A stretch of DNA of 64,000 bases from the sequence record OZ346158.1; one strand, given 5' to 3'. The DNA comes from a phage. The position numbers and the translations under genes were made by a program. The notes below the pieces were generated by a model. That model saw nothing but the letters and a program-made list of their open reading frames with translations. It was not told the origin of the DNA and ran no database searches. Below are positions 1 through 64,000 of this stretch, in pieces; position 1 is the stretch's first letter, and the number at the start of each line of letters is the position of its first letter.

Positions 1-333
1 AATGAAGGCGGCGTTAGTTTCAAAAATGGGAAAAAACCAGAAGCGCTTTTGAAGCGGATTTTCGAAATGTGTACGCGAGAAGGTGATTTGGTATTGGATT
101 CATTCGGTGGTTCGGGAACTACTGCCGCTGTAGCTCACAAGATGAAAAGACGTTGGATCTCCATCGAGATTGGTGATCATTGCCATACCCATATTATTCC
201 GCGCTTGGAAAAAGTGATCGATGGGGAAGATCAAGGTGGTATTTCTAAGTCTGTAAACTGGCAAGGTGGTGGTGGCTTCCGTTATTACAAACTTGCCCCG
301 ACCTTAATTGCGAAAGATAAGTCTGATCAATAA
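1..333 (+). CDS. DNA methyltransferase, C-terminal fragment (gene starts upstream of window)
   Basis: Frame open from nt 1; translation ...PEALLKRIFEMCTREGDLVLDSFGGSGTT... matches the AdoMet-binding motif I (D-x-F-x-G-S-G-T-T) found at the C-terminus of beta-class N6A/N4C DNA methyltransferases. Confidence 0.7.
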   Translation, partial: NEGGVSFKNGKKPEALLKRIFEMCTREGDLVLDSFGGSGTTAAVAHKMKRRWISIEIGDHCHTHIIPRLEKVIDGEDQGGISKSVNWQGGGGFRYYKLAPTLIAKDKSDQ

Positions 334-346
334 AGAGTACAATCAA

Positions 347-652
347 ATGATGAAACGTTATAAACCATACACTTTTGAAATCGATTTCGAACTTGACGAT
401 ATGTTCACTGTAGAAGCTCAGGCAGTTGTCCAGTTGCCAGACCCGGAGTGCCGTGATTCTGATGTTGACTATTACGGATTTAGACAGATCACTGATGTGC
501 ATGTTTACCACAACGGTGAAGAGGTGGACTTCCACCAACTGCCAAACGATATTCGCCACTCAATTTACAAACGTGCAGCCCGTGAACTAGAGTCCTATCT
601 GGATGCAGCGACGACAGCAGCTGCATTTGCCGAAGAAGTGGGAGGTTTCTGA
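347..652 (+). CDS. hypothetical protein
   Basis: ORF track 308..652; internal ATG at 347 lies just past the upstream stop (MMKRYKPYTFE...). Confidence 0.5.
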   Translation: MMKRYKPYTFEIDFELDDMFTVEAQAVVQLPDPECRDSDVDYYGFRQITDVHVYHNGEEVDFHQLPNDIRHSIYKRAARELESYLDAATTAAAFAEEVGGF

Positions 653-1050
653 TGATTACAGGTGTGAAGATTCTCCAATACCACTTAACCAAATTGGAAG
701 ATGCTGAAAAAGAGCTTGCAGAAGTTCTGAATAGTGGATATACTTTGCTATCATGCGCCTGCTCAGACACCTACGTTGTGTGGACACTTATCCGGAAGGA
801 AGAGCCTGCAGGGATCTTGGTGCCAAACCCTAAGATTATTAGTGAGGTGGATGACTATTCCCAGGACGGCCTGCCAGAAGGCTGGGAAGTATGGGAAGGT
901 GGTGAAAACCCTGCACCAGGTAAGTGGGTAAAATATAAACTACGTAGTGGTGCACAGTACGCTGACTACTCTGATGACCTAGACTGGAGTCATTCTTCAC
1001 CAGGATCGTCTGCAAGTTCATATGATATCGTTGCTTTTCAGGAAGAATAA
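652..1050 (+). CDS. hypothetical protein
   Basis: 132-aa ORF; start overlaps upstream stop (tgATGa), same-strand gene chain. Confidence 0.55.
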   Translation: MITGVKILQYHLTKLEDAEKELAEVLNSGYTLLSCACSDTYVVWTLIRKEEPAGILVPNPKIISEVDDYSQDGLPEGWEVWEGGENPAPGKWVKYKLRSGAQYADYSDDLDWSHSSPGSSASSYDIVAFQEE

Positions 1051-1062
1051 GGAGATAGTGTT

Positions 1063-1545
1063 ATGTCAGATTTTATGTGGAAAGTAGGTTACGCAGCTCC
1101 TGAAATGTGTGAGGCTTGCTTTGTGAAAATAGGCCGCGAGGATATCGACAAAGTGATCCTTAAGTTTCGTGATGTGGCTGTGATCGGCAACCGAGTGCTT
1201 AAGCACTTAAAGAATCTGAAGCTCACCAAAAAGAAATTCTTCGGGCTTTTCGAAGAGAAAGTTGATGCTTGGACCCATTGCATTCAGGAAGCTAAATCTC
1301 ACTACAGTGCTATCGTTACCCCAGAACGGGTAGCCAAGATGGAAGGACTCATCAACAGCACAGAGTTTGAGTGTCTGAAAGCTGCACTCGATAGTTATCC
1401 GAAATGCCTCAAGCACTTGGACAAGTATGTAGAAAAGGATGGGGAAATGTATCTCACCCTGGACGCATATTATGAGATGCAAGAAATTTTAAATTTAGAT
1501 TTGACATTGGTATCCACCGAGTATACAATAGGTATCCGGGTTTAA
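1063..1545 (+). CDS. hypothetical protein
   Basis: 160-aa ORF preceded by aaggag RBS-like sequence; followed by terminator hairpin. Confidence 0.55.
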   Translation: MSDFMWKVGYAAPEMCEACFVKIGREDIDKVILKFRDVAVIGNRVLKHLKNLKLTKKKFFGLFEEKVDAWTHCIQEAKSHYSAIVTPERVAKMEGLINSTEFECLKAALDSYPKCLKHLDKYVEKDGEMYLTLDAYYEMQEILNLDLTLVSTEYTIGIRV

Positions 1546-1550
1546 CACTA

Positions 1551-1578
1551 GGCCCTGCCCGAAAGGGTGGGGCTTTTT
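1551..1578 (+). terminator. rho-independent terminator (GCCCTGCCC-GAAA-GGGTGGGGC + T5)
   Basis: 9-bp stem with GAAA tetraloop followed by TTTTT; identical core recurs at about 13180. Confidence 0.7.
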
Positions 1579-2361
1579 GCATTAGGAGACAGCAAATTGA
1601 AATTTATCTACAAAGAACACTACCACAAAGGTGTTGTGTGGAGCCTATTTGACGGATCTGGTGGTGCAGTCATTGACTGGGCAAAAGCTGGATATCTGTG
1701 CCTGTGCTTTAACGCAGAAGGTGCTGACCACGGCAGTTATGCAGAGGTGATCACCGATCATCCAAATATTCACTATGTAGATTATTGGATTGATCCATGG
1801 TTCCCTCAGGAAACTTTCTGCATGTACCCAGCTCCGGACTTTGTTCTTGCATTTCCTCCGTGCACCCACTTAGCGGTGTCAGGTGCTGCACACTTTAAGA
1901 AGAAGCTGGCTAAGGACCCGTTGATCCAGATTAATGCTGTAAAGGATGCTCGGGTTGCAGAAGAGTTGGGAGAGATTTACGATTGCCCGTGGCATGTAGA
2001 GAATCCTGTGGGTGTTATGTCCACACTGTGGCGCAAACCTGATTACCGTTTTCACCCTTCTGACTATGGCGGGTATTTACCGGAGGATGATGTAAACCCC
2101 TGGTTTCCTGAATTTATAGCTCCACGTGATGCCTATCCAAAAATAACTTGCGGCTGGATAGGTAATGGATTTATAATCCCGGCCACAAAACCTGTCCCGC
2201 AAATAGTTGACGCGGTTAGCGGGTATTCCATGCAACACGCCAAGCTGGGTGGAAAGAGTGCAAGAACGAAGATGATCCGAAGCCTCACACCACGTGGCTG
2301 GGCAAAAGCCGTATTCTTAGCAAACGAGCCTGTAGTAAGGAGCAGAATTAATGGGAAGTAA
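1567..2361 (+). CDS. DNA (cytosine-5)-methyltransferase-like protein
   Basis: LFDGSGG (motif I FxGxGG), FPPCTHLAVSG (motif IV PC-type), VENPVG (motif VI ENV-like); true start may be TTG near 1597 after aggaga. Confidence 0.6.
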   Translation: MGLFALGDSKLKFIYKEHYHKGVVWSLFDGSGGAVIDWAKAGYLCLCFNAEGADHGSYAEVITDHPNIHYVDYWIDPWFPQETFCMYPAPDFVLAFPPCTHLAVSGAAHFKKKLAKDPLIQINAVKDARVAEELGEIYDCPWHVENPVGVMSTLWRKPDYRFHPSDYGGYLPEDDVNPWFPEFIAPRDAYPKITCGWIGNGFIIPATKPVPQIVDAVSGYSMQHAKLGGKSARTKMIRSLTPRGWAKAVFLANEPVVRSRINGK

Positions 2362-4429
2362 ATTTATGGCATCTGCATACAACCGTTTCGGTGAGCCAAA
2401 CCCGAAAGCAACTAAGTATAAAAGTGGGGGAAGTGTGAAACGAGACTATCGTGATGAAAAAGAGGTTGAAACTGTAGAGACTGTTTTAGAAAATACTAAA
2501 ATTGTCCCTGTTCCACAACAAAATATCGGTCTGATGGCTGCACAATATTTTGGTGTGCGATCAGCATTGTCTCAAGAAGACGGTGTGACAGTTACTGCAA
2601 CATATTTCCCATATTACGACCGCTACGGAAATCTGTCAGGTTTCAAAAAGCGTGACTGGACGATTCCTAAAGAGCAAAGGGGCCATTTCTCAGTTGTTGG
2701 CATAGTAAAGGCTAACTCTCAGATGTTTGGGCAAAAGCTGTGTGCATCTTCCAACAACCGTAAGCAAATTAACGTTTGTGAGGGGGAAGGTGATGTTATT
2801 GCAGCATGGCAGGCTGCATATCAGATACAAGTAAAAGGGATTCTCACCAACGCTAAAGCCCCGGCAAAGGTGAAGCAGTGGGCTAAAGAGGTCCAGGACG
2901 GGATCGATGCAGTTATCAACGGTGGTGATCTGGCAGGAAAACCCTGCCTACCTTTTGTTGGAATTAACTGTGGATGTGCAAACGCAGTAGATACTTTTGC
3001 AAACAATGAGAAGTTTATCCGTAGCTATGGAACAGTTGTGCTGGCAATGGATAACGATGCAGCTAACGAGGTAGAGAAGCAAAAACACGTCATTAAAGGT
3101 GTCGAGGCCACGCACAATATCGCAGCATTTTTGATGGCTGATAACGTTTACCACGTAGAATACCCTGGTGAAGTAAACGACCCTGACGGTGTAAAAGATA
3201 TCCGAGACATGCTGAAGGCTAAAAAGCTGGAAGATATTGTCAACATGTTCCGGCATCCTGTTAAATATGTGCCTGATGCTGTGTCGGATTTAGAAGACTT
3301 CTCTATCGAGTCTTTGCGGAAAAAGACTTCCAACGGGGTAGATATCAGCGCAGAGTTCCCAAAACTGCAAAAAATGCTAAAAGGCTTGCACAAAGGTACA
3401 CTCGTAATGCTTACAGGCCCATCAGGTGGCGGTAAAACAACCGTAGCTAAAAAACTGGAACACTGTATTGCAAGATACCTAATGGACCCGACATGCCCGA
3501 AGGCTGATGACTATGAAGAGGATGATCGTCTATGTATGATCCATCTTGAGGAGGACCCAGAGGAAGCAATTAACTCCTTGTATGCAAACCAGTTAGGGTT
3601 TGATGTTAAAGAGTTTGTTGAAGATCCTAGCCAGTTTTTAACTGATCAAGAACACGCAGAGATTCATCAGTCATGGGCAAAAGCTGGAAAAATCAAAGTG
3701 TTCAAACATTTCGGGTCTATTCCGGTGGATGAGTTGATTACCAAGCTTAAGCAAATGGTTTGCCTGTACCATTGCCGTTATATTGTGCTGGATCACCTGT
3801 CCATGGTAATTTCAGGGCTTAATGTTAAGGATGAGCGAAAAGAACTGGACATGGCTATGACCCAACTGGCTGCGTTTTGTAAGCAGTTTAATGTGTTTAT
3901 CTTGGTGATCGCTCACCTCAAACGTACAGAGATTGTGCCTCCTAAGGACAAGGATGGTAACCCGTTACCTTTCTGGTATCCTGTGCGAAAAGAGAATTTG
4001 CGAGGATCGGCGGGGCTTGAACAGTTGAGTTGGGTAGTCATAGGTGTCGAGGCCGAAGAAATGGTGGATCGTTCTCGTGGACGTGTCCGTCTGGTAGGTC
4101 TTAAAAACCGTCCAGCAAAAACTCTAGGTATTGCTGACACTTTGGTTATGGACCCGCACACAGGTAAGTTCCATGATGCCAGTAATTGGTACTGGGACAA
4201 AGAAATGCAAATGTTTACAGACGGAGAAGGTGGGGAGGTTGTTTGGAGACCTCAGGCTATGTTTGAGGATCAGGAGCATGCAGTTGTAGAAACACCTATG
4301 GGCAAGGTTGTGGCTGATAAGGTTGTAACACCCACTGTCAAGCCTATTGACACGCAGGAAGACCTCCAATACGATGATCCATCCTCTGATCCGGTCCCTG
4401 GTTTTGAGGATGATGAAACACCTTTTTAA
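2351..4429 (+). CDS. DNA primase/helicase (T7 gp4-like; TOPRIM + DnaB-type helicase)
   Basis: CEGEGDVIAAW (TOPRIM E-G-x-x-D), Walker A LTGPSGGGKTT, 692 aa, immediately upstream of DNA polymerase. Confidence 0.75.
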   Translation: MGSKFMASAYNRFGEPNPKATKYKSGGSVKRDYRDEKEVETVETVLENTKIVPVPQQNIGLMAAQYFGVRSALSQEDGVTVTATYFPYYDRYGNLSGFKKRDWTIPKEQRGHFSVVGIVKANSQMFGQKLCASSNNRKQINVCEGEGDVIAAWQAAYQIQVKGILTNAKAPAKVKQWAKEVQDGIDAVINGGDLAGKPCLPFVGINCGCANAVDTFANNEKFIRSYGTVVLAMDNDAANEVEKQKHVIKGVEATHNIAAFLMADNVYHVEYPGEVNDPDGVKDIRDMLKAKKLEDIVNMFRHPVKYVPDAVSDLEDFSIESLRKKTSNGVDISAEFPKLQKMLKGLHKGTLVMLTGPSGGGKTTVAKKLEHCIARYLMDPTCPKADDYEEDDRLCMIHLEEDPEEAINSLYANQLGFDVKEFVEDPSQFLTDQEHAEIHQSWAKAGKIKVFKHFGSIPVDELITKLKQMVCLYHCRYIVLDHLSMVISGLNVKDERKELDMAMTQLAAFCKQFNVFILVIAHLKRTEIVPPKDKDGNPLPFWYPVRKENLRGSAGLEQLSWVVIGVEAEEMVDRSRGRVRLVGLKNRPAKTLGIADTLVMDPHTGKFHDASNWYWDKEMQMFTDGEGGEVVWRPQAMFEDQEHAVVETPMGKVVADKVVTPTVKPIDTQEDLQYDDPSSDPVPGFEDDETPF

Positions 4430-4487
4430 TGTTTAACAAAGAGTGGGAGGGGTAGTACAACCGCCTCCCCTTTAAGGAGAACTGTAT

Positions 4488-6881
4488 ATGAGCATGTGGT
4501 CGTTCGACTTTGAGTCATCCGGTTTGCTGGAAGATCCAGATCTTTATTATCACTGCGGCCTGTTTAAAGAGCTGAATAAGAACCGTTTTATGCTGTTCCT
4601 TCCTCTAAATGACCGCACACACTACTCCGAAGAGGATATAGAGAAGGCTAAGAACTTTATTCTGGCAAAGAAAACTCTTCATAAAGATTTTGAAGTTCGC
4701 ATAGCAGATTTTTCGGAGTTGGAAGGTTGGCTTACAGGCAATTCCGACTGGTCACCAACAGCTTTGAACTGCCATAACTGCTACAGTTATGACTTTATGC
4801 TGATGGAAAGATTATCCGGTATTCATTTTGATATGTTCCGTGATCCTAAATGCATGGGGACTATCAACGACCACCAGGTTAACCTGTTTGATACGTTGGC
4901 TATGAGCCGAATCTTGTGGCCTGATCGCCCTTTACCAAAAGGTTGTCCGGACGCTGTATTCAACCCGGTTACTAAGAAAATGCAACCTGTTGGTCCTCAC
5001 GGCCTTATGGCATGGGGCTACGCCCTTGGTAACCAGAAAGTTCAAATTGATGACTGGCGCGATCTTCCGCTGTGGAAATATGTGGATCGTGTGTTCGAGG
5101 ACGTTATCATCCAGGAGTTGCTCTGGAAAGAGTTGGTAGCGGAATCAAAAGGTGTATTCTACGGCAAATCTGACATGCAGAACTTTATGTATGACCCTGC
5201 CAAAGAGAAGCCTAAAGGATTCAAGAAGATTACCTGGAAGAATGCATTACGCCGAGGCATGCTGCAGCATTTCCTGATGGAGCTGCAGGCTCGACAGGGT
5301 GTGTATTTCGACATAGATGGGGCTATTGCTTTACGTGACCGCTGCGATGCGTGGATGAAAGAGATCGCTGATCGTGTTGAACCACAACTTCCTTTAAAAG
5401 AGTTATCAATGTCTCAGCGGCCTAAGTTCCCTGAAAAGCCGTTTAACCAGGATGGGACAATCTCCAATAATGGTTGGAAATGGTTAAAAGATAAGCTTGG
5501 CTATCCTGTAGACATGAGCGCTTTAGAATTCAAAGCCCCGCCTAAGCGAGCATTTACCTCCACAGGAGATGTCAGCAAGATGGGGATAAAATGGTGCGAA
5601 GAGATGGGCTGCAAAGACCCCGACAAGATGGCTGATTTCTTGAGAGGTTATATTAAGGGCACCTCCACACCACAACCTTTACCTAAAGAGCTGATGGATC
5701 AGGCAATAAGTGATCTGCAGCAGAAGCGAATGCCTGACTGCAAGATACCTATGAAAATCAGCAATCAGGACGACATTAAGCGATACCTGATCAGTGCTGG
5801 TTGGCTTCCGACAATGTGGAGAACTAAGGATGTAACTAAGGACAGCAAGAAGAAAGCTCTACCTGATGCAGATGTTGATGCACGAGTATATGCATACATG
5901 GACGAGCTTTTAGAGTCAGAGTATTGTGACCTAATTATCAACTTCTGGAACAAAACTGATGCTAAGTTTCAGACAACAGTGCACAAGTTCCGAAGCTTTC
6001 CTAACTCCGAAAGGATTAAAAAGGAAGTGTTCGGGAAAATACGCAGAAAAGCCAGGGCACTTATTACTTCTCCGCAACTGAAAGATACGTTTGGACACCT
6101 ATGTCCGAATCTTGAAAAATTGAACGGAGAGATGGCTAAAGATATCGTCTTGTGGTTATCATTGCGAAACCGCAGATCGGTCCTTGATCCAATCAAGGAG
6201 GATAAGGTTGATACTGGTCTTCTTAATCACCCACGTTTGAAGATTGACCATAAGCTTCCTGCTAAAAGCTCTGGATTAACAAACACTTCCCGACAGAAAC
6301 ACAGTATTTGTGCAAACATGCCTAAACCATCTCCTAAAGTGGTTATGGGTAAAGAGATGCGTAGCTTGTGGGGTGTTCCTCCTGGATACTTTGAGATCGG
6401 TATTGACGGGTCCAACTTAGAGCAGCTTATCGGGGCTTGGGGTGCCTTTGAGTTCGACAACGGCTTGTACTATGATGTTGTAAGTAACGGGGACGCACAC
6501 CAAAACAATGCTGAGGCATATACAAAAGTAGCAGGCAGAGAGGTGTCTCGTAACGACGGTAAACCTATCACGTATGGGGTTATGTACGGGGCACAAAAAG
6601 ATAAAGTTGCAGATATGCTGGATATCTCCCCAGAGTTGGGGCAAAGGGTGATCGATGCACTTTGGGATGCCAACCCCGGTCTTAAGGGGCGCAAAGAGGA
6701 TCTGGAGAAATTCTGGGAAGCAACGGGTAAGAAGTTTATCTACTCTTTTGATGGTCATGCCATCTGGACCCGATCTAAACACTCTTTACTTAATGCATAC
6801 CAACAGAATGGTGGTGCATCGCTGTGTGACTTGGTTGGGATACTTATGCACCACCAAATGGTGAAGCGTGGGTGGTACGAT
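4488..6881 (+). CDS. DNA polymerase, family A (T7-like), exon 1 (ORF runs to in-frame stop at 6917 inside the intron)
   Basis: N-terminal 3'-5' exo motif FDFESSG; KPITYGVMYGAQ resembles motif B; tail GASLCDLVGILMHHQMVKRGW aligns with the segment just upstream of motif C in T7 gp5 as recalled. Confidence 0.85.
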
Positions 6882-7753
6882 GAAGGTGTTCGTCGTATTA
6901 TTTATTACCATAAATAACATTGTGGCTTCGTGCAGTGATGCACGTCGAAAACCTCTTTAATTGACGGGAAGGCTAAGTTGACTTTTACACCTAAACATGG
7001 TAAAAGCTCAATATGCTAATCCGCAGCGAAGACTAAAGGGGTGTAGTTAAAATGGCTAGATCAGTTGATTATCACGGATATACCGTGTTTGATGATGGAA
7101 CAATACCTTTATCGAAACGTGATCATACAACAATGTTCTGTTTTGATAATGGTCGAGGTTACCTTTGCGTAACCATGTTCATCGAGGGGAAGCAGTGCAC
7201 AAAAGGTGTCCACCACTTGGTTGCTGAATGCTTTGTATCAAACCCTGATCCTGAAAGGCTCACATGGGTGAACCATAAGGACGGAAACAAATACAACAAT
7301 GCATACTGGAACCTTGAATGGACCACCCCTGGTGGAAATATCAAACACGCTTATGATAATGACCTCAGAGTAAGGCCAGTCGGTGAGTATAATGCCAACG
7401 CTGTACTGACCGAGGATGAGGTAACGGAGATTTGCGAACTGTTACAAAGTGGTTTACGACAATGCGAGATTAGGGATCTTGGGTATCCTTATGAGACGGT
7501 CAGAGCCATAAAGCAAAGAAGACAGTGGAAACATATCTCTAAAAACTACACCTGGTAGTAACGTTCAGAGACTATCGAAAGCATAGCGCCAACATAAATT
7601 GGTGCGAAGAAGCGAGTAGAGTAGGCCAGCAAGTGCGGTCGAAATGGGAGGTGCCTTGGTAACAAGGTAGTGAGATAGTCCGATCCATACAGGAAACTGT
7701 ATGGCTGTGCACGTAATGGTGCGGGGTAGCTTAACGACCTACCTGAACTATTG
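6882..7753 (+). mobile_element. group I intron in DNA polymerase gene (boundaries proposed)
   Basis: Conserved core elements read directly: P-like AATTGACGGGAAGG (about 6958-6971), Q AATCCGCAGC (7018-7027), R GTTCAGAGACTA (7563-7574), S GAGATAGTCCGATCC (7672-7686), P9 hairpin with GAAA loop (7685-7704); in-frame stop just after the 5' junction; HNH ORF between Q and R. Confidence 0.8.
7052..7558 (+). CDS. HNH homing endonuclease (I-HmuI-like), intron-encoded
   Basis: VHHLVAECF...VNHKDGNKYNNAYWNLEW HNH motif; own RBS aaagggg; lies inside the polymerase intron. Confidence 0.85.
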   Translation: MARSVDYHGYTVFDDGTIPLSKRDHTTMFCFDNGRGYLCVTMFIEGKQCTKGVHHLVAECFVSNPDPERLTWVNHKDGNKYNNAYWNLEWTTPGGNIKHAYDNDLRVRPVGEYNANAVLTEDEVTEICELLQSGLRQCEIRDLGYPYETVRAIKQRRQWKHISKNYTW

Positions 7754-8107
7754 GATGAGTACCAACTTCAGGTCCCTGACACACCTAAGTATAAGACTGT
7801 GTACACCTTCGACACAATTGAAGAATTGGAAGCATTTAAGGCAGAGCAGGAGGCCAAACTTCATGTGTTCGACGGTCATAAGTACAAAAAGGCACGCAAG
7901 GATGAAAACGGAAACGAAGTGGTTGACAGAGACGGAAACACGGTGTACGATCCTATCCTGAACGATGACGGAAAGCTTGAACTTATCTGGAGCCCTGTGG
8001 GTGAAATGGTGGTGCATTGCTTCTGGCAAGCTTCTAAAATGATGGGCGTTCCATTCCAGATCACAGGTGAATACTTGTGCGGTCGTAACTGGGGTGATTG
8101 TCACTAA
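7754..8107 (+). CDS. DNA polymerase, family A, exon 2 (C-terminal part)
   Basis: Ends ...GRNWGDCH, the family-A C-terminal signature (T7 gp5 ends NWAICH as recalled); proposed junction gives ...KRGWYD|DEYQLQV resembling motif C WVHDEIQV. Confidence 0.7.
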   Translation, partial: DEYQLQVPDTPKYKTVYTFDTIEELEAFKAEQEAKLHVFDGHKYKKARKDENGNEVVDRDGNTVYDPILNDDGKLELIWSPVGEMVVHCFWQASKMMGVPFQITGEYLCGRNWGDCH

Positions 8108-8156
8108 TGTAAACTATCAGCACAGGGAGGTGCTGTTGAGCAAAGAGGAGACTTTT

Positions 8157-8441
8157 ATGGTAGTAGAGCCAACAAAAACATTTACATCCATGACCATTCC
8201 TGTTATTATGCAGGTGGAGTGTGTTCAGGTATCTCAAGTGTGGCCTGGCACCAAAATCCCAACAGGGCCTGATTTCTTTCAGGTTGGGAAAGTGTACAAT
8301 GTCTGGAAGGCACCAGATTGTTACCCTTTCATTAAAGATGACCGTGGGATGCTGTGGTATCTTGGAAATGACTTGACACTGCACCTTGGGAATGCTATTA
8401 TTGCAGTATTCAGACTTAACAAGAAGGAGACCGATCAATGA
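8157..8441 (+). CDS. hypothetical protein
   Basis: ORF track 8067..8441 overlaps polymerase end; internal ATG at 8157 preceded by aagaggag. Confidence 0.5.
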   Translation: MVVEPTKTFTSMTIPVIMQVECVQVSQVWPGTKIPTGPDFFQVGKVYNVWKAPDCYPFIKDDRGMLWYLGNDLTLHLGNAIIAVFRLNKKETDQ

Positions 8442-8665
8442 CGACTTTGGTTAAAGCTACCTTTGTAGAAGAAAAGATGACAGACCTGTCATTCTTTAAA
8501 GAAGGAAAGACCTACGAGGTTTATTACGATAAAGCTCGTGCAAACAAAATGATTAAAGACGAGGAAGGGGTTGCCTGGTATATCTCTCACCTGGCAAACG
8601 GTGAGTATCATATCTACGGAACCACTTTGCTTGCCAAGTTTGTAGTTGTTGAAGAGGACCTATGA
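8438..8665 (+). CDS. hypothetical protein
   Basis: 75-aa ORF, start overlaps upstream stop (ATGA). Confidence 0.5.
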   Translation: MTTLVKATFVEEKMTDLSFFKEGKTYEVYYDKARANKMIKDEEGVAWYISHLANGEYHIYGTTLLAKFVVVEEDL

Positions 8666-8856
8666 AAGTAAAGTATCTTGCTGAAGGTATGAATAGGTAT
8701 TTTACCCTTGGTGAAGAATATTGGCCCTTTACAAACAACGGTGATGTCTACGTGAAAGATAATTTCGGCACGCCGTGGTTTCTGCACTCTAATGGGCTGG
8801 GATACTCCATTTACTGCGGTGCAGTGAACAACACAACTCTTGCAGAGTTCGTTTAG
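8662..8856 (+). CDS. hypothetical protein
   Basis: 64-aa ORF, start overlaps upstream stop. Confidence 0.45.
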   Translation: MKVKYLAEGMNRYFTLGEEYWPFTNNGDVYVKDNFGTPWFLHSNGLGYSIYCGAVNNTTLAEFV

Positions 8857-8866
8857 AGGAGGTAGG

Positions 8867-9238
8867 ATGTTAGTAAAAGGTACCCATACAGTCAAACAAC
8901 GTATTGAAGTTGAGATTGATGATTGTGAGCTGAAGCATATTTTACGGTCATGCTCCAACGTTTTGCTCCTTAGTATTCTCCAGGAGCGAGCGGAGAACGA
9001 GTTCTTAAATGCACTGGCAGGCCGCCCTGGTGATTTCTGTGTGCGTAAGCGTGGTGACAACAAGTCATGGCTGTGGGAGATAGACGCAGAATGGGATTAC
9101 CATAAAAATGAGGGTATAGATGAACCTATTCGTGAATTGACGGACAACGAGGTTCAGATGTACAATGAAGTTTGTCAGTGGGCAAAAAGTCAACAAACTT
9201 ATCTTGATCCTTGGTGGATGATCGAAAATAGTCGTTGA
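8867..9238 (+). CDS. hypothetical protein
   Basis: ORF track 8840..9238; ATG at 8867 preceded by gaggaggtagg. Confidence 0.5.
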   Translation: MLVKGTHTVKQRIEVEIDDCELKHILRSCSNVLLLSILQERAENEFLNALAGRPGDFCVRKRGDNKSWLWEIDAEWDYHKNEGIDEPIRELTDNEVQMYNEVCQWAKSQQTYLDPWWMIENSR

Positions 9239-9314
9239 CAGGAAGTAAGATTAGATATAAGATGCTTCACACAAACAGAGCGTTGATTGTTTAACACTTA
9301 AGGAGACCGCTAAG

Positions 9315-9569
9315 ATGAAAATTACTCTGAAGCCAGAATGCGTTGAAAATGACCGAGCTTTTAAAGATTGCACAATCGGTGCAATTTATGAAGCAGAGTT
9401 TTGTGAGAACCCTTTGGTAAAAGCCCTTCTGGAAGAAGGGGCCCCTTTATCACAAGAAGAGATCGATGAGCTGGAAAACTCAGCACAGTGCCTTACCTTT
9501 AAAGATGATGAAGGAGACTCTGTCTGGTGCACTGTTAATGAAGTCGTTTTTGTAAAACCTGAACATTAA
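9315..9569 (+). CDS. hypothetical protein, paralog A (D-x-AF-x-DCT family)
   Basis: 84 aa; shares KPE/DY-x-E-x-D-x-AF-[KR]-DCT and D-[DE]-G-D-x-V-[WC]-CT with next gene; RBS aaggagac. Confidence 0.55.
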   Translation: MKITLKPECVENDRAFKDCTIGAIYEAEFCENPLVKALLEEGAPLSQEEIDELENSAQCLTFKDDEGDSVWCTVNEVVFVKPEH

Positions 9570-9632
9570 TACTTGACAACAGCGATAGGACCTAATACAA
9601 TGGTCCTATCAAAACGAAAGGGGACCACAACA

Positions 9633-9905
9633 ATGACCAAACAATACCAACGAATTAAAGCCAAGGTTAAGCCAGACTATCTGGAGAAGGACTCTGCTTT
9701 TCGGGACTGCACAGCTGACAAAGTTTACACAGGGGCCGTCCTGCTGAACGATGAACTTGAAGTAGATATTCTTGGTAAAGAGGCCACTATTAAGGACGAC
9801 CAAGGCGATTATGTTTGCTGCACCACACGTGAGCTAGAAATCTTAGAATACTTCGGTGAAATCTTCACCTCTCTTGATGATTACTTAGATGATGAGGAAG
9901 CGTGA
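9633..9905 (+). CDS. hypothetical protein, paralog B (D-x-AF-x-DCT family)
   Basis: ORF track 9573..9905; ATG at 9633 after gaaagggga; sequence similarity to 9315..9569 product. Confidence 0.5.
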   Translation: MTKQYQRIKAKVKPDYLEKDSAFRDCTADKVYTGAVLLNDELEVDILGKEATIKDDQGDYVCCTTRELEILEYFGEIFTSLDDYLDDEEA

Positions 9906-10294
9906 TGAAAAATATTTGGGATATCGATATCTTTGAAGCCTCTAAGCTTGATGGTGCTGATGGAGTGATTATGGTGTCTGATGGCAAGGCAACACTAACT
10001 TCTGGGGATATCATCTATGCCTTGGACGAGCTGGCGCTTCTGAAATCTACCGGTAACACTTTAGAGGAGCGTCTTCAAGGCTTCGCCTTCAAAGAAGGCA
10101 CAAATACCGCCATGATGTGCACCACACGGACAGTTCAAGTTGGTAACGGTGTCTATATGATCATTGCTGTGTGTCCTAAATTCAGCAACGTCAACAAAGA
10201 TGATGCTGACGCTGTCAACGATGTGGTTGTTCTCTTCGTGGGTGACGCTATGGCAGATCTGATGAATGCAGGAGAAGCAGCAAATGAAGACTGA
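9902..10294 (+). CDS. hypothetical protein
   Basis: 130-aa ORF, start overlaps upstream stop. Confidence 0.5.
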   Translation: MMKNIWDIDIFEASKLDGADGVIMVSDGKATLTSGDIIYALDELALLKSTGNTLEERLQGFAFKEGTNTAMMCTTRTVQVGNGVYMIIAVCPKFSNVNKDDADAVNDVVVLFVGDAMADLMNAGEAANED

Positions 10295-10586
10295 AAACAT
10301 CACCCCCGCAGGGTTCTTAAAAGTATACCGTGAACTGCTATATACTACAGAGGACAGTGTTCTAGAGTATCCAGAATATCTTTTGCTGTATAAGTATCTG
10401 CAGGAGGCTGGTGAAAATCTGCCAGTTAGTGCAGAAGGTGGTCCGAACTGGATATACAGCGCATGGAGAAAGGTTGACATTCTCCCCGACCCAGGTAAAG
10501 ATATGGTAGTTTGGCAGCTTATTAACAACATCGGGATTCCAATCTTTGATGAAGCTGTTAAAATCTATTTTGAACTTGACGATTAA
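10284..10586 (+). CDS. hypothetical protein
   Basis: ORF track 10266..10586; ATG 10284 after ggagaag. Confidence 0.5.
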   Translation: MKTENITPAGFLKVYRELLYTTEDSVLEYPEYLLLYKYLQEAGENLPVSAEGGPNWIYSAWRKVDILPDPGKDMVVWQLINNIGIPIFDEAVKIYFELDD

Positions 10587-10603
10587 TATCAGGAGACCTT
10601 AAG

Positions 10604-10849
10604 ATGACTGAAGTAGTTGCTCGCGCAGGACAGAAAGTACGTTGTGTTGAAGTAGGTTTTGGTGGCAAAGGGTGTCAAAACTTGACTCAAGGTAAGGAAT
10701 ACGCTGTTATTTCTGGTGGTGGCGACGAAAGTATTGTGTTCGAGGGCCACATCCTGGATGCTGAAAACTTTGAAATCTTTGACGACGATGGGGATCCGAT
10801 CACCTGCCTGCTGGACGGGAATTGGGGAACTTTCGAAGTGATTGGCTAA
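10604..10849 (+). CDS. hypothetical protein
   Basis: 81-aa ORF after caggagacc RBS. Confidence 0.5.
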   Translation: MTEVVARAGQKVRCVEVGFGGKGCQNLTQGKEYAVISGGGDESIVFEGHILDAENFEIFDDDGDPITCLLDGNWGTFEVIG

Positions 10850-10932
10850 CAAATACCTATTGTAATTTACAGAAGGGGATGCTAAAATAGTGTCTCCTTC
10901 TATGTTGTTCAAATAAAATCGGAGATTCCATA

Positions 10933-11298
10933 ATGGAACAAATGAACGATCAAGCGTCGGTTGCGATGAACGAGCAAGAACAACCTCAAGAATTTTTCTT
11001 AGGGTTAAGTAAAGATCAAGTGTCTCTTTTGCTAGTGCTTTCTTCTTTCATGGGAAGACTTCAGGAGCTCACACAACAACCGGAGGCTGAACAATTATTT
11101 CAGGCTCTGCGTGAAGAAGAAAAATATCGTCGTTTGGACTATGCCTTAGGTTGGGTAGCTCAACAACGAGATATGCTGATGGCCCTCTCTGGGACCACAA
11201 GTTTTGCAATGGGCCTGTTGGCTCAAGTTCAGGACAAATTAATTCAAGCAGGGTTTGCACACACGGCAAACACTAACGAAGAACAAGGAGACAAATAA
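10933..11298 (+). CDS. hypothetical protein
   Basis: 121-aa ORF after atcggagatt; no recognisable motif. Confidence 0.5.
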   Translation: MEQMNDQASVAMNEQEQPQEFFLGLSKDQVSLLLVLSSFMGRLQELTQQPEAEQLFQALREEEKYRRLDYALGWVAQQRDMLMALSGTTSFAMGLLAQVQDKLIQAGFAHTANTNEEQGDK

Positions 11299-12569
11299 TG
11301 AGCGTTATTCAACAATTCGCTAACCCGATGAATCCGCGTGAAACTGTTTTACTGGCTCACGGCATGATTAAACGCGTCAGCATCAAGCCTATCAAAGGTG
11401 CTGATCCTACAACAGGTATTAAAACCACTGTGTGGCAAGGTAAGAAAATTGAGTCCAGCCACACCATCTCTTTACTGATTTCTGAACTGGATTCCTCTGA
11501 TAACCTGCTTCAAGGTGGTGAAGAAGTCTGGATCAGCATGGGTGATAAACTGCTTAAACCGGGTCATCAAGACTCTGTCTCTGTTAAGATTGATGACAAG
11601 TGGGAAACCGTAACGCCAGGATGGATCGTAAATATCCCTTTGAAGGCAAACGAGCATAACGGTAAGACCTACTACAAGGGCTCACTGGCTAAGATGGTTA
11701 AGCTGGGTGCAGGGGAGGCTCCAGCAGCGACTCAGCAGCAAAAACAGCAACAAGGTGCACAATCACAAGGCCAGAAGCAGAAACCTCAGCAGAATGCCAA
11801 TCAGGACGTTTTACGCATCTATGGCGATGTGACTCAGATTGTTGGCAACGTGGTTACTGTTAATGACCACAAGATTGGCGAAGGTGCTATGGTTGTCACT
11901 GATGAGCAGCTTAAAGACCTGGTGGTAGGTGGTCGTGTTGCAGCCATTGTTGACAAAGACACCGGAAACATTATCAGTGGTTTCAAAGCCTACCCACCTA
12001 AGGCAGAGAACGGCACTCAAGGCTCTGGTGGCAAGCGTAAATCCTCTTACGACCCTATTGGTGTGGAGACGGGACATAGCATCAATGCGTTGCAAATCAT
12101 CCTGGATCGCGGGTTTAAGGTAGACGACCCACTAGGTGTGGCTAAAACACTGCACGTAGTCACCATTGAGCTTAAGAAAGAGTATGCTCAAGCCACCAAC
12201 CGAACTGAAGATGAAGTAGGTGCCAGTGTCGGTAATGCGGTGTTGAACGCTTGTCGCCGTATTGACAAGAAAACGAAAGTTGATGATTTTGCAGCGGCAA
12301 TTACTGCAGAAGCAAAAGATGTCTTGACTAATCTGGCTGAGCCGTTGTACGATTGGATCAAGAACGGTGCTGGGTCCACTGACCATCAAGAACCTCAAGC
12401 TGCCAAACAGGAAGCTGCTTCACAGCAAAATACTGTAGACGCTCCTCCTGTAAATGACGAGGAAGATGACCCAATGGATCAGAATCCAGCACAGTATGAC
12501 TTCTGTGATGACATACCTTTCGCTCCGGTGGGTTTGCAATATGGCAAAAGTAGAATCCACGCATTGTAA
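11298..12569 (+). CDS. putative ssDNA-binding protein with SSB-like acidic DDIPF tail
   Basis: Q/G-rich low-complexity linker ([20 protein letters not shown]) and C-terminal ...DFCDDIPF... resembling the bacterial SSB C-terminal DDDIPF tip; RBS aaggagac; in replication module. Confidence 0.4.
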
Positions 12570-13164
12570 GAGGTGCATCAAGTGTGGAGAGGTGAAAAAC
12601 CTCTCCGAGTTCTACAAACATCCAAAGATGTCTGACGGTCATCTTAATAAGTGCAAAGAGTGTTGCAAGAAGGCCAGCAGGGAGGCTGACCAATTTTCCC
12701 ACGACTCTTCAGAAAAAGGTGTGATCCGCGTGTTGTACAAGACTCAAAAGTGCAACAGTAAGAAGAGAGGTCACCCACCTCCGACTTACACCAAAAAAGA
12801 GTTTAAGGAGTGGCTATACCTAAACGGTTACAAAGAGTTGTATGATCAATGGGTAGCCAGCGGATACGACAAAAGGAAAAAGCCTTCTTGTGACAGGATA
12901 GATGATTTCAAAGGGTACTCTTTTGATAATATCCGTTTAACGACTTGGGGAGAAAATAAAGACAAGCAGACAGAGGATATTCTGTTACATAGAAGCACCA
13001 GCGGTAGACGGTGCAAAAATGTAAGGAGGTTGGACATGAATGGTAACGTTCTTAAAGAATGGGTATCCCACAATTCTTGCCGAAGAGAAACAGGGATATG
13101 TGTTGATTACTACATTCATGAAAAAATTCCAGCTCCCGATGGATACCTCTATGAATACTTCTAA
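12541..13164 (+). CDS. zinc-ribbon protein, possible degenerate HNH-type endonuclease
   Basis: N-terminal C-x2-C...SEFYK...C-x2-C arrangement common in phage freestanding HNH endonucleases; [12 protein letters not shown]...N...W resembles an HNH core with His replaced. Confidence 0.35.
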
Positions 13165-13179
13165 CATCTAGTTAACATA

Positions 13180-13208
13180 GCCCTGCCCGAAAGGGTGGGG
13201 CATTTTTG
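13180..13208 (+). terminator. rho-independent terminator (same hairpin as 1551-1578)
   Basis: GCCCTGCCCGAAAGGGTGGGGC followed by ATTTTT. Confidence 0.7.
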
Positions 13209-13226
13209 TATAAGGAGATCTGAAAA

Positions 13227-13643
13227 ATGACATTAGAAGATATCATTGTTAAGCCTGAGAACTATGACCAATACAACCTGTCAACTCAATCTGTAGACCT
13301 TGGATGCGCCACGGTCAGTGCGTGGCTGGTTAACGGAAAAGAGCTGGATAAATGCTTAGAAGCTCACATGTCTATTAACAAGTTTCTGGATGAAAATACT
13401 CACTGGCTTGAGGGTGCAGGCGTATATGCTTCATGGTTGGAGAGTATGGGATTCGACTACCAATCTGAAGAGGGGTGGTGGAGCTATTTAGCTATCTGCC
13501 CAGAGACGCTGCAATGCTTCATGAAATATTCTGAAGATTTAGAGTATCGCGCTGTGGTTGACAGTGCTATTGCCCGTTATAGCCGTAAACCTTTTTCCCA
13601 CGACATTAAAACTGTGGAAGAGTTTGTTGAAGTTTTCTGTTGA
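13227..13643 (+). CDS. hypothetical protein
   Basis: 138-aa ORF after aaggagatc RBS. Confidence 0.5.
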   Translation: MTLEDIIVKPENYDQYNLSTQSVDLGCATVSAWLVNGKELDKCLEAHMSINKFLDENTHWLEGAGVYASWLESMGFDYQSEEGWWSYLAICPETLQCFMKYSEDLEYRAVVDSAIARYSRKPFSHDIKTVEEFVEVFC

Positions 13644-13738
13644 CACAGGTTGAAAGGTGTGCAATTATAACTTCATAGACGGGAGGACGTGATGAACGAA
13701 GAAAACTGGGATGTATAACTAACAGGAGGCCACTGCCC

Positions 13739-13936
13739 ATGATTTATCGAATCCGTGTAAGAGAAGATGCACCAGGCTGTTACTTTGACTGGCGTGGGTG
13801 GTGGTTTCTCCACCCGATGGATGGACTCACAGATAGAATGCTGGATGCTGCCCTTTATACAGATACCGACATAGAATATAATCTCTATCTGAAGGACGGT
13901 ATAGATAACGGTCTATTTGAAGCAATTCCTGTGTAA
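13739..13936 (+). CDS. hypothetical protein
   Basis: 65-aa ORF after aggaggcc RBS. Confidence 0.45.
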   Translation: MIYRIRVREDAPGCYFDWRGWWFLHPMDGLTDRMLDAALYTDTDIEYNLYLKDGIDNGLFEAIPV

Positions 13937-14004
13937 GAGACTGTGATAGCCATGTTTTATGATCTTCCTGTAGCACCACCACCTGTTGAACCCGGAGAAC
14001 TAAG

Positions 14005-14430
14005 ATGATCTATGAAATGCCAAAACTGATTCGTGATGATGCCCAAAACGCTCACACCATTATTATGGGCAAACGTATGGATATTATTTGTCATAAAGAT
14101 TTCTGGGAAGGAAGTTACTTCACAGAGTATTTTGGTAAACTGGACAATGGTCTGCTGATCCAGTTCTACACCGATGCGGAAAACAACATTCACTGGGAGT
14201 TCGAAACTGAAGATATCCATAAACTTTTCACCTTCCTCGGTATTAAGGTCGAGGCCAAGTTTGAAGAAGGTGAGTGCGACGATTGTGGATTCTATGAGGT
14301 AACAGATTTCTACCTTCCAAGTGGTAAAAATCTCTACTACGAAAGCCACTTCGGCAACTCAAATATGCCACAGGGTTGGGATGAGTTTTTGGAAATTGCA
14401 GAAGAGGAGCTGGAATACCGTGATTATTGA
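14005..14430 (+). CDS. hypothetical protein
   Basis: 141-aa ORF after ccggagaac. Confidence 0.5.
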   Translation: MIYEMPKLIRDDAQNAHTIIMGKRMDIICHKDFWEGSYFTEYFGKLDNGLLIQFYTDAENNIHWEFETEDIHKLFTFLGIKVEAKFEEGECDDCGFYEVTDFYLPSGKNLYYESHFGNSNMPQGWDEFLEIAEEELEYRDY

Positions 14431-14878
14431 TACTGTAAAGGGAGATCTAATCTCCATTTTCAAGAAAGGGTCAGGCCACATGATCCACGGTTGTAACTGC
14501 TTTCACACAATGGGTGCAGGTATAGCGAAAGATATTGCCCGTGAGTTCCCTCAAGCACTGGCAGCCGACAAAGAGACTGCTTATGGTAATCTAGACAAGC
14601 TGGGTATGTTTTCTTGTTGGGAGCATTTTGCCAAGGCCAGGGTCGTATATGGAATCAACCTGTATACCCAGTTCTACCCAGGGCCCAATGCTGAATACTT
14701 CTCAATCATGAAAGGTTTTGAGCGAGTCAACGAGGTATTCAAAGGTATGTCATTGCCGTTCTACATTCCTAAAATCGGATGCGGTATTGGAGGTCTAAAG
14801 TGGAAACATGTAGAAGATGTAATTAATCTTGCAACCACAGATATTGATGTGGTTGTAGTAGAGTACAAAAAGTGTTGA
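14420..14878 (+). CDS. macro-domain protein (ADP-ribose binding / ADP-ribosyl hydrolase-like)
   Basis: VIIDTVKGDLISIF...HMIHGCNCFHTMGAGIAKDIAREFP, the macro-domain N-terminal signature; GTG start at 14420 after gaggag. Confidence 0.65.
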   Translation: MIIDTVKGDLISIFKKGSGHMIHGCNCFHTMGAGIAKDIAREFPQALAADKETAYGNLDKLGMFSCWEHFAKARVVYGINLYTQFYPGPNAEYFSIMKGFERVNEVFKGMSLPFYIPKIGCGIGGLKWKHVEDVINLATTDIDVVVVEYKKC

Positions 14879-15129
14879 CGACCATCTTCTGAGGTGATAT
14901 AGTTTCCACAACAACTAAGAGAGGAGAGCACTGTGGAGACTAAAATCTTAATTCTTGCTGTGGTAGATACAACCGAAGGAGCTATATTCGAATCTGCAGG
15001 AGGGTATTTCTACCTACCATACGGAAAAAGAACTTCCGAGCCAAGTAAAGATTCAATCCTCAAAGTGTTCCCGTGTGCTTTCTGGCTGGAGATTTTGGTA
15101 TAAGATTGCAGATGATTTGGGAGAGAATT

Positions 15130-15324
15130 ATGAGAAACAAGAAAGAACTTTACTCTGGTGAGTGGATCAACGATCAACAGGTGGGAGAGGTAACCTGCTT
15201 CCGATGTTTTACCAGGTACAATCTTAAAACTGCACCAAAAAGTGTTCCAAAGACTGATGGTTATTATATAAAAGAACCTCATTGCCCAAAATGTAAATGC
15301 CGATTGTACTGGAGCAATCTGTAA
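15130..15324 (+). CDS. small zinc-ribbon protein
   Basis: CFRCF...CPKCKC paired CxxC; ATG 15130 after gggagag. Confidence 0.45.
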   Translation: MRNKKELYSGEWINDQQVGEVTCFRCFTRYNLKTAPKSVPKTDGYYIKEPHCPKCKCRLYWSNL

Positions 15325-15328
15325 GAGG

Positions 15329-15356
15329 TTGACATCTGAAAACTGCAGTGTATAAT
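15329..15356 (+). promoter_or_regulatory. sigma70-like promoter (TTGACA-16-TATAAT)
   Basis: Perfect -35 and -10 hexamers with 16-nt spacer upstream of gene 15388. Confidence 0.6.
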
Positions 15357-15387
15357 ATACGCATAAACTAACAGAGAGCGATGTATT

Positions 15388-15579
15388 ATGGTAATTTTTA
15401 ACCGAGATGGTATCATAGTTAGACAGCACCCGTTCCTTGAATACTATCAAATTGAGCAATGGTGCTACGGGGATTGCAGTCACTCCTATGGGCAAAGTTG
15501 GGGATACCGTACAGTTTTTGAATCCACAGACCTTGACAAAGTAAGACAGAAAGTTTTAGAACTTATTAACAACAAGTGA
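15388..15579 (+). CDS. hypothetical protein
   Basis: 63-aa ORF downstream of consensus promoter. Confidence 0.5.
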   Translation: MVIFNRDGIIVRQHPFLEYYQIEQWCYGDCSHSYGQSWGYRTVFESTDLDKVRQKVLELINNK

Positions 15580-15586
15580 GTATGAT

Positions 15587-15919
15587 ATGGTAACATTAGA
15601 AAGACGTAAAGCTATTGCCGCCACACTGGCAGACATCTTTTGGGATTGTAATTTAAAATCTACCCGAAATTGTGGCGCATCTGTAGATGTATTATTCCCA
15701 CGGCCTACTATTGTTGCAATGGGCAACCTTCTTGATGTGGTATATGGAGCATGGGACAAGGAAGGTGGATTCTATATCTGGCAACCTGACTACGGGACTT
15801 GGAAAGAGGTTAGTGGTTCTACGGACTTCACTCCTGCAGTGGCTAAAATGGATGGCTGGAAAATCTATGTCGGTAACGACATGGAACTGAAAGGCGAAAT
15901 TGTTTACTGGTTACCTTAA
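15587..15919 (+). CDS. hypothetical protein
   Basis: 110-aa ORF. Confidence 0.5.
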   Translation: MVTLERRKAIAATLADIFWDCNLKSTRNCGASVDVLFPRPTIVAMGNLLDVVYGAWDKEGGFYIWQPDYGTWKEVSGSTDFTPAVAKMDGWKIYVGNDMELKGEIVYWLP

Positions 15920-15939
15920 GAAAGTGCAGGAGATAAAGT

Positions 15940-16185
15940 ATGAACAAAGGGTGGACATTTGTAGACGGCGTTGAAAACATGCCTCTAGGAAAGTATATTG
16001 TAGCCATGGCAGATGAGAATGGCAAGGTTGATTTCGGAGCTTGCGAGATTGTTCTTGCAGGATCTGGTGACCATGTGCACAAAACTGGGATAATTAACGG
16101 TCATTTCTACTTTGATTACAACCCTGTTGTGGCGTATATGGCTATGCCAGAGTTAGAGCTCCCAAAGGAGGGTGCAGATGTTTAA
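15940..16185 (+). CDS. hypothetical protein
   Basis: 81-aa ORF after caggagata. Confidence 0.5.
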   Translation: MNKGWTFVDGVENMPLGKYIVAMADENGKVDFGACEIVLAGSGDHVHKTGIINGHFYFDYNPVVAYMAMPELELPKEGADV

Positions 16186-16375
16186 GCTTAAATCTGCATG
16201 GAACATCGCTGTGGGGGATGAGATCCGCATCCCAGGTGGAAAGACCATTATGAAGATATCACGTATCGAGTATGAAGGTGATCGTGTATTTCATATCTTT
16301 GCAGAAGATGGTCGAGAAATTTATATACAGGCAGGCTCTCACATCTATATCAGTAAGAAAGGGGACGACAAATGA
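16178..16375 (+). CDS. hypothetical protein
   Basis: ATG 16178 after aaggaggg. Confidence 0.5.
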   Translation: MFKLKSAWNIAVGDEIRIPGGKTIMKISRIEYEGDRVFHIFAEDGREIYIQAGSHIYISKKGDDK

Positions 16376-16704
16376 CAGAGATCATCGTTTCAACTGCAGG
16401 GTATGTATTCCTGACAATCATTGCGTTGGCTATTCTGGTGGCGGTGTATGGATTTGTTATCCTGCCTATTCTTGAGACATTTAGCTTGTGTCGGTGTTGG
16501 AGAAAAGCTTACGGACCACAACCGTGGAAAGACTGGTTTCATTTGGTGCGTATAGCGTTCTCTTATGCCTATGATCACTCCAGCAGTGCATGCGTAACCG
16601 GGTACCATGCCTACAACTGGAACTGGGAAGGGCTTGGGAGATGGACTGTTACAAAAACTATACCCTTACGGTTGTATAAAGGAAAGAACACACTGGGAGC
16701 CTGA
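16372..16704 (+). CDS. hypothetical membrane protein
   Basis: Hydrophobic segment AGYVFLTIIALAILVAVYGFVILPIL; start overlaps upstream stop. Confidence 0.5.
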   Translation: MTEIIVSTAGYVFLTIIALAILVAVYGFVILPILETFSLCRCWRKAYGPQPWKDWFHLVRIAFSYAYDHSSSACVTGYHAYNWNWEGLGRWTVTKTIPLRLYKGKNTLGA

Positions 16705-16739
16705 TATTTTAAGTTATCAGATTGCCAGAGATCAGGAGG

Positions 16740-17200
16740 ATTTCTAAAATGGATTTCCTCCTTTTGATATTTTACCTACCAGGATATTTTAAAATCCTTA
16801 GAAAATCAGAAAATGGATCGAAAACTAAAATGGATTTTTCAGAGCAGGCACGACGAGATGAACCACTCATCCTATCGTCTGCACCATATTCCAGACCACC
16901 ATTACAGATTTCCCGCACATGCTCACATCCTTCTACTAGAACTTCCCCCACTTACCCTTGACCTTTTATAGTAATAATCCAACCACTACCTTGAAGTTGT
17001 GGCGCAGCTTTCCAAGTACTCGATCTGTTTTTCGTTTCAAAGATTTAATTTTCTGAAAATTTTTCTCGATAAATTTCTCAGTACTCGATCTGTTTTTCGT
17101 TTTCTGAATCGGATTTTCTGGAAATCGTTCCGGCTCTCGACCTGAAATTTTTGGGGACGAAATCGATTTTTCGTTTTCAGAAATGGATTTTTAAAATTTC
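16740..17200. repeat. AT-rich iteron-like direct-repeat region (AAATGGAT and (T)CTCGATCTGTTTTTCGTTT families)
   Basis: AAAATGGAT at about 16747, 16811, 16827, 17192; CAGTACTCGATCTGTTTTTCGTTT exact at 17014 and 17079 with degenerate copies through 17180; no ORF. Confidence 0.6.
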
Positions 17201-17295
17201 TATATGGGAATATTTTAGTGGATACTATTTTATAGGAAATTGTTACGGAGGGTAATTAGCGTGCTAATTAAATTTATTAAATGCGAGGAGTTCTC

Positions 17296-17530
17296 ATTTA
17301 GAATTTTGAATGATAATCATTCTCGTTTGCAGAATAACGGGCAGGCCCGGTGATTGTCTCCCGGCCCCTACTGCCCCGGCTTGTTATTATAGTAACACAC
17401 AGGACAAAGAAAGCAAGAAGTTTTTGCATAAATTTTTAGACGATAATGATAATCGTTCTCATTTCATGCAGCGCCCATCCCCGGTGGTTGTCTCCCCCGT
17501 CACCGGTGCCTGCCGTCCTTTCAATAGGTA
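17296..17530. repeat. duplicated structured GC-rich element (core CCGGTGATTGTCTCCC)
   Basis: Two direct copies (about 17296-17380 and 17440-17520) each with GATAATC..TTCTC..TTT..TGCAG leader and CCGGTG(A/G)TTGTCTCCC core; inverted third copy near 26461. Confidence 0.55.
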
Positions 17531-17706
17531 TATTTTGCCACCTGGCGGGGCCGCTGTCAACACTTTTCAAAAAAAAAATTCTAACCTGATGCGCTGACCG
17601 CTGCAACCTGGCAGGGCCTAACTGACCAGGTAGGAGAGAATGAAGGCTTGCAAACCTGGTGGGCCTATGCTATAGGATAGGTAACAATTGAAGAGGAGGT
17701 ACAAAA

Positions 17707-17883
17707 ATGGAAGGTAATATGATCCCCCTGGAAAATGTAGCTATTAATGACGCTGAGGCTATCGCCCTGGTTGAAAAGGCTATGGCGGGAGCGTTGGAAC
17801 ATAAAGAAGAGTACGAAAAAATGGTGGTTAACCTGGCAGGGGCGGCGGCTGGAGAATTCTACCCAAAAAATAATTTTAACTAA
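17707..17883 (+). CDS. hypothetical small protein (58 aa)
   Basis: ATG after gaagaggagg RBS; below ORF-track cutoff; TTGCAA-17-TATAGG promoter-like upstream. Confidence 0.45.
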   Translation: MEGNMIPLENVAINDAEAIALVEKAMAGALEHKEEYEKMVVNLAGAAAGEFYPKNNFN

Positions 17884-17968
17884 TGGTTGACAGCTCGGAC
17901 AGTTCTTGTTATTCTTATCCTCGCAAGGTGAACAACACCACACCAATTAACAGAGAGGATAAAAAATC

Positions 17969-18166
17969 ATGAACGCCTACGGAATTAAAGTACGTCGCAA
18001 CACTCGCCAGGTGGTCACCAATCAAGTGATTTGCCGGGTGGATGTAACCATCAACAACGGGCAAGGCCTTTATAAATTTCGTCGCGGTCATAGCTATACC
18101 CTGCAACAGCTTAACCGTTGCGCCCTGACAAAAGGTCAGATCAACCACTGGTTTAATAAAAAATAA
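17969..18166 (+). CDS. hypothetical protein
   Basis: 65 aa; RBS agagaggat. Confidence 0.5.
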   Translation: MNAYGIKVRRNTRQVVTNQVICRVDVTINNGQGLYKFRRGHSYTLQQLNRCALTKGQINHWFNKK

Positions 18167-18168
18167 TG

Positions 18169-18197
18169 TTGACATAGGGTCTGACACAAAATACACT
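18169..18197 (+). promoter_or_regulatory. sigma70-like promoter (TTGACA-17-TACACT)
   Basis: Upstream of gene 18230. Confidence 0.5.
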
Positions 18198-18229
18198 GAA
18201 ATCACAAAAGACACTAAGAGGATAAAATC

Positions 18230-18628
18230 ATGAAAACCACTACCTTTAATTTTGATAATGCGGACTTTTCTTTTTCTGATGTCAAGAACTGCCGCCGTGA
18301 TCGTGGATTTTACAAGGCTTATAATCTGGTGGGCCTGGACGATGACAATAATTTGCACGAAGTAGCTGAGATCCGGTATTATGCCGCCGCCAGTGGTAAC
18401 ACTCACTACTGCGTGTTTTGGATTCACGACAACAAGAACAATAAGTACGGTTATACTGGCGGCAAGGCGAGCGGTCACGGTTACGATAAAGCTAACGCAG
18501 CACTTGAGAGCGCATTAAATGCTATGGGGATCACTGCCGACGGCTGGATCTACGAAGAAGAGTTTTTGTCGGCACTTGCTGACCACCTGGGCTATAAAAA
18601 GCACATTGTGACATGCGCCCACGAATAA
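18230..18628 (+). CDS. hypothetical protein
   Basis: 132 aa; RBS aagaggat. Confidence 0.55.
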   Translation: MKTTTFNFDNADFSFSDVKNCRRDRGFYKAYNLVGLDDDNNLHEVAEIRYYAAASGNTHYCVFWIHDNKNNKYGYTGGKASGHGYDKANAALESALNAMGITADGWIYEEEFLSALADHLGYKKHIVTCAHE

Positions 18629-18711
18629 AAATCATTGACACGCTGCAAAATTTAAGTAAACTAGACACAAAAGGCGGGAATGTTTCCCGCCAGCACAAAG
18701 GAAAAAAGATC

Positions 18712-19107
18712 ATGAATAAGAACGTACGCCGCATCATGAACGAACTGGCAAACGATGAAAAAATTATTGACATGCATTTAGTCAACATTTGCCGCCGTTG
18801 TGTAACATATAACAACCGCGCCGCAAAAGCGCGTGAGATGAACGCAAAAGGCACCTTAAAGCCCTTTCAGGTGGTTGTAAAATCTATAACCAGTGCAGCA
18901 GGCCAGGCGCATGACCACAACAACGGGAGCACTAATATTGATCCGTCTTACGTAATGAAACGGATCCGGACTTGCAAGAATAAAGAGCAGGTGTATAATG
19001 TCATAGACTGGTTGGATTCTATGGGCGATGTGGTTTACAATAGGTTTTCTGCAGCTATCGAGATCCAGCTTGACAGGTTGGACGGTAAAGTACTGAAAAC
19101 TTACTAA
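18712..19107 (+). CDS. hypothetical protein
   Basis: ORF track 18613..19107; ATG 18712 after aaaggaaaaaag; upstream TTGACA at about 18635. Confidence 0.5.
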   Translation: MNKNVRRIMNELANDEKIIDMHLVNICRRCVTYNNRAAKAREMNAKGTLKPFQVVVKSITSAAGQAHDHNNGSTNIDPSYVMKRIRTCKNKEQVYNVIDWLDSMGDVVYNRFSAAIEIQLDRLDGKVLKTY

Positions 19108-19155
19108 GATTATTTTTAGATGGCCTTGACTTCAGGGCCATCAATAAAGTAAACT
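19107..19155 (+). repeat. 48-bp intergenic cassette copy 1 (hairpin GATGGCC-TTGACTTCAG-GGCCATC + AATAAAGTAAA)
   Basis: Near-identical sequence at 19737-19788 and 23478-23527, each directly after a stop codon. Confidence 0.7.
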
Positions 19156-19308
19156 AATCCCAGTTAAGCGAAAAAGGAGGCTTGAAGATGAGCACTACAC
19201 GCCAACACACAAAGGTAACGATTATCGTTTGCATCATTGGTTACATCCTGGCGCAAATGTTGATGGGTAGCGCCAATGATTTCGCAAAATTTTTCTTAGA
19301 CTTTTAAT

Positions 19309-19335
19309 TGACAAGCTAACTTAAATCAGTATAAT
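19309..19335 (+). promoter_or_regulatory. sigma70-like promoter (TTGACA-16-TATAAT)
   Basis: Consensus hexamers upstream of gene 19388. Confidence 0.6.
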
Positions 19336-19387
19336 ACTAAGCACATAAACGGGAAAACTTCCCAGAACACCAAAAGGAGAAAACATT

Positions 19388-19738
19388 ATGAATACTTCCA
19401 TCACTATGACCGCCGAAGAAAAAGCCCTGCAGATCGCCGCTCTGAAAAAACAGATTGCAGAACTTGAAGACAAGATCGACAATTTTGAAATCGACGAAGA
19501 CAAGTACGACGATAAATATGATGAATGGTTAGACGAGATCTACGGCGAAATTATGATCGGAAACATTTCTTTTCTTCCGTCGCGTATCCTCAAGGAGCTA
19601 GATCCTATCGCTTACCGCTGCGGATTTAGCGACTACATCGACAGCCTGGATATTGAGGACGATGAAGAATACCAGGAATTACAGACAGAGTTAGAAGAAG
19701 CAAAAGAAGAGCTTGCAGAACTGGAAGAAAACGAGTAA
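19388..19738 (+). CDS. hypothetical acidic coiled-coil protein
   Basis: 116 aa, highly acidic (E/D-rich), RBS aaaggagaaaac. Confidence 0.55.
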   Translation: MNTSITMTAEEKALQIAALKKQIAELEDKIDNFEIDEDKYDDKYDEWLDEIYGEIMIGNISFLPSRILKELDPIAYRCGFSDYIDSLDIEDDEEYQELQTELEEAKEELAELEENE

Positions 19739-19788
19739 GATTATTTTTAGATGGCCTTGACTTCAGGGCCATCAATAAAGTAAACTTT
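19737..19788 (+). repeat. 48-bp intergenic cassette copy 2
   Basis: Identical hairpin plus AATAAAGTAAACT as copy 1. Confidence 0.7.
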
Positions 19789-19827
19789 ATACTGTTAACA
19801 CTGAACTAATGCATAGGAGTTAAAACC

Positions 19828-20073
19828 ATGGCAGCACTAATCACCAAATATTATGCCCCTACCAACACCAAAAGCGCCCGTATCATGGTAAAAGGCTTCG
19901 GACGTAAAAAGGTGTACACCTGGGATTATGCCTTAGACACGGAAGACAACTACACCAACGCGATGACCGATTTTATTAATGATCTGAACACGCGGATCTT
20001 GACAAATTATAAAATTACCGATATTGCCTATATAGGGGAAGGCGGGATCTGTTTTGTCGGTATCGTCAAATAA
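19828..20073 (+). CDS. hypothetical protein
   Basis: 81 aa; RBS ATAGGAGTTAAAACCATGG identical to that of gene 24445. Confidence 0.55.
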   Translation: MAALITKYYAPTNTKSARIMVKGFGRKKVYTWDYALDTEDNYTNAMTDFINDLNTRILTNYKITDIAYIGEGGICFVGIVK

Positions 20074-20148
20074 GCTGTTTTTTCGGTGGTCCTGGTAGCA
20101 GGGCCATCTATAAAGATAGTTTATCAATACAATGAAAGGAGAAAGTAC

Positions 20149-20502
20149 ATGATCAGCGGGGCAAGTTTTATTATTGGCGCTATTGCTACGGCTTTAATTG
20201 TAAACAAGATCCAATCTAAAAACGAAAAAGATAGCAACGCCCTTACAGAATACCCGTTTTGGGTATTCAACGACAATGAAGACTATATTATCAAGTACAA
20301 GAATGAGAAGGGCGACCAGGTAACACCTCGACCGATCCCGGCTTACAAGATGCAAGAAACACTATACCGCCTAAAGGCTGGAGGCGCAAAAATCGTAGAC
20401 TTTTGGGGATACGATCACACAGATCAGGAAGTTATAAAGCGCCGTATCCGGGCTATTCAGGCCAATATTGAAGTTAGCAAGGGGGGAATATATGAAGATT
20501 AA
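20149..20502 (+). CDS. hypothetical membrane protein
   Basis: ATG 20149 after gaaaggagaaag; N-terminal TM helix ISGASFIIGAIATALIV. Confidence 0.5.
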   Translation: MISGASFIIGAIATALIVNKIQSKNEKDSNALTEYPFWVFNDNEDYIIKYKNEKGDQVTPRPIPAYKMQETLYRLKAGGAKIVDFWGYDHTDQEVIKRRIRAIQANIEVSKGGIYED

Positions 20503-20689
20503 TTTTGAGAAGATTGTAAAGCGATCTCATGCTTCCGAAGAGCTGCCGGAACGCCGCCAGCGCAACAATAAACTGAATAAGCCAAAAAGATTTGGGAAGA
20601 TCTGGCGGAATCATTATGATCGCAAATTACCGGGCCTGCTTTTGGAACGTGAACGACAGGCGGAACGATACCGCCACAAAGGCAAATAA
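20492..20689 (+). CDS. hypothetical basic protein
   Basis: ATG 20492 after aagggggg; Arg/Lys-rich. Confidence 0.45.
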   Translation: MKINFEKIVKRSHASEELPERRQRNNKLNKPKRFGKIWRNHYDRKLPGLLLERERQAERYRHKGK

Positions 20690-20695
20690 CAACCA

Positions 20696-20725
20696 ACGCC
20701 CCGCCATTGTGCGGGGCTTTTTATT
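20696..20725 (+). terminator. rho-independent terminator
   Basis: GCCCCGC-CATTGT-GCGGGGC followed by TTTTTATTT. Confidence 0.7.
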
Positions 20726-20871
20726 TCTATCCTACAAATAGCGCCCCTGGTTGGCCCTGTAAGCGCCAAAAAGGCCCCACCTATGCAATCGCCCCCCCTT
20801 TAACCTGAAAACATCGCTTAGGGCCGTTTTATGGCGTTAAAAATATCATTGACAGTGATTTTATTTAAAGC

Positions 20872-20899
20872 TTGACATCTTAAACAGGTTAGCTATACT
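20872..20899 (+). promoter_or_regulatory. sigma70-like promoter (TTGACA-16-TATACT)
   Basis: Upstream of gene 20932; second TTGACA at about 20849. Confidence 0.55.
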
Positions 20900-20931
20900 A
20901 ACCACATCAAAGAGAGAAAGGAGTAAACGCC

Positions 20932-21192
20932 ATGCGTAAATTAAAAAATTTTGATAAAGTTGATGTTGTCCTGAATAATTTTTACTACTGCAACAACAAG
21001 GCCATTTGGTGGCGTGATAGTTCCACCGATAAAGTCAAGGCGCGCTTTCTCCAGGGGCACTGGCAAGGCCGCCCAGTGATTAAAATCATGGGGCAATTGG
21101 TAGCGTTTAAAAATTGCCGCCGTGTTGATGACGTTGAAGAGATCTTGAATATTTTACGCCACAATAATTTAAAAAATAGTGTTGACAAGTAA
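20932..21192 (+). CDS. hypothetical protein
   Basis: 86 aa; RBS aaaggagtaaacgcc. Confidence 0.55.
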   Translation: MRKLKNFDKVDVVLNNFYYCNNKAIWWRDSSTDKVKARFLQGHWQGRPVIKIMGQLVAFKNCRRVDDVEEILNILRHNNLKNSVDK

Positions 21193-21209
21193 ATCTCAAT
21201 AAGTATACT
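21182..21209 (+). promoter_or_regulatory. sigma70-like promoter (TTGACA-16-TATACT)
   Basis: Overlaps 3' end of gene 20932; followed by GGCGGGAAGTTTTCCCGCC hairpin and gene 21267. Confidence 0.55.
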
Positions 21210-21266
21210 TAAGCACACAGGCGGGAAGTTTTCCCGCCACTAACAAAGAAAATAGGAGAAAATATC

Positions 21267-21890
21267 ATGACCACCGTTAACATTACCACAGGTTGCAATT
21301 TATCTTTCGACGTGCTGACCGACGAACAAAAAGAAAAAGCTATTGAAATGGTCCGCGAAAGAGAAGAACACAGCGGAGAGGATTTTTTCGCAGAAAGTGT
21401 AATTGAATATTATAAAGAACAAGTTTTTCCAGAGTACGGCCTTGAAGATACCGATGTACATTGGTCCGGCTTTTGGTGTCAAGGCGATGGCGCGTCAATT
21501 AATGCTGAAAATGTAGACTTAGAGAAATTCTTGCGTAAAGTCAAGGCCCTGACCAAGTTCCGATCAATTCGTCACTTGTTCGGCACAATGCACGATGGCG
21601 AACTATCAGCCAGTGTTGAACGCGACAAGTACAGCCATTACAGCCATGAAAACACTGTAAGCGGATATATTGATACTACCTGGCTAGATCTGACCGCAAA
21701 ACAAGAAAATAAAGTAGAAGATCTGGAAGAGCTGATCACCGAGACGGTACGGGAGCTATCCCGCAAGGTTTATGTAGACCTGGAGGAGGCCTATCTTGAA
21801 CAGTTTACTACCGAAAACCTGATCGGCCTTATTGAAGCCAATGATTGGCGGTTTGATGTGGATGAATATGGAGAAATGAGTTTTTCATAA
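21267..21890 (+). CDS. hypothetical acidic protein
   Basis: 207 aa; RBS ataggagaaaat. Confidence 0.55.
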   Translation: MTTVNITTGCNLSFDVLTDEQKEKAIEMVREREEHSGEDFFAESVIEYYKEQVFPEYGLEDTDVHWSGFWCQGDGASINAENVDLEKFLRKVKALTKFRSIRHLFGTMHDGELSASVERDKYSHYSHENTVSGYIDTTWLDLTAKQENKVEDLEELITETVRELSRKVYVDLEEAYLEQFTTENLIGLIEANDWRFDVDEYGEMSFS

Positions 21891-21981
21891 ATAAAGTGTT
21901 GCAATAATCTAAAAACCTGCTATATTAAAACTTAAGGGGGAGAGATGACTTGCCCCCACACAAAACAAAGAGGAAAACATC

Positions 21982-22362
21982 ATGAAAAACACTACTAAAG
22001 CTATTGACACCGTTATGTTTAACCTGGTTACATTCCGTGAAGATATGAAAGATCTTCCACGTGAAACAGTGTGCGACCATATCGAAAACTATCGCAAACT
22101 AATCAAAGAGTTGCCTTTAAAACGTGACCAGTACGCGGCTAACGCTATGCTTAACGCCATGATCAAGAAAATGATTCAGTGCGATTTGACTTTAGCTTAT
22201 GATTATGCAGGTGGTCGTTTTGCAGTATACAATCAGCCCGTGCCTGGTATGAGCACCACAGAAGAATTGCACGCGTTAAATCTAAAACAAGACGTATGGG
22301 ATAACATGCCCCGCGTGGTGGTGTGGGCAGAAAGCGGAAAGATTTACGGCGATAATTTTTAA
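21982..22362 (+). CDS. hypothetical protein
   Basis: 126 aa; RBS aagaggaaaac; followed by terminator hairpin. Confidence 0.55.
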   Translation: MKNTTKAIDTVMFNLVTFREDMKDLPRETVCDHIENYRKLIKELPLKRDQYAANAMLNAMIKKMIQCDLTLAYDYAGGRFAVYNQPVPGMSTTEELHALNLKQDVWDNMPRVVVWAESGKIYGDNF

Positions 22363-22371
22363 TCAGGTAAC

Positions 22372-22398
22372 AGGCGGCATATTTGCCGCCTTATTGTT
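22372..22398 (+). terminator. rho-independent terminator
   Basis: GGCGGCA-TATT-TGCCGCC followed by TTATTGTT. Confidence 0.6.
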
Positions 22399-22426
22399 AA
22401 ACAGAACTGCAAAAGAGGTACATAGA

Positions 22427-22798
22427 ATGGAATTTATTATTTTGGCTGTAGTAGTTGCCTTGTTCAACGCCTGGATCGCTGGCAAGATAGGTAGATCCGC
22501 TTTTCTATGGTTTGTTATATCTATTTTCCTGGGAGTGGTTGCAACTATTGTATTGGTTATCCTTGCAATTGTTGACAAGGGGAATAATAGAAAGGGTAAA
22601 GTATTTTCAGACCTGTACGACGCTCAAACGTTTGTCAACGCCTATTATAGTGATCTTCCAGTCTCCCTACGTTGCAGCCTTGCACAACAGGTTTTCGATG
22701 AAGCTAAAACCAGAGATCACGCCCATGAGATTTGTTTAACTGAGGCGGATCGCCTATTTGAGAGGAATAGAAAATATGTGGACCAGCCGTTTAAATAA
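22427..22798 (+). CDS. hypothetical membrane protein
   Basis: ATG 22427 after aaagaggta; two predicted TM helices. Confidence 0.5.
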   Translation: MEFIILAVVVALFNAWIAGKIGRSAFLWFVISIFLGVVATIVLVILAIVDKGNNRKGKVFSDLYDAQTFVNAYYSDLPVSLRCSLAQQVFDEAKTRDHAHEICLTEADRLFERNRKYVDQPFK

Positions 22799-22851
22799 TG
22801 CCACGTTAATTAACCCCTTTAGTGAAGATTTGAAGCCAGCCGCCTGGCGGG

Positions 22852-23136
22852 ATGGATTCAATAACGAAAGCTTTATTTTCAGGCCTGATCTTAAGGAATT
22901 TTATAACAATGGATCGAACAACGACAGAGATAATTTTTCTTGTAATGTGCGTGGTGATAATACTCCTGGGGGCCATTGCAAACCACGTCACTGCTAACAG
23001 GAGGAAAGGGGAGACGATGACACCCAAGGATAAGCCCCGTACCGATAAGGCGCGCCGTGTTATGGTATGGCTTGAGATCATCGCCCTTGAAATATTGTTA
23101 GGCGTAGGGATGTATTTTATCGCTGTAAGTAATTGA
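22852..23136 (+). CDS. hypothetical small membrane protein (start uncertain)
   Basis: Hydrophobic segments; best RBS aggaggaaagg precedes internal ATG near 23016. Confidence 0.35.
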   Translation: MDSITKALFSGLILRNFITMDRTTTEIIFLVMCVVIILLGAIANHVTANRRKGETMTPKDKPRTDKARRVMVWLEIIALEILLGVGMYFIAVSN

Positions 23137-23276
23137 TAACGGCCCCGATCCCTGGGGCCTAACTTTTCAAATTTTTTTCTCCCTGAGTGTTGCAATCCGA
23201 TCCAGAATATGGATAATAACAATCAACGGGGAGACACTCCCCACCGCATAGACAAAGTTCCAAAAGGAGAAACAAA

Positions 23277-23477
23277 ATGAGCAACAATATCCGCGTTATT
23301 AACTTCAAAAAAGAAGAAAAAATTGCCGTGCTGATTGACGGTCAAGAAATCTTTAAAGGTGATTATGAAGATCATCAAACGGCGATTAGTATCACTCGCG
23401 TGATTGGTTACCATAATTTTTACCCTCAAGGCGCTGAGGCAGCAGTAAAACGAATTAAAGAGATTGTAGGCCTGTAA
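23277..23477 (+). CDS. hypothetical protein
   Basis: 66 aa; RBS aaaggagaaac; preceded by GGGGAGACACTCCCC hairpin. Confidence 0.55.
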   Translation: MSNNIRVINFKKEEKIAVLIDGQEIFKGDYEDHQTAISITRVIGYHNFYPQGAEAAVKRIKEIVGL

Positions 23478-23527
23478 AATTTATTTTTAGATGGCCTTGA
23501 CTCCAGGGCCATCAATAAAGTAAATTT
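23478..23527 (+). repeat. 48-bp intergenic cassette copy 3
   Basis: GATGGCCTTGACTCCAGGGCCATCAATAAAGTAAAT, one mismatch relative to copies 1 and 2. Confidence 0.7.
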
Positions 23528-23568
23528 AAACCCTGTTAAAATAATCAGTGCAAAAAGGAGTAATGATC

Positions 23569-23868
23569 ATGTTTATCCAGGCTAATAATCTTTATTTCTT
23601 TGATGGTCAGATCGTAGACGGCGTGGAGGTGGAAATCACCGGGTGCCCTGGCGGTCAGGTTATGACTTTTCGGAATAATGCCTTTGATGATTCTCATATC
23701 GTTATGAGAATGGAAGTTAGTAAGCTGGATGACAAGAAAACACTCATTGATTATTCCGTGAAAGATCATCCAGACTACCACATGATCTATGGTGATTTGT
23801 GCATTGTTGACCGTGACAAGGTGGGCGGCATTGTGATCGCTATTGTGAACGATGTTTTCTCAAACTAA
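23569..23868 (+). CDS. hypothetical protein
   Basis: ORF track 23548..23868; ATG 23569 after aaaggag. Confidence 0.5.
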   Translation: MFIQANNLYFFDGQIVDGVEVEITGCPGGQVMTFRNNAFDDSHIVMRMEVSKLDDKKTLIDYSVKDHPDYHMIYGDLCIVDRDKVGGIVIAIVNDVFSN

Positions 23869-23885
23869 TTTCAGCAGGTGATTTT

Positions 23886-24236
23886 ATGAAAGTAAAACTA
23901 TATTACCTTAATGAGCTTAACCCCCTTGCCCAGGTCCGCGCCATGGCTAATACCTTGATTTGTGAGAAATCTGTATATTGTGTTGAGCTTAACTCCATGC
24001 GTGAACGTCTCAAAGGTGGTTACTTTGACATCCATGCTGCAATCAACGGCCTGAATATGGAATTTATCCGCTTACGTAACAGCCGCCAGAATCTGGGAAG
24101 AATGGAACAAGATCCGGCCCACCTTCGTAAGCTGGTTATTGAAAATCATCTAATGTTTAATGCCGATGGTGATTATTACCATTTTCACCGTAAACGCTGG
24201 TACCGTAGCGGCAATATAGGAAAGAATGCAAAATAA
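23886..24236 (+). CDS. hypothetical protein
   Basis: 116 aa; followed by terminator. Confidence 0.5.
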   Translation: MKVKLYYLNELNPLAQVRAMANTLICEKSVYCVELNSMRERLKGGYFDIHAAINGLNMEFIRLRNSRQNLGRMEQDPAHLRKLVIENHLMFNADGDYYHFHRKRWYRSGNIGKNAK

Positions 24237-24271
24237 GGCCCCTGGCAGGGCCTGCAGCGATATAATCACAT

Positions 24272-24306
24272 AAAGGCTATGCGGTTGCATAGCCTTTATT
24301 ATTTTG
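24272..24306 (+). terminator. rho-independent terminator
   Basis: AAAGGCTATGC-GGTT-GCATAGCCTTT followed by ATTATTTT. Confidence 0.7.
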
Positions 24307-24444
24307 GCGTTACAGCGGCCCCCAAGGCGCTTAAAAAAATTTTTAAAGAAGTACTTGCATCAAGTCCTACAATATGGATAATAAAGGGTGTCGGGGGGGC
24401 GGTGAGGCCTCCAATCATTAACCGGATAGATAGGAGTTAAAACC

Positions 24445-24729
24445 ATGGCTATTGTTACCGTTGGCGATGTAGTAGAAATGGAAGCCAAATACTTAAAAGC
24501 TGGTATGCATATCATACGGAATGATCAAGAATTGTTATTAACCATGGTTGAATATAATCCCGGTCAGGATTATCCAAGCATTGACTACTTTTTCCAGTAT
24601 GTTGATGAAGAATTAAAAGAGGATGAGGCTTATCAGGGTGAATTTTGTAATTTCTTTTGCCCTGATGAGGTTGTAAAAGTTATCTATCAACCTGGCGTAC
24701 CTTTCCCGCTGCACGCTATCAACAAATAA
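24445..24729 (+). CDS. hypothetical protein
   Basis: 94 aa; RBS ATAGGAGTTAAAACCATGG. Confidence 0.55.
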   Translation: MAIVTVGDVVEMEAKYLKAGMHIIRNDQELLLTMVEYNPGQDYPSIDYFFQYVDEELKEDEAYQGEFCNFFCPDEVVKVIYQPGVPFPLHAINK

Positions 24730-24784
24730 ACCTGGCGGGGCCGAAAAGGCCCCCAATTATGAAAATAAAGAGAGGCAAATCATC

Positions 24785-25018
24785 ATGATGGAACAAATTA
24801 AACGCGCCGAGGCTATTAATGGCAACGTGATCTATTTTGTCAGCAAAAACGAAAAAGGCGTACCCTATGCGGCGGTAATAGTACAGCCTGACGGCGATTA
24901 TTGGTGTACTGTGTACGGCGCTTATTCTTTTGGGCGTCCAGTGCATGATAAAATTTTGAAAGTAGCGAACCCTACCGGGAAAAATATCACAGCAGAAAAA
25001 TTTTTTGAAAATAGTTGA
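24785..25018 (+). CDS. hypothetical protein
   Basis: 77 aa; RBS aaagagaggcaaatcatc. Confidence 0.55.
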   Translation: MMEQIKRAEAINGNVIYFVSKNEKGVPYAAVIVQPDGDYWCTVYGAYSFGRPVHDKILKVANPTGKNITAEKFFENS

Positions 25019-25042
25019 CATGACCATATAAGACTGTAGTAT
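25015..25042 (+). promoter_or_regulatory. sigma70-like promoter (TTGACA-16-TAGTAT)
   Basis: Upstream of a 59-aa ORF at about 25090..25269. Confidence 0.5.
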
Positions 25043-25779
25043 ATAAATCAAAGGGGCAAGCCCCACCAACCACAAAGAGGATAAAAATCATGGCTATTAT
25101 TGCAAAGACTGAGATCGTAGGCTTGGATTCTATTCTCCTCGCATATGAGGAAGCTATAGAAATGTATGTGGTTTCCTATGGTGAGTATATCCGTGAATAT
25201 AAATCTATTGATCTGGCTTTTGAATGTTATATTCGCCAGGTTAATAAAGCGTACGATGATTATCGTTAAAATAGTTTGAAAACAAACAACCATCTTACAA
25301 AGCATAATACATAAGGCGGTGGAATGGTCCGCCACCTGGAACAAGAAGAGGAAAACAAAATGAAACAGAAATTAATTGATGCGGTGATCCTGGTTATTGC
25401 CCTGGGTATTGGCCTGATTGCAACCATGGCTAATGTGATCTTGTCTTCCAACGGTATCGGGTGAGGTTGGCAAATGATCACTAACAAAACAGGCAAGCGG
25501 AATTTTTACTCAACTTACAGATCGGCAAGCCTGAGATCTGGTATTGCACTAAAACACCACGTGACGAAATGAAAGACTTCACCGCCACGCTGCAACGGGT
25601 AAAGATATCCATCACGCAGAAAAAGGCCTTGATAGTGGTGGAAGGTGAGATCCCTCAAACCGTTGTTATAGTTGAGCGTACAGCATAGTTTAATTTATAC
25701 CGATACCCGAAAATTAACCAACAAAGCATAAACAGGCGGTTACCGCCGCCTTAAACGTAGCAGAAAGAGGATAGACACA

Positions 25780-26064
25780 ATGAAAAAGATGATCGCAGTG
25801 GTTGCCCTGGTTGTTGGACTTAATGCGCCTGTAATGGCTAAAGAGCTGGCAAAAGAGGTTAATCTAACGGATATTCATGCCGTCAATCGAATCGGGGTTA
25901 CTTATCGCTTATGCCTTGCCGCTAAAACTTTTAAGGACGGCACGACAGAGTACTACGGATTCGAAGGTGTCCGGTGCGGTGAACTTGCTCGCGACCTTAA
26001 GGAAGATCCAGACCTGGAGGATCTGCCCATCACCGTAAACGGGAAAACTTACGTAAACCGTTAA
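25780..26064 (+). CDS. hypothetical secreted protein (signal peptide)
   Basis: N-terminus MKKMIAVVALVVGLNAPVMA is signal-peptide-like; RBS aaagaggat. Confidence 0.55.
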   Translation: MKKMIAVVALVVGLNAPVMAKELAKEVNLTDIHAVNRIGVTYRLCLAAKTFKDGTTEYYGFEGVRCGELARDLKEDPDLEDLPITVNGKTYVNR

Positions 26065-26212
26065 CCATGATAAAGATAATCATCACCTTGGCATCGTGGC
26101 GGGATCGCTGGCGCTCTTTCTCCTTATGGTTAGGTATGTGCTGATCGGTATTGTCCTGGTAGTCAGTGATCTATTGGAAACGGTTGGCACCTTGTTTTAA
26201 AGAGCGGTAAAA

Positions 26213-26404
26213 ATGAATATCGAACAAGTTAGAAAGGTATTGGCGGTACTGCGTTATCATAATCATAGAAAGGTCATAGACGATCCTGATTATGTCGATT
26301 CAAGCCTGGAAGGGGATACACTACAAGCCATAAGTAACATGCAAGAATTGCTAAAGCGCATGACAGAGAAAAACCGACCGGACTACATAGGCGAAAAAAT
26401 ATAA
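26213..26404 (+). CDS. hypothetical protein
   Basis: 63-aa ORF. Confidence 0.45.
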   Translation: MNIEQVRKVLAVLRYHNHRKVIDDPDYVDSSLEGDTLQAISNMQELLKRMTEKNRPDYIGEKI

Positions 26405-26615
26405 TCCTTATAAACTACAAAACAGGGCTTGCAATGGTCCTGTTTTTTGTTATACTTGTTTCACGGCAGGCGCCTGGCGACGGGGGAGACAATCACCGGG
26501 TGTGCCTGCTATATAAAAACTATAAAAACCGTTGACATCTGCCAGGTGGTGGGGTAGCATTTATCTCGAAGGGGGCAAAAGCGCCCACACAACAACCGGA
26601 AGAGAGGAAAACGCC

Positions 26616-26888
26616 ATGTTAAGCTGGATTAACCAAGAAGTTGAATCACGTTTCAATGCTATTTGGGATCTCATCGAAAAAGAGGACGGAACATCAAGCC
26701 CTTATCTCAATAATCTTGAATTCCATTTCGTGGAAGCGATGAACGCAGAACATGATCACGAAGGTGGTGCGGATGAATTCGCTAAAGGATATGGCTTCAA
26801 CAATGCCAACGAAATGATCGAGGCGGTTGTACTCCAGGCTGAGGAAGATTATCAATTAAAAACGCTTGAATTCTGCCGCCGTAAGTAA
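26616..26888 (+). CDS. hypothetical protein
   Basis: ORF track 26532..26888; internal ATG after gaagagaggaaaac; upstream TTGACA at about 26532. Confidence 0.5.
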   Translation: MLSWINQEVESRFNAIWDLIEKEDGTSSPYLNNLEFHFVEAMNAEHDHEGGADEFAKGYGFNNANEMIEAVVLQAEEDYQLKTLEFCRRK

Positions 26889-26950
26889 TAAGATAATGAC
26901 ACGGGCCAAAAGGCCCACTAAACAAAAACCACATAAAGAGGAAAAACATC

Positions 26951-27214
26951 ATGAAACGTCTTGATCAGCTCAAATTAGTTCAATATATGGCTTATCGTGT
27001 TCTTGAAGTCCAGAAAGGTAGCAAAAAAGAGGTTTGCGAGAAAGCTTATAAGATCTTCACTCGCAAAAAAGATGATTGGATGTTACGCCAGACCAAAAAA
27101 GCCGATATCTTGGGGTACCTGGAAGAAGAGATCCGGCTTGAAGAGCAAGAAGAGATCCGCCGCAGTGAGGCAGATTATCAGGCAGCTTGGGAAAACTGGA
27201 TGAATAACAAATAA
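26951..27214 (+). CDS. hypothetical protein
   Basis: 87 aa; RBS aaagaggaaaaac; preceded by GGGCCAAAAGGCCC hairpin. Confidence 0.55.
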   Translation: MKRLDQLKLVQYMAYRVLEVQKGSKKEVCEKAYKIFTRKKDDWMLRQTKKADILGYLEEEIRLEEQEEIRRSEADYQAAWENWMNNK

Positions 27215-27280
27215 TACAACAAGTTACATGGTCAGGGGCAATAAAGCCCCTTGATCACATAAAAATTATGCCATCCTTGG

Positions 27281-27309
27281 TTGACAGGGATCGGCAGTTT
27301 TGCTATATT
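27281..27309 (+). promoter_or_regulatory. sigma70-like promoter (TTGACA-17-TATATT)
   Basis: Upstream of gene 27359. Confidence 0.55.
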
Positions 27310-27358
27310 CTTTTTTGAAGGGAAGTTGTAAGAAAATTAACTAAGAGGTAAAAACACC

Positions 27359-27778
27359 ATGAACATTAAATCTAATAATCCGGCATATAGCTTTGATAAC
27401 GCTTTTTGTCACGGTCCGGCGGCGAAAGGATTCGAAATCGATGGTAAACTAGTTATTGTCAATGTTGACGGGGAAGAGGTTGCAGTATATCCGGTGGCAG
27501 ACGTTAAAAGCCGTCTACAATGCCGCATCGATGTTACCGCCTACCAGCTTGATCCGGTCCGGGTAGTTGCCCTGGTCCTGGAAGAAGAAATTAAAGCAAT
27601 GCACCACAGCAACAAGTTTATTGGTGACGCTCAAGATAATATGAAGGTGTGCCGCCATAAAGTTAATGAAGTGCTTAAAGAATATGGCTTTAAAGATCTG
27701 ATGATCAAACGTGAGGAAAAATTCCGCTACCGTAACGACCTGGCAAATCGGATTTTTGAAATATACGAATCATTATAA
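27359..27778 (+). CDS. hypothetical protein
   Basis: 139 aa; RBS aagaggtaaaaac. Confidence 0.55.
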   Translation: MNIKSNNPAYSFDNAFCHGPAAKGFEIDGKLVIVNVDGEEVAVYPVADVKSRLQCRIDVTAYQLDPVRVVALVLEEEIKAMHHSNKFIGDAQDNMKVCRHKVNEVLKEYGFKDLMIKREEKFRYRNDLANRIFEIYESL

Positions 27779-27796
27779 TTTCTTAACTGAATTATC

Positions 27797-27824
27797 AAGG
27801 GGCTTAAAGGCCCCTTTCTTTTTG
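27797..27824 (+). terminator. rho-independent terminator ending the + strand block
   Basis: AGGGGC-TTAAAG-GCCCCT followed by TTCTTTTTG. Confidence 0.7.
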
Positions 27825-28544
27825 TCTGCTCTTCTCCTACCATAAACGGCCCTACCTGGCAAGTGGAATAATTGACTAGCCATCAATCCCACATACTGTA
27901 CAAATATACATGGAAAATAACTATTGCATAATTTTTCATTGTGTGGTAGCAAGTCCATTTTTACCCGTTTTCTCTCCCAAAAGTGCACGTAATGCCGCTA
28001 TTGCACAAATTTTAACCTGATGCACATCTCCAATATCTTGTCAACAACTAAAAATCTTTATAAGTCATACACTTACACAGCATCGAAAGCGTGTTCTACG
28101 CGAAAAATCGAGTATAACTATAGCCGCCAGATCTCAGAATTCACGTACGCACGCCATTCTATAGCCTGCAAAGTATTTATTCCAACCACAGAATAACGGA
28201 ATAGTCAATACCTGCATAAAATAATTATTCGTGTAAACTGCATAACATAAATCAGCTCAGGTGTCAACATTTTTCGTAAACAGTCCGAAATTATCACGAT
28301 GAGTTATCATAAACAGAGAAATCTTTAGTCGTCTAATGTTTACTGTACATTACTATACTGACTGGAATCATTAGATGACTAATACAATAGAACAAATTAA
28401 TAATGTAATTATTTTACCTGTAACAATAAGGCAACTATGCAAACGAATGGCATGGCGCGACGGAGTCGCGACATAATATAAAAGCAGTAACCATCACCCC
28501 CGTGATAGTTTGTCTGCAAACTATTAATCAGATCATAGTTGCCT

Positions 28545-28584
28545 TGTATTTAGTTAATCATGACATAACAAGCAAGGCAACTAT
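28545..28584. repeat. 12-bp perfect inverted repeat ATAGTTGCCTTG / CAAGGCAACTAT with third copy at about 28429
   Basis: Read directly; hairpin or operator-like, at the 3' end of the - strand gene block. Confidence 0.6.
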
Positions 28585-28591
28585 AGATATA

Positions 28592-28849
28592 CTAAACCAT
28601 AGCTTCAAAAGGAGTCATGAACGAATAAACGGCATCATCATCTGCTTCAGGGAATGCTCCCAAAGACTTCATATCTGAACCCTTGACAAATACAAGGTTT
28701 TGATCAAAGGCTTCTTGGGGGTCAATCCGATACATATTTCGTAGAATATCGCTTACCTCCTCATCAAGAGGTGAGTATGCTGTGCACGTTTTTCCGATCA
28801 AGCTTTGAGAATCAGGGTATCCACCTGAAGTTTTAAAATAAACAATCAT
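28592..28849 (-). CDS. hypothetical protein (possible distant member of small paralog family)
   Basis: 85-aa ORF. Confidence 0.45.
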   Translation of the reverse strand: MIVYFKTSGGYPDSQSLIGKTCTAYSPLDEEVSDILRNMYRIDPQEAFDQNLVFVKGSDMKSLGAFPEADDDAVYSFMTPFEAMV

Positions 28850-28940
28850 ATAGTATCACCTCTGGTAAGAGATTGGGATTCCTTTCCCACAAATAATTAC
28901 AAATCTTCCTTATCGAGGAAGTATGCTAATCCAAGCAGGA

Positions 28941-29210
28941 TTATTCCTCTACAATCTCATACACATCAGGAGTTACAATCAATTCTTCTCCGTTACCCGG
29001 TGCAACAAACACCACCAAACCTTCAGGTGTGTGCTTTTTAGCCATCTCGATAACATCTTCTCGCAGAGCTGGCTCCATCAGATCAAAACCTTCACCCAGG
29101 GCATCACGAACCACCTTCATATAGTCCACTGGTTGTGCTTCAACAATCATGCCTTCAACCAGTCCACAGTTTTTGTCTGCCAGCTCAGTTTTGAATAATT
29201 TAATTTTCAT
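28941..29210 (-). CDS. hypothetical protein, MK[VI]K-x-[LF] paralog family member
   Basis: Starts MKIKLF, ends EIVEE; RBS gaggag; family resemblance to 30467, 30711 and 34360 genes. Confidence 0.55.
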   Translation of the reverse strand: MKIKLFKTELADKNCGLVEGMIVEAQPVDYMKVVRDALGEGFDLMEPALREDVIEMAKKHTPEGLVVFVAPGNGEELIVTPDVYEIVEE

Positions 29211-29347
29211 TTAGAGGTCTCCTCAATTATTTGATATTAATAGCCGTAACCTAACACATTAACTACAACTGCGATTGCAAACATAATTTCAAAGCATGCA
29301 ATCTCTACATTTGGGACTAATTTCTTAATCACACCCATTGTAGCACC

Positions 29348-29665
29348 TCATTTTCCAAAGTCAATCTTTACTTTGCCTTTCCCCTTACCTTTCTTTCCAC
29401 CGCATTTAGCCAGCTGACGTGCTGCAACATCTACCATACGGTCAGTTGCCTCGTAAGCATCACTACCTTTAGCCTTGGCAATAACTTCTTTTCCAGAATT
29501 GTCAAAAATGAACGCCATAACTTCCTGGTGATCATTTTCAACTTTTACACTCACACGTGCATAGTTGGCAGAGGGGTGCAAACGCTCCAGTTTAGACATT
29601 TTGTTGGAAATGAAAGACACCATACCTTCAGTGATTTCTACGTTGCCAGTGATTTCAATTTGCAT
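29348..29665 (-). CDS. ribosome hibernation-promoting factor / RaiA (YfiA) family homolog
   Basis: MQIEITGNVEITEGM...KLERL...ARVSVK...D...ARQL parallels bacterial HPF/RaiA (MQLNITG...EITEAL...KLE...KHK) as recalled. Confidence 0.7.
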   Translation of the reverse strand: MQIEITGNVEITEGMVSFISNKMSKLERLHPSANYARVSVKVENDHQEVMAFIFDNSGKEVIAKAKGSDAYEATDRMVDVAARQLAKCGGKKGKGKGKVKIDFGK

Positions 29666-29747
29666 AACGTGTTCCTTTTAAAGAAGAGGGAACCAAACCC
29701 TCTTTGAAAACAATGATACTAAATCTGAAGCGTTGTGTCAACAGTTT

Positions 29748-30038
29748 TTACAGATTGTTGTCGATAGTTTTTAAAATATCCACAGCAAGATCTGCCATTT
29801 TTCGAACATACTCTGCAAACTCAACAGGATCCTTGATCAAAGAATTCACAGGGTCGTACCCTAGAGCGTTCAAAATGGCTGCAGCATCTACAACCTTCTC
29901 ATCATTTGCGAAGATCTCTCCATCAAACTTGTAGGTCCATTTTGAGTCAATCTTGGCAGGGAAGGATTGGTCAACGCTTGTTACACCATCCTTTTTAAAC
30001 GCTCCGGTGTTATCAGTGTCCAGAACTAAATCCATCAT
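29748..30038 (-). CDS. hypothetical protein
   Basis: 96-aa ORF. Confidence 0.5.
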   Translation of the reverse strand: MMDLVLDTDNTGAFKKDGVTSVDQSFPAKIDSKWTYKFDGEIFANDEKVVDAAAILNALGYDPVNSLIKDPVEFAEYVRKMADLAVDILKTIDNNL

Positions 30039-30055
30039 GTTAGTACCCCACTGTT

Positions 30056-30454
30056 TCAGTTTAGCTTTTCTTCAACAACCCCATAGCTCGGGACAGAGTC
30101 AAGAGCTTTCTGGTTTAAAAGTGGTGTAGCAGAATCTGCAAACGGTGTCCAAGTTTTTGTTCTGGCATTCCAGTAATGCTTCACTCTGGAATCTGGATGC
30201 ACTATAACAAAAACTTTTTCACTTGTCAACACATTAATTTCTTCTACACCCTTGCTGATAATTTCTCCGTCATAGCCCCCAGTCTGGTATCCTTCGTACC
30301 AGGTTCTTGCATAGGCATAGCCAGCTTGCCAGCATGCAGCCTCCTCCGAGGTGGAGACTACGTAGAAGTCTTTCTCAAATTCTGGAATACGCCCTTGCTT
30401 TATGCTCCAAGCTCCGCGAATTTTCATTGTAACTTTGAACAGTTTATTTTTCAC
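30056..30454 (-). CDS. hypothetical protein
   Basis: 132-aa ORF. Confidence 0.5.
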   Translation of the reverse strand: MKNKLFKVTMKIRGAWSIKQGRIPEFEKDFYVVSTSEEAACWQAGYAYARTWYEGYQTGGYDGEIISKGVEEINVLTSEKVFVIVHPDSRVKHYWNARTKTWTPFADSATPLLNQKALDSVPSYGVVEEKLN

Positions 30455-30466
30455 AACGGTTACCCA

Positions 30467-30721
30467 TCACAGCTCTACAATATTTGCATCTGACCCTACC
30501 CCAAAGGCATAATAGGACTCTTCCCCGAAATAATATTCAGGTGCACCAGCGGTGATCAGGTCTGCTCCTAAGATAAACACTACGTTGTGGCCTACATAAC
30601 TGTGATGTTGCCGAACAGGATCATCCCACGGCAACCCTTCAAAGTATACCGCAGGAACGACCTTTCCCTTCAGGAAGGATTGTCCCAAGTAGACGTTAGA
30701 ATCAAGAATTTTAACCTTCAT
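30467..30721 (-). CDS. hypothetical protein, MKVK-x-L paralog family member
   Basis: MKVKILDSNVYLGQ...GADLITAGA...IVEL. Confidence 0.55.
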   Translation of the reverse strand: MKVKILDSNVYLGQSFLKGKVVPAVYFEGLPWDDPVRQHHSYVGHNVVFILGADLITAGAPEYYFGEESYYAFGVGSDANIVEL

Positions 30722-30938
30722 GATTGTCCTCCACTATCTCTACATCCTCACCTAGGGCAAAGTTGTAGGTCCACTGACTGTCAAAGCATTCCTGAGATGC
30801 ACCAGCGGCAATAAGATCTGCCCCTTTTATTTTTAAAAGGTCGGGGTAATCTTCGTTAGGGACAGCAGTAAACACTTTCCCCACTAAGGGCTCCTGACCA
30901 ATATAGAAGCTCGAATCTAAAACTTTAACTTTCATCAA
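30711..30938 (-). CDS. hypothetical protein, MKVK-x-L paralog family member
   Basis: MMKVKVLDSSFYIGQ...KGADLIAAGA...EIVED. Confidence 0.55.
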   Translation of the reverse strand: MMKVKVLDSSFYIGQEPLVGKVFTAVPNEDYPDLLKIKGADLIAAGASQECFDSQWTYNFALGEDVEIVEDNHEG

Positions 30939-31222
30939 CGGTCTCCATCAGGTGGTTGTGGGACGTAAACACTGTTACGAATATCGTCCGCAGTATAGTA
31001 ATAAGTGTCTCCAACCCTATCTCTGGCTGCAATGTACTCTGCTATACCAATAAGTGCCATTGATTTGGTGGCGTATCTTCCCCACTCGTTAGCTCCCCAG
31101 TAGAATTTAGACCAGTAAGGAATAAGACCGAACAAATATACCTTTTGACGAACTTCCCAGTAAGTGCCTTTTCCGACAAGTTTAAACTCGACTTCACTAC
31201 TGTTAATCTTTTTCATTATCAA
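30935..31222 (-). CDS. hypothetical protein
   Basis: 95-aa ORF in overlapping-stop chain. Confidence 0.5.
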   Translation of the reverse strand: MIMKKINSSEVEFKLVGKGTYWEVRQKVYLFGLIPYWSKFYWGANEWGRYATKSMALIGIAEYIAARDRVGDTYYYTADDIRNSVYVPQPPDGDR

Positions 31223-31515
31223 TCTCCCTCTACCGTGGTAGGATTGTCAGTAAGAAATTGAGCATTGGCTGGAGGCACGCCTGACATTTTCCACACAACC
31301 ATAAGTTTGTAACCAGGCACTCTATTAAGTGCAGATCGAGTAGAGTTTGTGCACGTATACTTTCGCTTTCCAAACCCGTTCTCCATCATAATCCAGTACC
31401 CAGTATCTTTGTCACCAGGTATCGGTAGACCACCTTCATCAACCCACTGAATGGACCACGGCACGATGGCTACAGCTTTATATTTAAACTTTTTAAACCA
31501 CTCAAAAAGTTTCAT
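31219..31515 (-). CDS. hypothetical protein
   Basis: 98-aa ORF. Confidence 0.5.
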   Translation of the reverse strand: MKLFEWFKKFKYKAVAIVPWSIQWVDEGGLPIPGDKDTGYWIMMENGFGKRKYTCTNSTRSALNRVPGYKLMVVWKMSGVPPANAQFLTDNPTTVEGD

Positions 31516-31610
31516 AATTCAGCCTCGCATAGACATAATCACTATAAACAGGCAAACAATGAATCCGAATGCCACGCCACCCATAAACGTTAATATTGAT
31601 GCAATCATAG

Positions 31611-31796
31611 TCAATCAGCCTCGCTTGGCAACTCTTCTACCTTAACATGCCGAAAAGTGTTACCGTAATGGTTGATCCATGACATCAGCTCGCTTTCTTG
31701 CTCTTCCTCTGGGATGAACTCTCGAATGCTGACAAGTTTTAAGAAAACCCAATCACAATCTGCACCCATTCTACCAGACAGGCAATAGTGCTTCAT
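31611..31796 (-). CDS. hypothetical protein
   Basis: 61-aa ORF. Confidence 0.4.
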   Translation of the reverse strand: MKHYCLSGRMGADCDWVFLKLVSIREFIPEEEQESELMSWINHYGNTFRHVKVEELPSEAD

Positions 31797-31814
31797 AAAA
31801 CCCTCCCGCCTGGT

Positions 31815-32009
31815 TTAGAATATTGCTTCTTCCATTGCGCCTGAGAGCAACAAAGAGGTGATCTGGCTAACATTCATCTCAGACTCTACTTCCTCCCCTT
31901 TGAAAGGTTCGCGGCAGAATAGGACTGTTTCAGGACTTTTACTTCGAACAATATAATACAAATCATTCAATGTGTTGTAGTAATAAGTGTTAAAACGTAA
32001 GTTTTTCAT
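31815..32009 (-). CDS. hypothetical protein
   Basis: 64-aa ORF. Confidence 0.4.
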   Translation of the reverse strand: MKNLRFNTYYYNTLNDLYYIVRSKSPETVLFCREPFKGEEVESEMNVSQITSLLLSGAMEEAIF

Positions 32010-32293
32010 TTTCTAGTCCTCTTCTTAGATTTTTGGGGAGAAACGCTTTCTGCAATACGAGACAGACGTTCTTCTGAAGCCTTACCTACTCCAGGTTTTT
32101 TGAGTGGATTATCTTTATGACCACAATCCAACTGGATATTGGATACCTCTCCAACTTTGTAAGTCAATTCTAGCAAAAGGTTGTCGTCCTTGTCAAATGT
32201 TTTTACGATAAATTTTTTATCGTTCTCCTGAACTTCATATCTGGTACCTGCAGTATACAGCATGGTGCCATCAGCATAGGATATCCAAATCAT
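32006..32293 (-). CDS. hypothetical protein
   Basis: 95-aa ORF, start/stop overlap with neighbours. Confidence 0.5.
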   Translation of the reverse strand: MIWISYADGTMLYTAGTRYEVQENDKKFIVKTFDKDDNLLLELTYKVGEVSNIQLDCGHKDNPLKKPGVGKASEERLSRIAESVSPQKSKKRTRK

Positions 32294-32637
32294 TGAGCCT
32301 CCTTTTGCTGCAACAGCATTAACTCTTTGTTAGAAATCTTTACTGCTGTTTTTATTGTTCCATCTTCACGAAACCACGACCAGAACTCTACAGTGTCACC
32401 ACTATCAAGTAAAGCATGCCCATGGTAAAAATCTTTGTCCTTAGACAGTTTCTCATCTATATCTGCATCAACACATTCGTGATCCATAGCATTTTGCCTG
32501 AACGCATCGGTTATGCCAATGCACGCCTTGCTCTCAAGACTGGTATATCCGATATCTTTTAATTCAGTTTCCCAAGTCCAGTACCCTATAAAAGCTAAAA
32601 CAGCTACCCACAGTAATAACGTTTTAATCTTTGGCAT
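32290..32637 (-). CDS. hypothetical protein with N-terminal signal/TM segment
   Basis: MPKIKTLLLWVAVLAFIGYWTW hydrophobic N-terminus. Confidence 0.5.
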   Translation of the reverse strand: MPKIKTLLLWVAVLAFIGYWTWETELKDIGYTSLESKACIGITDAFRQNAMDHECVDADIDEKLSKDKDFYHGHALLDSGDTVEFWSWFREDGTIKTAVKISNKELMLLQQKEAQ

Positions 32638-32699
32638 TCTCTCTACCTCTTTCTTAGTTTATTTCACTATGGCACATCCTTTGTGCCATATCTCAACTA

Positions 32700-33170
32700 C
32701 TACTTAAATAGTAGTTCAAAATAGTGCAAAATTAACAGAAGTTGAACTACACCTAGTGCAACGGCGAGTATGTTAATCTTAGAATCGAAAAACTTCTTAA
32801 CTTTTACTCTAAAAGGTTCCTTAATGTCCTTTACGATCCTATCTATAGATGACCTCATATCTCTGATTACCATCCTGAACATTAAAGACGGATGCTCCCC
32901 CATCTCTGTAACGGAATCGAAAACATACTCTCTTCGGTCATAAGGGCCGCCAGCTCTGCGTATTAACCTCTCCACAGAGACCTCGAACGTCACACCTGTA
33001 ACGTAATCATCTATAACAAGTCGTGACGGGTCTTTACCTTTACTGTCAAGAGGTATCAAAGTTATCTTTCCAGATTTTGTTAAAATTTCCCCTTTTTCAA
33101 GCAAGGTGTACCAATGCTCTCTGCCAAGACTGTTGAGGCACGTTTTTACATATTTAACAAACATCGTCAC
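32700..33170 (-). CDS. hypothetical protein with C-terminal TM segment
   Basis: 156 aa; C-terminal LAVALGVVQLLLILHYF. Confidence 0.5.
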   Translation of the reverse strand: MTMFVKYVKTCLNSLGREHWYTLLEKGEILTKSGKITLIPLDSKGKDPSRLVIDDYVTGVTFEVSVERLIRRAGGPYDRREYVFDSVTEMGEHPSLMFRMVIRDMRSSIDRIVKDIKEPFRVKVKKFFDSKINILAVALGVVQLLLILHYFELLFK

Positions 33171-33370
33171 CCCTCATCACACGTCTGATATAACCACTCT
33201 ATGAAATCTTGATACCATTCGCCCTCTGAGCGCTCCGTAGGCCAATAATCTTCACCCTCTCGTGCATTAAAATCTGAGTATTCAACTTTCCACTCCTTTA
33301 CCAGCTCGTGGAGAAGGTTTTCAGCCTGTTCTAAAGATTTATTTTTTACCATTGCTGTCTCCTTTTTCAA
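33167..33370 (-). CDS. hypothetical protein
   Basis: 67-aa ORF; a likely ATG start lies a few codons in, after aaaaaggagaca. Confidence 0.45.
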   Translation of the reverse strand: MKKETAMVKNKSLEQAENLLHELVKEWKVEYSDFNAREGEDYWPTERSEGEWYQDFIEWLYQTCDEG

Positions 33371-33571
33371 GATAGTTATACATCAGAACTGCACCACCTA
33401 AGATGGCTACCAGTAACAATATCCCAGATAGCATCTCAATAAACATGGCTTGAAACACTGGAAGGTCTCCCTAAATTAACGCACCATTTTAAATACATGC
33501 TCTTTTCCCATAAAGGTGCCTGGCTAAGATCTGCGTAGAACGCAATCTCTTTAAGAACAGTATAGATAGTT

Positions 33572-33799
33572 TTAGGTGCGGTCTCCATCCCTACTCTCCT
33601 TCCTGATATTCTTGTAGTAATCAACTAGGCACATTATTACGATGAAGATAACAACAGGCCAAAAAGGTGCAGCAGTGATGATGGTGATAAAATCATCAAA
33701 CTTCACCCTTCGTCTGGACACGATGCATACACCTGTCAAGAATACCGCTGTTATAACGGACATTACCAGGTAACCTATTAGCACAACATTTATACTCAT
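33572..33799 (-). CDS. hypothetical small membrane protein (2 TM)
   Basis: Two hydrophobic helices (VVLIGYLVMSVITAVFLTGVCIV, AAPFWPVVIFIVIMCLV). Confidence 0.5.
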   Translation of the reverse strand: MSINVVLIGYLVMSVITAVFLTGVCIVSRRRVKFDDFITIITAAPFWPVVIFIVIMCLVDYYKNIRKESRDGDRT

Positions 33800-33829
33800 T
33801 GGTCCTCCCTTTGTAGGTTAAATTGTATA

Positions 33830-34363
33830 CTACAAATGGTCGCTGAGGGTGTCAAGAAAATTATCCCGTTCTTTCTCAGAGTTTTCATGTGTGTAGCTGA
33901 AAAACATATCGAGAATAACCTTATTGATATATTCCAGCTCCTCTGTGTTCAGATGCTTAGCAGGATCTACAATGACATCCCAAATATCATACAGACCACA
34001 CTCATGATACCCATAACGCCACTCAATTGTCAAGCTGAGCGGCAAATCTTTACCTTCACAAACAACCTTCCATCTACATATGTTGGTATCTGGTCGTACC
34101 TGTGCACGGTACACCTGCACAAAATCCAATTTGAATTTGAGGTACTCGTCATACAATTTAAGCACAAAGCTCTCGATTTGTGGAGACACTTTTGCAGCAA
34201 ACTGTGCGTATTTGTACTTGCACTGGATGATCTTTCTGCGTTTTGCAGTTAAATTTTTTGCCGCCAGTTGTTCTTCAGTGTATCTCCACCTACGATCAAC
34301 AAACGCAACAGGGTCTTTGTCCCCATAGAGGTCTTCCCAGTTAATCAGAAGCATACCTGTCAC
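33830..34363 (-). CDS. hypothetical protein
   Basis: 177-aa ORF. Confidence 0.55.
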   Translation of the reverse strand: MTGMLLINWEDLYGDKDPVAFVDRRWRYTEEQLAAKNLTAKRRKIIQCKYKYAQFAAKVSPQIESFVLKLYDEYLKFKLDFVQVYRAQVRPDTNICRWKVVCEGKDLPLSLTIEWRYGYHECGLYDIWDVIVDPAKHLNTEELEYINKVILDMFFSYTHENSEKERDNFLDTLSDHL

Positions 34364-34593
34364 TCCTCCACAACTTCAAGGCCTTTACCGCCTCGCTCTG
34401 GCAGATTACTTAAAGATAGGTAATACATATAATCAGGAGAGATCCTGCCAGACTCTGCACCTGCAGCTAGTAAATCCTTCCCTTTAACCAGGACAACATT
34501 CTCGTTTGCAGATAGCCGTTTTGCTTCCACAATTTTACCAACACAGTCAACCAAGGAAGGGTACCCTAAATCTGTAAGAAATTTAACTTTCAT
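34360..34593 (-). CDS. hypothetical protein, MKVK-x-L paralog family member
   Basis: MKVKFLTDLGYPSL...KGKDLLAAGA...EVVEE. Confidence 0.55.
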   Translation of the reverse strand: MKVKFLTDLGYPSLVDCVGKIVEAKRLSANENVVLVKGKDLLAAGAESGRISPDYMYYLSLSNLPERGGKGLEVVEE

Positions 34594-34630
34594 GCTACCT
34601 CCTACCTACCGTCCCTGGTAAGATAAATTA

Positions 34631-35029
34631 TTACTGAACAGAGCGCGGTGCTGGGAAGGATAACTCTTCTAAAGAGAAGATTTCATTTCCTACCACCCAA
34701 GTTGCTGGGTCATCTGGATCAACAGGTTGGATAATCATTACCTCATCCGCCTCGCACACACGTTTCCCACCCATAGTAGCGTCAGCCACTAACATACGCG
34801 GCTCTTCAGAAATGCACAGGTAGCCACCTCGGCCCACTGTTCCTTCCACGGGATCCTGCCCTTTGACCACAATGAATACCTTCTCTCCTGTGGAGATATT
34901 ACTTTTCACACTAACAGTTTGACCAACTTTAGATGTACCGATCTTGGTGGCTTCAAACATTAAATCCCGAATTACTGTTGCATAGTTGCCGGACACTTTC
35001 TTACCTTCTTTAGTAATCTCAATCTTCAT
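34631..35029 (-). CDS. hypothetical protein
   Basis: 132-aa ORF. Confidence 0.5.
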   Translation of the reverse strand: MKIEITKEGKKVSGNYATVIRDLMFEATKIGTSKVGQTVSVKSNISTGEKVFIVVKGQDPVEGTVGRGGYLCISEEPRMLVADATMGGKRVCEADEVMIIQPVDPDDPATWVVGNEIFSLEELSFPAPRSVQ

Positions 35030-35301
35030 AATCTAGGCTCCTTAAATGAATCTATGTAATCAATTAAATCCCAAGCATCGCGATGGGCTGTCAGAGGGTA
35101 TACTTCTCCGAGAGGGATCATAGCAATAAGTCTATCAAAAACCCAGTCTGGACGCAACATTTTATGGTGATATTCCCACTCACCTTCCACAGATTTTTTC
35201 TGAGTGATCAGGATCTCTGTGTAGTGTTTCGCCTGTCTTGAGTAGATTGAAAATGACTTGTACATAAATGACCCCCTCTTGTTGAAAACAACAATACACA
35301 A
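35026..35301 (-). CDS. hypothetical protein
   Basis: 91-aa ORF. Confidence 0.5.
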   Translation of the reverse strand: MCIVVFNKRGSFMYKSFSIYSRQAKHYTEILITQKKSVEGEWEYHHKMLRPDWVFDRLIAMIPLGEVYPLTAHRDAWDLIDYIDSFKEPRL

Positions 35302-35616
35302 CTACCAGGTTACTGTCAAGTAGGCAACCGTATTATTTTTCTCTGGGGAGATGCCAACAACATCTACCTGCAGACCTCCTGCCCTTAAATCTCCAACAAT
35401 GTGCGGGAAGTAATCTGAGAGATGCGAGGGTAGATTTATCGAAAATCCGCACCCCAGAAAGCCTGCTAACGCTTTATTTTGTATCTCCCCTACAATCGCA
35501 TCATAAATGGAGTTAAGCTCGTCAGGGAGCGTTACAGGGCGTTTTAGCGCTAGCTGGTGTAATTTGTCCTTAGCACTCATTTTCATTTCAGGTCTACCTC
35601 TGGGGGTGCCAACCAC
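35302..35616 (-). CDS. hypothetical protein (start probably internal, near 35586)
   Basis: ORF overlaps upstream gene by about 34 nt; internal Met codons available. Confidence 0.45.
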   Translation of the reverse strand: MVGTPRGRPEMKMSAKDKLHQLALKRPVTLPDELNSIYDAIVGEIQNKALAGFLGCGFSINLPSHLSDYFPHIVGDLRAGGLQVDVVGISPEKNNTVAYLTVTW

Positions 35617-36116
35617 ATAAACGGCGGCAAGTCTAAACGGTTTTTCTTATCCCACACAAAATATGCATATGCTTGCCCGTCAGTTCTGCCGTTTGATTGA
35701 AATGATGGACGCTTAGATATTGTGATCACAGTAGTAGGTGCATTATCAAGCCACCATTCAAATCTGGCTTTGCTTTCCAGAAAATTAAGACGCAAAAGCA
35801 TAATAACTACGTCAGCATCTTTCAACGCCTTGTCTACAAACTCACGAGCCAGGCTGTATGGTGGGTTGGTGATAATACAGTCAACATGGTTGTATTCTGT
35901 ATTCAGATAGTCAACACCTTCTTGTATTTCTCCCCATGCAGATCCTAACGGCATACGGGAGTAGAACACACCTGAGGCACTATTCCTGCAAGGCTCTAAG
36001 TAGGTCCAGTCTTCTGGGAACGGAATAAGGTCATACAGCCCTTCTGCACACCACTCCGGTGTCACATACTCATCGTAGGCGTTACGTTGTTCATCAGGTT
36101 TTCTAGCACAAGTCAT
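35583..36116 (-). CDS. DNA N6-adenine methyltransferase (small phage Dam-like)
   Basis: IITNPPYS (motif IV NPPY) and LEPCRNSASGVF (AdoMet-binding region). Confidence 0.7.
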   Translation of the reverse strand: MTCARKPDEQRNAYDEYVTPEWCAEGLYDLIPFPEDWTYLEPCRNSASGVFYSRMPLGSAWGEIQEGVDYLNTEYNHVDCIITNPPYSLAREFVDKALKDADVVIMLLRLNFLESKARFEWWLDNAPTTVITISKRPSFQSNGRTDGQAYAYFVWDKKNRLDLPPFMWLAPPEVDLK

Positions 36117-36167
36117 GCAAATCTCCAGATCATAAAAGCCCTCCGAAGAGGGCTTTAGAATTAATGT

Positions 36168-37217
36168 TTAAGCTTCTTCGACAATTCCTGCACCCAGGAT
36201 TTTTTCATTGAGCTCTTTTGCTGTTTTAATAATATTGTCCACCAGACGCTTGCGAGTCTTATCTTTCACCTTAACCTCTTCACCGCCGTTCAGAGTAGTC
36301 TTCAATTGAGACAGAATATCCTGAAGTTCAACGACAGAGAATCTCTGCAGATCTTCTGAAGTAATCTCACTCAGGGCAATTCTGACGGTCTCGCCACTTT
36401 CCATCTGCAGATTCAGGAACACAGTGTGAACATCACCTTTCGAACCACCCGCTTTTGCAGATTCAACAGCATGAACTAACTCATCTAAAGATGTGCACTG
36501 GTGAATCTCCGGAAGACCTGCTTCACCTAACACGCCTTCTTCATCACCTTTTGCCAGAAGCTTTTTCGGTTTTTGTCCGTTCTGGATGCGTTGTATGTTG
36601 CCTTCATCCAGAATAATAGCTCCAGTGCGTGCTGCCAGCTCTTCTCCGTCCAACCACACTTCGCCACCAGCTGTGATGGATGCGATCTCATCTTCTGTCA
36701 GCACCCCACCGTAGTATTTTTCGATCAGGCGTTCAAAACGTTTTTTCCAGTAGCTGACCTGAGTATTCATGTTCACACCGTTACCATAAGTGCCACCTTG
36801 ATAGTAGTGGAACATAAACTCTGTGTCCGGAGCCACAGTACGTTCTTTACAACCAAGCCATAAGATTGTTCCAGCAGAGCAGCACATCCCTTCAGCATGT
36901 GCAACAACGCTTGCCTGAGACTCTCGGAATGCCTGCAGATAAGCCATTGCAATGTGCACGCAACCCCCAGGACTATTGATGATCACCCGAATGCTTTCTT
37001 CCGGCTGAGCCATACGGATCGTCTGCAGACGAGACATATGATCTTGTAAGTCTTCCAAATCGTCGATATAAAGAACGTGGTCAACAACAGGTGTTGGGTA
37101 GCTGTATGTTTCCATGATACCGCCCGGCATACCGAACATTTTATTACTCATAGGTTCGAAACCGTTCTGTTTTTCTTTCATGCCGTGTACCATGGTTCTG
37201 CGAGGTGTTAAATTCAT
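36168..37217 (-). CDS. ClpP-like serine protease
   Basis: IINSPGG and GMCCSAGTIL match ClpP catalytic-region motifs (INSPGG ... G-x-AAS-x-G); long C-terminal extension. Confidence 0.7.
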   Translation of the reverse strand: MNLTPRRTMVHGMKEKQNGFEPMSNKMFGMPGGIMETYSYPTPVVDHVLYIDDLEDLQDHMSRLQTIRMAQPEESIRVIINSPGGCVHIAMAYLQAFRESQASVVAHAEGMCCSAGTILWLGCKERTVAPDTEFMFHYYQGGTYGNGVNMNTQVSYWKKRFERLIEKYYGGVLTEDEIASITAGGEVWLDGEELAARTGAIILDEGNIQRIQNGQKPKKLLAKGDEEGVLGEAGLPEIHQCTSLDELVHAVESAKAGGSKGDVHTVFLNLQMESGETVRIALSEITSEDLQRFSVVELQDILSQLKTTLNGGEEVKVKDKTRKRLVDNIIKTAKELNEKILGAGIVEEA

Positions 37218-37277
37218 GAGAAATCCTTAATATTGGAAGTTGAAAGCTATTTATTTAAACCTGATTCACATTTACCT

Positions 37278-37589
37278 TTATTTAGCAATCACTATGGAAT
37301 ACTTACGATTGTCAGAAGCATCACAACTCAATGATTGCCAGTCTACCACATACCACGTATCATTGTCAACAATTACTTTATCGCCTGTTCTGTAGCAAGT
37401 GCTGCTTTCAATAATTCGAGACTCGATAAAGAATCTGTGTCGGCGCTCACGTAGCAACGCTAAGTTAATTATATTACCACCGCTGTCCTTGGTCCACACA
37501 TTCTTGGATCCCTTATTTGCCAAAATTGTCTCGCCGTTATAGACAAACAGGCAGTATATTTTATTCAGTTTCTCTTGTATTGTAGCCAT
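37278..37589 (-). CDS. hypothetical protein
   Basis: 103-aa ORF. Confidence 0.5.
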   Translation of the reverse strand: MATIQEKLNKIYCLFVYNGETILANKGSKNVWTKDSGGNIINLALLRERRHRFFIESRIIESSTCYRTGDKVIVDNDTWYVVDWQSLSCDASDNRKYSIVIAK

Positions 37590-37690
37590 ACTGTCCTTCT
37601 CTCTGTTTTGTCCGATAATAATATCTAAAGCTTACCTATTTGTCAACAACTGTTTTAGATATTTAAGGGTGGAATAACCACCCTTCTGTA

Positions 37691-38479
37691 TTACTCGGAA
37701 ACAGGGGTCCAAATATGATTTGCACGATCCTCAATAAGATTGAGTGCGATCTGACGACCCAACCCAGAACGAACGACATCGTCTGGACTATCAAAGCTGA
37801 TCATTCCAACCTCAGGATCTGGATGACGAGTAAAGAAATCCGTCACCCATGCAAGGCCAGATTTACCAGGGATGTCACGTTGGCTATTATCACCCATAAT
37901 TACAAGGGTGGCTTGATCAGAGATCCTTGTGATAATTGACAACATTTCTTCAGGGTTAGTTTGCTGTGCCTCGTCAATCAGGACAAAGCATCGCTCATCG
38001 AAACTACGACCACGAATGCTTTCAACTTCACAAATCTCGATACGGCTGTTCTGACCGTCTCCCAGCATTGCGGCAAAAGCACCTTTGCCAACACGACGAC
38101 AAATCGTGTCCATCATGCTTCGAAGATAGGGCCACAGTTTCTGCATTGCATTTCCAGGTTTAAATCCTGAAGTCTTTCCTGTCTGAACGTAAGGACGTGC
38201 AACAATAATCTTATCAATCTCGTTCTTACGCAGAAGATCACCTGCATATGCAGATGCCATGAATGTCTTACCGGATCCAAACACACCGTTTACAATAATA
38301 ATCTTACGTGACCCTAGATAATCAAGATACTTTTGCTGCTTCTTATTCATTGGTCGGAGAGCTGGAGCGGTGTGCTCTCTTTCGTCAGCAAATTTCTCAG
38401 CAGCCTTACGCAGGCGATCAGATTTGCGAGCCTCTCTAGCTTCATCACGCATGCGTTTTGTTTCTTTAGCTCGACCCAT
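37691..38479 (-). CDS. phoH: PhoH-like ATPase
   Basis: Walker A GVFGSGKTF, Walker B-like VLIDEAQQT, PhoH-type length and layout. Confidence 0.8.
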   Translation of the reverse strand: MGRAKETKRMRDEAREARKSDRLRKAAEKFADEREHTAPALRPMNKKQQKYLDYLGSRKIIIVNGVFGSGKTFMASAYAGDLLRKNEIDKIIVARPYVQTGKTSGFKPGNAMQKLWPYLRSMMDTICRRVGKGAFAAMLGDGQNSRIEICEVESIRGRSFDERCFVLIDEAQQTNPEEMLSIITRISDQATLVIMGDNSQRDIPGKSGLAWVTDFFTRHPDPEVGMISFDSPDDVVRSGLGRQIALNLIEDRANHIWTPVSE

Positions 38480-38517
38480 GTTGGGACTCCTTTCAGATTG
38501 AGATGTGCCAAGTACTT

Positions 38518-38868
38518 TTACTGCAACAGTTTTTCAATAGCCGCTTCCATGCTGCTTGCAACAGCCTGAACTCGGATATTCATCTCTTCTTGGTGGATCA
38601 GCTCCTTAAGCTCTTTAATGGTAAATTCTTTAGAGAAACCTTCCACCATAATCTTGTGCAAGGCTTCTTGCGTGTCTACTTGCAAGAACTTTTCCAGTTT
38701 GTTGGCAGAGGCTTCTAAATCAGCCCGAATACGAGGGTCATCTGTGCGATTCAGCATTAGGCGTAAGCCATCAAGATTAGTAGAAATAGCATCTGCATGT
38801 TGAGTAACTAACCGTGGCAAAATGAGATCTACAAACTTATTAGCCAAATCGATACGTTCTTGTGTCAC
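38518..38868 (-). CDS. hypothetical protein
   Basis: 116-aa ORF; GTG start overlaps stop of upstream small ORF (GTGA). Confidence 0.5.
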   Translation of the reverse strand: MTQERIDLANKFVDLILPRLVTQHADAISTNLDGLRLMLNRTDDPRIRADLEASANKLEKFLQVDTQEALHKIMVEGFSKEFTIKELKELIHQEEMNIRVQAVASSMEAAIEKLLQ

Positions 38869-38978
38869 TGTTGCACCCCCTCTTCATCTTCATGATGTTT
38901 CTTTTCACGCTTGTGTTTTTTCTTAAGCTCAAGCGCAATCTCTTTCTTGTACGCCTTCTTCAAGGCTTTTTTAGCCAT
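38865..38978 (-). CDS. hypothetical small lysine-rich protein (37 aa)
   Basis: ATG preceded by agaggagg; MAKKALKKAYKKEIALELKKKHKREKKHHEDEEG; below ORF-track cutoff. Confidence 0.35.
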   Translation of the reverse strand: MAKKALKKAYKKEIALELKKKHKREKKHHEDEEGVQQ

Positions 38979-39040
38979 TTGGCACCTCCTCTGCTTTCAT
39001 TACGGCAATTATAACCAACTCAACAAAGCTTTGTCAACAA

Positions 39041-39514
39041 CTAGTCTACCTGAACCCAACCGCCTGATACTTTTTTAAACATTCTTTGGTTATCACTGCC
39101 TCGGAACGGTTTCTTGGTTGGTAAATCTTTTACATACTTACCGTCAATGATGATATCAGCCAGTTTAAGAACATCACTAGAGATATGGTCAAATGTGAAC
39201 CCAGTATATACAAGAATAGTTTTCTTGTCACCAAATTTTTCCTTAATTTTCTCCATCAGGCTAATAATATCTGGCTCATTATAGTATGCTAAGGGTTCTC
39301 CACCCAGCAGAGAGATACCGCACACAGACGGGTTATCTAAATCTGACAAGATTTTTTGCAAGTCTTCTTCAGTGAACTCCCTCCCCTTATCTTTTGACCA
39401 AAATGCCTGATTAAAGCAACCAGGGCAAGCGTGTGGGCACCCAGATACCCACAAGGCAGTTCTAATACCTGGTCCTTCGGTGTAAGATATTTCTGTGTAT
39501 CCAGCAATGTTCAT
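39041..39514 (-). CDS. nrdG: anaerobic ribonucleotide reductase activating protein (radical SAM)
   Basis: CPHACPGC radical-SAM cluster motif, 157 aa, adjacent to nrdD. Confidence 0.85.
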   Translation of the reverse strand: MNIAGYTEISYTEGPGIRTALWVSGCPHACPGCFNQAFWSKDKGREFTEEDLQKILSDLDNPSVCGISLLGGEPLAYYNEPDIISLMEKIKEKFGDKKTILVYTGFTFDHISSDVLKLADIIIDGKYVKDLPTKKPFRGSDNQRMFKKVSGGWVQVD

Positions 39515-39690
39515 AGATACTCCGCATCACATTTAGGGCAATGCCAAATAAAATCGTCTAGTGCCTTGCACCAACGAAGATTACAACTACAGCCGCACTT
39601 GCAAATTTTATAAATACCTGATGACATACTGCACCTCCTAGCTCACTGTGTGTCAATAATATGCCACATCCTTGTGGCTTTTGTCAAGAA

Positions 39691-40935
39691 TCAGCAACCA
39701 CAACTTCCGTAGTGCTTAACTCGCTCGATAACTTCCGCTTGCTTACCTTTATTGTAAGGACGGGAGTTAGGACTGGAAAGGTATCCAGACACACGTCGAA
39801 TTACACTGATCGTTCCCTCTTCATGGTTTCCACACTCTGGGCATACAAAGCCTTTAGCTGTTGCACTGAACTCACCAGAGAAACCACACTTGAGACATTT
39901 ATCCACAGGTTGGTTAATACCAAAATACATAATGTGTTTATACCCGAAGTCAACAAGAGCCTCTAAAGCATCCAGGTTGTTTTTCAGGTTAGGTGTTTCT
40001 ACGTATCCGATGTTGCCACCAGAGGAGATCATAGCAAAACCTTCCTCATACTCCCACTTATCAAAAGGAGAGCTATTTATCCATACTGGCTGATGGAAAC
40101 TGTTGGTGAGATATTCATGCTCGTGCTTCAACACTTCCGGATATTCACGATCCAGACAGGTTGCAGCTTTATAGCATAGACTCTCAGAAGGAGTGCCGTA
40201 CAAGCTAAATGCTAGTCTACTTTCCTTCTTGTATCGCTCACAAGCATCTCTCATGTGCTGAAGGATTCCAAGAGCTAAAGCCTTGTCACCCTCTCTGCCC
40301 AAAATCTGACAGGTTTCATACACACCGATATACCCAATACTGATGGAAGCGTACCCGTCATAGAAGAGTTTATCAATACTCTCTTCAGGATCCAGGCGAG
40401 CAAGAGCGCCTTCACACCACATGATGGGGTTCTGCCCTGCCTTTGTTCCTTTTAGACGATTAACCCTTACAAGGTGAGCCTCGTATGCAAGATCCAAGTA
40501 TTCGTCAAGAACTGCAAAGAAATCAACACCTTCCGTCTTGGCTTTTGCCGCAATCATTGGCAGGTTAAGGCTAACAACGCCTAAGTTAAATCTGCCAAGG
40601 TATTTCTCCTCGCCTGTTTCCAAGTCATTGTATTTGCTAAGAAAACTCCTGCAACCCATGCTAGTTACTTTGCCATCTGTCGAGCCTGTCACTTTTCTAT
40701 TTAGTGGTACAGATACGAAGTCAGGATAGATACGTTCTGCACAGCATTCCAGAGCTAATCGTTTCAAATCATAGTTAGGATCCCCAGGGTTCATGTTGAC
40801 ACCCTCTTCCAGGAAGAACAGCACTTTAGGGAACACAGGTGTGATACGTTCTTCACCAAGACCCATTTTGTGGACTTTCAGGTAGTTTTTGGTAATCATT
40901 CTACCAAAGACCGAGGTATCCAGTCCTAAACTCAA
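39691..40935 (-). CDS. nrdD: anaerobic ribonucleoside-triphosphate reductase, exon 2 (C-terminal part; 5' end approximate)
   Basis: FSLYGTPSES, C-terminal Cys cluster and glycyl-radical motif IRRVSGYL; frame continues from intron. Confidence 0.85.
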   Translation of the reverse strand: MSLGLDTSVFGRMITKNYLKVHKMGLGEERITPVFPKVLFFLEEGVNMNPGDPNYDLKRLALECCAERIYPDFVSVPLNRKVTGSTDGKVTSMGCRSFLSKYNDLETGEEKYLGRFNLGVVSLNLPMIAAKAKTEGVDFFAVLDEYLDLAYEAHLVRVNRLKGTKAGQNPIMWCEGALARLDPEESIDKLFYDGYASISIGYIGVYETCQILGREGDKALALGILQHMRDACERYKKESRLAFSLYGTPSESLCYKAATCLDREYPEVLKHEHEYLTNSFHQPVWINSSPFDKWEYEEGFAMISSGGNIGYVETPNLKNNLDALEALVDFGYKHIMYFGINQPVDKCLKCGFSGEFSATAKGFVCPECGNHEEGTISVIRRVSGYLSSPNSRPYNKGKQAEVIERVKHYGSCGC

Positions 40936-41747
40936 TGTGATGAATGGAGTCTGCTGTCTCCTCCCTGTGTTTCCACAGGGCCAGACTATCTCTTACTCTA
41001 CTTCAATAAGATAATAACCCTTTATTGTGAGATGCTTACCTTCGGCATTTCCTTCGATAGCCCTATGAACGTTACCTACGTTCAAATTTAAGGCTTTTGC
41101 ACAGGCATAGAGTGAAGGATATTCACCAACCAAGGTTTTACCTTTGTATGCCTGCACTTTCCTATAGCACTTACCTGGACAAAGTCCTGTTCGGAAAGCA
41201 TGTCTCTTATTATCTTCCGGCAAAACCCACTCTAGGTTAGACGGATGATCATTCAATGTATTGCCATCTTTATGATTCACTTCCCAGTTTTCAGGGTCTA
41301 CTGGGACATCTGGCAAACAATACAAGGCAACAACCCTTGAGGTTTGGATTCGAATCTTTTTGCCTTTGTGGTTGAAAGAGTACATATAACGGCGTTTAAC
41401 ATGCTTGTTACCTTTTCCATAACCTCCCCACAATATTGGGTGTAGCATTCCACGTTTTCCGTATACGTTTCCAACCTCATCAATCACATAGTTTGATTCT
41501 TCACCATTAAGAATGATCTTTTTCATAGAGCCTCTCCATTTCGAAGTTAGTATTTCAACTAACCCCTACACTACTTGGTTCAGAAATGTTTGTCAAGCAT
41601 CTCTGCCTTTCGTTAGTCGTTACAACCGTTCCAACTCCTGTAAGAACTAGTCACGGGATTGGCATAGCTTTCGCCTTAGCGTTCCCCGTTAGCCGGATTT
41701 ACCGACCCCTCTTATGAGGTTAGGAGAGTTTTACAACGGCCAGTTTG
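40936..41747 (-). mobile_element. group I intron in nrdD (boundaries approximate)
   Basis: On - strand: R-like GUAACGACUAAC (about 41610-41622), S-like GAGAUAGUCUGG (40981-40992), P9 hairpin CCCTGTG-GAAA-CACAGGG (40963-40980); HNH ORF embedded. Confidence 0.7.
40993..41526 (-). CDS. HNH homing endonuclease, intron-encoded
   Basis: SRVVALYCLP...VNHKDGNTLNDHPSNLEWV HNH motif; RBS ggagagg; between the two nrdD segments. Confidence 0.85.
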   Translation of the reverse strand: MKKIILNGEESNYVIDEVGNVYGKRGMLHPILWGGYGKGNKHVKRRYMYSFNHKGKKIRIQTSRVVALYCLPDVPVDPENWEVNHKDGNTLNDHPSNLEWVLPEDNKRHAFRTGLCPGKCYRKVQAYKGKTLVGEYPSLYACAKALNLNVGNVHRAIEGNAEGKHLTIKGYYLIEVE

Positions 41748-42611
41748 TTAACCGTTGACAGAAGTTAACGTATTGATTTGATAGAGCAAAGTCTGCATGC
41801 TGTCAAATACGTCTTTATCTGTCATTTGCATTGCAACAGTCTCAGCATCTGGCAACCAATGTTCCTGGCAAAATTTAAGGTTCTTCTCATAGGTCGCTTC
41901 AGCATACTGTGCCAGATAATGATCAATATGGCTCATAGTCTGACCACCATATTGAGCACTAGCTACCGCACTAGAGATTTGGCTAAGGATTGTTGTTGCA
42001 ACCCCTATTGACTTCGGCTTACTGACATGGGCGTTACCAATGTTGAATCCGTTTTCCAACATATCTGGATAATTTACCAAACAACAGTTTGTTAACGGAC
42101 TGATCAAGTAGTCAAGATCATGCACATGGATGAATCCTTTATTGTGCTCTTCGGAGACACGGTCTGGCAGGATCTGTGTTGATGCAAGGTGTTTGCTAAG
42201 AATACCTGCAAGCAGGTCGCGATGAGTGTGTACATGATTAGTAGGCTTATTTGCGTTTTCTTTTGTAAATTCATCACAAGTTCGATCCAAGAAGCCACTA
42301 ATATCTGCAAGCAGTTTTCCACCTGCCTCTCTGTTATTATCTCTTGTCTGTCTATACTGGATGTATTCTCTGGCTGCACATTTTAAACCCATATCCATAA
42401 GAGCATCTTCAACAAGGATATGGATATTTTTTACAGAGATCGTGCACTGGTCGGTTGGTAGATTGTTAGCAACAACTTCATTAACCGCGCAGGCGATCCG
42501 GTAAGCTTCTTCTTCAGTATGTCCAGACTCAAGTAAGGCGGACTCTGCCGCCTTGATCACCTTAATTCCGTTATAGAACTCTTCTCTACCGTCCCGTTTT
42601 ACAACTTTCAC
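41748..42611 (-). CDS. nrdD: anaerobic ribonucleoside-triphosphate reductase, exon 1 (N-terminal part incl. ATP-cone; 3' junction not pinpointed)
   Basis: ATP-cone start MKVVKRDGREEFYNGIKVIKA; ORF ends at a stop just inside the intron. Confidence 0.8.
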   Translation of the reverse strand: MKVVKRDGREEFYNGIKVIKAAESALLESGHTEEEAYRIACAVNEVVANNLPTDQCTISVKNIHILVEDALMDMGLKCAAREYIQYRQTRDNNREAGGKLLADISGFLDRTCDEFTKENANKPTNHVHTHRDLLAGILSKHLASTQILPDRVSEEHNKGFIHVHDLDYLISPLTNCCLVNYPDMLENGFNIGNAHVSKPKSIGVATTILSQISSAVASAQYGGQTMSHIDHYLAQYAEATYEKNLKFCQEHWLPDAETVAMQMTDKDVFDSMQTLLYQINTLTSVNG

Positions 42612-42886
42612 TTTTTCTCTCCAAAACCATTCTTAACAAAAGAGATGAAATCGTCGGCACCGCCTATATGGACACTGTCAAGATCGCTTTCTAAGAAGAT
42701 CTGCGGCAACGTTCTGGGGACAATTGGACTGCACTTCTCAATAAGCTCTTCTTTTGTGTAGCCCTCGCCAAGTGTCTTATATACAAAAGGCAGACCTTTG
42801 CTGATTGCAAATTCTTTTGCTCTGACACAATGTGGGCAGTTATCCTTACCGTAAATGATGATGAAAAAAGATTTTTCGCAGCTCAT
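42608..42886 (-). CDS. glutaredoxin / NrdH-like redoxin
   Basis: CPHC active site in IIIYGKDNCPHCVRAKE; 92 aa; between nrdB and nrdD. Confidence 0.75.
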   Translation of the reverse strand: MSCEKSFFIIIYGKDNCPHCVRAKEFAISKGLPFVYKTLGEGYTKEELIEKCSPIVPRTLPQIFLESDLDSVHIGGADDFISFVKNGFGEKK

Positions 42887-42889
42887 ATA

Positions 42890-43978
42890 TTAAAACTCCC
42901 AAATTTCTTCTTCAGCGTCGTTAACAGTTGTGTTGACGCGGTAGTCAGTGTTCGACATTTCTTGGTTCGCCGTCTGTTGTAATGAAGGTTTCATCCACAC
43001 CTGCATAAACGGTAGCGGGTCCTTTGTTGGCGGCACAAAGTCTTTGTCGATGTCGTAGTAATCATAAATCGGTGAGCAGTTATAGTCAACCCACTCTTTA
43101 AGCAACGGTGAGTTAAGACCTATAATCGCTCTTCCTTCGCTGAAAATATAGTCACTCCAACCGTACTCTTTGGTTCGTACTTCATCAAGAATCTCTTTTA
43201 ACTCCCCCTTTATCTCAAGGAAGCTTTTCTCCCATGCGGGATCATTAAGCAAGATATCAATGATGGCAAAATCACCTTTCGAATGTAGCATTTCGTCAAG
43301 CATGATTTTTTGAACAAGCTGCGCCACCTGAACAAAGATACCCTGTTCAGCTACTGCGAAAGTGCATGCAAAACTTGCAATAAACTCAATACTTTCCAGA
43401 GCTAAAAGCGCAAAAAGCGCTCTAAGAATGCATTTCCGCACAATATCTTCTTCAACACTAGAAGGATCCAGGCGGTATTTTGCACCAATAACCTCAAGCT
43501 CTTGCATGTATTTGACAATAACGCCGGATCTGCTCAGAACGTTTTGGTTTTCCTGAATCTCTTCTATAATCTCACGGGCATTGGGGAGGCATTGTCTAAC
43601 AATCTCTGAGTAAGTTAGTGCGTGAAGAACTTCAATCTCTGACTGTTTCATCAATAGAGTGAAAAGCTCACTATTAGTGATGAATGGTGAAAAGAGGCAG
43701 ATGATCGATCTTGCCGCAACGCTATCAGCCTCCCATTGCCACATCAAGGTCTGCACCATCACGTCATAAGTTGACTTTGAGCATGTTACAAAATCTGAAA
43801 TAGATTGCGACAAATCCACTTCATCCTCTGCCCAATCTTGCTCTTTTTGTTTTTTGTATAGTTCAAACAGTTGTGGATATTTTTTGTTGATAGAGTCGTA
43901 CATACCCATTTGCTGTCCCAGAAACAGCGGATAGTCACCAGTTTTATGAGCGGTGTTCTCAGCATTAAATACAGCCAT
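42890..43978 (-). CDS. nrdB: ribonucleoside-diphosphate reductase beta subunit (class Ia R2)
   Basis: Ferritin-like R2 fold with E-x-x-H pairs; ATG at 43978 after gaggt avoids overlap with nrdA (ORF track 42890..44038). Confidence 0.85.
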   Translation of the reverse strand: MAVFNAENTAHKTGDYPLFLGQQMGMYDSINKKYPQLFELYKKQKEQDWAEDEVDLSQSISDFVTCSKSTYDVMVQTLMWQWEADSVAARSIICLFSPFITNSELFTLLMKQSEIEVLHALTYSEIVRQCLPNAREIIEEIQENQNVLSRSGVIVKYMQELEVIGAKYRLDPSSVEEDIVRKCILRALFALLALESIEFIASFACTFAVAEQGIFVQVAQLVQKIMLDEMLHSKGDFAIIDILLNDPAWEKSFLEIKGELKEILDEVRTKEYGWSDYIFSEGRAIIGLNSPLLKEWVDYNCSPIYDYYDIDKDFVPPTKDPLPFMQVWMKPSLQQTANQEMSNTDYRVNTTVNDAEEEIWEF

Positions 43979-44016
43979 TATTCTACCTCTAAAATGGGGC
44001 CGAAGCCCCTTTAAAA

Positions 44017-46332
44017 TTATAGTGCACAGCTTTCGCAATACGGATCTTCAACTGAACTATCTGCAATCAAAGGATAGTTCTTTCTGGTTTCATCTTCAGC
44101 CTGTTTCTTGGCATGAAGTTCCTCTGCCAAGGAGTCACCAGCACCAACCCTAGAGTTTAAATAATACCATGTCTTCATCCCGAATTTAGTGGCACGGATA
44201 AGGTACCCTAACTGCTCCTTCATTGAAATTTTACCATCTTTCAACTTGGTGTAGTCTATGTATAAATCCGCGCTGATTGCCTGACCTGTGAATTTTTGAA
44301 TCACGGCATACATATCGATCATGTCGTTAGTATCAACGTCCCAAGCCGAGGTATAATACTCTTTCAACTCATCATAGTCAGGAACGATAAACAGCACCTG
44401 CCCTTGTGGCGACTTTTTAAAGATAATGTGCTCACGGACAGGATAAACCCCGTTAGTGGTGTTTGTTGCCAGCGAAGAGCTTTCATTAGGCATATATGCT
44501 TCAAGAACGCTATTACGTAGCCCACCATTCTCAATGATTTCTTTACGTAACCCTTCCCAATCCTGTTTAAGAGAAGGATCTTTCACCACGCTATCGACCT
44601 CTTTGTTATAGGTGTCGATTGGTAACCAACCTTCTGGATATTTTGTTTTATGCATCCACTCGCAGACACCACGCTCTTTTGCCAACCGTAAACTTGCCTT
44701 ATGCAAGCTGTAGCTGTGAAGTTCTGCAAGATCGTGAACGAGCTGTTTACTTTCAGGAGACCCGTAAGTAACCTTGTGGCTGGCAATAAAATGTGCAACA
44801 TTGGTAAGGCCAACCCCGATGGATCTGCGTTTTTTAACTGTGCTTTCCATATTTTCATACGGATATGTCATGATTTCCATAACATTGTCAATCATAAGCA
44901 CCGTATAGTATGCAACATCCTCATACTCCTCTGGAGTAACCCTCCCAGCTACAAGAGATGACAGGAAGCACAATGCAACCTCTCCATCATCAGCATCGTA
45001 CTTGAAGATATTACGCATATCTGAATAGCCTTTTGTCGGGAGGGCTATTTCTGCACACAGGTTGCTTGAATAGATCACATCTTTAAAAGGTGTATGTCTA
45101 TTCATCTCATCTGTCCAGTATACGTACAGCCTTCCCACCTCAGTGCGCTGCGTGATCAGTTCAACAGCAAGATCTCTAGCTCGGATCCATGTTTTAGGAA
45201 TACTGTCATCTTTAGCAATACGATCAACCTCTGCATCAAACTCCTCCATAGACATGGTGAAGATACCCTCATGCAGTTGAGGCGCGTGCTTATAAGAAAC
45301 AAGCATCCAATCTAAATTCTTAGCCACACGGTTGATAAACGACCTATTAATACCGATGGAGTAGTCCATGGTGTTGATTCTTTTTGAAGCAACAGTCATA
45401 GGGTTTCTCAAACGGATTAGCTCATCAATCTGCGGGTCCAGTGCAAGGAATGATACTGTTGCAGAACCACCACGTGATTGTTGTCTGTTCTCCTTAACCC
45501 CAGCATCAATACCTCGATAATATGGAATCTTACCCATATGTTTAATAGTGTTACCACGAACACCATCGCCTGCAGATCTTGAGGATAAGTAGTAGCCGAT
45601 ACCTGCTTGGTTAACCGTCATTGTGTACGCAACTTCACGTGCCACACCAATAGATTTTGCTGTATCGTCAGCTTTTATTACACAACAAGATGCATACCCT
45701 GTCTTACCTGTGCGCAGCCCGTTTAAGTACGGTGTTGGGGCATTGATCTTTAAGTCGGACAGATAAGTGTATAATTTTACAACATCGTTGATACGACGTT
45801 CTTTCGGCATATTCTTCATGACAGCCATTGCTATCCCCATAAACATCATCTGGGGAGATTCAAACAAGGTGTCTTTAAGAGTATCCTTGATCCCGTATTT
45901 GTCGCGAAACTGTTTAAGGACTGCATAGCCATAACCGAGATCTTTACTGTGGTCAATAACAGCGTCTAAAGTGTTTAGCTCGGTAAAGCTATAACCCATA
46001 TCCTCCCAATAACCTTTCTCAACCATGTCATTGTAAAATGATGGTAAGGAAGGGATCTTTGTAAACCCTCCAAAAGCCTCTTTATAGATCTGACCAATAA
46101 GAACACGACCAGCCATACGGGAATGTGCTTCGTCTTTACGGCTAACACAAGAGTCTATAATAGCTTGGTTAACTTCTTTGGTTGTACATCCATCATACAA
46201 CCGCTTGTAGGCATCCAGTGCAATATGTGACCAATTGCCGTTACCATCGTCACCGAAAATAGCTGCCTTATTTAAACGTTCTGGATCGAATGCCACTTCA
46301 CATCCGTTGCTTTTAATTACCTTGGTGATCAA
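44017..46332 (-). CDS. nrdA: ribonucleoside-diphosphate reductase alpha subunit (class Ia R1)
   Basis: ATP-cone N-terminus, active-site SNLCAEIALPT, C-terminal CESCAL, 771 aa. Confidence 0.9.
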   Translation of the reverse strand: MITKVIKSNGCEVAFDPERLNKAAIFGDDGNGNWSHIALDAYKRLYDGCTTKEVNQAIIDSCVSRKDEAHSRMAGRVLIGQIYKEAFGGFTKIPSLPSFYNDMVEKGYWEDMGYSFTELNTLDAVIDHSKDLGYGYAVLKQFRDKYGIKDTLKDTLFESPQMMFMGIAMAVMKNMPKERRINDVVKLYTYLSDLKINAPTPYLNGLRTGKTGYASCCVIKADDTAKSIGVAREVAYTMTVNQAGIGYYLSSRSAGDGVRGNTIKHMGKIPYYRGIDAGVKENRQQSRGGSATVSFLALDPQIDELIRLRNPMTVASKRINTMDYSIGINRSFINRVAKNLDWMLVSYKHAPQLHEGIFTMSMEEFDAEVDRIAKDDSIPKTWIRARDLAVELITQRTEVGRLYVYWTDEMNRHTPFKDVIYSSNLCAEIALPTKGYSDMRNIFKYDADDGEVALCFLSSLVAGRVTPEEYEDVAYYTVLMIDNVMEIMTYPYENMESTVKKRRSIGVGLTNVAHFIASHKVTYGSPESKQLVHDLAELHSYSLHKASLRLAKERGVCEWMHKTKYPEGWLPIDTYNKEVDSVVKDPSLKQDWEGLRKEIIENGGLRNSVLEAYMPNESSSLATNTTNGVYPVREHIIFKKSPQGQVLFIVPDYDELKEYYTSAWDVDTNDMIDMYAVIQKFTGQAISADLYIDYTKLKDGKISMKEQLGYLIRATKFGMKTWYYLNSRVGAGDSLAEELHAKKQAEDETRKNYPLIADSSVEDPYCESCAL

Positions 46333-46559
46333 TTTGCTTCCTCCACTTCACTAACGTATTTATCAAGGCAGGTATCAGTATCTTGCTGGATAAAAGTATC
46401 CTCTTCTACAGAGATATTTATAATTTTACCTGTATACTCGTCATAATAGACATCATCATACATTTTAATATCGTTTGTCAGGCCATTGAACCAAAGCCAA
46501 CCAACATACTCTGCCCGACTTGCAAAACCAAGATCCTTCCACTTGGAGTTATGACTCAT
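46329..46559 (-). CDS. hypothetical protein
   Basis: ORF track 46329..46637; ATG 46559 after aaggtgg avoids overlap. Confidence 0.5.
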   Translation of the reverse strand: MSHNSKWKDLGFASRAEYVGWLWFNGLTNDIKMYDDVYYDEYTGKIINISVEEDTFIQQDTDTCLDKYVSEVEEAN

Positions 46560-46569
46560 CTTCACCACC

Positions 46570-47070
46570 TTAGCTTTCAATACCGAATAATTTTTCCAGG
46601 CGATGCAGATCTTCAAAATTGAAAGGTTCATCAACAATATGAATATCTTCAGCCTTTTCAGATTGTTTTGTATACTTTCTTACATTAACACGATCCTCTA
46701 CGGGGATATCATACGGGAGATCTTGAACAAGCATTGCCTCACCAGGTGCTTTATCTACATCTAAAATATCTACACCGTTATACATTTGTGGGTATCTAAA
46801 GTCTGCACGCATGACACCAGCAAATACATCTGCCTTTCGATAATGTGTTGGCTTATTTTTGCATCGAACGTTTTTTCCACGAAGAACATCAATACTTTTT
46901 AAATCAAACCCTACGGCAAAGAGTGCAGCTCGGAGACCGTTTCGTGTGCGAACGTTAAACCCGGGGACGGTAGATAGAAAATCTAAAGTAACTGAAATAA
47001 ATGTCTTTTTAGGAATCATAACATTACTCATATCTGTCTCCATTTCTGGCTCACCAACAAAGTGAGCCAT
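46570..47070 (-). CDS. hypothetical protein
   Basis: 166-aa ORF. Confidence 0.5.
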   Translation of the reverse strand: MAHFVGEPEMETDMSNVMIPKKTFISVTLDFLSTVPGFNVRTRNGLRAALFAVGFDLKSIDVLRGKNVRCKNKPTHYRKADVFAGVMRADFRYPQMYNGVDILDVDKAPGEAMLVQDLPYDIPVEDRVNVRKYTKQSEKAEDIHIVDEPFNFEDLHRLEKLFGIES

Positions 47071-47129
47071 TATTATAGATTATCTAATACTATTAGTCAA
47101 CACAAAAGTTACCTATCGCTGTGATAGGA

Positions 47130-48113
47130 TTAACCTTTCACGAAGTGGTTATTAAGCAGTTGTCTGTGCTGAACCCACCCACAAAAGTTGGCAGACCAGA
47201 ATTTACCATCACGGTCTTGATGGGTTACACCTTCCTGCCAAGTACTGATGTCTTGTGTGATTTCACATGAAGACAGGTAGTAGTTTAAACGTTCCATTGC
47301 GTTATCGTGATCCATAGGTGTTGCCTGGTGCTCGTAAGGGCTTGCATGAATACGATCCCCACCAATCAATTTTTTAGCCACACTATCTGCCTTTTCAAAC
47401 GTGCTGTCAATATTTCGATAAGATACTTGTGCACAGCAACTAGCACTGATAGACAGAGCTTCTTTAGTATCGAGAATGCAGAGCTTTCCTTCTGTGTCAC
47501 GTACAGCGTAGTTAAACTCTCCGTCCAAATAAACGTGCTCTACATATGGGGTGTGCCATTGACCCGGTTTAAGGATTTCAGGAGTGCTATTCTCAAGAGC
47601 CTCCCACATACAATTAGCTAACATCTGAATCGTAGGATCCGCATCGTGCCAGCAACGGAGGTGGAAAAAATTATTCCACTCGGTGCTTGTTACAACTGTT
47701 TTCATGCGCTGGAACGGCTCCACTAAGCGGTTACATACTTGCTTATGGTAACCAGCAAGGGCGAACTTCTCTGCATGCCAAGCGGCGTTTTTTGCAGCTT
47801 CTTTCCAAAACTCTTCAGGAGTTAGCTCCATGTCAGTGTACTCTACACGGATCTTTTGATCGTGTTCCCCACCATCTTCCATTCCTCGCTTATTTACACC
47901 GAAGCGAACTGGCATTGCCGGATTCTCCACAATCTGTTGCAGCATCTTGCCGACAGGTACTGCACGGGAAGACATGGCGTTTCGGCTGAACACTCGGTGC
48001 GTCATAAGCTCTGAGTGAATAATTCGAGGATACTCTAGTTCAAAAGTGGTGATACGCTTACCTTTCTCGGAAATGCTGTCAGCAATAATCTTTGCAGTGC
48101 ACAGTTTTAGCAT
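47130..48113 (-). CDS. thyX: flavin-dependent thymidylate synthase ThyX
   Basis: ThyX signature HRVFSRNAMSSRA (R-H-R-x7-S). Confidence 0.8.
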   Translation of the reverse strand: MLKLCTAKIIADSISEKGKRITTFELEYPRIIHSELMTHRVFSRNAMSSRAVPVGKMLQQIVENPAMPVRFGVNKRGMEDGGEHDQKIRVEYTDMELTPEEFWKEAAKNAAWHAEKFALAGYHKQVCNRLVEPFQRMKTVVTSTEWNNFFHLRCWHDADPTIQMLANCMWEALENSTPEILKPGQWHTPYVEHVYLDGEFNYAVRDTEGKLCILDTKEALSISASCCAQVSYRNIDSTFEKADSVAKKLIGGDRIHASPYEHQATPMDHDNAMERLNYYLSSCEITQDISTWQEGVTHQDRDGKFWSANFCGWVQHRQLLNNHFVKG

Positions 48114-48313
48114 TATTTAGCTCTCCTTGTTTTAATTTTGGAAATTTCGTCTGGGTTTATGTTGGCCTTAAATGCAAGGTATCTGTTGAACATGTCAGAG
48201 CACATATCTTGGGTGATCCTAGAGGCATACACTAGCTTACCTCCTAGATCATACACCTCTAGCCAGTCACCGTATCTGACTACAGGATCGCCACCTTTAG
48301 AACATCTGCCCAT
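48113..48313 (-). CDS. hypothetical protein
   Basis: 66-aa ORF. Confidence 0.45.
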   Translation of the reverse strand: MGRCSKGGDPVVRYGDWLEVYDLGGKLVYASRITQDMCSDMFNRYLAFKANINPDEISKIKTRRAK

Positions 48314-48314
48314 T

Positions 48315-48908
48315 TCAAATACCTTCTAAAAATTTTCCTATTTTATACCAGCTATTAGCGGTATAGTCAACACTGACCTTTAACTCCTCGAATTGCTCAT
48401 AAGGCGTATCTTTTAGGATTTTAATAACTTCAGGTCGTGAAGCGAATTGGTTCAGGTATTCATGCCTGTCGTCAATTATAACATCTACAGCCACATTCCC
48501 TTTGAAATGTGTGGCGTAGAAGCCGTGGCCCTGGGTGTGATCGTCCAGATCCATAAAATCACTGGTCCAACGCTTTAAGAACCTTGATTTAGATGCAAGG
48601 TGACCTTTCTTGCATACCGAGATAAATGCAAGCTTGTGACCACGAGCCACCAAATCTTTCATAACCTCAATAGCCCCCTCTTCAGGCTTAAGGAAGTCGT
48701 AGAGGAACGGATCACTCCAGAAATCAAAAGGTCCTATGATGTTTTCTTTGGGACGATCAGGCCAATACTTTGACAGATCGTAATACATTAGCCCATTAGA
48801 AGGTTTAGCTACTGTCTTACTGGCTGGACCATACAAACGCTCCAACCACTCCCACCATGCTGTTCCTGAATCTACCAGTGTCAGATCTACATCAATTCCG
48901 ATTAACAT
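48315..48908 (-). CDS. HAD-family hydrolase, putative 5'(3')-deoxyribonucleotidase
   Basis: N-terminal IGIDVDLTLVDS (HAD motif I D-x-D-x-T), later VIIDDR. Confidence 0.45.
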   Translation of the reverse strand: MLIGIDVDLTLVDSGTAWWEWLERLYGPASKTVAKPSNGLMYYDLSKYWPDRPKENIIGPFDFWSDPFLYDFLKPEEGAIEVMKDLVARGHKLAFISVCKKGHLASKSRFLKRWTSDFMDLDDHTQGHGFYATHFKGNVAVDVIIDDRHEYLNQFASRPEVIKILKDTPYEQFEELKVSVDYTANSWYKIGKFLEGI

Positions 48909-49516
48909 TCTTCTTGGGCCTCTTTAGCATCAATATACTTGCACACAATCTCCGATGCACACTCCCAAGGTGCACCTTCAGGGTTTACAACATCAAACTC
49001 AACCCCTTTTATTCCGTTCTTTTCCAGACTTAGATAGGTTCTGGAATCATTTCCCCAGTCATATCCTACACGGTGAATACGGAACAACAACAGATCTCCA
49101 CCTGTGCTGTATGCGTACTCGCTAAGGCATGCCAGCTCCTCTTTGAATCCCCCATCGGAGTAAACAATAACCCCTTTACCTTCAGGGAAATCTTTCTTCA
49201 AAGATGCGACTGCGGCTTTACCGAAAGCATCTTCACCAAAGATAGGTTTAATCAGATTTTCACTACAATGGATCATCCATTCTCGCGGAGAAACATGCTT
49301 GCCGTCTATCATTAAGAAAGGGCAAGGCTCTTCTTTGTAGTGGCGGTCATAAAGTGCATTCCAGAGTTGAGGAGTTACACCAGCTGCCTTAATTGCCACA
49401 CTGAAGAGCATTTCCTTAACCTCACGGTGGTGTGAGTTAGGAATAGCTTCCAACAAGAGATCTGCAATGTGATCCTTACCACTGCTGGGTGGGGCGTTAA
49501 GAACAATAATATCCAT
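48902..49516 (-). CDS. P-loop dNMP kinase-like protein
   Basis: IIVLNAPPSSGKDHIAD resembles the T4 gene 1 dNMP kinase P-loop (SGKD); nucleotide-metabolism neighbourhood. Confidence 0.45.
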   Translation of the reverse strand: MDIIVLNAPPSSGKDHIADLLLEAIPNSHHREVKEMLFSVAIKAAGVTPQLWNALYDRHYKEEPCPFLMIDGKHVSPREWMIHCSENLIKPIFGEDAFGKAAVASLKKDFPEGKGVIVYSDGGFKEELACLSEYAYSTGGDLLLFRIHRVGYDWGNDSRTYLSLEKNGIKGVEFDVVNPEGAPWECASEIVCKYIDAKEAQEEC

Positions 49517-49719
49517 TAAAAACCTCCGTGGTATTCTTCAACTGCATCAATAATACTTTTACACTTATCTACCAGCTCGTTAGCCACTACAGCATCGTCT
49601 TCCCAAACAGCCTCCTCAATCTGATCAAGCAATGATCGCATCTTACTCATCATTTCTGGGATAAAGTTTTCTGAAAAGCTGTCTGGAATTGTTAACTCTA
49701 GTGTCATTTCGGTCTCCAA
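49516..49719 (-). CDS. hypothetical protein
   Basis: 67-aa acidic ORF. Confidence 0.45.
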   Translation of the reverse strand: METEMTLELTIPDSFSENFIPEMMSKMRSLLDQIEEAVWEDDAVVANELVDKCKSIIDAVEEYHGGF

Positions 49720-49734
49720 TCATACTATGCGTTA

Positions 49735-50193
49735 TTAGAAGTTTGTTTTTACACGTCCCTTCTCATCAACCTCGTTGTTAGCTAAAAGCGTTACAAAGTC
49801 TGTGAAACGAACATGAAGAACCCTTTTCTTATCAAGGTATCCTAAAGCCACCCCTGAGAAATTTAGCATCAAAGGGGCTAAAGAAGCTCTGGCACTGAAA
49901 TGCTGTTGTTCTACCCTTCCAACACCCTTAGTGTAGGATGGGTTAAGATTGTAAGTTCTGAATCCCAGTTTTGTTGGAGCTTTAGAATTAAAAACGACTT
50001 TATAGCGTTTCTTACTCAACTTATGCTCCAGGATAAGCATTCCCTTATCACCTTTGATAAGTTGAAAATCTGTAAAGTGCTCTTTTAAGACGAAAGGTAG
50101 TGCCAGTCCCATCGCCTGTCCTCTTTGTACCGCTGTCTCACCAAAAGCTTTTGCATCAGTAAGTTCTTTGGTCAAGTCTATGCTTTTGATCAT
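49735..50193 (-). CDS. hypothetical protein
   Basis: 152-aa ORF. Confidence 0.5.
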   Translation of the reverse strand: MIKSIDLTKELTDAKAFGETAVQRGQAMGLALPFVLKEHFTDFQLIKGDKGMLILEHKLSKKRYKVVFNSKAPTKLGFRTYNLNPSYTKGVGRVEQQHFSARASLAPLMLNFSGVALGYLDKKRVLHVRFTDFVTLLANNEVDEKGRVKTNF

Positions 50194-51004
50194 ACCTGGT
50201 CTCCAAAATGTATTGTAGTTCTTTCTTACCTATACTCTTCATTCCAGCAGTCTTACCTGCTTCTTCTTGAAAAGAAGAATAGCATTCAGCAAACACTCTG
50301 TCAACACCGTTAACTAAAGATTTTATGAAATATGTTGATTCTTCAGATTTTGGGTCATCATCCCCCAATACTTTTCCAGCATTATACCCAACACGTCTTA
50401 CACAGAAGTCGTAGTCATCTGGTGTGCTAAAAGAAAATAACTTATTCTCTCCAATCTCTACAGGATCCCTATTGCACGCCTTTTTCTCCCAAATTTGGAA
50501 AACACATGGCACGTCATAAGGTTTGCCATTAAGTAAAAACGAATTCTTAGGGCACCTTTCGCTGTAGACAAGGTGCATCGACATGTCCAGTTTGTTTGCA
50601 AAAAATATTTTTTCAAATGTCCGTGGCAAGATGAAGGCTATAGCCCCTCCAAGCTCTAGCAATGATGCACAATGGTTAAAGAATTTGCAAGCTAAGGATG
50701 AATTCTTGCCAAATGGTGGGTTACCTATGAAGACATCTGCCTTGGGATGCACCTCCAAGAAGTTTGCCTGAATGCACGGTGTTGGTCCTTCAAATTCAGG
50801 ATCTGGTACTAAATCGTACGACAGTATCTCTGAAAATAGTTTTGAAAAAGAACCCCTTCCAGCAGAAGGCTCAACGTATGCACAATTCCCATACTTATCT
50901 TTTACTTTACCAACAAGATATTCTGCATACTCAGGGTTTGTGTAGTATTTGTCGTTGGACTCTTTCTTGCTCAAAGTGCCTCCAAAAGGAAAAGGGAGGC
51001 GCAA
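50156..51004 (-). CDS. DNA N6-adenine methyltransferase
   Basis: YVEPSAGRGSF (motif I) and FIGNPPFG (motif IV NPPF). Confidence 0.7.
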   Translation of the reverse strand: MRLPFPFGGTLSKKESNDKYYTNPEYAEYLVGKVKDKYGNCAYVEPSAGRGSFSKLFSEILSYDLVPDPEFEGPTPCIQANFLEVHPKADVFIGNPPFGKNSSLACKFFNHCASLLELGGAIAFILPRTFEKIFFANKLDMSMHLVYSERCPKNSFLLNGKPYDVPCVFQIWEKKACNRDPVEIGENKLFSFSTPDDYDFCVRRVGYNAGKVLGDDDPKSEESTYFIKSLVNGVDRVFAECYSSFQEEAGKTAGMKSIGKKELQYILETRYDQKHRLDQRTY

Positions 51005-51019
51005 GCCTCCCTATAATTG

Positions 51020-52003
51020 TTAGATTATCTGAATCAGGGTATTTTTCATTTCTTCTCTGGTGCGGATGTTGTTACGGTCACGAACAACAGATCCACAACC
51101 TTCGCAGCGGTATGTTTTAAATGCACTCAGTTGAGTATACGCCAAAGCTTCTTCCTCGTGAAGGTGTTCTCCACCACAGCGTGGGCAACGAACTTTTGGC
51201 TCCTCATCCTGGTAGTACAATGACATGTTGGGGTGCTGCTTAGCAAACGGGCGAGCCAGCAAATACAGGCCTTCCAGAGATAGGATATCGCCAACATTGT
51301 ACTCCCGCATCTGTTTAAACGCCTCAAGATCACCGTGAACACACTTGATCCACATTTCAAATGTGTGGTCAATCAGTTTCTGTCGGGCAAGTTGGAAGTA
51401 TTTGCATGCATACTCCAAAGTGTTTGCATTCAAACGGAATGCCTTCTTGATCATTTTAAGGGTGTCAACCTCTTTGTAGGGGCTTGTTGGAGGCAATCCG
51501 TGAAATGCAAATCGTTGGTTGGCCCACCCACAGTCAAAACCTGAATTGTGGGCTACTGCGACATCACATTTATCCAGATAATACCACAAATCCTGAATCA
51601 ATTCGAGATCATTGTGAATATCCTCATCCCACATTTTGTAATCAGGAAGAGCGCAGTCAACCACACTAGGACTGTCTAACCACTTACCTGCGAAAGTTAG
51701 CATGTAGGGCATAATTTCAATACCGCAGGTTTGAATGTTGGTCTTATAGTGCCCAAAGAACCAGCCGTTTGTTGGAGATGTCTCTGTATCATACACCCAA
51801 ACTTTAGCACCTTTGTGCTCTTCAAGGAAGCGCTCCGTTGCTTCTCCTACAATCTCTGACATATTCTCTTGTGCACGTTTAAGCTGTAGTCGGATCCAGC
51901 TCTCACGTGACTCACGGCCTAAAAATTCACGAGCAATTTGTCTATTAGTGTATCCCTGTTGCTTTAGTGTTAAAATTTGCTCAAGAGTTAACTTTGTCAT
52001 CAT
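51020..52003 (-). CDS. DnaQ-like 3'-5' exonuclease with N-terminal HTH and C-terminal zinc ribbon
   Basis: VYDTET (Exo I), AHNSGFD (Exo II), DEDD-type; N-terminal LTLKQQGYTNRQIAREF HTH-like; C-terminal CPRCG...CEGCG. Confidence 0.6.
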   Translation of the reverse strand: MMTKLTLEQILTLKQQGYTNRQIAREFLGRESRESWIRLQLKRAQENMSEIVGEATERFLEEHKGAKVWVYDTETSPTNGWFFGHYKTNIQTCGIEIMPYMLTFAGKWLDSPSVVDCALPDYKMWDEDIHNDLELIQDLWYYLDKCDVAVAHNSGFDCGWANQRFAFHGLPPTSPYKEVDTLKMIKKAFRLNANTLEYACKYFQLARQKLIDHTFEMWIKCVHGDLEAFKQMREYNVGDILSLEGLYLLARPFAKQHPNMSLYYQDEEPKVRCPRCGGEHLHEEEALAYTQLSAFKTYRCEGCGSVVRDRNNIRTREEMKNTLIQII

Positions 52004-52015
52004 CGTTAAGATTCC

Positions 52016-52237
52016 TTAGTAAAACTGAAGAATGTCTTTTAAAGCGAAGTCACGATATTCGCCCTTGTCTACATCGAAGGCACGCATCAACCACTGCTCT
52101 TCTTTATGATACTCTGTAGAGCCAAACCATAAATTAGGCTCAGTAACGCAGCGATCTGCAACAACACCTTTCCAGTTACGGTATTTCATCCTGATCAGAA
52201 CTGAATCGCAAGGATTGAATACCTTTTTCATCCCCAT
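52016..52237 (-). CDS. hypothetical protein
   Basis: 73-aa ORF. Confidence 0.45.
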   Translation of the reverse strand: MGMKKVFNPCDSVLIRMKYRNWKGVVADRCVTEPNLWFGSTEYHKEEQWLMRAFDVDKGEYRDFALKDILQFY

Positions 52238-52781
52238 AGAAATCTCTCTCCTCAGTTTTCTTTATAAACTCCTGCATGTAGAACTCAATAGCCTCATGCT
52301 TGGTGCACTCCGGATTAATGACAAGATTGAGATCTGATTCTGCTCGTGCAATGATCGTAGCTTTAGAGCATCTCCTCAAGAACTTTGTCATATCATCTCT
52401 GTAGTTTTTGTGGAGCGGGAAGTCGCTGTAGTCTTTCTCCAAATAGTCAGCCATCCGGCGCAACGCCTCTGATAAACTGCAATCTGTATACTCGTTACAG
52501 TATTTCATCCAGTATTTAAGCACATACCCCTCAAAGGTATTAGTGCATTGGGACAAAACACCCCTGCAACGACCAGTCAGATGGTCATGATCCAAACAAG
52601 GCTTACGAAGTGGCTCGCACAAGATAGGATCAAGACCATCCTGCTCCTCTGACAATTCTTTTCGAAAGTTGGCTATGTCCTTAGAATCTTTTAACCACCC
52701 GTTATGAACGGGGGCTTTGACAGCTTTCTTTCTTATTTTACGCTTTGCGATAATCCCTCCAGATGCGCCCTGCCTATCCAA
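52176..52781 (-). CDS. endonuclease VII-like junction-resolving nuclease
   Basis: CLDHDHLTGRCRGVLSQCTN matches the Endo VII zinc-binding/catalytic signature (DHDH-x-TG-x-x-RG); start uncertain. Confidence 0.6.
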   Translation of the reverse strand: MDRQGASGGIIAKRKIRKKAVKAPVHNGWLKDSKDIANFRKELSEEQDGLDPILCEPLRKPCLDHDHLTGRCRGVLSQCTNTFEGYVLKYWMKYCNEYTDCSLSEALRRMADYLEKDYSDFPLHKNYRDDMTKFLRRCSKATIIARAESDLNLVINPECTKHEAIEFYMQEFIKKTEERDFYGDEKGIQSLRFSSDQDEIP

Positions 52782-53362
52782 TAAGCATCTGCGAGATCGG
52801 CCTTACCTTGTACCAAATTGATCCCATCTAGGAACCCAGGTTCAGATACTTCGCAGGCCTTAACCATCAACTTTTTATCCATCGTAACAGGTTTCTTCAC
52901 AGTATGCTCTTTACCTGTCTTTTTGTCAAGCTTTTTCTTCTCCTCGAAAGCAAGTTCCTCAGGAAGATGACCACGAGCAAACTTTTTGGCAGTTGTTGGT
53001 GTCACTGTGTGGACCTTAAACAGGCCGTCATTTTCACAATCAGCTAAGGCATCCCAAAGCATAACTTCAAGACCGTAAAACAACCCAGCCAGTTCACGTG
53101 TGGCATCCCCGCGTGATCCAAAGGAAAGCCCTTCCATAACTACAGTGTCAACGCCGTGCGTGTGGATATAATATCTGACCTGTTTGCAGATCCAGTCAAT
53201 ACGCTCAGCAGCTGTTGCAAAAGAAACCGTCCCTGGTTTCTTCTCTTTTGCAGATGAGCTTTGAGTTCGTAACACAACCTTATGAACAGGCTTTCCATCG
53301 TCCCATACAACGCAAGCTGTGTGTGTCAACGACTGGTCTATGGATAATAGACGCTCTCTCAT
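52733..53362 (-). CDS. RuvC-like Holliday junction resolvase
   Basis: LSIDQSLTHTACVV (RuvC motif I-like), ...ADLADAYWIGRAHL C-terminal catalytic Asp region. Confidence 0.55.
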   Translation of the reverse strand: MRERLLSIDQSLTHTACVVWDDGKPVHKVVLRTQSSSAKEKKPGTVSFATAAERIDWICKQVRYYIHTHGVDTVVMEGLSFGSRGDATRELAGLFYGLEVMLWDALADCENDGLFKVHTVTPTTAKKFARGHLPEELAFEEKKKLDKKTGKEHTVKKPVTMDKKLMVKACEVSEPGFLDGINLVQGKADLADAYWIGRAHLEGLSQSVK

Positions 53363-53694
53363 GCTTCCTCATCCTCCTCTCCTTCATCAGGAGCATAAGC
53401 CTTATCTTTGAACAATACGAGAGAGCAAAGCTTAACATCTGTTTCCACACTGGTGAACATGCATAACCGCTCGCCCTCAATCAGCTCACAATCCTCTTTT
53501 AAAACAGCAGACCATACACGGTCATCTGCGTAATCATCCGTGTACAGGATGTATGAAATGGTGTCATCTTCATACAACCGCCACATACCTGTGGCAACAA
53601 CGAATGTATTTTTTGTTTTAAGTGTCCCTGTTGTGTGATCATCCTCAAAAACAGCTTCCATAATTGCGTTATCTACAGAATTTTTAGTCATCAA
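53359..53694 (-). CDS. hypothetical acidic protein
   Basis: 111-aa ORF with acidic C-terminus. Confidence 0.5.
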   Translation of the reverse strand: MMTKNSVDNAIMEAVFEDDHTTGTLKTKNTFVVATGMWRLYEDDTISYILYTDDYADDRVWSAVLKEDCELIEGERLCMFTSVETDVKLCSLVLFKDKAYAPDEGEEDEEA

Positions 53695-54830
53695 ATTGCT
53701 CCAACATTTCTAAGAACGTTAACAAGTTTTGTTTGATCATTGAATGTTCGCTTCATATACAAACAGTCAAAAATTATACTCATCCATTGACCTACAGAGA
53801 TTCTACGATCAATACCATTGAAGTCAGTATACTTAACAACACCTTTCGGGAACCACTTCTTGTACTGATCAATAATAGCCACCCACATCTCCTTTGGAGT
53901 GCTGCACTGAGACAGTAGGTAGAATGCTGAGGCATCTCCGAACTTACCCTTACCGATAAGTCCTTGATACGGCTTGATGTTGTCAGCAGAGTCACCACAC
54001 AGCATTTGGTATCCGAAGAACAGCATTCCGTAACCACCAACCTCTCCATTAGGCTTCATGAAGATGTTCCCCATACCGTTATCGATCAGCATAGGGGTTT
54101 CCCTTACAAAATCTCCCTTATCGTTTCGCATGGGATCGAACACAAGCCCCGGTAGTGTTCTTTGGTCCTTATCAATAGAGATAATAAACTTGTTGAACTT
54201 ACCTGTTTTTTGGTAGTGGTTCCAACCTTCAAATTGCTGGATAGCTAACCAGTCATCAGCCTCGATACCGTTGATCACTTGAGCATTATACTGCTTTTGG
54301 AGATACTGTCTTGCATCTCCAAGCAGCAGTGGTCGAAGAGTATTGTTACGGTTGGCTTTGTATCTTTCCGGCATTGGAAGATCTAGTCTGAAGTTACCTG
54401 TGCCTCCCAACACCCCGACACATCGCTCTTCCGGAATACCAAGATAGTTAAGAACTGCATTTGCCTTACATTTTATTGTGTGCAAGCAGTTCTCTACAGG
54501 GTCAGGTGTTTGGATATCCAAGACATCAAAATCTTCACGTGTCCACGGAATAAACTCCTTACCAGACTTTTTACATGCGGCTTCACGGTTGGTATTCTCA
54601 GCTTTTAGCCAACCACCAACGGTGTTCTTCTGCCGCCCCCAGAACTCTGTTCGTGTTTTAAACATCTTCTTACGTCCGGAGGCTTTGTGTGTTACCTCAA
54701 TTGTCCTTTTTTCACAACTTGCTGCAGCTTGATATGCAACCTGATCGAAGTCATAATAAACTATAGCGTCAGGTTCAAGAAGATCAGCCAGACAATCTAT
54801 GGACTCAATAAGTGGATATTCTCTACTCAA
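53691..54830 (-). CDS. 5'-3' exonuclease / flap endonuclease (FEN family)
   Basis: GIEADDWLAI (G-x-EADD) and LCGDSADNIKPYQG (GD-x-SDNIPG-like) FEN motifs. Confidence 0.7.
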   Translation of the reverse strand: MSREYPLIESIDCLADLLEPDAIVYYDFDQVAYQAAASCEKRTIEVTHKASGRKKMFKTRTEFWGRQKNTVGGWLKAENTNREAACKKSGKEFIPWTREDFDVLDIQTPDPVENCLHTIKCKANAVLNYLGIPEERCVGVLGGTGNFRLDLPMPERYKANRNNTLRPLLLGDARQYLQKQYNAQVINGIEADDWLAIQQFEGWNHYQKTGKFNKFIISIDKDQRTLPGLVFDPMRNDKGDFVRETPMLIDNGMGNIFMKPNGEVGGYGMLFFGYQMLCGDSADNIKPYQGLIGKGKFGDASAFYLLSQCSTPKEMWVAIIDQYKKWFPKGVVKYTDFNGIDRRISVGQWMSIIFDCLYMKRTFNDQTKLVNVLRNVGAI

Positions 54831-55131
54831 AGACCCTCCTGTTAGTTATTCTGCAAGATGGTTGGATGCTGTAATGGAATGCATCATCACTCTCTGCAAT
54901 AAGTGACTCAACATCCCAATACTTTTCAAAAAGGAACGGATTAGACCCCCAGTGGTGGGTTATTTTCATCAAGGAGTCTGGTATCATATAACCACAGATC
55001 TTAATTACATCGCCAGGTTGAATTGTGTTTTCATGAAGGTTGCTTGCCTTCTTCAGAATCATACCTTTATGATTCTCGTTTGCATACAACTGGACAATAT
55101 CTTTATCTTCAACAATAAAAATTTTAAGCAT
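54823..55131 (-). CDS. hypothetical protein
   Basis: 102-aa ORF. Confidence 0.5.
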   Translation of the reverse strand: MLKIFIVEDKDIVQLYANENHKGMILKKASNLHENTIQPGDVIKICGYMIPDSLMKITHHWGSNPFLFEKYWDVESLIAESDDAFHYSIQPSCRITNRRVFE

Positions 55132-55190
55132 ACCTAGTTCTCCTAGTTTATAGATATCTGACCGATAATATCAGATTAATAACACTTTTG

Positions 55191-55484
55191 TCAAGACTTT
55201 TTAGTCTTTCTTGGAGAGCTTTTTGTTGATCTTTTCCTTTTGTGGTAGATTCCAAGTGCAGCGTTTTCTTGGGCGCACGTTTTAACAGTTCTCAGACAAG
55301 AACTTTCAGCTTTAGGCAGGTTTAACTCCCACCAACCAAGCCAGTAAAGTTCTGATTCAGACAACTGCTCAGATTCAGCCTTCCGATACAAGGATTGCAT
55401 ACCTCTGATGATGTCGTCCAGAGGTGTATCGAATACAAAAGCTGTCTTATCAAATTTCTCTTTTAAAGGTTTCTTAGCCATCAA
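55191..55484 (-). CDS. hypothetical protein
   Basis: 97-aa ORF with basic C-terminus. Confidence 0.5.
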   Translation of the reverse strand: MMAKKPLKEKFDKTAFVFDTPLDDIIRGMQSLYRKAESEQLSESELYWLGWWELNLPKAESSCLRTVKTCAQENAALGIYHKRKRSTKSSPRKTKKS

Positions 55485-55938
55485 GGTAACCCTCTATCCA
55501 CGAAAAGTCAGTCTTCCATTCTGGAACTTTACTAAGCTCACGCCACTCTGCAAAGCAGTCTCGGTAATACGCCTCTGCCATACCCTTGGTGATCTTATTC
55601 ACCTTAGCCAACTGACTAACTGCCTGAGCATACTTTCCACGGATATTTGCTAACCCAGGATGCACAGATGTGTGACAATCTGGGCACAACGCTATCAGTC
55701 CGACAAGCCGGATCACTCCCTCTTCGAAAGTGTAAAGTTCATGACACTCCACTGGGTGTTTGCTGCCTTTACCGCCGCACACCTCACAGGTGTAGTTGGC
55801 TTCTCTATAGCACTTCTTGCGGATCTTATCCCACTCACTCTTCTTTACAGCGTTTCGGAGGTTATTATACCAAGCTGTTTCTGGGATCAGTTGCACAATA
55901 AGCCTGCGTTCAGACTTCATTAAACGTCCGTCTTCCAC
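55474..55938 (-). CDS. hypothetical zinc-binding protein
   Basis: CEVCGG...H...CPDCH metal-binding arrangement. Confidence 0.45.
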   Translation of the reverse strand: MEDGRLMKSERRLIVQLIPETAWYNNLRNAVKKSEWDKIRKKCYREANYTCEVCGGKGSKHPVECHELYTFEEGVIRLVGLIALCPDCHTSVHPGLANIRGKYAQAVSQLAKVNKITKGMAEAYYRDCFAEWRELSKVPEWKTDFSWIEGYLDG

Positions 55939-55947
55939 GTATCCCCC

Positions 55948-56154
55948 TTATTCAAAGAAATGGGTGCGAGGGCAGGAACCTGCCTCGCCTTGTTTCACAA
56001 GCTCGTAGAGCTCACCTTGGCTTGTCTCATAAAGGCAAATACGTTTACCATTGTCCCGATATACATCGACAAGATACGCTGTTTCACCTGCAAACACGAC
56101 ACCACAGGCCAGACATGCTGCCATGAACAAAATTGCCAACAGAAAATCTTTCAT
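55948..56154 (-). CDS. small signal-peptide/lipoprotein-like protein (spanin candidate)
   Basis: MKDFLLAILFMAACLACGVVFAG hydrophobic N-terminus with Cys; near endolysin. Confidence 0.35.
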   Translation of the reverse strand: MKDFLLAILFMAACLACGVVFAGETAYLVDVYRDNGKRICLYETSQGELYELVKQGEAGSCPRTHFFE

Positions 56155-56222
56155 GGTTAAACCCTCCCTAACATTGTATGAGGTAACAATACCACGTCCG
56201 TGTGGTCATGTCAATGATACTG

Positions 56223-56921
56223 TTACAATCTTTCAGCAAGAGCCTTTGCGTAACACGCTTCAGCAGACTCTTTGGTGTCAAACCTGCCTAGCGTTTTTCC
56301 TCTGAAAGTTACTTTCCATTTGCCCCTATCTGCTTCAAATCTGACACCTCTAGATTTATCCCTCCCTAAAGGCTGTCCACGATATTCCCTGACAAACGTG
56401 CCACTTTCAAAAGACTTTTGAGCAGCAAGGGCCTCTTCTAAGGTATCGTATTCTCCTAGGTCTTTCTTATAGTAATGACCTACCTTACCAAAAGCAGCAT
56501 ACCTTCCAGTTCTAGCATGAAAATATACACCCAAGTGTCCAGTGTTAGATTTAGGTATCTTGCGTGCCAGGCATCCGTCATCTGCCGCCTTTTTTGCGTT
56601 TTCTTCTGGTGTTAACAGTTGTAGGTTTTCTATCCTGTCATCAGCAACACCATCGGAATAGAAAAGTGGCTTTATGTGATCAACTTCGTACCCTTCTGGA
56701 ATTGGTCCATAATGCATCTCCCACACCAATCTATGCCTGTAGTAATGCACGCCGCGATAGATTATATCCCTGTACCCGTCCATGTTAGTACATCCAGCCT
56801 CCTTTCCCATCAGTTGAGGTTTGTTTTTTGGTGGGGACTTCCAAAACAACCTTCCAGTGCCTGTATCGTATCTAAAGACACTCCACCAGTCAATCCCGTT
56901 ACTCATCTGTAACAACTCCAC
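56223..56921 (-). CDS. HNH homing endonuclease with tandem AP2 DNA-binding domains (freestanding)
   Basis: HRLVWEMHYGPIPEGYEVDHIKP...ENLQLLTPEEN HNH core; two AP2-like repeats (GVYFHARTGRYAAFGK..., GVRFEADRGKWKVTFRGK...). Confidence 0.8.
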   Translation of the reverse strand: MELLQMSNGIDWWSVFRYDTGTGRLFWKSPPKNKPQLMGKEAGCTNMDGYRDIIYRGVHYYRHRLVWEMHYGPIPEGYEVDHIKPLFYSDGVADDRIENLQLLTPEENAKKAADDGCLARKIPKSNTGHLGVYFHARTGRYAAFGKVGHYYKKDLGEYDTLEEALAAQKSFESGTFVREYRGQPLGRDKSRGVRFEADRGKWKVTFRGKTLGRFDTKESAEACYAKALAERL

Positions 56922-57387
56922 CTGCCTTCTTAAAGATCTCCAGCATCTTGTCTATACTTTCTGCTCGCTGATTGTACAGCTTTCCAGCCCCTGGCGGTGG
57001 TGGGAAGCTTGCCCAGCGGCTGCGGCATTTATAAATGGCCTGATGAATACGCCCTTCATCAATGTCGGCGAGAGCCTTGCACTCACGGATCAGTTGCAAC
57101 GCAATCTTGTCCTGACTGTCAGGGCCAAAATCTGGTAATCCTAACTGTTTCATGTAGTGTTTAGCAAACTTCTCCAAAACCTGGTAACGCCCAGCAGCGG
57201 AGGAGGTAAGTTTAGCATTTAGCTTAACGTAAACACCGGGATGCTTGCTGTAATCGCTGAACAGCTTGCCTCCGACTATGACATCGTACCCCCGATCCTT
57301 GGTAGGTTGTCTACCATTATCTGTGCCTTCCGAATATGCGATCATATCCAAGAAAGCTTTTCGTTGAACATTTTTATCAAGTTTCAT
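56899..57387 (-). CDS. endolysin (lambda R-type lytic transglycosylase)
   Basis: QRKAFLDMIAYSEGTDNGRQPTKDRGYDVIVGG...FSDYSKHP nearly collinear with lambda R (QRKAFLDMLAWSEGTDNGRQKTRNHGYDVIVGG) as recalled. Confidence 0.85.
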   Translation of the reverse strand: MKLDKNVQRKAFLDMIAYSEGTDNGRQPTKDRGYDVIVGGKLFSDYSKHPGVYVKLNAKLTSSAAGRYQVLEKFAKHYMKQLGLPDFGPDSQDKIALQLIRECKALADIDEGRIHQAIYKCRSRWASFPPPPGAGKLYNQRAESIDKMLEIFKKAGGVVTDE

Positions 57388-57511
57388 TTTTCATACTCTC
57401 CAGTTTACTCATAACTAACCCGATCAACAACACTGCATAGTGTGGTTATGTAGGTGCCAATTGAAAAACCATCATTCAATTGGCTACCGTTACCTACTGA
57501 ACCTCCCTACA

Positions 57512-58795
57512 TCATTCCAGCACCTCCCAAGTGTCTGGGTTAACATTTCGGACGCAGATACCGACAGGGAATTGGTAGTTGTTGTCTTCTGTCCTTGCTT
57601 GATATTTGAAGGTGACAAACTTGCCGATCATTTCCTGCATCCTGTCATAGCTACGCTCCTCGTGCGTGCCTTTCATCTTCATTTTAACAATAACACCTTC
57701 CTTGTCAACACAGATAAGAACACCTTCATCATTCTTATCTTTCTCAACGTCAATAACTTTCACCTCTGCGTCGTTGAACTTTTTCCATTTCAATGCTTCA
57801 GATGTTCGCTGACCGTACTCGTATTTACCGCAGAAATTACGCATGATAGTACCTTCATATCCTTCGGACATGAATATACCAACAGATTCTTCGCAATGAT
57901 CAACTGTGTACGCAAGCTCTGCGTCAACAACCTTGATATGGTCAAGCATCAGAGTGGTAACGGTATCCTCTGCATCCATAAGATCCTTGCAGCGTCCAGA
58001 CTCTGTTTCTGGATCCCACCACACCTTGTCGCTAGGAATATCAAAAATGTGATACTCCAGATCGTAGCTACAGTACCCACCGTAACGCAAATCATCACGA
58101 ACAGGCTCAACATCGACAGGAATATCTACCTTGTTGAAGTTTTTGTATGTTGATAAGCCTGCCTTAATTGCTGCATGACGGCGTTTTTTATCTGCCTCAT
58201 AGTCTTTATCGATCTCGGCCTGAATCTCTTCCTGTGTGCGCCACCGTTTAGCAAGAGACACTATTTTCTGCAAAGGAAGACCATGAATGTATAGTTCCCC
58301 ATCAAGTTGTTTAATCCCAGTGGTAGAATGGAAAGAACGAAGTTGCTCTAAAAGCTTTCCTTGAATAGGGTAGGACTTATTACCACGGGAAATAAATTTA
58401 GGCTCACCATTTTGGAAAACAACAAGCAGACGAAGGCCATCTAACTTACGCAAGATCCAGCAAGGTAATTTAAGTGCCTTGCCACGCTTCAGGTAGTCAT
58501 GCACCAGCATGGGTAAAAGATCAACACCCTGCTCGCAATCTTCCATGTTTTCAACATACCCCAGACGGACTTGTTTTTCCCACTTGCTGATAGCCTCAAG
58601 CTCGGCCTGTTGCTCAGCTGTAGTCTCGTTGGCACGACCTACGTTCTTAGGTGTGCATACCGTCTCTTTGTACTGCAGTTTACCATCAAGCTTGCCAAAC
58701 TCTACGATAACCTTATCACCATCCGTGAATACTTTCCACTGTTGGTAGCTGCCATCTTTATTCAGTGCGTACAGTGTTGTTTTGATCTGATGCAT
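57512..58795 (-). CDS. ATP-dependent DNA ligase
   Basis: Motif I KLDGLR (K-x-DG-x-R), DGELY, EGTIM, KWKKF nucleotidyltransferase motifs. Confidence 0.85.
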   Translation of the reverse strand: MHQIKTTLYALNKDGSYQQWKVFTDGDKVIVEFGKLDGKLQYKETVCTPKNVGRANETTAEQQAELEAISKWEKQVRLGYVENMEDCEQGVDLLPMLVHDYLKRGKALKLPCWILRKLDGLRLLVVFQNGEPKFISRGNKSYPIQGKLLEQLRSFHSTTGIKQLDGELYIHGLPLQKIVSLAKRWRTQEEIQAEIDKDYEADKKRRHAAIKAGLSTYKNFNKVDIPVDVEPVRDDLRYGGYCSYDLEYHIFDIPSDKVWWDPETESGRCKDLMDAEDTVTTLMLDHIKVVDAELAYTVDHCEESVGIFMSEGYEGTIMRNFCGKYEYGQRTSEALKWKKFNDAEVKVIDVEKDKNDEGVLICVDKEGVIVKMKMKGTHEERSYDRMQEMIGKFVTFKYQARTEDNNYQFPVGICVRNVNPDTWEVLE

Positions 58796-59064
58796 TACTC
58801 GGCCTCTTCCTTAAAAATTTTAAACATCTCTTCTTTACTCATTACCAACCAGTCTCCCATAAAGTCAACTAGCCAATCTCCCTGGTACAAGACAAGGTTA
58901 CCAAAAGGCTCGACAAGCTCACACATGCGACGAAGATCTCTGGTCCGAACAGGTGACGATGTAAACACACCTGTATCAATCCACCGTTGCAGATCAGATA
59001 CTGATGAAGAGCTTCCGTCAAACTGATGTGCTTCTACAGGTTTAGCAAGATTAAATAACGGCAT
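58795..59064 (-). CDS. hypothetical protein
   Basis: 89-aa ORF. Confidence 0.5.
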   Translation of the reverse strand: MPLFNLAKPVEAHQFDGSSSSVSDLQRWIDTGVFTSSPVRTRDLRRMCELVEPFGNLVLYQGDWLVDFMGDWLVMSKEEMFKIFKEEAE

Positions 59065-59359
59065 TGCAGTCCTCCTTCTGTAGTAGGTCTTTTATAGGAT
59101 AAACAAGTAAGTGTGGGTCGTAATAACGTATAGTCCTATTCTGCCACACTATGAACTTTATTACAACCAAATTTACAATATCTTTATCACCATGTAGCCC
59201 AACACACACATTTGTCCATATTTTGTGGTTGAAGACCTTGCTATCGATGTAGATTTTAGTGTCAAACTTATCTTCCATTCTACCAATAAGTTTGATCAGC
59301 TCCTTCATCTGGTCGCCAAACACAGCATCTTTTTCAAGATCTCTGGAATGCTTGTACAT
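59051..59359 (-). CDS. hypothetical protein
   Basis: 102-aa ORF. Confidence 0.5.
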   Translation of the reverse strand: MYKHSRDLEKDAVFGDQMKELIKLIGRMEDKFDTKIYIDSKVFNHKIWTNVCVGLHGDKDIVNLVVIKFIVWQNRTIRYYDPHLLVYPIKDLLQKEDCNAVI

Positions 59360-59421
59360 AACTGACTACCTCACTGCATACTTTCCATAATAAGTAAAGC
59401 CGGGTAATCCCGGCTATGTTG

Positions 59422-60135
59422 TTAAATATACTCTGTTACATCCTTGAAGCTCGAAGGCTTCATAATCTTACCTTTACTGTCAAGGAATATAATAACTTTA
59501 TTGCCGTTGTAGAACTCCTCTTTAGCAACGAAACCTTCGTAGCGACCACCAAAACGACGCTCAAGATCTTTAATCTCCAACTCGATGAGTTGTTCAGCAG
59601 GCATATCTGCACTGGCACCGTGTGAATGCCGTAGATGGTTGATCCGTGCAAACTTACTGTCATTAGATTTTAGAACCTTCCGCATCATCCCACACACATC
59701 CCCGCTAAGCTGGAACAGCAAAGCTGTTGATAACTCCGCTAGTCGGTAAGCTGACGCTCTTTGCTTGGATGTGTTTTTCGCAGCGATCAGTGTATCATAG
59801 AACTCACCGATCTTGAACTTAAGACCTCGCGGATTATCAAACAGGTTTGACCACTTTTCGTGGTTATCATTAACAAGATAAGCTGCATAACTTGTGACAA
59901 CGTGAAGATCGCAGGCCTCTTTTAGCAGGTGATCTCCACCATCACCTTTCTCCAGCTCTTCCAAAACCTCATTGAACTCTTCCTCAATGAAGCTAAGCTG
60001 TAATTCGAATGGTGTGTATGATTTTTTCACTTTAGCTGCCACACGGTTCCAGTTTTCCACCCAGTTGGCAGACCAAAGGTAGTTTTCAGGCTGGGACAGT
60101 TTTTCCAGGTTGTCGATCAGTTTAGTATTCAGCAT
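59422..60135 (-). CDS. putative MazG-like nucleotide pyrophosphohydrolase
   Basis: EEEFNEVLEELEKGD resembles the MazG E-E-x-x-E metal-binding helix; weak. Confidence 0.35.
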   Translation of the reverse strand: MLNTKLIDNLEKLSQPENYLWSANWVENWNRVAAKVKKSYTPFELQLSFIEEEFNEVLEELEKGDGGDHLLKEACDLHVVTSYAAYLVNDNHEKWSNLFDNPRGLKFKIGEFYDTLIAAKNTSKQRASAYRLAELSTALLFQLSGDVCGMMRKVLKSNDSKFARINHLRHSHGASADMPAEQLIELEIKDLERRFGGRYEGFVAKEEFYNGNKVIIFLDSKGKIMKPSSFKDVTEYI

Positions 60136-60148
60136 TAAAGGTCTCCTT

Positions 60149-60910
60149 TTAAAGTTCCATAAAGTTTTCTACAGTTTCAATAAATGCTTTATCAGAGAAA
60201 GCGTCAACAGCACCGTTAAACCATACAGGGATCCCGCGATCCTCATATTGATAAAGGTCGCTACGTGAAATGCCACTTCCATCTGCACTCTGCGAATCAT
60301 ACTTGTTTACAATCAGCAGTTTTGTGCCTTTACAAGTAGCAGGAAACAATTCCCAGTTAAAATTAATAACTGTGTTAGAACAACCTACCAGGATCACCAT
60401 ATCATTGCTTGTGAGAGATGTCAACAGGTCATACATGTCTGTATACTTAGGAGCAACCTCACCGAAGAACACTACATTGGGCTTAACCCAGGTATACTTG
60501 CCTGTATCTACCTCCGTGTATCCGATATTTTTAATTACATCATTACCTTCAGCATCTTCGTAGGTGATTTCAGGCAAATACCCGTGGACATGTAAAATAT
60601 CTTCATGTTTTACACCAGCACGCTCCAGCAAATCATCTACATTGGTAGTAAGGTTGATCACACGACCAGACCAGCGGGAATACCACTCAGCGATCCGAAG
60701 ATGTGCAAGGTTAGGATCAACACTGCCCAGAGCTACACGACGTGCATTGTAAAAGTCATGCACCTTATAGTAGTTCTTGGCAAAGGTGTGGATGTTGCAC
60801 ACCTCATCGATGCTGAAATTCTCCCACATTGCAGTGCTACCAGATCGGAAAGTGGGAATACCAGATTCAGCGCTCAAACCAGCACCGGAGATAATAATCA
60901 GTCGTCGCAT
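60149..60910 (-). CDS. Sir2-family NAD-dependent deacetylase-like protein
   Basis: ISGAGLSAESGIPTFRSG (Sir2 NAD-binding G-A-G-x-S-x-x-S-G-I-P-x-F-R) and ...HVHGYL. Confidence 0.8.
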   Translation of the reverse strand: MRRLIIISGAGLSAESGIPTFRSGSTAMWENFSIDEVCNIHTFAKNYYKVHDFYNARRVALGSVDPNLAHLRIAEWYSRWSGRVINLTTNVDDLLERAGVKHEDILHVHGYLPEITYEDAEGNDVIKNIGYTEVDTGKYTWVKPNVVFFGEVAPKYTDMYDLLTSLTSNDMVILVGCSNTVINFNWELFPATCKGTKLLIVNKYDSQSADGSGISRSDLYQYEDRGIPVWFNGAVDAFSDKAFIETVENFMEL

Positions 60911-60918
60911 AAGTGTCC

Positions 60919-61269
60919 TCAGTAGATGTTTTGTTTAATCTCTATTCCAAACTTCTTGAATGAGTCAGCAGCAAGCATAAATTTACGAGCTGCCGATGGA
61001 TTAGAAGTATGCACGAAAATAATCACGTTGTCAATAAGTGGTGGCTTTCCGAATACAAGTTTCTCCTCTAGCGCAGAGAAGCAGTCGTACCCTTCAAGCA
61101 CTTCACCTAGATCATTGTCAAAATGCCACTCAGAAACGCGCCTGTAGAGCTTTCTATTATCGTTAATAAAATCCATGAACTCAGAAGAGTTCTTCAGCCA
61201 AAGAGCATCTTGGATTCCGTAATTTGACGGATCTCTCAAGTCATCTAGCCACACAATCAACTTCTTCAT
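60919..61269 (-). CDS. hypothetical protein
   Basis: ORF track 60919..61299; ATG at 61269 overlaps RNA ligase stop (ATGA). Confidence 0.5.
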   Translation of the reverse strand: MKKLIVWLDDLRDPSNYGIQDALWLKNSSEFMDFINDNRKLYRRVSEWHFDNDLGEVLEGYDCFSALEEKLVFGKPPLIDNVIIFVHTSNPSAARKFMLAADSFKKFGIEIKQNIY

Positions 61270-62201
61270 TGCATATAGTCCTCGTTGTGAAAATAGCAAT
61301 CAAGTATCTCACGGCGTTCCTGCTCCAGGAGGCAGTTCCACACATCTTCTGTGTAATTGCTACGAATGAAGTTTACCATGCCATAAAACTCTTCGTCAAT
61401 ACGTTTAAAGATATCATCATCCCAAATCTTCCAAGCTTTACCCCTCATTACGGCCTTCCGTGCCAAATAGTATGGAGACTTGATCTTCAGCTGCAGGTCA
61501 TAAGGGTAGTAAGGCTTACGGATCATATACCCTTCGCCCCTTGTTTCTGCAGCTAATTCTTTTGCATAGCTGAACGGGATTTCACGCAAAGTGTGAGGAC
61601 GTTTTGCACCAAGGTATTTGGCAATCCCATCTAAAGCTGCTTCTGGTAGCATTATTCCAGAATCATTATATCTGCAACCTATCAAATATGCGCCATGGTC
61701 TTCTTGAACAATATGCGGATCTGAAGGGTGACAAATTTCAAACATGAATGTCATGTTTTCATTGCCCATAACCTTCTTGATAAGATCTAAATTACCACAT
61801 TGCTCTTGGATGGTTTCCTTTGCAAGGTTACAATATGGAGAATCAAGAGACCCGGTTGTTGAGAACAATAGGTCACCTTTATGAGATGATACCACACCAA
61901 GGAATCCGTTCTTTTTCTCTACCGCAGTCACAAGCTTATTGTCAGGCAGGTTGGTGGAGTTTTCTCCCAAGTTAAACACTTTTGTGAAGGGCCATGCCAC
62001 AACATTTCCTTCATTACCTACAACAATGCCTCGGCACTCCAGTAAACGAGGGGACAAATGCCATAAATTGTTGTAAAATACTTTTCTAGCATATTTATAG
62101 ATCTTTAACCCGAGATCTGGGTAATACCTACTGGTTACAAGACCTTTGTCAACTAGGTCGTCTGCATTAAAATACTTCATCATACGTTCCTCATTTGTCA
62201 T
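61266..62201 (-). CDS. RNA ligase, T4 Rnl1-like
   Basis: LLECRGIVV / KVFNLGEN / KKNGFLGVV parallel T4 Rnl1 ALECRGIMF / KFFNLNEN / KEDGSLVST (motif I K-x-[DN]-G) as recalled. Confidence 0.75.
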   Translation of the reverse strand: MTNEERMMKYFNADDLVDKGLVTSRYYPDLGLKIYKYARKVFYNNLWHLSPRLLECRGIVVGNEGNVVAWPFTKVFNLGENSTNLPDNKLVTAVEKKNGFLGVVSSHKGDLLFSTTGSLDSPYCNLAKETIQEQCGNLDLIKKVMGNENMTFMFEICHPSDPHIVQEDHGAYLIGCRYNDSGIMLPEAALDGIAKYLGAKRPHTLREIPFSYAKELAAETRGEGYMIRKPYYPYDLQLKIKSPYYLARKAVMRGKAWKIWDDDIFKRIDEEFYGMVNFIRSNYTEDVWNCLLEQERREILDCYFHNEDYMQ

Positions 62202-62244
62202 TTTGTCAGTCTATCCTGCCACACAAATAACCTAGTGTCAACAC

Positions 62245-62273
62245 TTGAAATTAACAAAACAGTTAGATATACT
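62245..62273 (+). promoter_or_regulatory. sigma70-like promoter (TTGAAA-17-TATACT) in divergent intergenic region
   Basis: Upstream of + strand kinase gene; - strand RNA ligase diverges from the same region. Confidence 0.5.
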
Positions 62274-62301
62274 ATCGTTGAAATTAAAACGGAGGGTCAC
62301 T

Positions 62302-62712
62302 ATGTCTAAAATGCTATATATCGTGCGTGGTCTACCAGGGTCTGGCAAATCAACACTGGCAAATGCGCTATCTTTAGAGGGTCTGTATCCACATTTTGAG
62401 AACGACATGTTCTGGTATGACGATGACGGCAATTACAACTGGGATGCAAGTAAAGTAACACTCGCAGCGAAATGGTGCAAAGATAACGTAGAAGATATGA
62501 TGCGTATGGGATACGACCGTATCGTGGTAAGTAATACGTTTACAAAAGAAAAACATGTGCAGGAATATGTTGACATGGCAATCAGTCATGGGTATAGTTA
62601 TACCGTGATCGTGGTTGAAAACCGCCACGGTAATAAAAGCATTCATGATGTTCCAGACAAGGTTGTGGATCGTATGGAACGCCAGCTTAAAAACTGCATT
62701 AAACTTAAATGA
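62302..62712 (+). CDS. P-loop polynucleotide kinase-like protein (AAA_33-type)
   Basis: Walker A GLPGSGKST near N-terminus; ATG 62302 after ggaggg (ORF track 62245..62712); next to RNA ligase and phosphatase. Confidence 0.55.
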   Translation: MSKMLYIVRGLPGSGKSTLANALSLEGLYPHFENDMFWYDDDGNYNWDASKVTLAAKWCKDNVEDMMRMGYDRIVVSNTFTKEKHVQEYVDMAISHGYSYTVIVVENRHGNKSIHDVPDKVVDRMERQLKNCIKLK

Positions 62713-62719
62713 GGAATGT

Positions 62720-63274
62720 ATGAAATACTTTGTAACAAGCGACACACACTTTCTCCACCAGCGGGTCATGGAGTTTGATTCATGTCAAAAACACAGATCT
62801 CAGTATGATCACAATCTTGACAGTATGAATGCGGGAATCATCGCCGAATGGAACTCTGTTGTGTCACCTGCAGACACTGTGTTCCACTTGGGAGATATTG
62901 CGTGCACTAATGATAAGAATATCAACAACTTACTTCCAGATATTCTAAATATGTTGAACGGACATATTATTCTTGTTCGTGGCAACCATGACACACGGAC
63001 GACTGTCAGAATTATGAAAGAGTTCGGTCATGAGGTTGTAGATTATTACGAGCTTCGCCACAACAAGAATTTGATCTGTATGAGCCATTACCAATTTGCA
63101 AAGTGGAACAGAAAGCCTCACGGATCAGTCCAACTGTTCGGTCATGCTCACGGAACCACACAACAGTTGTTTGGCAGGCAGCTTGATGTCGGTTGGGATG
63201 TGTGGGGGAGACTCTTACCATTAGAAGAGGCATACCGTATTGCAATGAGTCTTGCTATTGACAGCGGGGAGTAA
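62720..63274 (+). CDS. calcineurin-like metallophosphoesterase
   Basis: VTSDTHF, GDIACTND, RGNHD, GHAHG metallophosphatase motifs; ATG 62720 (ORF track 62615..63274). Confidence 0.65.
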   Translation: MKYFVTSDTHFLHQRVMEFDSCQKHRSQYDHNLDSMNAGIIAEWNSVVSPADTVFHLGDIACTNDKNINNLLPDILNMLNGHIILVRGNHDTRTTVRIMKEFGHEVVDYYELRHNKNLICMSHYQFAKWNRKPHGSVQLFGHAHGTTQQLFGRQLDVGWDVWGRLLPLEEAYRIAMSLAIDSGE

Positions 63275-63321
63275 TCCCTGCTATTTTAAAGAAAATTGCC
63301 ACACAAGGAGAATCAGGAGAT

Positions 63322-63672
63322 ATGAAAGATGGGGATAAGCTGCTATATCTTAAAGTCCCCCTTGAAATACTGTCTATGTCAAAAGTTTTGAATGACACAA
63401 CTGGGGAGGTTGTTGTTCTTGACTTGTATGACAAGATCGTATACTGCTACCTGCACAACTGGTATAAGCTTGGAGGAAGTTCACGCTTCACACCCAGCAC
63501 AAGGAAAATTGCAGCAGATGTTGGGATAAAGAAAACAAAAGCAGCAGCGTGCGTTAAAACTTTAGAATGTGCAGGAGTGGTTGAAATATCCACACAAGGG
63601 AGAGGTAAAAGATGCACATTTTCCAAAGTTTTGCCACCAGAAGAGGTTATTCGAATGTCAACAACTGGTTAG
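63322..63672 (+). CDS. putative HTH DNA-binding protein
   Basis: STRKIAADVGIKKTKAAACVKTLECAGVV helix-turn-helix-like segment; followed by iterons. Confidence 0.45.
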   Translation: MKDGDKLLYLKVPLEILSMSKVLNDTTGEVVVLDLYDKIVYCYLHNWYKLGGSSRFTPSTRKIAADVGIKKTKAAACVKTLECAGVVEISTQGRGKRCTFSKVLPPEEVIRMSTTG

Positions 63673-63749
63673 ACCAGTAAAAACTTAAATATCTGTACTA
63701 TAAGGATTCGTATGTTTTATGTTCGCTCTGGAACAGAGGTTAGTAACTG

Positions 63750-63830
63750 TCCGTGATACGGACACTACTGTCCGTCACGCGGACACATCTGCCCGTAATA
63801 CGGACACTAACTGTCCGTGATACGGACACA
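63750..63830. repeat. four tandem palindromic iterons (CTGTCCGTGATACGGACAC family) followed by AT-rich tract
   Basis: CTGTCCGTGATACGGACAC at about 63757 and 63808 (exact), variants CTGTCCGTCACGCGGACAC and CTGCCCGTAATACGGACAC between; each has GTCCGT/ACGGAC dyad. Confidence 0.7.
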
Positions 63831-64000
63831 TAAAGAATATAACTAAAATAACTAAATAATAAAAAATAAAAGATCTAGTACTTATGGTACTAAGTACATA
63901 TACTTAACTTATGTAGAATATACTAGATCCTAAGTACCATGTTTTAAATTTATTACTTACTATGGGTAGTGTCGGCCCTTCATTGGCACTCGCCTACGAG

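Follow-up and report, generated by a model that had tools for sequence, protein, structure and literature searches.

E. coli ExoI and ExoX and the DexA protein of phage T4 are free DEDD exonucleases of DNA turnover and recombination, which work on 3' ends away from the replisome. All three are of the DEDDh class, and we know of none among them with an N-terminal helix-turn-helix (HTH) and a zinc ribbon. E. coli DnaQ (epsilon) likewise has the DEDDh form of the third exonuclease motif, ExoIII (H-x4-D), and ends in a tail that binds the alpha subunit. The exonuclease domains of family B polymerases (Pyrobaculum, Pyrococcus, KOD, Pol epsilon, E. coli Pol II) are covalently part of the polymerase; T4 gp43 belongs to this family and proofreads itself. 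Related to the PolB exonuclease domain is PF10108 (DNA_pol_B_exo2), a predicted 3'-5' exonuclease which, together with PF13482 (RNase_H_2, YprB-like), agrees in fold and DEDDy motif with the phage exonucleases of the family phrog_403. Bacterial YprB has accessory domains other than an HTH and a zinc ribbon (JGI: 'with RNaseH-like and TPR domain'), and deletion of yprB, the namesake of PF13482, gives no mutator phenotype in B. subtilis (PMC5627055). The name given to phrog_403 in PHROGs is 'DNA polymerase exonuclease subunit'; we found no biochemical study of the family in the literature. A member of this family is described here, and we discuss below whether the name fits.

The gene lies in a 64,000-nucleotide stretch of phage DNA (OZ346158.1; the window) to which Escherichia phage slur16 (Vequintavirus, rV5-like) shows 100% DNA identity. 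An open reading frame fills 51020..52003 on the minus strand exactly; it is complete, starts with ATG, encodes 327 aa comprising an HTH, a DEDDy 3'-5' exonuclease and a zinc ribbon, and is 100% identical to the slur16 gene (gp181, YP_009177540). GenBank and RefSeq label this exact gene "DNA polymerase exonuclease subunit" or "DnaQ-like 3'-5' exonuclease". The sequence shows a ribosome-binding site, AAGGAA (52012..52017, minus strand), which precedes the ATG by 8 nt and overlaps the stop codon of a small upstream ORF. The phrog_403 profile aligns with the protein from end to end (E 1.4e-110, 370 bits, residues 2-326 to positions 2-320 of 321), and at this E value the gene is far above chance. 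Its region is present at >=90% identity in 121 of 121 DNA-similar phage records, and rV5-like phages keep the gene as a stable part of their core. It is genuine, ordinary and already catalogued as a gene of rV5-like E. coli phages. The strings quoted from it in a preliminary description are all found in the protein: LTLKQQGYTNRQIAREF at residues 11-27, VYDTET at 70-75, AHNSGFD at 151-157, CPRCG at 273-277 and CEGCG at 300-304.

The exonuclease core (51239..51805, minus strand; residues 67-255) contains the motifs ExoI (D72/E74), ExoII (N153/D157) and ExoIII (Y235/D239). A family alignment of 63 sequences shows no variation at D72, E74, D157, Y235 or D239, and N153 is conserved in at least 90% of the aligned sequences. 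Because those five residues do not vary, the motifs are in catalytic register and of the DEDDy type, ExoIII being Y235-N-V-G-D239 (Y-x3-D). The AlphaFold2 model of the 327-aa protein (mean pLDDT 82) has an alpha/beta core at residues 68-253, and this predicted fold can be superimposed on known DEDD exonucleases. All top structural neighbours of the model are DNA-polymerase proofreading domains; the nearest structures include T7 gp5 and ExoI, and the folds closest to the core are family B polymerase exonuclease domains. Unlike the latter, the window protein is free-standing and carries its own DNA-binding modules, and it shares only 13-17% identity with them.

Searched alone against Pfam, the protein matches PF00929 'RNase_T' best, but with 21.8 bits it stays under the cut-off of 24. 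PF13482 and PF10108 do not match the window protein at E <= 10, and at E <= 0.01 they match 57 and 53, respectively, of the 63 aligned relatives; for most relatives a PF13482 match is also precomputed in databases. The PolB-exonuclease-like/YprB group (PF13482, PF10108) appears to be the closest to the core. The designation "DnaQ-type" in the preliminary description does not hold. E. coli DnaQ has H-x4-D where the window protein has Y-x3-D, and scores against the NCBIfam DnaQ equivalogs fall far under the cut-offs (NF004316, 26.8 vs 196 bits; TIGR01406, 23.0 vs 222.7; TIGR00573, 16.1 vs 71.5). Relative to DnaQ the HTH and the zinc ribbon are extra, the ribbon standing in the place of the alpha-binding tail, which is missing. 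By its motifs the protein is DEDDy, not DnaQ-type. A PADLOC model, 'DEDDh, CRISPR-associated', matches it with E 3.7e-6 over about 80 residues; we reject a CRISPR-associated identity, as the similarity is at the generic superfamily level. A terminase-related reading was prompted by weak GpA_ATPase and Terminase_5 matches and by the pre-portal position of the gene in one marine contig. It was also rejected: the matches are confined to the zinc ribbon or the HTH, and the protein has a DEDD fold, not that of a terminase nuclease.

The N-terminal HTH (51863..51991, minus strand; residues about 5-47) consists of three helices at residues 7-15, 20-27 and 31-47, modelled by AlphaFold2 with pLDDT 78-90. 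The single sequence gives weak Pfam matches (HTH_38, E 0.034, and HTH_7, E 0.093, both below threshold; also DUF7626), its pattern IAREFLGRESRESWIRLQLKR resembles the HTH_38 consensus, and a profile of the family N-termini matches the Sleeping Beauty PAI HTH with E 0.003. The N-terminal extensions of 107 relatives, scanned with Pfam at E <= 0.01, match HTH_23 in 22 cases, HTH_38 in 16 and Sigma70_r4_2 in 9; NUMOD1 is also among the matches, and an IS1-like zinc ribbon takes the place of the HTH in 4. The modules are exchanged between relatives, the set including transposase-type HTHs (HTH_SB among them), NUMOD1 and IS1-like zinc ribbons. Conservation of the module sequence is very poor, with only 2 invariant columns in an alignment of 32 family N-termini. 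A profile built from marine-type N-termini recognised only 3 of 150 relatives, a short reach owing to the diversity of the modules. The three predicted helices and the HTH matches of the family profile and of the relatives bear out the HTH of the preliminary description, and domain annotation and structure prediction found both an HTH-like N-terminus and motifs in register. A role of the HTH as a nucleic-acid 'recognition module' is plausible; the analysis gave no sign of sequence-specific targeting and no pointer to an RNA substrate, both of which had been suggested. Between the HTH and the core lies a helical linker (51806..51862, minus strand; residues 48-66), modelled at low confidence as a helix at 49-62, with pLDDT <50 at residues 49-57.

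The C-terminal zinc ribbon (51068..51202, minus strand; residues 268-312) is formed by C273-P-R-C276 and C300-E-G-C303, two CxxC knuckles 23 residues apart, around three predicted beta-strands (281-289, 294-300 and 306-308; pLDDT 62-79 in the AlphaFold2 model). It is followed by a terminal helix (51023..51058, minus strand; residues 316-326). About ten zinc-ribbon Pfam models match below threshold (E 0.002-0.005), as do NCBIfam zinc-ribbon models. Of the 150 best relatives, 133 retain a four-cysteine ribbon, with two or more CxxC motifs C-terminal to the core, so that this part of the preliminary description also stands. In marine relatives Ser replaces the second Cys of each knuckle, that is, two of the four ribbon cysteines, and some family members therefore probably do not bind zinc.

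Taken together, HTH, exonuclease and zinc ribbon form the standard layout of a very large, catalogued phage family. Matches comprise 3,459 cluster representatives (2,466 at E<=1e-10) and are present in 1,528 phage records; a domain combination described as unusual proves to be the norm of phrog_403. The layout was counted in the 150 best relatives, with extension lengths taken only where the ExoI motif could be located (n=130): an N-terminal extension of 40-110 aa is present in 106 of these 130, and the module is wholly absent in 18. Named members include slur16 gp181, bas51_0201 of BASEL phage WalterGehring, Q0E5Y0 of Pseudomonas phage LKA1 and gp37 of mycobacteriophage Girr. The LKA1 protein is the best match among predicted viral structures (TM 0.69), and the window protein is structurally no different from the family, a plain member of it. 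Girr gp37, a cluster F1 homologue, is moderately toxic on overexpression (PMC11075535), which is consistent with an active nuclease inside cells.

The gene appears to be the last of a run of genes for DNA metabolism, all on the minus strand. From upstream, a sigma-70-like promoter candidate (55165..55194; TTGACA, 18-nt spacer, TG, TATTAT; 11/12 matches in a consensus scan) is followed by a 5'-3' exonuclease gene (53691..54830; phrog_107, E 5.4e-71), annotated 'putative 5'-exonuclease', 'exonuclease' or 'RNaseH' in related records, a gene for a RuvC-like Holliday-junction resolvase (52733..53362; phrog_159, E 2e-40), an endonuclease VII gene (52176..52781; PF02945, E 1.5e-7; phrog_423, phrog_29095), the small upstream ORF of 73 aa (52016..52237; phrog_3715), apparently co-transcribed with the exonuclease gene, and the DEDDy exonuclease gene itself. 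An intrinsic-terminator-like hairpin, found by a terminator scan (50993..51012, minus strand; 8-bp stem, 6 G-C pairs, then TTTCCTTTT), begins 7 nt past the stop codon. The 46-nt stretch 50980..51025, which forms a larger structure including the hairpin, folds with -18.7 kcal/mol (z -4.1), and 0 of 200 shuffles are as stable; the hairpin is likely to be the 3' end of the transcription unit. The promoter call is weak, since promoter-like sites are not enriched in the region (17 found vs 12.6 expected from shuffles). A transcription unit from 55194 to 50993 would have all of these genes co-transcribed, a prediction based on consensus scans only. Thymidylate-synthase and ribonucleotide-reductase genes, which serve nucleotide synthesis, adjoin the predicted operon.

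Similar neighbours recur in other lineages. The phiKMV-like podoviruses have the order 5'-exonuclease, EndoVII, phrog_403 exonuclease; in one phi92-like phage the 5'-exonuclease gene directly overlaps the start of the phrog_403 gene; and in Acinetobacter Saclayvirus, ICP1 and Vibrio phage eugene the gene is flanked by the 5'-exonuclease and by thymidylate synthase, RNR or MazG. This synteny with nucleases is missing in a T4-like phage and in actinophages, and partly in ICP1. The T4-like phage, of Aeromonas, has its family member just downstream of rIIB in an accessory region, and in temperate actinophages it lies between the lysis cassette and integrase, apart from replication genes. Relatives are also present in genomes that have no polymerase, namely those of marine siphoviruses with ERF/Rad52 and NinG and of cluster F mycobacteriophages.

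That the protein is a polymerase subunit is doubtful, because the phage PolA keeps exonuclease motifs and because of these relatives in polymerase-less phages. The window PolA is T7 gp5-like (E 1e-14, full-length PolA against the PDB). Its first residues, FDFES, align with T7 D5/E7, an ExoII-like motif, HNCYSYD, follows downstream, and the N-terminal segments are colinear with T7 gp5 in weak alignments. A canonical ExoIII tyrosine is not evident in it, nor in a phiKMV-like PolA. The PolA N-terminus alone finds no match in the PDB by phmmer, and a homologue search with it returns only 2 proteins. Profile comparison of the exonuclease family with this N-terminus gives no signal (hhalign probability 0.2), and an unfiltered hmmsearch aligned nothing of a phiKMV-like PolA but its ExoII motif. 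Since the evidence for a PolA exonuclease consists of motifs and weak T7 alignments, with the ExoIII tyrosine not evident, the polymerase may still need outside proofreading. A proofreader acting in trans would dock on PolA, or on the host replicase in polymerase-less phages, and remove misincorporated nucleotides. It is favoured by homology to Pol III epsilon and polymerase proofreading domains, by the RefSeq and PHROGs annotation and by the lack of an obvious ExoIII tyrosine in both PolA proteins; a precedent is the proposal that stand-alone exonucleases of jumbo phages are partners of exonuclease-less polymerases (PMC7824862). We nevertheless regard this role as unlikely. PolA retains ExoI and ExoII motifs colinear with T7 gp5, and family members occur both in the T4-like phage, which has a self-proofreading family B polymerase, and in phages without any. 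The best DnaQ equivalog score (26.8 bits against 196) and the zinc ribbon in place of an epsilon-like tail argue in the same direction, as does the yprB deletion, which is not a mutator (PMC5627055). Further, the polymerase gene is about 44 kb away, in a separate transcription unit. The phage DNA polymerase most likely does not have this exonuclease as a subunit.

Three other roles were weighed. If the HTH recognised one particular sequence, for instance at an origin, packaging site or host locus, it could position the exonuclease there; the exchange of relatives' N-terminal modules for readers of the transposase and homing-endonuclease type (HTH_23, HTH_38, HTH_SB, NUMOD1, IS1-like zinc ribbons) would fit, and the poor conservation of the module (2 invariant columns in 32 N-termini) is as expected for differing specificities. 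An exonuclease, however, requires a DNA end rather than a site; among the 130 best relatives with a locatable ExoI motif, 18 have no such module; and single three-helix HTHs of this kind bind few base pairs and are often general DNA anchors; such site-directed action seems to us improbable. Still less probable is a function in conflict, in which the nuclease would act as an anti-defence or exclusion factor that destroys the DNA of competing phages or a nucleic acid used in host defence (retron DNA, guide DNA or a linear signalling oligonucleotide, for instance). The actinophage gene position between lysis cassette and integrase, the toxicity of Girr gp37 (PMC11075535) and the PADLOC match to a CRISPR-associated DEDDh model (E 3.7e-6), a distant one, could be taken to favour it; against this, the PADLOC match spans about 80 residues and is of the generic DEDD kind, the gene is core in rV5-like phages (all 121 DNA-similar records at >=90% identity), its neighbours are DNA-metabolism genes rather than a variable accessory island, and no experimental link to defence is known. 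An RNA exonuclease trimming or degrading host or phage RNA, like RNase D or RNase T, is highly improbable. The name of its best Pfam match, PF00929 'RNase_T', hints at such an activity, but that family includes DNA exonucleases too, the top structural neighbours are without exception DNA-polymerase proofreading domains, and every neighbouring gene acts on DNA.

The reading we prefer, and hold with middling confidence, is that of an active stand-alone two-metal-ion DEDDy 3'-5' DNA exonuclease for DNA-end processing or host-DNA salvage, rather than a polymerase subunit. Processing or salvage is favoured because the operon holds nucleases and a resolvase and because nucleotide-synthesis genes are adjacent. 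The catalytic core would strip nucleotides from free 3' ends, while the transposase-type HTH and the zinc ribbon would serve as accessory modules that bind nucleic acid or a partner and keep the enzyme on DNA. It is probably produced together with the flap-type 5'-3' exonuclease, the RuvC-like resolvase and endonuclease VII, and may trim the 3' ends that these enzymes create. The setting could be the processing of branched replication or recombination intermediates, the degradation of host DNA to nucleotides for the adjoining thymidylate-synthase and ribonucleotide-reductase genes, or both. The analysis establishes fold, catalytic residues, domain layout, family size and gene neighbourhoods. 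From these we infer co-transcription, the DNA substrate, the role of HTH and ribbon and the physiological role; judged from gene context only, the last may be analogous to the roles of ExoI, ExoX and DexA.

A more far-reaching idea, which we think improbable, is that phrog_403 comprises 'addressed' exonucleases, whose swappable N-terminal DNA-reading modules steer a DEDDy nuclease towards certain sites or structures in DNA. If true, such enzymes might initiate destruction of the host chromosome, process the ends of the phage genome or counter a DNA-based host defence, by a targeting logic hitherto known from homing endonucleases and transposases and not from exonucleases. For genome scanning, the gene is an ordinary phage gene and no new type of nuclease. 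The label "DNA polymerase exonuclease subunit / DnaQ-like", now in wide circulation, is probably a misnomer for the phrog_403 family, because its members are DEDDy, fail the DnaQ models and are found in phages with a self-proofreading polymerase or with none at all. The family spans more than 1,500 sequenced phages, including therapy-relevant rV5-like, phiKMV-like and ICP1 phages, and the partnership with a 5' exonuclease and endonuclease VII offers a simple hypothesis, that these phages may use it in DNA-end processing or host-DNA recycling.

The exonuclease gene is real, correctly read and already catalogued. It is the sole ORF at 51020..52003 (minus strand) and encodes 327 aa from an ATG start, with an AAGGAA ribosome-binding site 8 nt upstream. 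Across 50000..54000 the sequence is the same as that of Escherichia phage slur16 (100% identity), and many other rV5-like phages (Vequintavirus) share 99-100% identity with it; 121 phage records match it at 90% identity or more. In the matching records the gene is named 'DNA polymerase exonuclease subunit' (RefSeq slur16 gp181), 'DnaQ-like 3'-5' exonuclease' (BASEL phage WalterGehring), 'DNA polymerase III, epsilon subunit' or 'hypothetical protein'. Twenty GenBank records titled 'Campylobacter phage' (host C. jejuni) also match this E. coli rV5-like region, with ~98.8-99% identity for MG065654, MG065666, MG065672 and MG065676 ('Campylobacter phage' C15, A12a, A116 and A141), an indication that phages in this data set were mislabelled or are contaminants.

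The phrog_403 profile covers the full protein (residues 2-326 matched to positions 2-320 of 321, E 1.4e-110), and the three-part layout of helix-turn-helix (HTH), exonuclease core and zinc ribbon thus already lies within an existing family profile. Against Pfam the protein alone gives sub-threshold matches only: RNase_T (21.8 bits, cut-off 24), about ten zinc-ribbon families (E 0.002-0.005), and HTH_38 and HTH_7 (E 0.03-0.09). Iterated searches for homologues brought in 442 relatives. The residues invariant in a 63-sequence alignment include D72, E74, D157, Y235 and D239, which places the DEDDy signature (ExoIII Y-x3-D) of the predicted core in catalytic register. In an AlphaFold2 model from this alignment (mean pLDDT 82), helices at 7-15, 20-27 and 31-47 form the N-terminus (pLDDT 78-90), and an ill-defined helical linker joins them to an alpha/beta core (residues 68-253, pLDDT ~90); towards the C-terminus come three strands, bracketed by C273xxC276 and C300xxC303, and then a terminal helix (pLDDT 62-79). 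The sole clear PDB match of a family profile of 32 N-termini is the PAI helix-turn-helix of Sleeping Beauty transposase (E 0.003), and the best predicted viral structure match is the homologue in Pseudomonas phage LKA1 (TM 0.69). The helices, core and strands of the model, the register of the motifs and the PAI match show that the preliminary description, whose quoted motifs are all present in the ORF, assigned the three domains correctly.

The same description had called the domain combination unusual, which is not borne out; the predicted architecture is standard across a very large phage family. An unfiltered HMMER scan of 1.84 billion cluster representatives found 3,459 relatives at E<=0.001, of which 2,466 reach E<=1e-10 and 441 reach E<=1e-30. 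By tblastn the protein is matched in 1,528 phage records, with hosts that include Mycobacterium, Escherichia, Pseudomonas, Vibrio, Xanthomonas, Klebsiella and Acinetobacter. Of the 150 best representatives, 133 retain two or more CxxC motifs behind the core. The ExoI motif could be placed in 130 of the 150, and of these 106 have an N-terminal extension of 40-110 aa and 18 have none. The extensions are very diverse. A Pfam scan of 107 of them most often matched HTH_23 (22), HTH_38 (16), HTH_SB, Sigma70_r4_2 and HTH_28 (9 each), GerE (8) and HTH_7 (6); three matched NUMOD1, the DNA-binding module of homing endonucleases, and in four an IS1-like CxxC...CxxC ribbon replaces the HTH. Among relatives P0122-P0270 the N-terminal module is exchanged (transposase/resolvase-type HTH, NUMOD1, IS1-like ribbon or none) while the core and C-terminal ribbon stay constant. 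A large marine clade (relatives P0009-P0121) keeps the length and strands of the ribbon, with the second Cys of each knuckle changed to Ser (CPVSGS...CEDSKH), apparently a degenerate and possibly metal-free zinc ribbon.

The name 'DnaQ-type', used in the preliminary description, does not hold. The ExoIII motif of DnaQ epsilon is H-x4-D, whereas that of the phage protein is Y-x3-D; the protein scores 23-27 bits against the NCBIfam DnaQ equivalogs, whose cut-offs are ~200; and its C-terminus is a predicted zinc ribbon where DnaQ has an alpha-binding tail. The enzyme is not DnaQ, and it is probably not a polymerase subunit. The window's T7 gp5-like DNA polymerase, PolA (4488..6917, plus strand; E 1e-14 to T7 gp5), is encoded ~44 kb away in a separate transcription unit. 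Its N-terminus (MSMWSFDFES) can be aligned with T7 D5/E7, and after it comes an ExoII-like motif, HNCYSYD, so that PolA appears to carry its own proofreading domain; an ExoIII tyrosine is not evident in its sequence. The settings of several relatives do not fit a polymerase-subunit role: just downstream of rIIB in a T4-like Aeromonas phage, between the lysis cassette and integrase in cluster F mycobacteriophages, after a holin gene in an Arthrobacter phage, and in marine siphovirus contigs (37-39 kb) with genes for NinG and for ERF or Rad52-like annealing proteins, where the genes called in the 12-17 kb read around the exonuclease gene include no polymerase. In two of these contigs (L011, 7108..10082; L009, 6123..14842) it has NinG and DUF3310 genes nearby. 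In one marine siphovirus lineage it is only two genes upstream of the portal gene, with no recognisable large terminase called between them.

The window's polymerase gene itself appears to be intron-interrupted (4488..8107, plus strand). Its frame breaks off directly behind '...RRIIYYH', within polymerase motif C, and picks up again as 'DEYQLQV...' within the ORF 7751..8107. Between these lies a full-model match to the group I intron family RF00028 (6902..7703; E 3.4e-8, 38.9 bits, below the Rfam gathering score of 50), which contains an HNH/AP2-type homing-endonuclease ORF (7052..7558). The gene for the anaerobic ribonucleotide reductase NrdD is split around an HNH endonuclease gene both here (39691..42611, minus strand) and at locus L002 (1691..4398), and is annotated as a two-piece join in the BASEL record. 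This has the look of a further insertion of an intron or homing endonuclease, here in a gene for nucleotide metabolism.

The exonuclease gene closes a minus-strand series that runs from a small ORF through a 5'-3' exonuclease (53691..54830; phrog_107, annotated 'putative 5'-exonuclease'), a 111-aa ORF, a RuvC-like resolvase (52733..53362), an endonuclease VII (52176..52781) and a 73-aa ORF. A strong intrinsic-terminator-like hairpin on the same strand (50993..51012) starts 7 nt past its stop codon, before the adenine methyltransferase gene, and suggests that a nuclease-gene transcription unit ends there. The folding energy of the 46 nt around it (50980..51025) is -18.7 kcal/mol (z -4.1), a stability that none of 200 shuffles reached. 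A candidate sigma-70-like promoter, a consensus match only (11 of 12 positions plus TG), lies at 55194..55165 (minus strand). Downstream are genes for the adenine methyltransferase, thymidylate synthase and ribonucleotide reductases. The association with nuclease genes recurs in unrelated phage lineages. In phiKMV-like podoviruses the order is 5'-exonuclease, endonuclease VII and the relative; in a phi92-like phage the 5'-exonuclease gene overlaps the start of the relative; and in Acinetobacter Saclayvirus, in ICP1 and in Vibrio phage eugene the relative lies between the 5'-exonuclease and thymidylate synthase, RNR or MazG genes.

From this recurrent association with 5'-exonuclease, endonuclease VII and nucleotide-synthesis genes we infer, at roughly even odds, a role in 3'-end trimming. 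The co-encoded structure-specific nucleases would generate 3' ends, and the enzyme would trim them while branched replication or recombination intermediates are processed, while host DNA is broken down into precursors, or both. The predicted HTH and ribbon may serve as DNA anchors. Proofreading for PolA in trans is unlikely; in B. subtilis, deletion of the candidate trans proofreader yprB, after which PF13482 is named, did not produce a mutator phenotype (PMC5627055). The swapping of N-terminal modules among relatives lends some support to a sequence- or site-directed exonuclease, as first proposed in the preliminary description, which we nevertheless regard as improbable. An anti-defence or exclusion function is a slightly poorer prospect still, and an RNA exonuclease the least probable reading. 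In a literature search for experiments on the family, the sole datum found was the moderate toxicity of Girr gp37, a cluster F1 homologue, on overexpression in M. smegmatis (PMC11075535). Caution over the 'DnaQ / polymerase subunit' label is a useful residue of the analysis, and with 3'-end trimming an abundant phage nuclease family gains a simple, testable hypothesis.

Follow-up and report, generated by a model that had tools for sequence, protein, structure and literature searches.

How did a nuclease gene come to lie between the endolysin gene of a coliphage and the promoter of the gene that follows, and does it still move? We addressed this question for the window, a stretch of 64,000 nucleotides (sequence record OZ346158.1) that comes from an rV5-like Vequintavirus. 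No deposited genome matches the window throughout, and its identity to Escherichia phage nom is 92.8-99.8% depending on the segment, with several indels. The endonuclease region agrees at 100% identity with Escherichia phages nom, rV5_ev147 and rV5_ev156, and about 120 other Vequintavirus records match it at 95-99%.

Gene structure and domain content of the predicted protein

The longest open reading frame at this locus in the ORF list spans 56223..56921 on the minus strand and would encode 232 aa from a GTG start, which is the form in which a previous sequence-only reading had described the gene. The frame itself is real, but translation most likely begins at the ATG at 56906 rather than at the GTG at 56921. 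We prefer the ATG because identical DNA in GenBank records is annotated as 684 nt, and because orthologues on the contigs L008 and L009, which are 80-81% identical, have an in-frame TAG directly before the same ATG. From this conserved ATG, the predicted coding sequence (HEG1; 56223..56906, minus strand) encodes 227 aa.

The upstream neighbor is a true lambda R homologue, a lambda R-type endolysin gene of 162 aa (56899..57387, minus strand; PHROG 90) that matches lambda lysozyme (PDB 1AM7) with E = 2.9e-49. The overlap between the two genes, already recognized from the sequence, amounts to 8 nt: the endonuclease ATG lies over the endolysin stop codon in the start/stop overlap ATGAGTAA (56899..56906, minus strand), and L008 and L009 have the identical 8-nt arrangement. 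In addition, a GGAG is found at 56916..56919, 9 nt upstream of the ATG and within the last endolysin codons. Overlap and GGAG together are compatible with translational coupling of the endonuclease to the endolysin. On the other side of the gene, a promoter scan locates the sigma-70-like promoter of the next gene at 56186..56214 (minus strand), with TTGACA and TATTGT separated by 17 nt and an extended -10 TG; it corresponds to P90 in rV5. Upstream of P90, the scan returned matches only inside the endonuclease coding region, and their number (3 found versus 3.2 expected) is no more than chance, so the candidate of a separate promoter for the endonuclease gene was dropped.

The endonuclease protein matches PHROG 99 ('HNH endonuclease', E = 6e-49), and the gene is labelled 'putative HNH endonuclease' in the FV3 record and 'putative homing endonuclease' in the RudolfGeigy record. 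No paralogue of the gene was found within the 64-kb window, whose other HNH genes belong to a different family, PHROG 59. The HNH core, which had been called canonical, scores well above the curated Pfam cut-off of 24.8 bits: HNH_3 (PF13392) gives 52.5 bits (E = 3.7e-14) over profile positions 1-45 of 46 and places the core at aa 55-104 (56595..56744, minus strand). In the family alignment, Asp76-His77, Asn94 and Asn103 are invariant or nearly so, the 80%-identical orthologues included.

A search of PDB sequences with the single endonuclease sequence gave no match, and the same search with the family profile found I-HmuI together with AP2 proteins. In this profile search (E = 5.7e-4), D76-H77, N94 and N103 line up with the VDH...TNL...KIN motif of I-HmuI. 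Foldseek comparison of the predicted model with the PDB likewise ranks I-HmuI (1u3e) first (E = 4.1e-4, probability 1.00), and the nuclease module of the model shows the beta-beta-alpha-metal fold, with pLDDT mostly 80-93 at aa 11-80 and down to 64 at aa 81-90. We regard the protein as a putative HNH_3, I-HmuI-like endonuclease whose catalytic residues are intact. I-HmuI of Bacillus phage SPO1 (PDB 1U3E) shares with it the HNH_3 core and the aligned D-H...N...N residues, and both would be modular monomers in which the nuclease is followed by DNA-binding modules, as the model suggests for the window protein; sequence identity between the two, however, is only 18%. I-HmuI is encoded in a group I intron, has DNA-binding modules that are not of the AP2 type, and nicks one strand.

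Two AP2-type repeats had also been proposed, and they are recovered by family-profile matches, by alignment of one repeat with the other, by the model and by Foldseek, with a Pfam total that stays below the cut-off. The first repeat covers approximately aa 121-168 (56403..56546, minus strand); it is recognized by the family profile against the AP2 domains of WRI1, TEM1 and ERF, is present in the model and aligns to the second. The second, at approximately aa 184-225 (56232..56357, minus strand), is likewise present in the model and contains the best Pfam AP2 stretch (aa 184-218, E = 1.1e-5, below the cut-off). In total, Pfam AP2 (PF00847) finds two stretches with 26 bits versus a cut-off of 33.3. 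Searched against PDB sequences, the family profile matches WRI1 (E = 8.8e-8), TEM1 (E = 7.5e-5) and ERF096 (E = 9e-3), and the two repeats are 33% identical to each other (pairwise E = 0.005). According to the family alignment, the second repeat occurs only in close orthologues of the window protein, whereas a single repeat is found in the shorter relatives (165-178 aa).

The AlphaFold model (mean pLDDT 76.8, pTM 0.48) consists of the nuclease module (aa 1-111) and two strand/helix units (127-168 and 187-225) with low-confidence linkers. Both copies in the modelled C-terminal part show a three-stranded sheet plus a helix: strands 127-130, 135-142 and 146-153 with helix 156-168 in unit 1, and strands 187-191, 196-201 and 204-209 with helix 212-225 in unit 2. 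These AP2 units are predicted at moderate confidence (pLDDT 62-86). The second-ranked Foldseek match is the double-AP2 factor WRINKLED1 (E = 2e-3), and AtERF1 and TEM1 are also matched.

The HNH-AP2 homing endonucleases are the family for which PMC10448857 cites its reference 45, reportedly Magnani et al. 2004. An N-terminal HNH domain combined with a C-terminal AP2 domain defines a recognized homing-endonuclease family of phages, cyanobacteria and protists, and nuclease genes are known to mark where exchanged segments end (PMC10448857). The IPA-HNH proteins of the Vibrio phage ICP1, which belong to this family, have the same domain order as the window protein, and their genes are likewise free-standing, adjoin important phage genes and lie at the borders of exchanged segments; unlike the window protein, however, they do not match the HNH_3 Pfam model (PMC10448857).

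AP2-type domains of such nucleases have elsewhere been co-opted as regulators (PMC10448857), and the window gene, with its two AP2 repeats, lies directly upstream of a sigma-70-like promoter. The protein could in principle be a DNA-binding regulator that no longer cuts and that controls the adjacent promoter or the endolysin through these repeats. We consider this extremely improbable. Conservation extends over the entire HNH_3 core with its D-H...N...N residues, also in the 80%-identical orthologues, and on L009 both the promoter and the downstream gene differ, yet the gene is still attached to the endolysin.

Carriers, empty sites and the limits of the block

A comparison of presence and absence with empty-site alleles had been named beforehand as the check on homing, and its result is clearly in favor of that interpretation: both kinds of allele are found. 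A 2.1-kb query is complete in 11 of 122 related records, and the others listed are 62% covered in two pieces, with about 700 bp missing. Close copies of the protein (96.5-100% identity) are confined to those 11 records, where all of them adjoin the endolysin and all are full length; the next-best protein match has 43% identity. With a probe for the rV5 empty junction, 88 records have the junction uninterrupted, rV5 included, and in a junction comparison of 18 phages the empty site of rV5, JeffSchatz, WalterGehring and others was checked base by base. At the same spot, 20 records have a different HNH-AP2 gene. Judged from these records, about one in ten rV5-like coliphages has the endonuclease gene directly after the endolysin gene.

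The gene was also described as free-standing, and this agrees with its position: it is bounded by the stop codon of the endolysin on one side and the next promoter on the other, outside any intron or intein, in a region with no intron signal. Rfam at curated thresholds gave no match in the whole window. An intron context for the endonuclease was rejected, as relaxed thresholds produced only a chance snoRNA match around the gene.

Aligning carriers with empty-site alleles delimits the putative mobile block to 56219..57010 of the window, which comprises the endonuclease gene and the final ~110 nt of the endolysin gene. We set these limits because, when the window and 5 other carriers were aligned over 8 kb with 7 non-carriers, the fixed differences between the two groups are confined to 56903..57010, plus one at 57034; the same alignment has none downstream of 56219. 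The boundaries were taken from gap-tolerant pairwise alignment and direct inspection, and a three-sequence MAFFT alignment misplaced the short empty allele.

The upstream break lies 110 nt inside the endolysin gene and not at its stop codon. In the junction comparison it falls exactly past ...CGCTGGGC at 57011, directly after ...AAATGCCGCAGCCGCTGGGC, and this one breakpoint is common to all eight carriers examined. The downstream junction, from pairwise alignment and the 18-phage comparison, is at 56215..56222 (minus strand), where the stop codon TAA is followed by CAGT (56222..56219) and then by ATCA (56218..56215); identity with the empty-site allele restarts at 56218. The empty allele reads ...GATTGATCA immediately before TTGACA, leaving 3 nt between the endolysin stop and the -35 box; the window has CAGTATCA between the endonuclease stop and TTGACA.

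The endolysin chimera and the case for homing

The upstream break has a counterpart in the protein. Comparison with the endolysins of rV5, EduardKellenberger and V18 identifies the endolysin of the window as a chimera, in which the first ~125 aa are of the rV5 type and the tail, 'FPPPPGAGKLY', is of the V18/murica type. The endolysin segment that moves with the endonuclease gene (56907..57010, minus strand) encodes this foreign '...SFPPPPGAGKLYNQRAESIDKMLEIFKKAGGVVTDE' tail. The segment is only 62-64% identical to alleles without the gene, and the tail resembles the V18 and EduardKellenberger endolysins, with 83% nucleotide identity over 83 nt. Across 11 of 11 carriers the segment is 96-100% identical, and at 96% or more it occurs in no other record. 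A record with the foreign tail at this level and without the gene, as expected for precise loss, was looked for and none was found. The foreign last ~110 nt of the endolysin are thus perfectly linked to the gene, in the manner of donor flank co-conversion.

A search of 5.8 billion proteins provided two intermediate orthologues of the endonuclease, with 81% and 80% identity, from metagenomic phage contigs (L008 and L009/L010). On all three contigs, the gene immediately follows an endolysin that is of the V18 type from end to end, including the same tail. The wider gene order of these contigs differs, and the downstream neighbor on L009 is unrelated; the link between gene and endolysin is constant in three different genomic contexts. 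We place the predicted target of the enzyme within or beside the 3' end of the endolysin gene mainly because this end is the one constant partner of the endonuclease gene.

Taken together, these comparisons suggest that the window contains what is probably a free-standing HNH-AP2 homing endonuclease gene, active now or until recently. In the mechanism that we propose, one transcript would cover the endolysin and endonuclease genes, and translation of the endonuclease would be coupled to that of the endolysin through the ATG/stop overlap and the GGAG. The product would act as a modular monomer, in which the two AP2 repeats read an extended DNA site and the I-HmuI-like HNH core nicks or cuts that site. 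During co-infection, the enzyme would cut the DNA of a non-carrier relative in or beside the rV5-type endolysin 3' end and its junction with the promoter. Repair would then copy from the carrier genome, which would install the gene with its linked endolysin tail and replace the proposed target. The copied block would be bounded by the first homology on each side, namely the conserved KCRSRWA codons upstream and the promoter downstream, and the foreign tail would protect carriers from self-cleavage. A caveat to this last step is that the linkage of tail and gene may instead reflect the lack of homology for crossovers in a segment of 62-64% identity. A further caveat to the homing reading is that the AP2 match falls below the Pfam curated cut-off and that the model, with its pTM of 0.48, is of moderate confidence.

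Recent spread of the block would be expected to leave it nearly invariant within divergent flanks, and this is what we see: the window, RudolfGeigy, nimi, ev168 and isim share it at 99.9-100% identity, and their flanks differ by up to 8%. In the ligase flank (57400-58400), RudolfGeigy and nimi are 91.9-92.7% identical to the window, and ev168 and isim 98.8%. On the other side, window positions 52400-55400 are 99.8-100% identical to WalterGehring and positions 55400-55950 are 100% identical to JeffSchatz, both of which are without the gene. A second sublineage of the gene, at ~97%, is present in FV3 and YN3. In these alignments the distribution of the gene does not track the ancestry of its flanks, although a single gain with general recombination could also give such a pattern.

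Indeed, the upstream breakpoint common to eight of eight carriers fits a single acquisition, after which ordinary homologous recombination acted within a very mosaic group, and with 11 carriers versus 88 intact empty junctions, the gene, if it is spreading, has not spread far. The gene might then be a relic that entered once, through homing or illegitimate recombination, has since lost its mobility, and was scattered by homologous recombination of its mosaic flanks. Besides the shared breakpoint, this explanation has in its favor that the flanks are mosaic with or without the gene and that carriers are a small minority. We nevertheless consider it unlikely, given that the catalytic residues are intact, that 11 of 11 copies are full length, and that the block remains 99.9-100% identical in backgrounds up to 8% different nearby. 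Selection on the gene also speaks against a relic: dN/dS is 0.11 and 0.08 versus the distant orthologues, for which synonymous sites are saturated, and 0.12-0.19 within Vequintavirus. These ratios show strong purifying selection on the endonuclease gene.

Purifying selection of this strength would equally suit a domesticated nuclease that is not purely selfish and serves the phage, by degrading host or competitor DNA or by processing phage DNA. The start/stop overlap could be read in the same sense, as tight translational coupling to a phage gene, and phage functions can be served by HNH proteins with the build of homing endonucleases (PMC10448857, discussion). Domestication is nonetheless highly unlikely in our view. 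The gene is dispensable, because 88 related records are empty at the junction and 20 have a different nuclease gene, and it always moves with a piece of the neighboring gene, as homing elements do.

Homing, the reading that we prefer, has a counterpart in the Seg and Mob genes of phage T4. These encode free-standing homing endonucleases, the Seg enzymes being of the GIY-YIG type and the Mob enzymes of the HNH type with a zinc finger, and they cause 'intronless homing' with localized marker exclusion. The window gene resembles them in lying between two phage genes, in its variable presence among relatives and in the apparent co-conversion of adjacent donor markers, and in both cases the neighboring gene of genomes without the element is the presumed target. 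The T4 cases, however, have genetic and biochemical evidence, whereas the window gene has comparative evidence only.

A variable locus and its neighbors

The different nuclease gene found in 20 records, among them CM1, 241Ecol014PP and DrSchubert, is a PHROG 99 gene of 253 aa that takes the place of the window gene between endolysin and promoter. Its identity to the window gene over the HNH region is ~35%. In EduardKellenberger, a third gene (238 aa, PHROG 99) is located upstream of the endolysin. Both resemble the window gene in family, in the small target gene and in their presence/absence behavior, but the first has a spacer of its own and is paired with an entirely different endolysin allele, and the second lies on the other side of the endolysin. 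From these alleles, we view the endolysin locus as a hot spot with three states: empty, occupied by the window gene, or occupied by the second nuclease gene. In V18, a C-terminal remnant of the 238-aa gene is fused in frame to DNA ligase.

The window has other insertions that had been attributed to homing endonucleases. Two HNH genes were described as intron-borne, and they are both real and polymorphic among related records. One of them is in the DNA polymerase gene, where a full-length match to a group I intron (6902..7703, plus strand; E = 4e-8, below the Rfam curated score) encloses an ORF at 7052..7558 that belongs to PHROG 59 (E = 9e-38). In nrdD, a weaker group I intron match (40963..41250, minus strand; E = 8e-5) is accompanied by an ORF at 40993..41526 with an HNH_3 match (E = 8e-7). 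The DNA polymerase and nrdD insertions are absent from phage nom; among related records, the first is found in 31 of 121 and the second in 28 of 120. Both introns assort independently of the endolysin-side gene: WalterGehring has the introns only, nom the gene only, and isim all three.

A supposed degenerate HNH gene at 12541..13164 proved to be something else. The ORF there (12454..13164) belongs to an endonuclease VII family (PHROG 1035, E = 2e-41), has no Pfam match, and is also present in nom, so that it provides no evidence of a homing insertion. Of the three or four homing-endonuclease insertions counted in the window, three are accordingly demonstrable and this fourth is not.

The gene downstream of the mobile block (55948..56154, minus strand) encodes a 68-aa protein with an N-terminal hydrophobic, signal-like segment. 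It is a homologue of rV5 ORF 90 and belongs to PHROG 4641, a family whose function is given as unknown. A role as a lysis accessory had been suggested for it, and we find nothing in favor of this: the ORF is preceded by its own sigma-70-like promoter, it has no conserved lipobox, because the cysteines of the hydrophobic segment are missing in the L008 homologue, and the rV5 paper describes no lysis cassette around the lysin gene (PMC3606486). For the same lack of conserved N-terminal cysteines, we rejected the protein as an o-spanin candidate.

Vequintavirinae are known to be rich in such elements. Phage CB7 has 21 HNH genes (PMC7344957), the rV5 terminase contains an intron-borne gene (PMC3606486, PMC4591320), and the authors of the BASEL collection link gene conversion in their larger phage genomes to homing endonucleases (PMC8594841). 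In the literature, including the FV3 and rV5 papers, we found no description of this gene, of the chimeric endolysin or of the three-state locus. The gene is an uncharacterized member of a known selfish-element family, already annotated by homology, and such elements are expected in Vequintavirinae. Its value is modest: it offers a clean, testable case of putative intronless homing that rebuilds a lysis gene, and leaves what is known of homing endonucleases unchanged. The BASEL collection has isolates of all three locus states, and homing, target-site immunity and AP2 recognition are directly testable with them.

An endolysin recombinant made by a selfish element would matter for phylogenies of the endolysin and nearby genes and for the taxonomy of rV5-like therapeutic phages. 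More tentatively, and with more doubt than confidence, we suggest that the Vequintavirus endolysin 3' end is a landing site contested by at least three HNH-AP2 enzymes that are unrelated by descent, each with a cleavage-resistant endolysin allele. If this were true, the tandem-AP2 enzyme would offer a natural and tractable system in which to study the reading of a long DNA target by AP2 repeats. Selfish nucleases would then also drive the diversification of the endolysin, into alleles with the rV5-type tail, the chimera with the FPPPP tail and the wholly different CM1-type allele.

Other nuclease genes at the endolysin locus

The gap between endolysin and promoter is occupied by a different, 253-aa HNH-AP2 gene in 20 records, including 241Ecol014PP and CM1 (2558..3871 in both locus sequences, L023 and L024), and this gene is accompanied by an endolysin allele of 165 aa that has diverged strongly. 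It ends in GAT TGA, two codons that appear to be what was originally the end of the endolysin. Phage EduardKellenberger has a third HNH-AP2 gene, located between ligase and endolysin (2946..3662 of L004). In V18, the C-terminal 31 residues of this third gene are joined in frame to the DNA ligase (2946..4268 of L005), and the fused piece is apparently a remnant left by a deletion.

About 19 GenBank records labeled 'Campylobacter phage' (MG0656xx, host given as Campylobacter jejuni) share 96-97% identity with E. coli Vequintaviruses over the endolysin locus, and these host labels look doubtful.

Small proteins downstream of the endolysin locus

The 68-aa protein encoded at 55948..56154 on the minus strand has a hydrophobic, signal-like segment at its N terminus and two conserved cysteines outside that segment. 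We considered whether it could be a lipoprotein (o-spanin), which is unlikely because the homologue on L008, a metagenomic contig, lacks the cysteines found within the hydrophobic segment.

The neighboring gene (55474..55938, minus strand) encodes a 154-aa CxxC...H...CxxC protein that matches PHROG 5200, 'HNH endonuclease', at E = 4.5e-72, and to which a Pfam search assigned no family. Its database annotation is homing endonuclease, yet the gene is kept in all relatives examined and so shows the behavior of a core gene, not of a mobile element.

Insertions and differences elsewhere in the window

The ORF at 12454..13164 (plus strand), which the sequence-only reading had taken for a possible degenerate HNH gene, belongs to an endonuclease VII family (PHROG 1035, E = 2e-41). 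A Pfam search gave no match for it. It is also present in the related Escherichia phage nom, with the two genomes differing over about 100-150 bp at 12503..12651. Other differences from nom are the absence from the window of about 6.4 kb at about 28595 and of about 1 kb, including a 966-nt hypothetical gene, at 39639..39659.

At 6902..7703 (plus strand), the DNA polymerase gene is split by a group I intron, where the full-length RF00028 model matches with E = 4e-8 and 38.9 bits, a score under the curated 50 bits. The HNH ORF that the intron carries (7052..7558) matches PHROG 59 (E = 9e-38). A second, group I intron-like insertion (RF00028, E = 8e-5) is found in nrdD, the anaerobic ribonucleotide reductase gene, at about 40963..41611 on the minus strand, and its ORF (40993..41526) has both HNH_3 and an I-HmuI NUMOD-like domain. 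The polymerase intron occurs in 31 of 121 related records and the nrdD insertion in 28 of 120; nom has neither. These two insertions and the nuclease gene beside the endolysin assort independently of one another among the phages.

Follow-up and report, generated by a model that had tools for sequence, protein, structure and literature searches.

This analysis indicated that six adjacent genes of a V5-like coliphage, encoding an RNA ligase, an RNA-end kinase, a metallophosphatase, a receiver-like cREC protein, a sirtuin and a MazG-like protein, most likely serve the mending of cut tRNA or other RNA, as judged from family membership and gene context. They would probably constitute a module by which the phage heals and seals RNA ends, with an accessory NAD+-using branch.

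The Phage and Earlier Descriptions of the Cluster

The window, i.e., the whole 64,000-nucleotide stretch of DNA analysed (OZ346158.1), shares 99.9% identity with Escherichia phage AlexBoehm (Bas56, Vequintavirus), in whose record the names RNA ligase, polynucleotide kinase, phosphoesterase and sirtuin are already given. A 4.3-kb stretch is conserved at 90% identity or more in 121 of the 122 deposited phage genomes with a match, and the genes are far beyond chance, with hundreds of homologues per protein (ligase, 540; Sir2, 972; cREC, 604). The same neighbourhood was reported in a comparative-genomics study that took phage V5 as the prototype (Iyer, Burroughs, Anantharaman and Aravind, Viruses, 2022; PMC9503650, section 3.7.3), where the sirtuin was put forward as an analogue of Tpt1/KptA; the cREC domain had been defined by Iyer et al. 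(2021; PMC7824862), and the RNA-repair reading of V5-type phages is in print in these two papers. All six genes of that sirtuin-centred V5/Mydo-type neighbourhood are present in the window, which thus holds the same system with no essential difference. The cluster is therefore ordinary and already known, from both GenBank annotation and the 2022 study. An earlier sequence-only reading of this DNA had offered it as new and had overlooked the cREC and MazG-like genes. A literature search found no experimental work on cREC or on the phage sirtuin clade.

Organization of the Cluster

The features concerned are listed below, with their coordinates in the window.

59398..59415, minus strand: terminator-like GC-rich hairpin (7-bp stem, 6 GC pairs; consensus scan)
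59422..60135, minus strand: MazG-like gene (237 aa; PHROG 671)
60149..60910, minus strand: Sir2 (sirtuin) gene (253 aa; PF02146)
60919..61269, minus strand: cREC gene (116 aa; PF20274)
61266..62183, minus strand: Rnl1-family RNA ligase gene (305 aa; PF09511)
62184..62301, no strand: divergent intergenic region (118 bp between ligase and kinase)
62302..62712, plus strand: P-loop kinase gene (136 aa; AAA_33, PHROG 505)
62720..63274, plus strand: metallophosphoesterase gene (184 aa; Metallophos_2, Metallophos)

The ligase, cREC, Sir2 and MazG-like genes, each with its own Shine-Dalgarno sequence (AGGAG for the last), overlap or lie at most 13 nt apart: the ligase stop and cREC start share ATGA, 8 nt separate cREC from Sir2, and the MazG-like gene follows the Sir2 stop after 13 nt. 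From its sequence, the module is organized as two tight predicted operons, transcribed away from each other. The hairpin just 3' of the MazG-like stop, a pattern match with a weak T-run, likely marks the 3' end of the ligase-cREC-Sir2-MazG operon. The consensus scan also gave a sigma-70-like site upstream of the kinase (62245-62273(+), TTGAAA-17-TATACT, 10/12 matches), likewise a pattern match only, and found no minus-strand promoter for the ligase in the 118-bp spacer. No Rfam match, and hence no Y RNA, was found in 56000-64000; in Bas56, a phage tRNA array (Arg, Tyr, Lys, Thr, Ile, Pro) starts 2.9 kb beyond the phosphoesterase gene.

The observations of the sequence-only reading were partly confirmed. 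The four open reading frames that it described are present at the coordinates that it gave and belong to the families that it named, all with Pfam scores above gathering cut-offs; the ligase and kinase indeed diverge, and the kinase and phosphatase are indeed separate genes, 7 nt apart. It had, however, placed Sir2 directly next to the ligase, from which it is separated by the cREC gene, and had started the ligase at 62201, where no Shine-Dalgarno sequence is found. The ATG at 62183 is preceded by GAGGA and is also the GenBank start, and is likely the true one.

The Ligase, Kinase and Phosphoesterase

Profile searches and structure prediction bore out the proposed enzyme families. The ligase matched PF09511 (E=1.4e-14, above the gathering cut-off), and a profile built from 25 homologues aligned residues 51-250 with T4 Rnl1 (2c5u, 5.9e-16), R51, K68, F70, K90, G93, E149, E217, G218, K233 and K235 being invariant among the homologues and aligned with the T4 motifs. 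The AF2 model (pLDDT 93) retrieved T4 Rnl1 first in Foldseek (1.4e-12), followed by Rnl3 and fungal Trl1-LIG, which makes T4 Rnl1 the best match both by sequence profile and by fold. The protein ends in a short helical region, with about 65 residues past motif V as against about 130 in T4, so that most of the C-terminal domain of T4 Rnl1 is missing; its score against the NCBIfam T4 RnlA equivalog is far below the cut-off (38 versus 242 bits). In T4 Rnl1, the C-terminal domain is responsible for tRNA specificity.

The kinase matched AAA_33 (E=1e-10) and PHROG 505 'polynucleotide kinase' (4.7e-10). Its family profile found Pnkp1 of the Pnkp1-Rnl-Hen1 repair complex (4xrp, 4.2e-6), T4 PNK over its full length (1ly1, 8.1e-5) and the kinase domain of CthPnkp (4gp7, 0.011) ahead of any NMP kinase, and G13, G15, K16 (the P-loop Lys), D35 and R108 are invariant, in line with a predicted enzyme of the polynucleotide 5'-kinase type. 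The phosphoesterase matched Metallophos_2 (E=1.2e-6) and Metallophos (E=3.9e-6), and all metal-binding motifs are kept (invariant D8, H10, D59, N89, H90, H123, H142 and H144), which identifies it by sequence as a binuclear metallophosphoesterase of the calcineurin type, not of the HAD type, as the earlier reading had it. Among solved structures, Aquifex aq_1665 (1xm7, 3.8e-18), a protein of no known function, is its sole clear relative, and the phosphoesterase profile matched neither lambda phosphatase nor the CthPnkp phosphatase domain; the role of the enzyme is presumed to be that of a 2',3'-cyclic phosphodiesterase/3'-phosphatase.

The breadth of the AAA_33 family, this uncharacterized closest structure and the T4 name 'RNA ligase 1 and tail attachment protein', copied in several GenBank records, could suggest that no RNA is repaired at all, the proteins being a (d)NMP kinase, a protein or nucleotide phosphatase and a tail-fibre attachment factor similar to T4 gp63. 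We regard this as extremely unlikely, given the rank of polynucleotide kinases in the kinase profile and the bacterial operons described below; moreover, in the close relative Bas54, insertions in the ligase gene were tolerated at 56/60 TA sites, whereas the N-terminal domain of T4 rnlA does not tolerate them.

Gene Linkage in Phages and Bacteria

Of 80 ligase-anchored IMG/VR phage loci (36-49% identity), 64 showed the phosphoesterase and 52 the kinase, while 8 further loci held another small P-loop ORF (GVPGxGKS); these partners were always on the ligase strand and mostly contiguous with it. In most of these diverse loci the three genes go together. By these counts the phosphoesterase is a constant partner of the ligase family, rather than the 'occasional' one of PMC9503650. 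Sir2, cREC or MazG was present in only 8-9 of the 80; Sir2 is not generally tied to the ligase, and the ligase-kinase-phosphoesterase trio is far more widespread than the sirtuin, which goes beyond the published description. Six related phage loci shared the collinear order MPE-ligase-cREC-kinase-Sir2-MazG; compared with the collinear Mydo-type order, the kinase and phosphoesterase genes are inverted in Vequintaviruses.

In bacteria, the kinase and ligase models matched one and the same ORF in 56 of 62 loci, with the phosphoesterase within about 1.2 kb downstream of this fusion in 52 of the 56; overall, it lay beside the ligase in 54 of the 62. PHROG 8238 likewise joins kinase and ligase in one profile of 737 positions. 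In Neisseria, Moraxella and Cardiobacterium, the fusion and its neighbouring phosphoesterase lie in RtcR/Ro60/Y-RNA repair operons: the Neisseria flavescens set has RtcR, Ro60/TROVE and a Thg1-like enzyme to one side of it and a Nudix gene to the other, and two YrlA Y-RNA genes lie upstream of the set in Cardiobacterium valvarum.

Motifs, nearest solved relatives, three-gene linkage, kinase-ligase fusion and RtcR/Ro60 context are thus several independent lines in favour of what the earlier reading had proposed, a heal-and-seal set analogous to T4 Pnkp/Rnl1 with split genes and a non-HAD phosphatase. The RNA-repair reading of these three predicted enzymes is well supported.

Comparison With Known Repair Systems

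T4 Pnkp (PseT) and Rnl1 repair tRNA cut by the anticodon nuclease PrrC. The window cluster follows the same logic of 5'-kinase, 3'-end phosphoesterase and Rnl1-family ligase, and its ligase and kinase are detectably homologous to the T4 enzymes. It differs in having kinase and phosphatase on separate genes, a binuclear metallophosphoesterase in place of the HAD/DxDxT acylphosphatase of T4, and additional cREC, sirtuin and MazG genes. Bacterial Pnkp/Hen1 systems (Clostridium thermocellum Pnkp; Capnocytophaga Pnkp1-Rnl-Hen1) likewise combine a P-loop kinase, a metallophosphoesterase-type phosphatase and an ATP-dependent ligase; Pnkp1 is the best solved match of the kinase profile, which also matched the CthPnkp kinase domain. 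By contrast, the window cluster lacks the Hen1 methyltransferase, its phosphoesterase belongs to a different branch from that of CthPnkp, its ligase is of the Rnl1 type and not a Pnkp ligase domain, and its three activities are on separate polypeptides.

Fungal and plant Trl1 also joins an Rnl1-clade ligase domain, Trl1-LIG being among the top fold matches, to a polynucleotide kinase. The published sirtuin-KptA analogy was drawn because an NAD+-using enzyme is encoded alongside ligase and kinase, as Tpt1/KptA accompanies Trl1; however, the cyclic phosphodiesterase of Trl1 is of the 2H type, for which the metallophosphoesterase and cREC are the candidates in the window, and Tpt1 has an ART fold, unlike a sirtuin. 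Finally, the RtcR-regulated Ro60 (Rsr)/Y-RNA/RtcB-RtcA operons hold bacterial orthologues of ligase, kinase and phosphoesterase together with RtcR, Ro60/TROVE, a Thg1-like enzyme and YrlA RNAs, whereas the window cluster has no RtcR, Ro60, Y RNA or RtcB, and its kinase and ligase are separate instead of one protein.

The cREC, Sirtuin and MazG-Like Proteins

The cREC protein, a cyclic-phosphate-processing receiver domain, matched PF20274 (E=4.3e-14; 53.4 bits, the cut-off being 27), with D8, D9, D50, D52, H86 and N89 invariant among 30 homologues. Its AF2 model (pLDDT 94) has two-component receiver domains as nearest solved folds (E about 6e-3, TM 0.53-0.61 for the five best). The sirtuin matched PF02146 (E=6.9e-28), with CobB (1s5p, 3.2e-21) and Sirt5 as best solved relatives, all NCBIfam CobB-type models scoring under their cut-offs. 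Among 24 phage homologues, GAG, S15, G16, F20, R21, N89, D91 and H108 are invariant, leaving the NAD-binding and catalytic residues intact, and the four zinc-binding cysteines are missing, no conserved Cys quartet being found. In T5, the same Sir2 clade adjoins an RNA-repair-type HAD_SAK_2 phosphatase, and the window Sir2 falls in a clade of phage sirtuins that is associated with RNA-end enzymes. The MazG-like protein matched PHROG 671 'nucleotide pyrophosphohydrolase' (E=1.9e-21) and had no Pfam or NCBIfam match; 8 homologues all keep E52, E53, E56 and D76 (EExxE...D), and a weak match to HisE (1yvw, E=0.054) spans this motif. It is predicted to contain an all-alpha nucleotide pyrophosphohydrolase domain similar to MazG/HisE, and its C-terminal extension is conserved.

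Sir2, cREC and the MazG-like protein may form a separate module, a neighbour of the repair trio only by lying in the same accessory-gene region, and engaged in other NAD+/ADP-ribose work such as deacylating proteins, ADP-ribosylating host factors or destroying immune signals that are cyclic nucleotides or derive from ADP-ribose. Indeed, 41/58 Sir2-anchored loci (mostly T5-like) showed no member of the five other cassette families within 10 kb, and 65/80 cREC-anchored loci showed no ligase within that distance; the sirtuin is closest to true protein deacylases, MazG-like genes adjoin DNA ligase in related phages without Sir2, and a cADPr-processing role for cREC was discussed by Iyer et al. (PMC7824862). 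This reading is possible but doubtful, since cREC overlaps the ligase gene and Sir2 follows in the same operon, cREC stands between ligase and kinase in Mydo/KB57-like phages, the T5 partner of Sir2 is of an RNA-repair type, and cREC genes occur inside tRNA gene arrays (less than 1 kb from tRNA genes in 11/80 cREC-anchored loci, and within the arrays in T5-like phages).

The sequence-only reading had suggested that Sir2 may be counter-defence, from the generality that Sir2 domains occur in NAD+-depleting defence systems. The sirtuin would then act, e.g., as a decoy or inhibitor against systems such as Thoeris, DSR or SIR2-HerA; NAD-salvage genes near the ligase trio in related phages would fit. 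While the RNA-repair core of its interpretation stood, this part did not, and we consider it very unlikely. The protein resembles CobB and Sirt5, matched no PADLOC defence Sir2 model and has RNA-end-processing enzymes as conserved partners; with its invariant residues, it is probably active and would itself use up NAD+, deepening the depletion instead of relieving it, and is thus an unlikely antidote. The window has no annotated NAD-salvage gene. According to PMC13464706, the known phage answers to NAD depletion are the NAD-rebuilding pathways NARP1-3, not sirtuins.

Proposed Mechanism and Dispensability

From a mechanistic point of view, the core steps of the favoured end-healing and sealing module are inferred from family membership and context. 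The P-loop kinase would phosphorylate the 5'-OH end of the cut RNA, the binuclear metallophosphoesterase would take off the 2',3'-cyclic or 3'-phosphate, leaving a 3'-OH, and the Rnl1-type ligase, adenylylated on Lys90, would then join the healed ends. Co-transcribed with the ligase, cREC, the Zn-less sirtuin and the MazG-like pyrophosphatase may provide a lineage-specific NAD+-using accessory branch. In the published hypothesis, cREC would open the cyclic phosphate, the sirtuin would move ADP-ribose from NAD+ onto the leftover 2'-phosphate, like Tpt1/KptA, and the ADP-ribose product would be cleared by the pyrophosphatase or cREC. Here the model is at its weakest. A branch for 2'-phosphate removal has no obvious use if the cyclic phosphate is taken off entirely by the phosphoesterase.

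The module might also serve the RNA metabolism of the phage itself, e.g., maturation or quality control of the nearby phage tRNAs (about 3 kb away), repair after cuts by phage-encoded RNases, or RNA circularisation or splicing. The position of the tRNA array in Bas56, the cREC genes embedded in the arrays of T5-like phages and the bacterial homologues, found in housekeeping or stress RtcR/Ro60 operons and not in defence islands, are consistent with such a role. It is nevertheless rather unlikely. Bas54 has the same gene order, with proteins 86-98% identical, and all six of its genes tolerated transposon insertions on E. coli K-12, five being classed as non-essential and cREC as 'Intermediate', which argues against a required maturation step. 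T4 Pnkp/Rnl1, the sole well-studied precedent, is a counter-defence system, and PseT of the T4-like Bas37 was conditionally required in a clinical isolate.

Dispensability in Bas54 fits a conditional accessory role for the RNA-repair module. Speaking against the favoured reading, two uropathogenic isolates revealed no conditional defect of the Bas54 insertion mutants, the ligase has lost most of the T4 Rnl1 C-terminal domain, the phosphoesterase has no close relative among characterized repair phosphatases, and Sir2 is only loosely tied to the ligase. The likely substrates of the module would be tRNAs of the host and/or the phage, or other RNAs of translation, after cleavage by host ribonucleases that need no metal. 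Anticodon nucleases would be an example, and a link to PrrC or RloC, as put forward in the sequence-only reading, is possible. The module would be required only on hosts with such a nuclease.

Organization and Origin of the Gene Cluster

This analysis indicated that the observation of an RNA-repair cassette next to a Sir2 gene, made in a sequence-only reading, is real but incomplete, since the genes encoding a cREC and a MazG-like protein had been omitted and the ligase start has been corrected to 62183. The four open reading frames then recognized (ligase, kinase, phosphatase and Sir2) were indeed found in place and in the families proposed, each above its Pfam gathering score, in profile searches that included Rnl1, AAA_33 and Metallophos. 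The cluster comprises the following features:

59398-59415, terminator-like hairpin, downstream of the MazG-like gene
59422-60135, minus strand, MazG-like protein (237 aa), 13 nt past Sir2; PHROG "nucleotide pyrophosphohydrolase", 1.9e-21
60149-60910, minus strand, Sir2; PF02146, E = 6.9e-28, above gathering score
60919-61269, minus strand, cREC (116 aa); PF20274, E = 4.3e-14; its ATG overlaps the ligase stop (ATGA)
61266-62201, minus strand, Rnl1-type ligase, with the start first proposed; PF09511, E = 1.4e-14, above gathering score
62302-62712, plus strand, kinase; AAA_33, E = 1e-10, above gathering score
62720-63274, plus strand, metallophosphoesterase; Metallophos_2, E = 1.2e-6, above gathering score

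Sir2 had been described as directly adjacent to the ligase gene; the cREC gene (60919-61269, minus strand) lies between them. For the ligase, gene and family stood and the start did not: the ATG at 62183 has a GAGGA Shine-Dalgarno sequence 4 nt upstream and is the start used in GenBank, no comparable Shine-Dalgarno sequence was found upstream of the ATG at 62201, and 62183 is most likely the start. Because ribosome-binding sites are good for all six genes and same-strand spacings do not exceed 13 nt, the cluster reads as two tight operons that diverge over 118 bp, one (minus strand) running ligase-cREC-Sir2-MazG-like and the other (plus strand) kinase-phosphoesterase. No minus-strand sigma-70-like promoter for the ligase operon was found in the 118-bp spacer, and an Rfam scan of 56000-64000 returned no structured RNA. 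The gene after the phosphoesterase (63322-63672, plus strand) encodes a small HTH protein, with HTH_36 and DUF6945 below their cutoffs and a PHROG match to "replication initiation protein" at 8.5e-80; its ortholog in Bas54, a close Vequintavirus relative, had a much lower insertion read count (13.6 vs. 88-406 for the cassette genes) and was classed "Intermediate" (10.1101/2025.11.20.689424).

The segment 59400-63700 is 99.9% identical to Escherichia phage AlexBoehm (Bas56, MZ501048, genus Vequintavirus) and matches 122 deposited phage genomes, with at least 90% identity in all except one. The Bas56 record carries the names "RNA ligase", "polynucleotide kinase", "putative phosphoresterase" and "sirtuin domain NAD-dependent deacetylase". 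cREC and its counterpart in phage V5 share 93% identity, and the six genes in 59422-63274 of this V5-like phage make up the V5/Mydo-type neighborhood of Iyer et al. (2022; PMC9503650), whose phage-clade sirtuin is accompanied by cREC, MazG, a T4-like ligase, a nucleotide kinase and, in some cases, a calcineurin-like phosphoesterase. The cluster is thus not novel, being annotated in GenBank and having a neighborhood published with phage V5 as the prototype; its genes are unmentioned in the BASEL collection paper. No tRNA gene was found in the whole window, and the tRNA array of Bas56 (Arg, Tyr, Lys, Thr, Ile, Pro) starts 2.9 kb past the phosphoesterase gene, beyond the window. Two more accessory genes of the phage relate to translation or RNA, namely those annotated in Bas56 as a "ribosome hibernation factor" (30585-30902, minus strand) and a PhoH-like ATPase (38926-39714, minus strand). 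Elsewhere, about 2.5 kb (22569-25092) are without an annotated gene in the Bas56 record, approximately 3 kb before a change of GC-skew sign (28000-30000) and a switch of gene orientation; in Bas54, an intergenic region of approximately 2 kb without transposon insertions was reported (10.1101/2025.11.20.689424).

Identity of the Three Core Enzymes

On the strength of its profile match, its motif alignment and an AlphaFold fold nearest to T4 Rnl1, the ligase is assigned to the Rnl1 family of ATP-dependent RNA ligases (T4 RnlA/Trl1-LIG clade), with a predicted sealing activity on 5'-P/3'-OH RNA ends. PF09511 (RNA_lig_T4_1) scored 54.9 bits against a cutoff of 28.3, with all 227 profile positions covered, and a family profile made from 25 homologs (41-49% identity, all of about 300 aa, on phage-sized contigs) matched T4 Rnl1 best among solved structures (2c5u, E = 5.9e-16). 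The residues R51, K68, F70, K90, G93, E149, E217, G218, K233 and K235, invariant in these 25 homologs, align to the ecRG, kfFN, KeDG, FEf, EGyv and KiKS motifs of 2c5u; in T4 Rnl1, the KeDG lysine is adenylylated and the upstream Arg and Lys/Phe are essential. In line with this, Foldseek ranked 2c5u first for the AF2 model (pLDDT 93; E = 1.4e-12, 21% identity, TMq 0.64), with archaeal Rnl3 and the fungal Trl1 ligase domains, the latter at 17-19% identity, close behind. Single-sequence PDB searches with the ligase and with the kinase gave nothing useful, and it was the family profiles that provided the matches.

Equivalence to T4 RnlA was rejected, given a score of 38 bits vs. a cutoff of 242 for NCBIfam TIGR02308, the T4 RnlA equivalog, and a short C-terminal region: the profile alignment with T4 Rnl1 ends at T4 residue 250, and approximately 65 helical residues follow motif V, vs. 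approximately 130 in T4. The C-terminal domain of T4 Rnl1 confers tRNA specificity. The tail-fiber-attachment annotation of the ligase was likewise rejected as a name transferred uncritically from T4 gp63.

Regarding the kinase, the P-loop residues G13, G15 and K16, together with D35 and R108, were invariant in six homologs, and D35 and R108 would correspond by position to Asp35 and Arg126 of the T4 enzyme. The first PDB match of the kinase profile was Pnkp1 of the Capnocytophaga Pnkp1-Rnl-Hen1 complex (4xrp, 4.2e-6), followed by T4 PNK over its full length (1ly1, 8.1e-5) and the kinase domain of Clostridium thermocellum Pnkp (CthPnkp; 4gp7, 0.011), all NMP kinases being at E > 0.1; PHROG 505 "polynucleotide kinase" was matched at 4.7e-10. 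These modest E-values are, taken alone, suggestive of a polynucleotide 5'-hydroxyl kinase. The assignment becomes strong through genomic context, namely kinase-ligase fusion, RNA-repair operons and linkage in phages (see below), and phosphorylation of 5'-OH RNA is predicted.

The phosphoesterase has the attributes of a calcineurin-like binuclear metallophosphoesterase: Pfam Metallophos and Metallophos_2 were above their cutoffs and the motifs DxH, GD, GNH[D/E], H and GHxH were all invariant (D8/H10, G58/D59, G88/N89/H90, H123 and G141/H142/H144). Its lone clear solved relative was Aquifex aq_1665 (1xm7, 3.8e-18), a protein of no known function, and NCBIfam gave weak matches to PdeM and YfcE. 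RNA 2',3'-cyclic phosphodiesterase activity is proven in the lambda-phosphatase/CthPnkp branch; the profile search of the PDB at E ≤ 1 retrieved neither lambda-phosphatase nor the CthPnkp phosphatase domain. It is therefore from linkage to the ligase and kinase, and not from kinship with a known RNA-end enzyme, that we infer an action on RNA 2',3'-cyclic or 3'-phosphate ends.

Conserved Linkage in Phages and Bacteria

Among 80 IMG/VR loci anchored on ligase relatives (36-49% identity) and scanned with profiles of the other cassette proteins, the phosphoesterase was present in 64 and the kinase in 52, eight more having a different small P-loop ORF (GVPGxGKS); among the loci left over, several were truncated. 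Every phosphoesterase, kinase or P-loop ORF detected was on the strand of the ligase, mostly abutting it, in the order phosphoesterase-ligase-kinase or kinase-ligase-phosphoesterase, as exemplified by the trios of Justusliebigvirus PHB05, Vibrio phage 5P1c and Pseudomonas phage PE09. In PHB05 (L003:258-2956), PE09 (L006:8931-12944) and a third retrieved phage locus (L009:1548-3427), genes for NAD salvage occur at most a few kb away from the ligase trio, encoding either NAMPT and ribose-phosphate pyrophosphokinase or a PnuC-type NMN transporter and an AAA_28 protein. This proximity could reflect inherited gene order with no functional link; the window annotation includes no NAD-salvage genes.

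The bacterial scan, limited to one genome per species, yielded 62 loci (L147-L208) from Neisseria, Moraxella, Cardiobacterium, Kingella, Eikenella and relatives. In 56 of these, kinase and ligase constitute a single ORF of approximately 495 aa, followed within about 1.2 kb downstream by the phosphoesterase in 52 of the 56. The set of Neisseria flavescens (L153:2309-11404) is flanked by RtcR, a Thg1-like enzyme, Ro60/TROVE and a Nudix hydrolase, and in Cardiobacterium valvarum (L200:2515-9592) two YrlA Y-RNA-like genes are located upstream. RtcR is the regulator of the RNA-repair rtc operon, and Thg1-like enzymes are tRNA 5'-end polymerases. The bacterial set resembles an rtc-type repair operon with a heal-and-seal set in the place of RtcB/RtcA. 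Fusion and RNA-repair operon together are the strongest evidence, short of an assay, that the trio works on RNA. As far as computation allows, they also answer the objection that the kinase might be a mere NMP kinase and the phosphatase act on something other than RNA.

Sir2, cREC and the MazG-Like Protein

The Sir2 protein has all the sirtuin motifs (GAGxS...GIPxFR, TxNxD and the catalytic His), with PF02146 at 98 bits against a cutoff of 24, and G8, A9, G10, S15, G16, F20, R21, T88, N89, D91, H108 and G109 were invariant in 24 Sir2 sequences. The Zn module was not found: no cysteine pair lies between H108 and the KPNVVFFGE motif, and the alignment of these 24 sequences contains no conserved Cys quartet. 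The sequence-only reading, right in its interpretation of the three core enzymes, was unsupported for Sir2, which it regarded as a possible counter to NAD-depleting defenses. Sir2 proteins do occur in such systems (ThsA, DSR1/2, SIR2-HerA, SIR2-pAgo); the phage protein matched no PADLOC family at E ≤ 0.001, the protein deacylases CobB and Sirt5 are nearest to it among solved and curated proteins, and the counter-defense role has little in its favor and seems highly improbable. CobB-type NCBIfam models were all below their cutoffs.

cREC is clearly, by profile and model, a member of the PF20274 family ("cyclic-phosphate processing receiver domain"; 53.4 bits against a cutoff of 27) with a receiver-like fold, and hydrolysis of cyclic phosphates is predicted. 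The acidic residues D8, D9, D50 and D52, at receiver active-site positions, were invariant, as were H86 and N89; the AF2 model reached a pLDDT of 94, and its top Foldseek matches were two-component receiver domains, remote ones (E ~6e-3). The best 120 cREC homologs were all single-domain, with none of the Nudix-cREC fusions reported by Iyer et al. The MazG-like protein keeps the MazG/HisE-type EExxE...D motif (E52, E53, E56 and D76, all invariant) and matches PHROG 671 at 1.9e-21; it had no Pfam or NCBIfam match, and its lone solved-structure match, HisE 1yvw, was weak (E = 0.054).

Roles for these proteins have already been proposed. Iyer et al. (2021; PMC7824862) defined cRec and found it linked in operons to RNA ligases and to NAD+/ADP-ribose enzymes, with the opening of 2',3'-cyclic or cyclic-ADPr phosphates as its predicted activity; it was then proposed that the sirtuin, through its ADP-ribosyltransferase activity, takes 2'-phosphates off RNA as KptA/Tpt1 does (Iyer et al., 2022; PMC9503650). 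Our literature search for experimental work on cREC returned the 2021 paper and unrelated uses of the acronym only, and we found no experimental test of these cREC and sirtuin predictions. Since the sirtuin-as-KptA reading is theirs, novelty would lie only in its demonstration. This published NAD+-dependent 2'-phosphate branch, comprising Sir2, cREC and MazG, has a rather low probability. Its fully specified form appears unlikely: the Zn-less sirtuin, as a functional analog of Tpt1/KptA on a sirtuin fold, would act on broken or re-joined RNA and strip off the residual 2'-phosphate at the expense of NAD+, cREC would be a new metal-independent 2',3'-cyclic phosphodiesterase with a receiver fold, and the MazG-like protein would clear the ADP-ribose product.

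The main alternative, that Sir2, cREC and MazG-like fulfill a separate NAD+/ADP-ribose function and are mere neighbors of the RNA-repair genes, is a possible one. In the 80 ligase loci, Sir2 (8), cREC (9) and MazG-like (9) were much rarer partners than phosphoesterase and kinase; of 58 Sir2-anchored loci, 41, mostly T5-like, showed none of the five other cassette families within 10 kb, and the ligase was present in 12. When the whole set is present, the layout seen most often, that of six Mydo/KB57-like phages, is collinear (phosphoesterase-ligase-cREC-kinase-Sir2, with MazG-like 2-3 kb further on); relative to it, kinase and phosphoesterase are inverted in the Vequintaviruses.

Two further neighborhoods were observed. 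In T5 (L091:6389-12478), a sirtuin of the same Zn-less clade has a PhoH gene upstream and is followed by HAD_SAK_2, "HAD domain in Swiss Army Knife RNA repair proteins" (PF18143, 4e-20), and by two DUF7415 genes; ligase, kinase, phosphoesterase, cREC and MazG-like were all undetected within 10 kb of it. In 11 of 80 cREC-anchored loci, a raw count, a tRNA gene was found no more than 1 kb from cREC. In T5-like and other phages (Pectobacterium phage DU_PP_V, L005:4992-5336, and retrieved loci L233, L235, L227, L230, L236, L249, L278 and L289), cREC is embedded in large tRNA arrays or borders them, at a distance of as little as 9 bp from a tRNA, and in many cases there is no RNA ligase in the vicinity.

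Dispensability in a Close Relative

Transposon insertions have been mapped in Bas54 (HIDEN-SEQ preprint, 10.1101/2025.11.20.689424, Extended Data Table 8), in which gene order is the same as in the window and the six proteins are 86-98% identical.

Transposon insertions in the Bas54 orthologs (TA sites with insertions/total TA sites)
bas54_0206, MazG-like, non-essential, 35/40
bas54_0207, Sir2, non-essential, 48/51
bas54_0208, cREC, "Intermediate", 16/21
bas54_0209, ligase, non-essential, 56/60
bas54_0210, kinase, non-essential, 33/36
bas54_0211, phosphoesterase, non-essential, 26/27

Under laboratory conditions the phage can do without the cluster, which is what one would expect of a conditional counter-measure. 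Resampling of K-12 vs. CFE303 and vs. CFE311, two uropathogenic isolates, revealed no significant change for the six genes (log2 fold changes 0.13-0.43, adjusted p ≥ 0.75), and Bas54 is Mokosh-sensitive (10.1101/2025.11.20.689424). In the T4-like phage Bas37, by contrast, the ortholog of PseT (Pnkp), bas37_0055, is needed on one clinical E. coli isolate, where its depletion ranked with the most significant (log2 fold change -1.90; same preprint); natural isolates therefore do harbor defenses against which phage RNA-end healing is required. It is moreover unlikely that the ligase shares the tail-fiber role of T4 gp63, because the Bas54 ligase gene takes insertions, whereas the N-terminal domain of T4 rnlA is intolerant of them.

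Proposed Function and Implications

From a mechanistic point of view, the ligase, kinase and phosphoesterase would together heal and seal broken RNA. Established for these genes are their families, the integrity of the active sites, the operon layout and the conservation of the linkage, and the mechanism built on them is a proposal. This function of the core enzymes is highly probable, and the overall picture of the mechanism, accessory proteins included, is probable. That tRNA and anticodon nucleases are the specific target is less certain than healing and sealing as such, and our search for literature linking PrrC to the Vequintavirinae found nothing relevant.

This cluster offers a test bed for three predicted activities, namely RNA 2'-phosphate processing by a sirtuin, cyclic phosphodiesterase activity on a receiver fold and RNA-end healing by a standalone metallophosphoesterase, in a tractable E. 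coli phage with saturated transposon libraries for its close relative Bas54. The host nucleases defeated by the module, once known, would help to explain the host range of V5-like therapeutic phages, and would add to the one textbook example of tRNA repair by a phage, that of T4 vs. PrrC.
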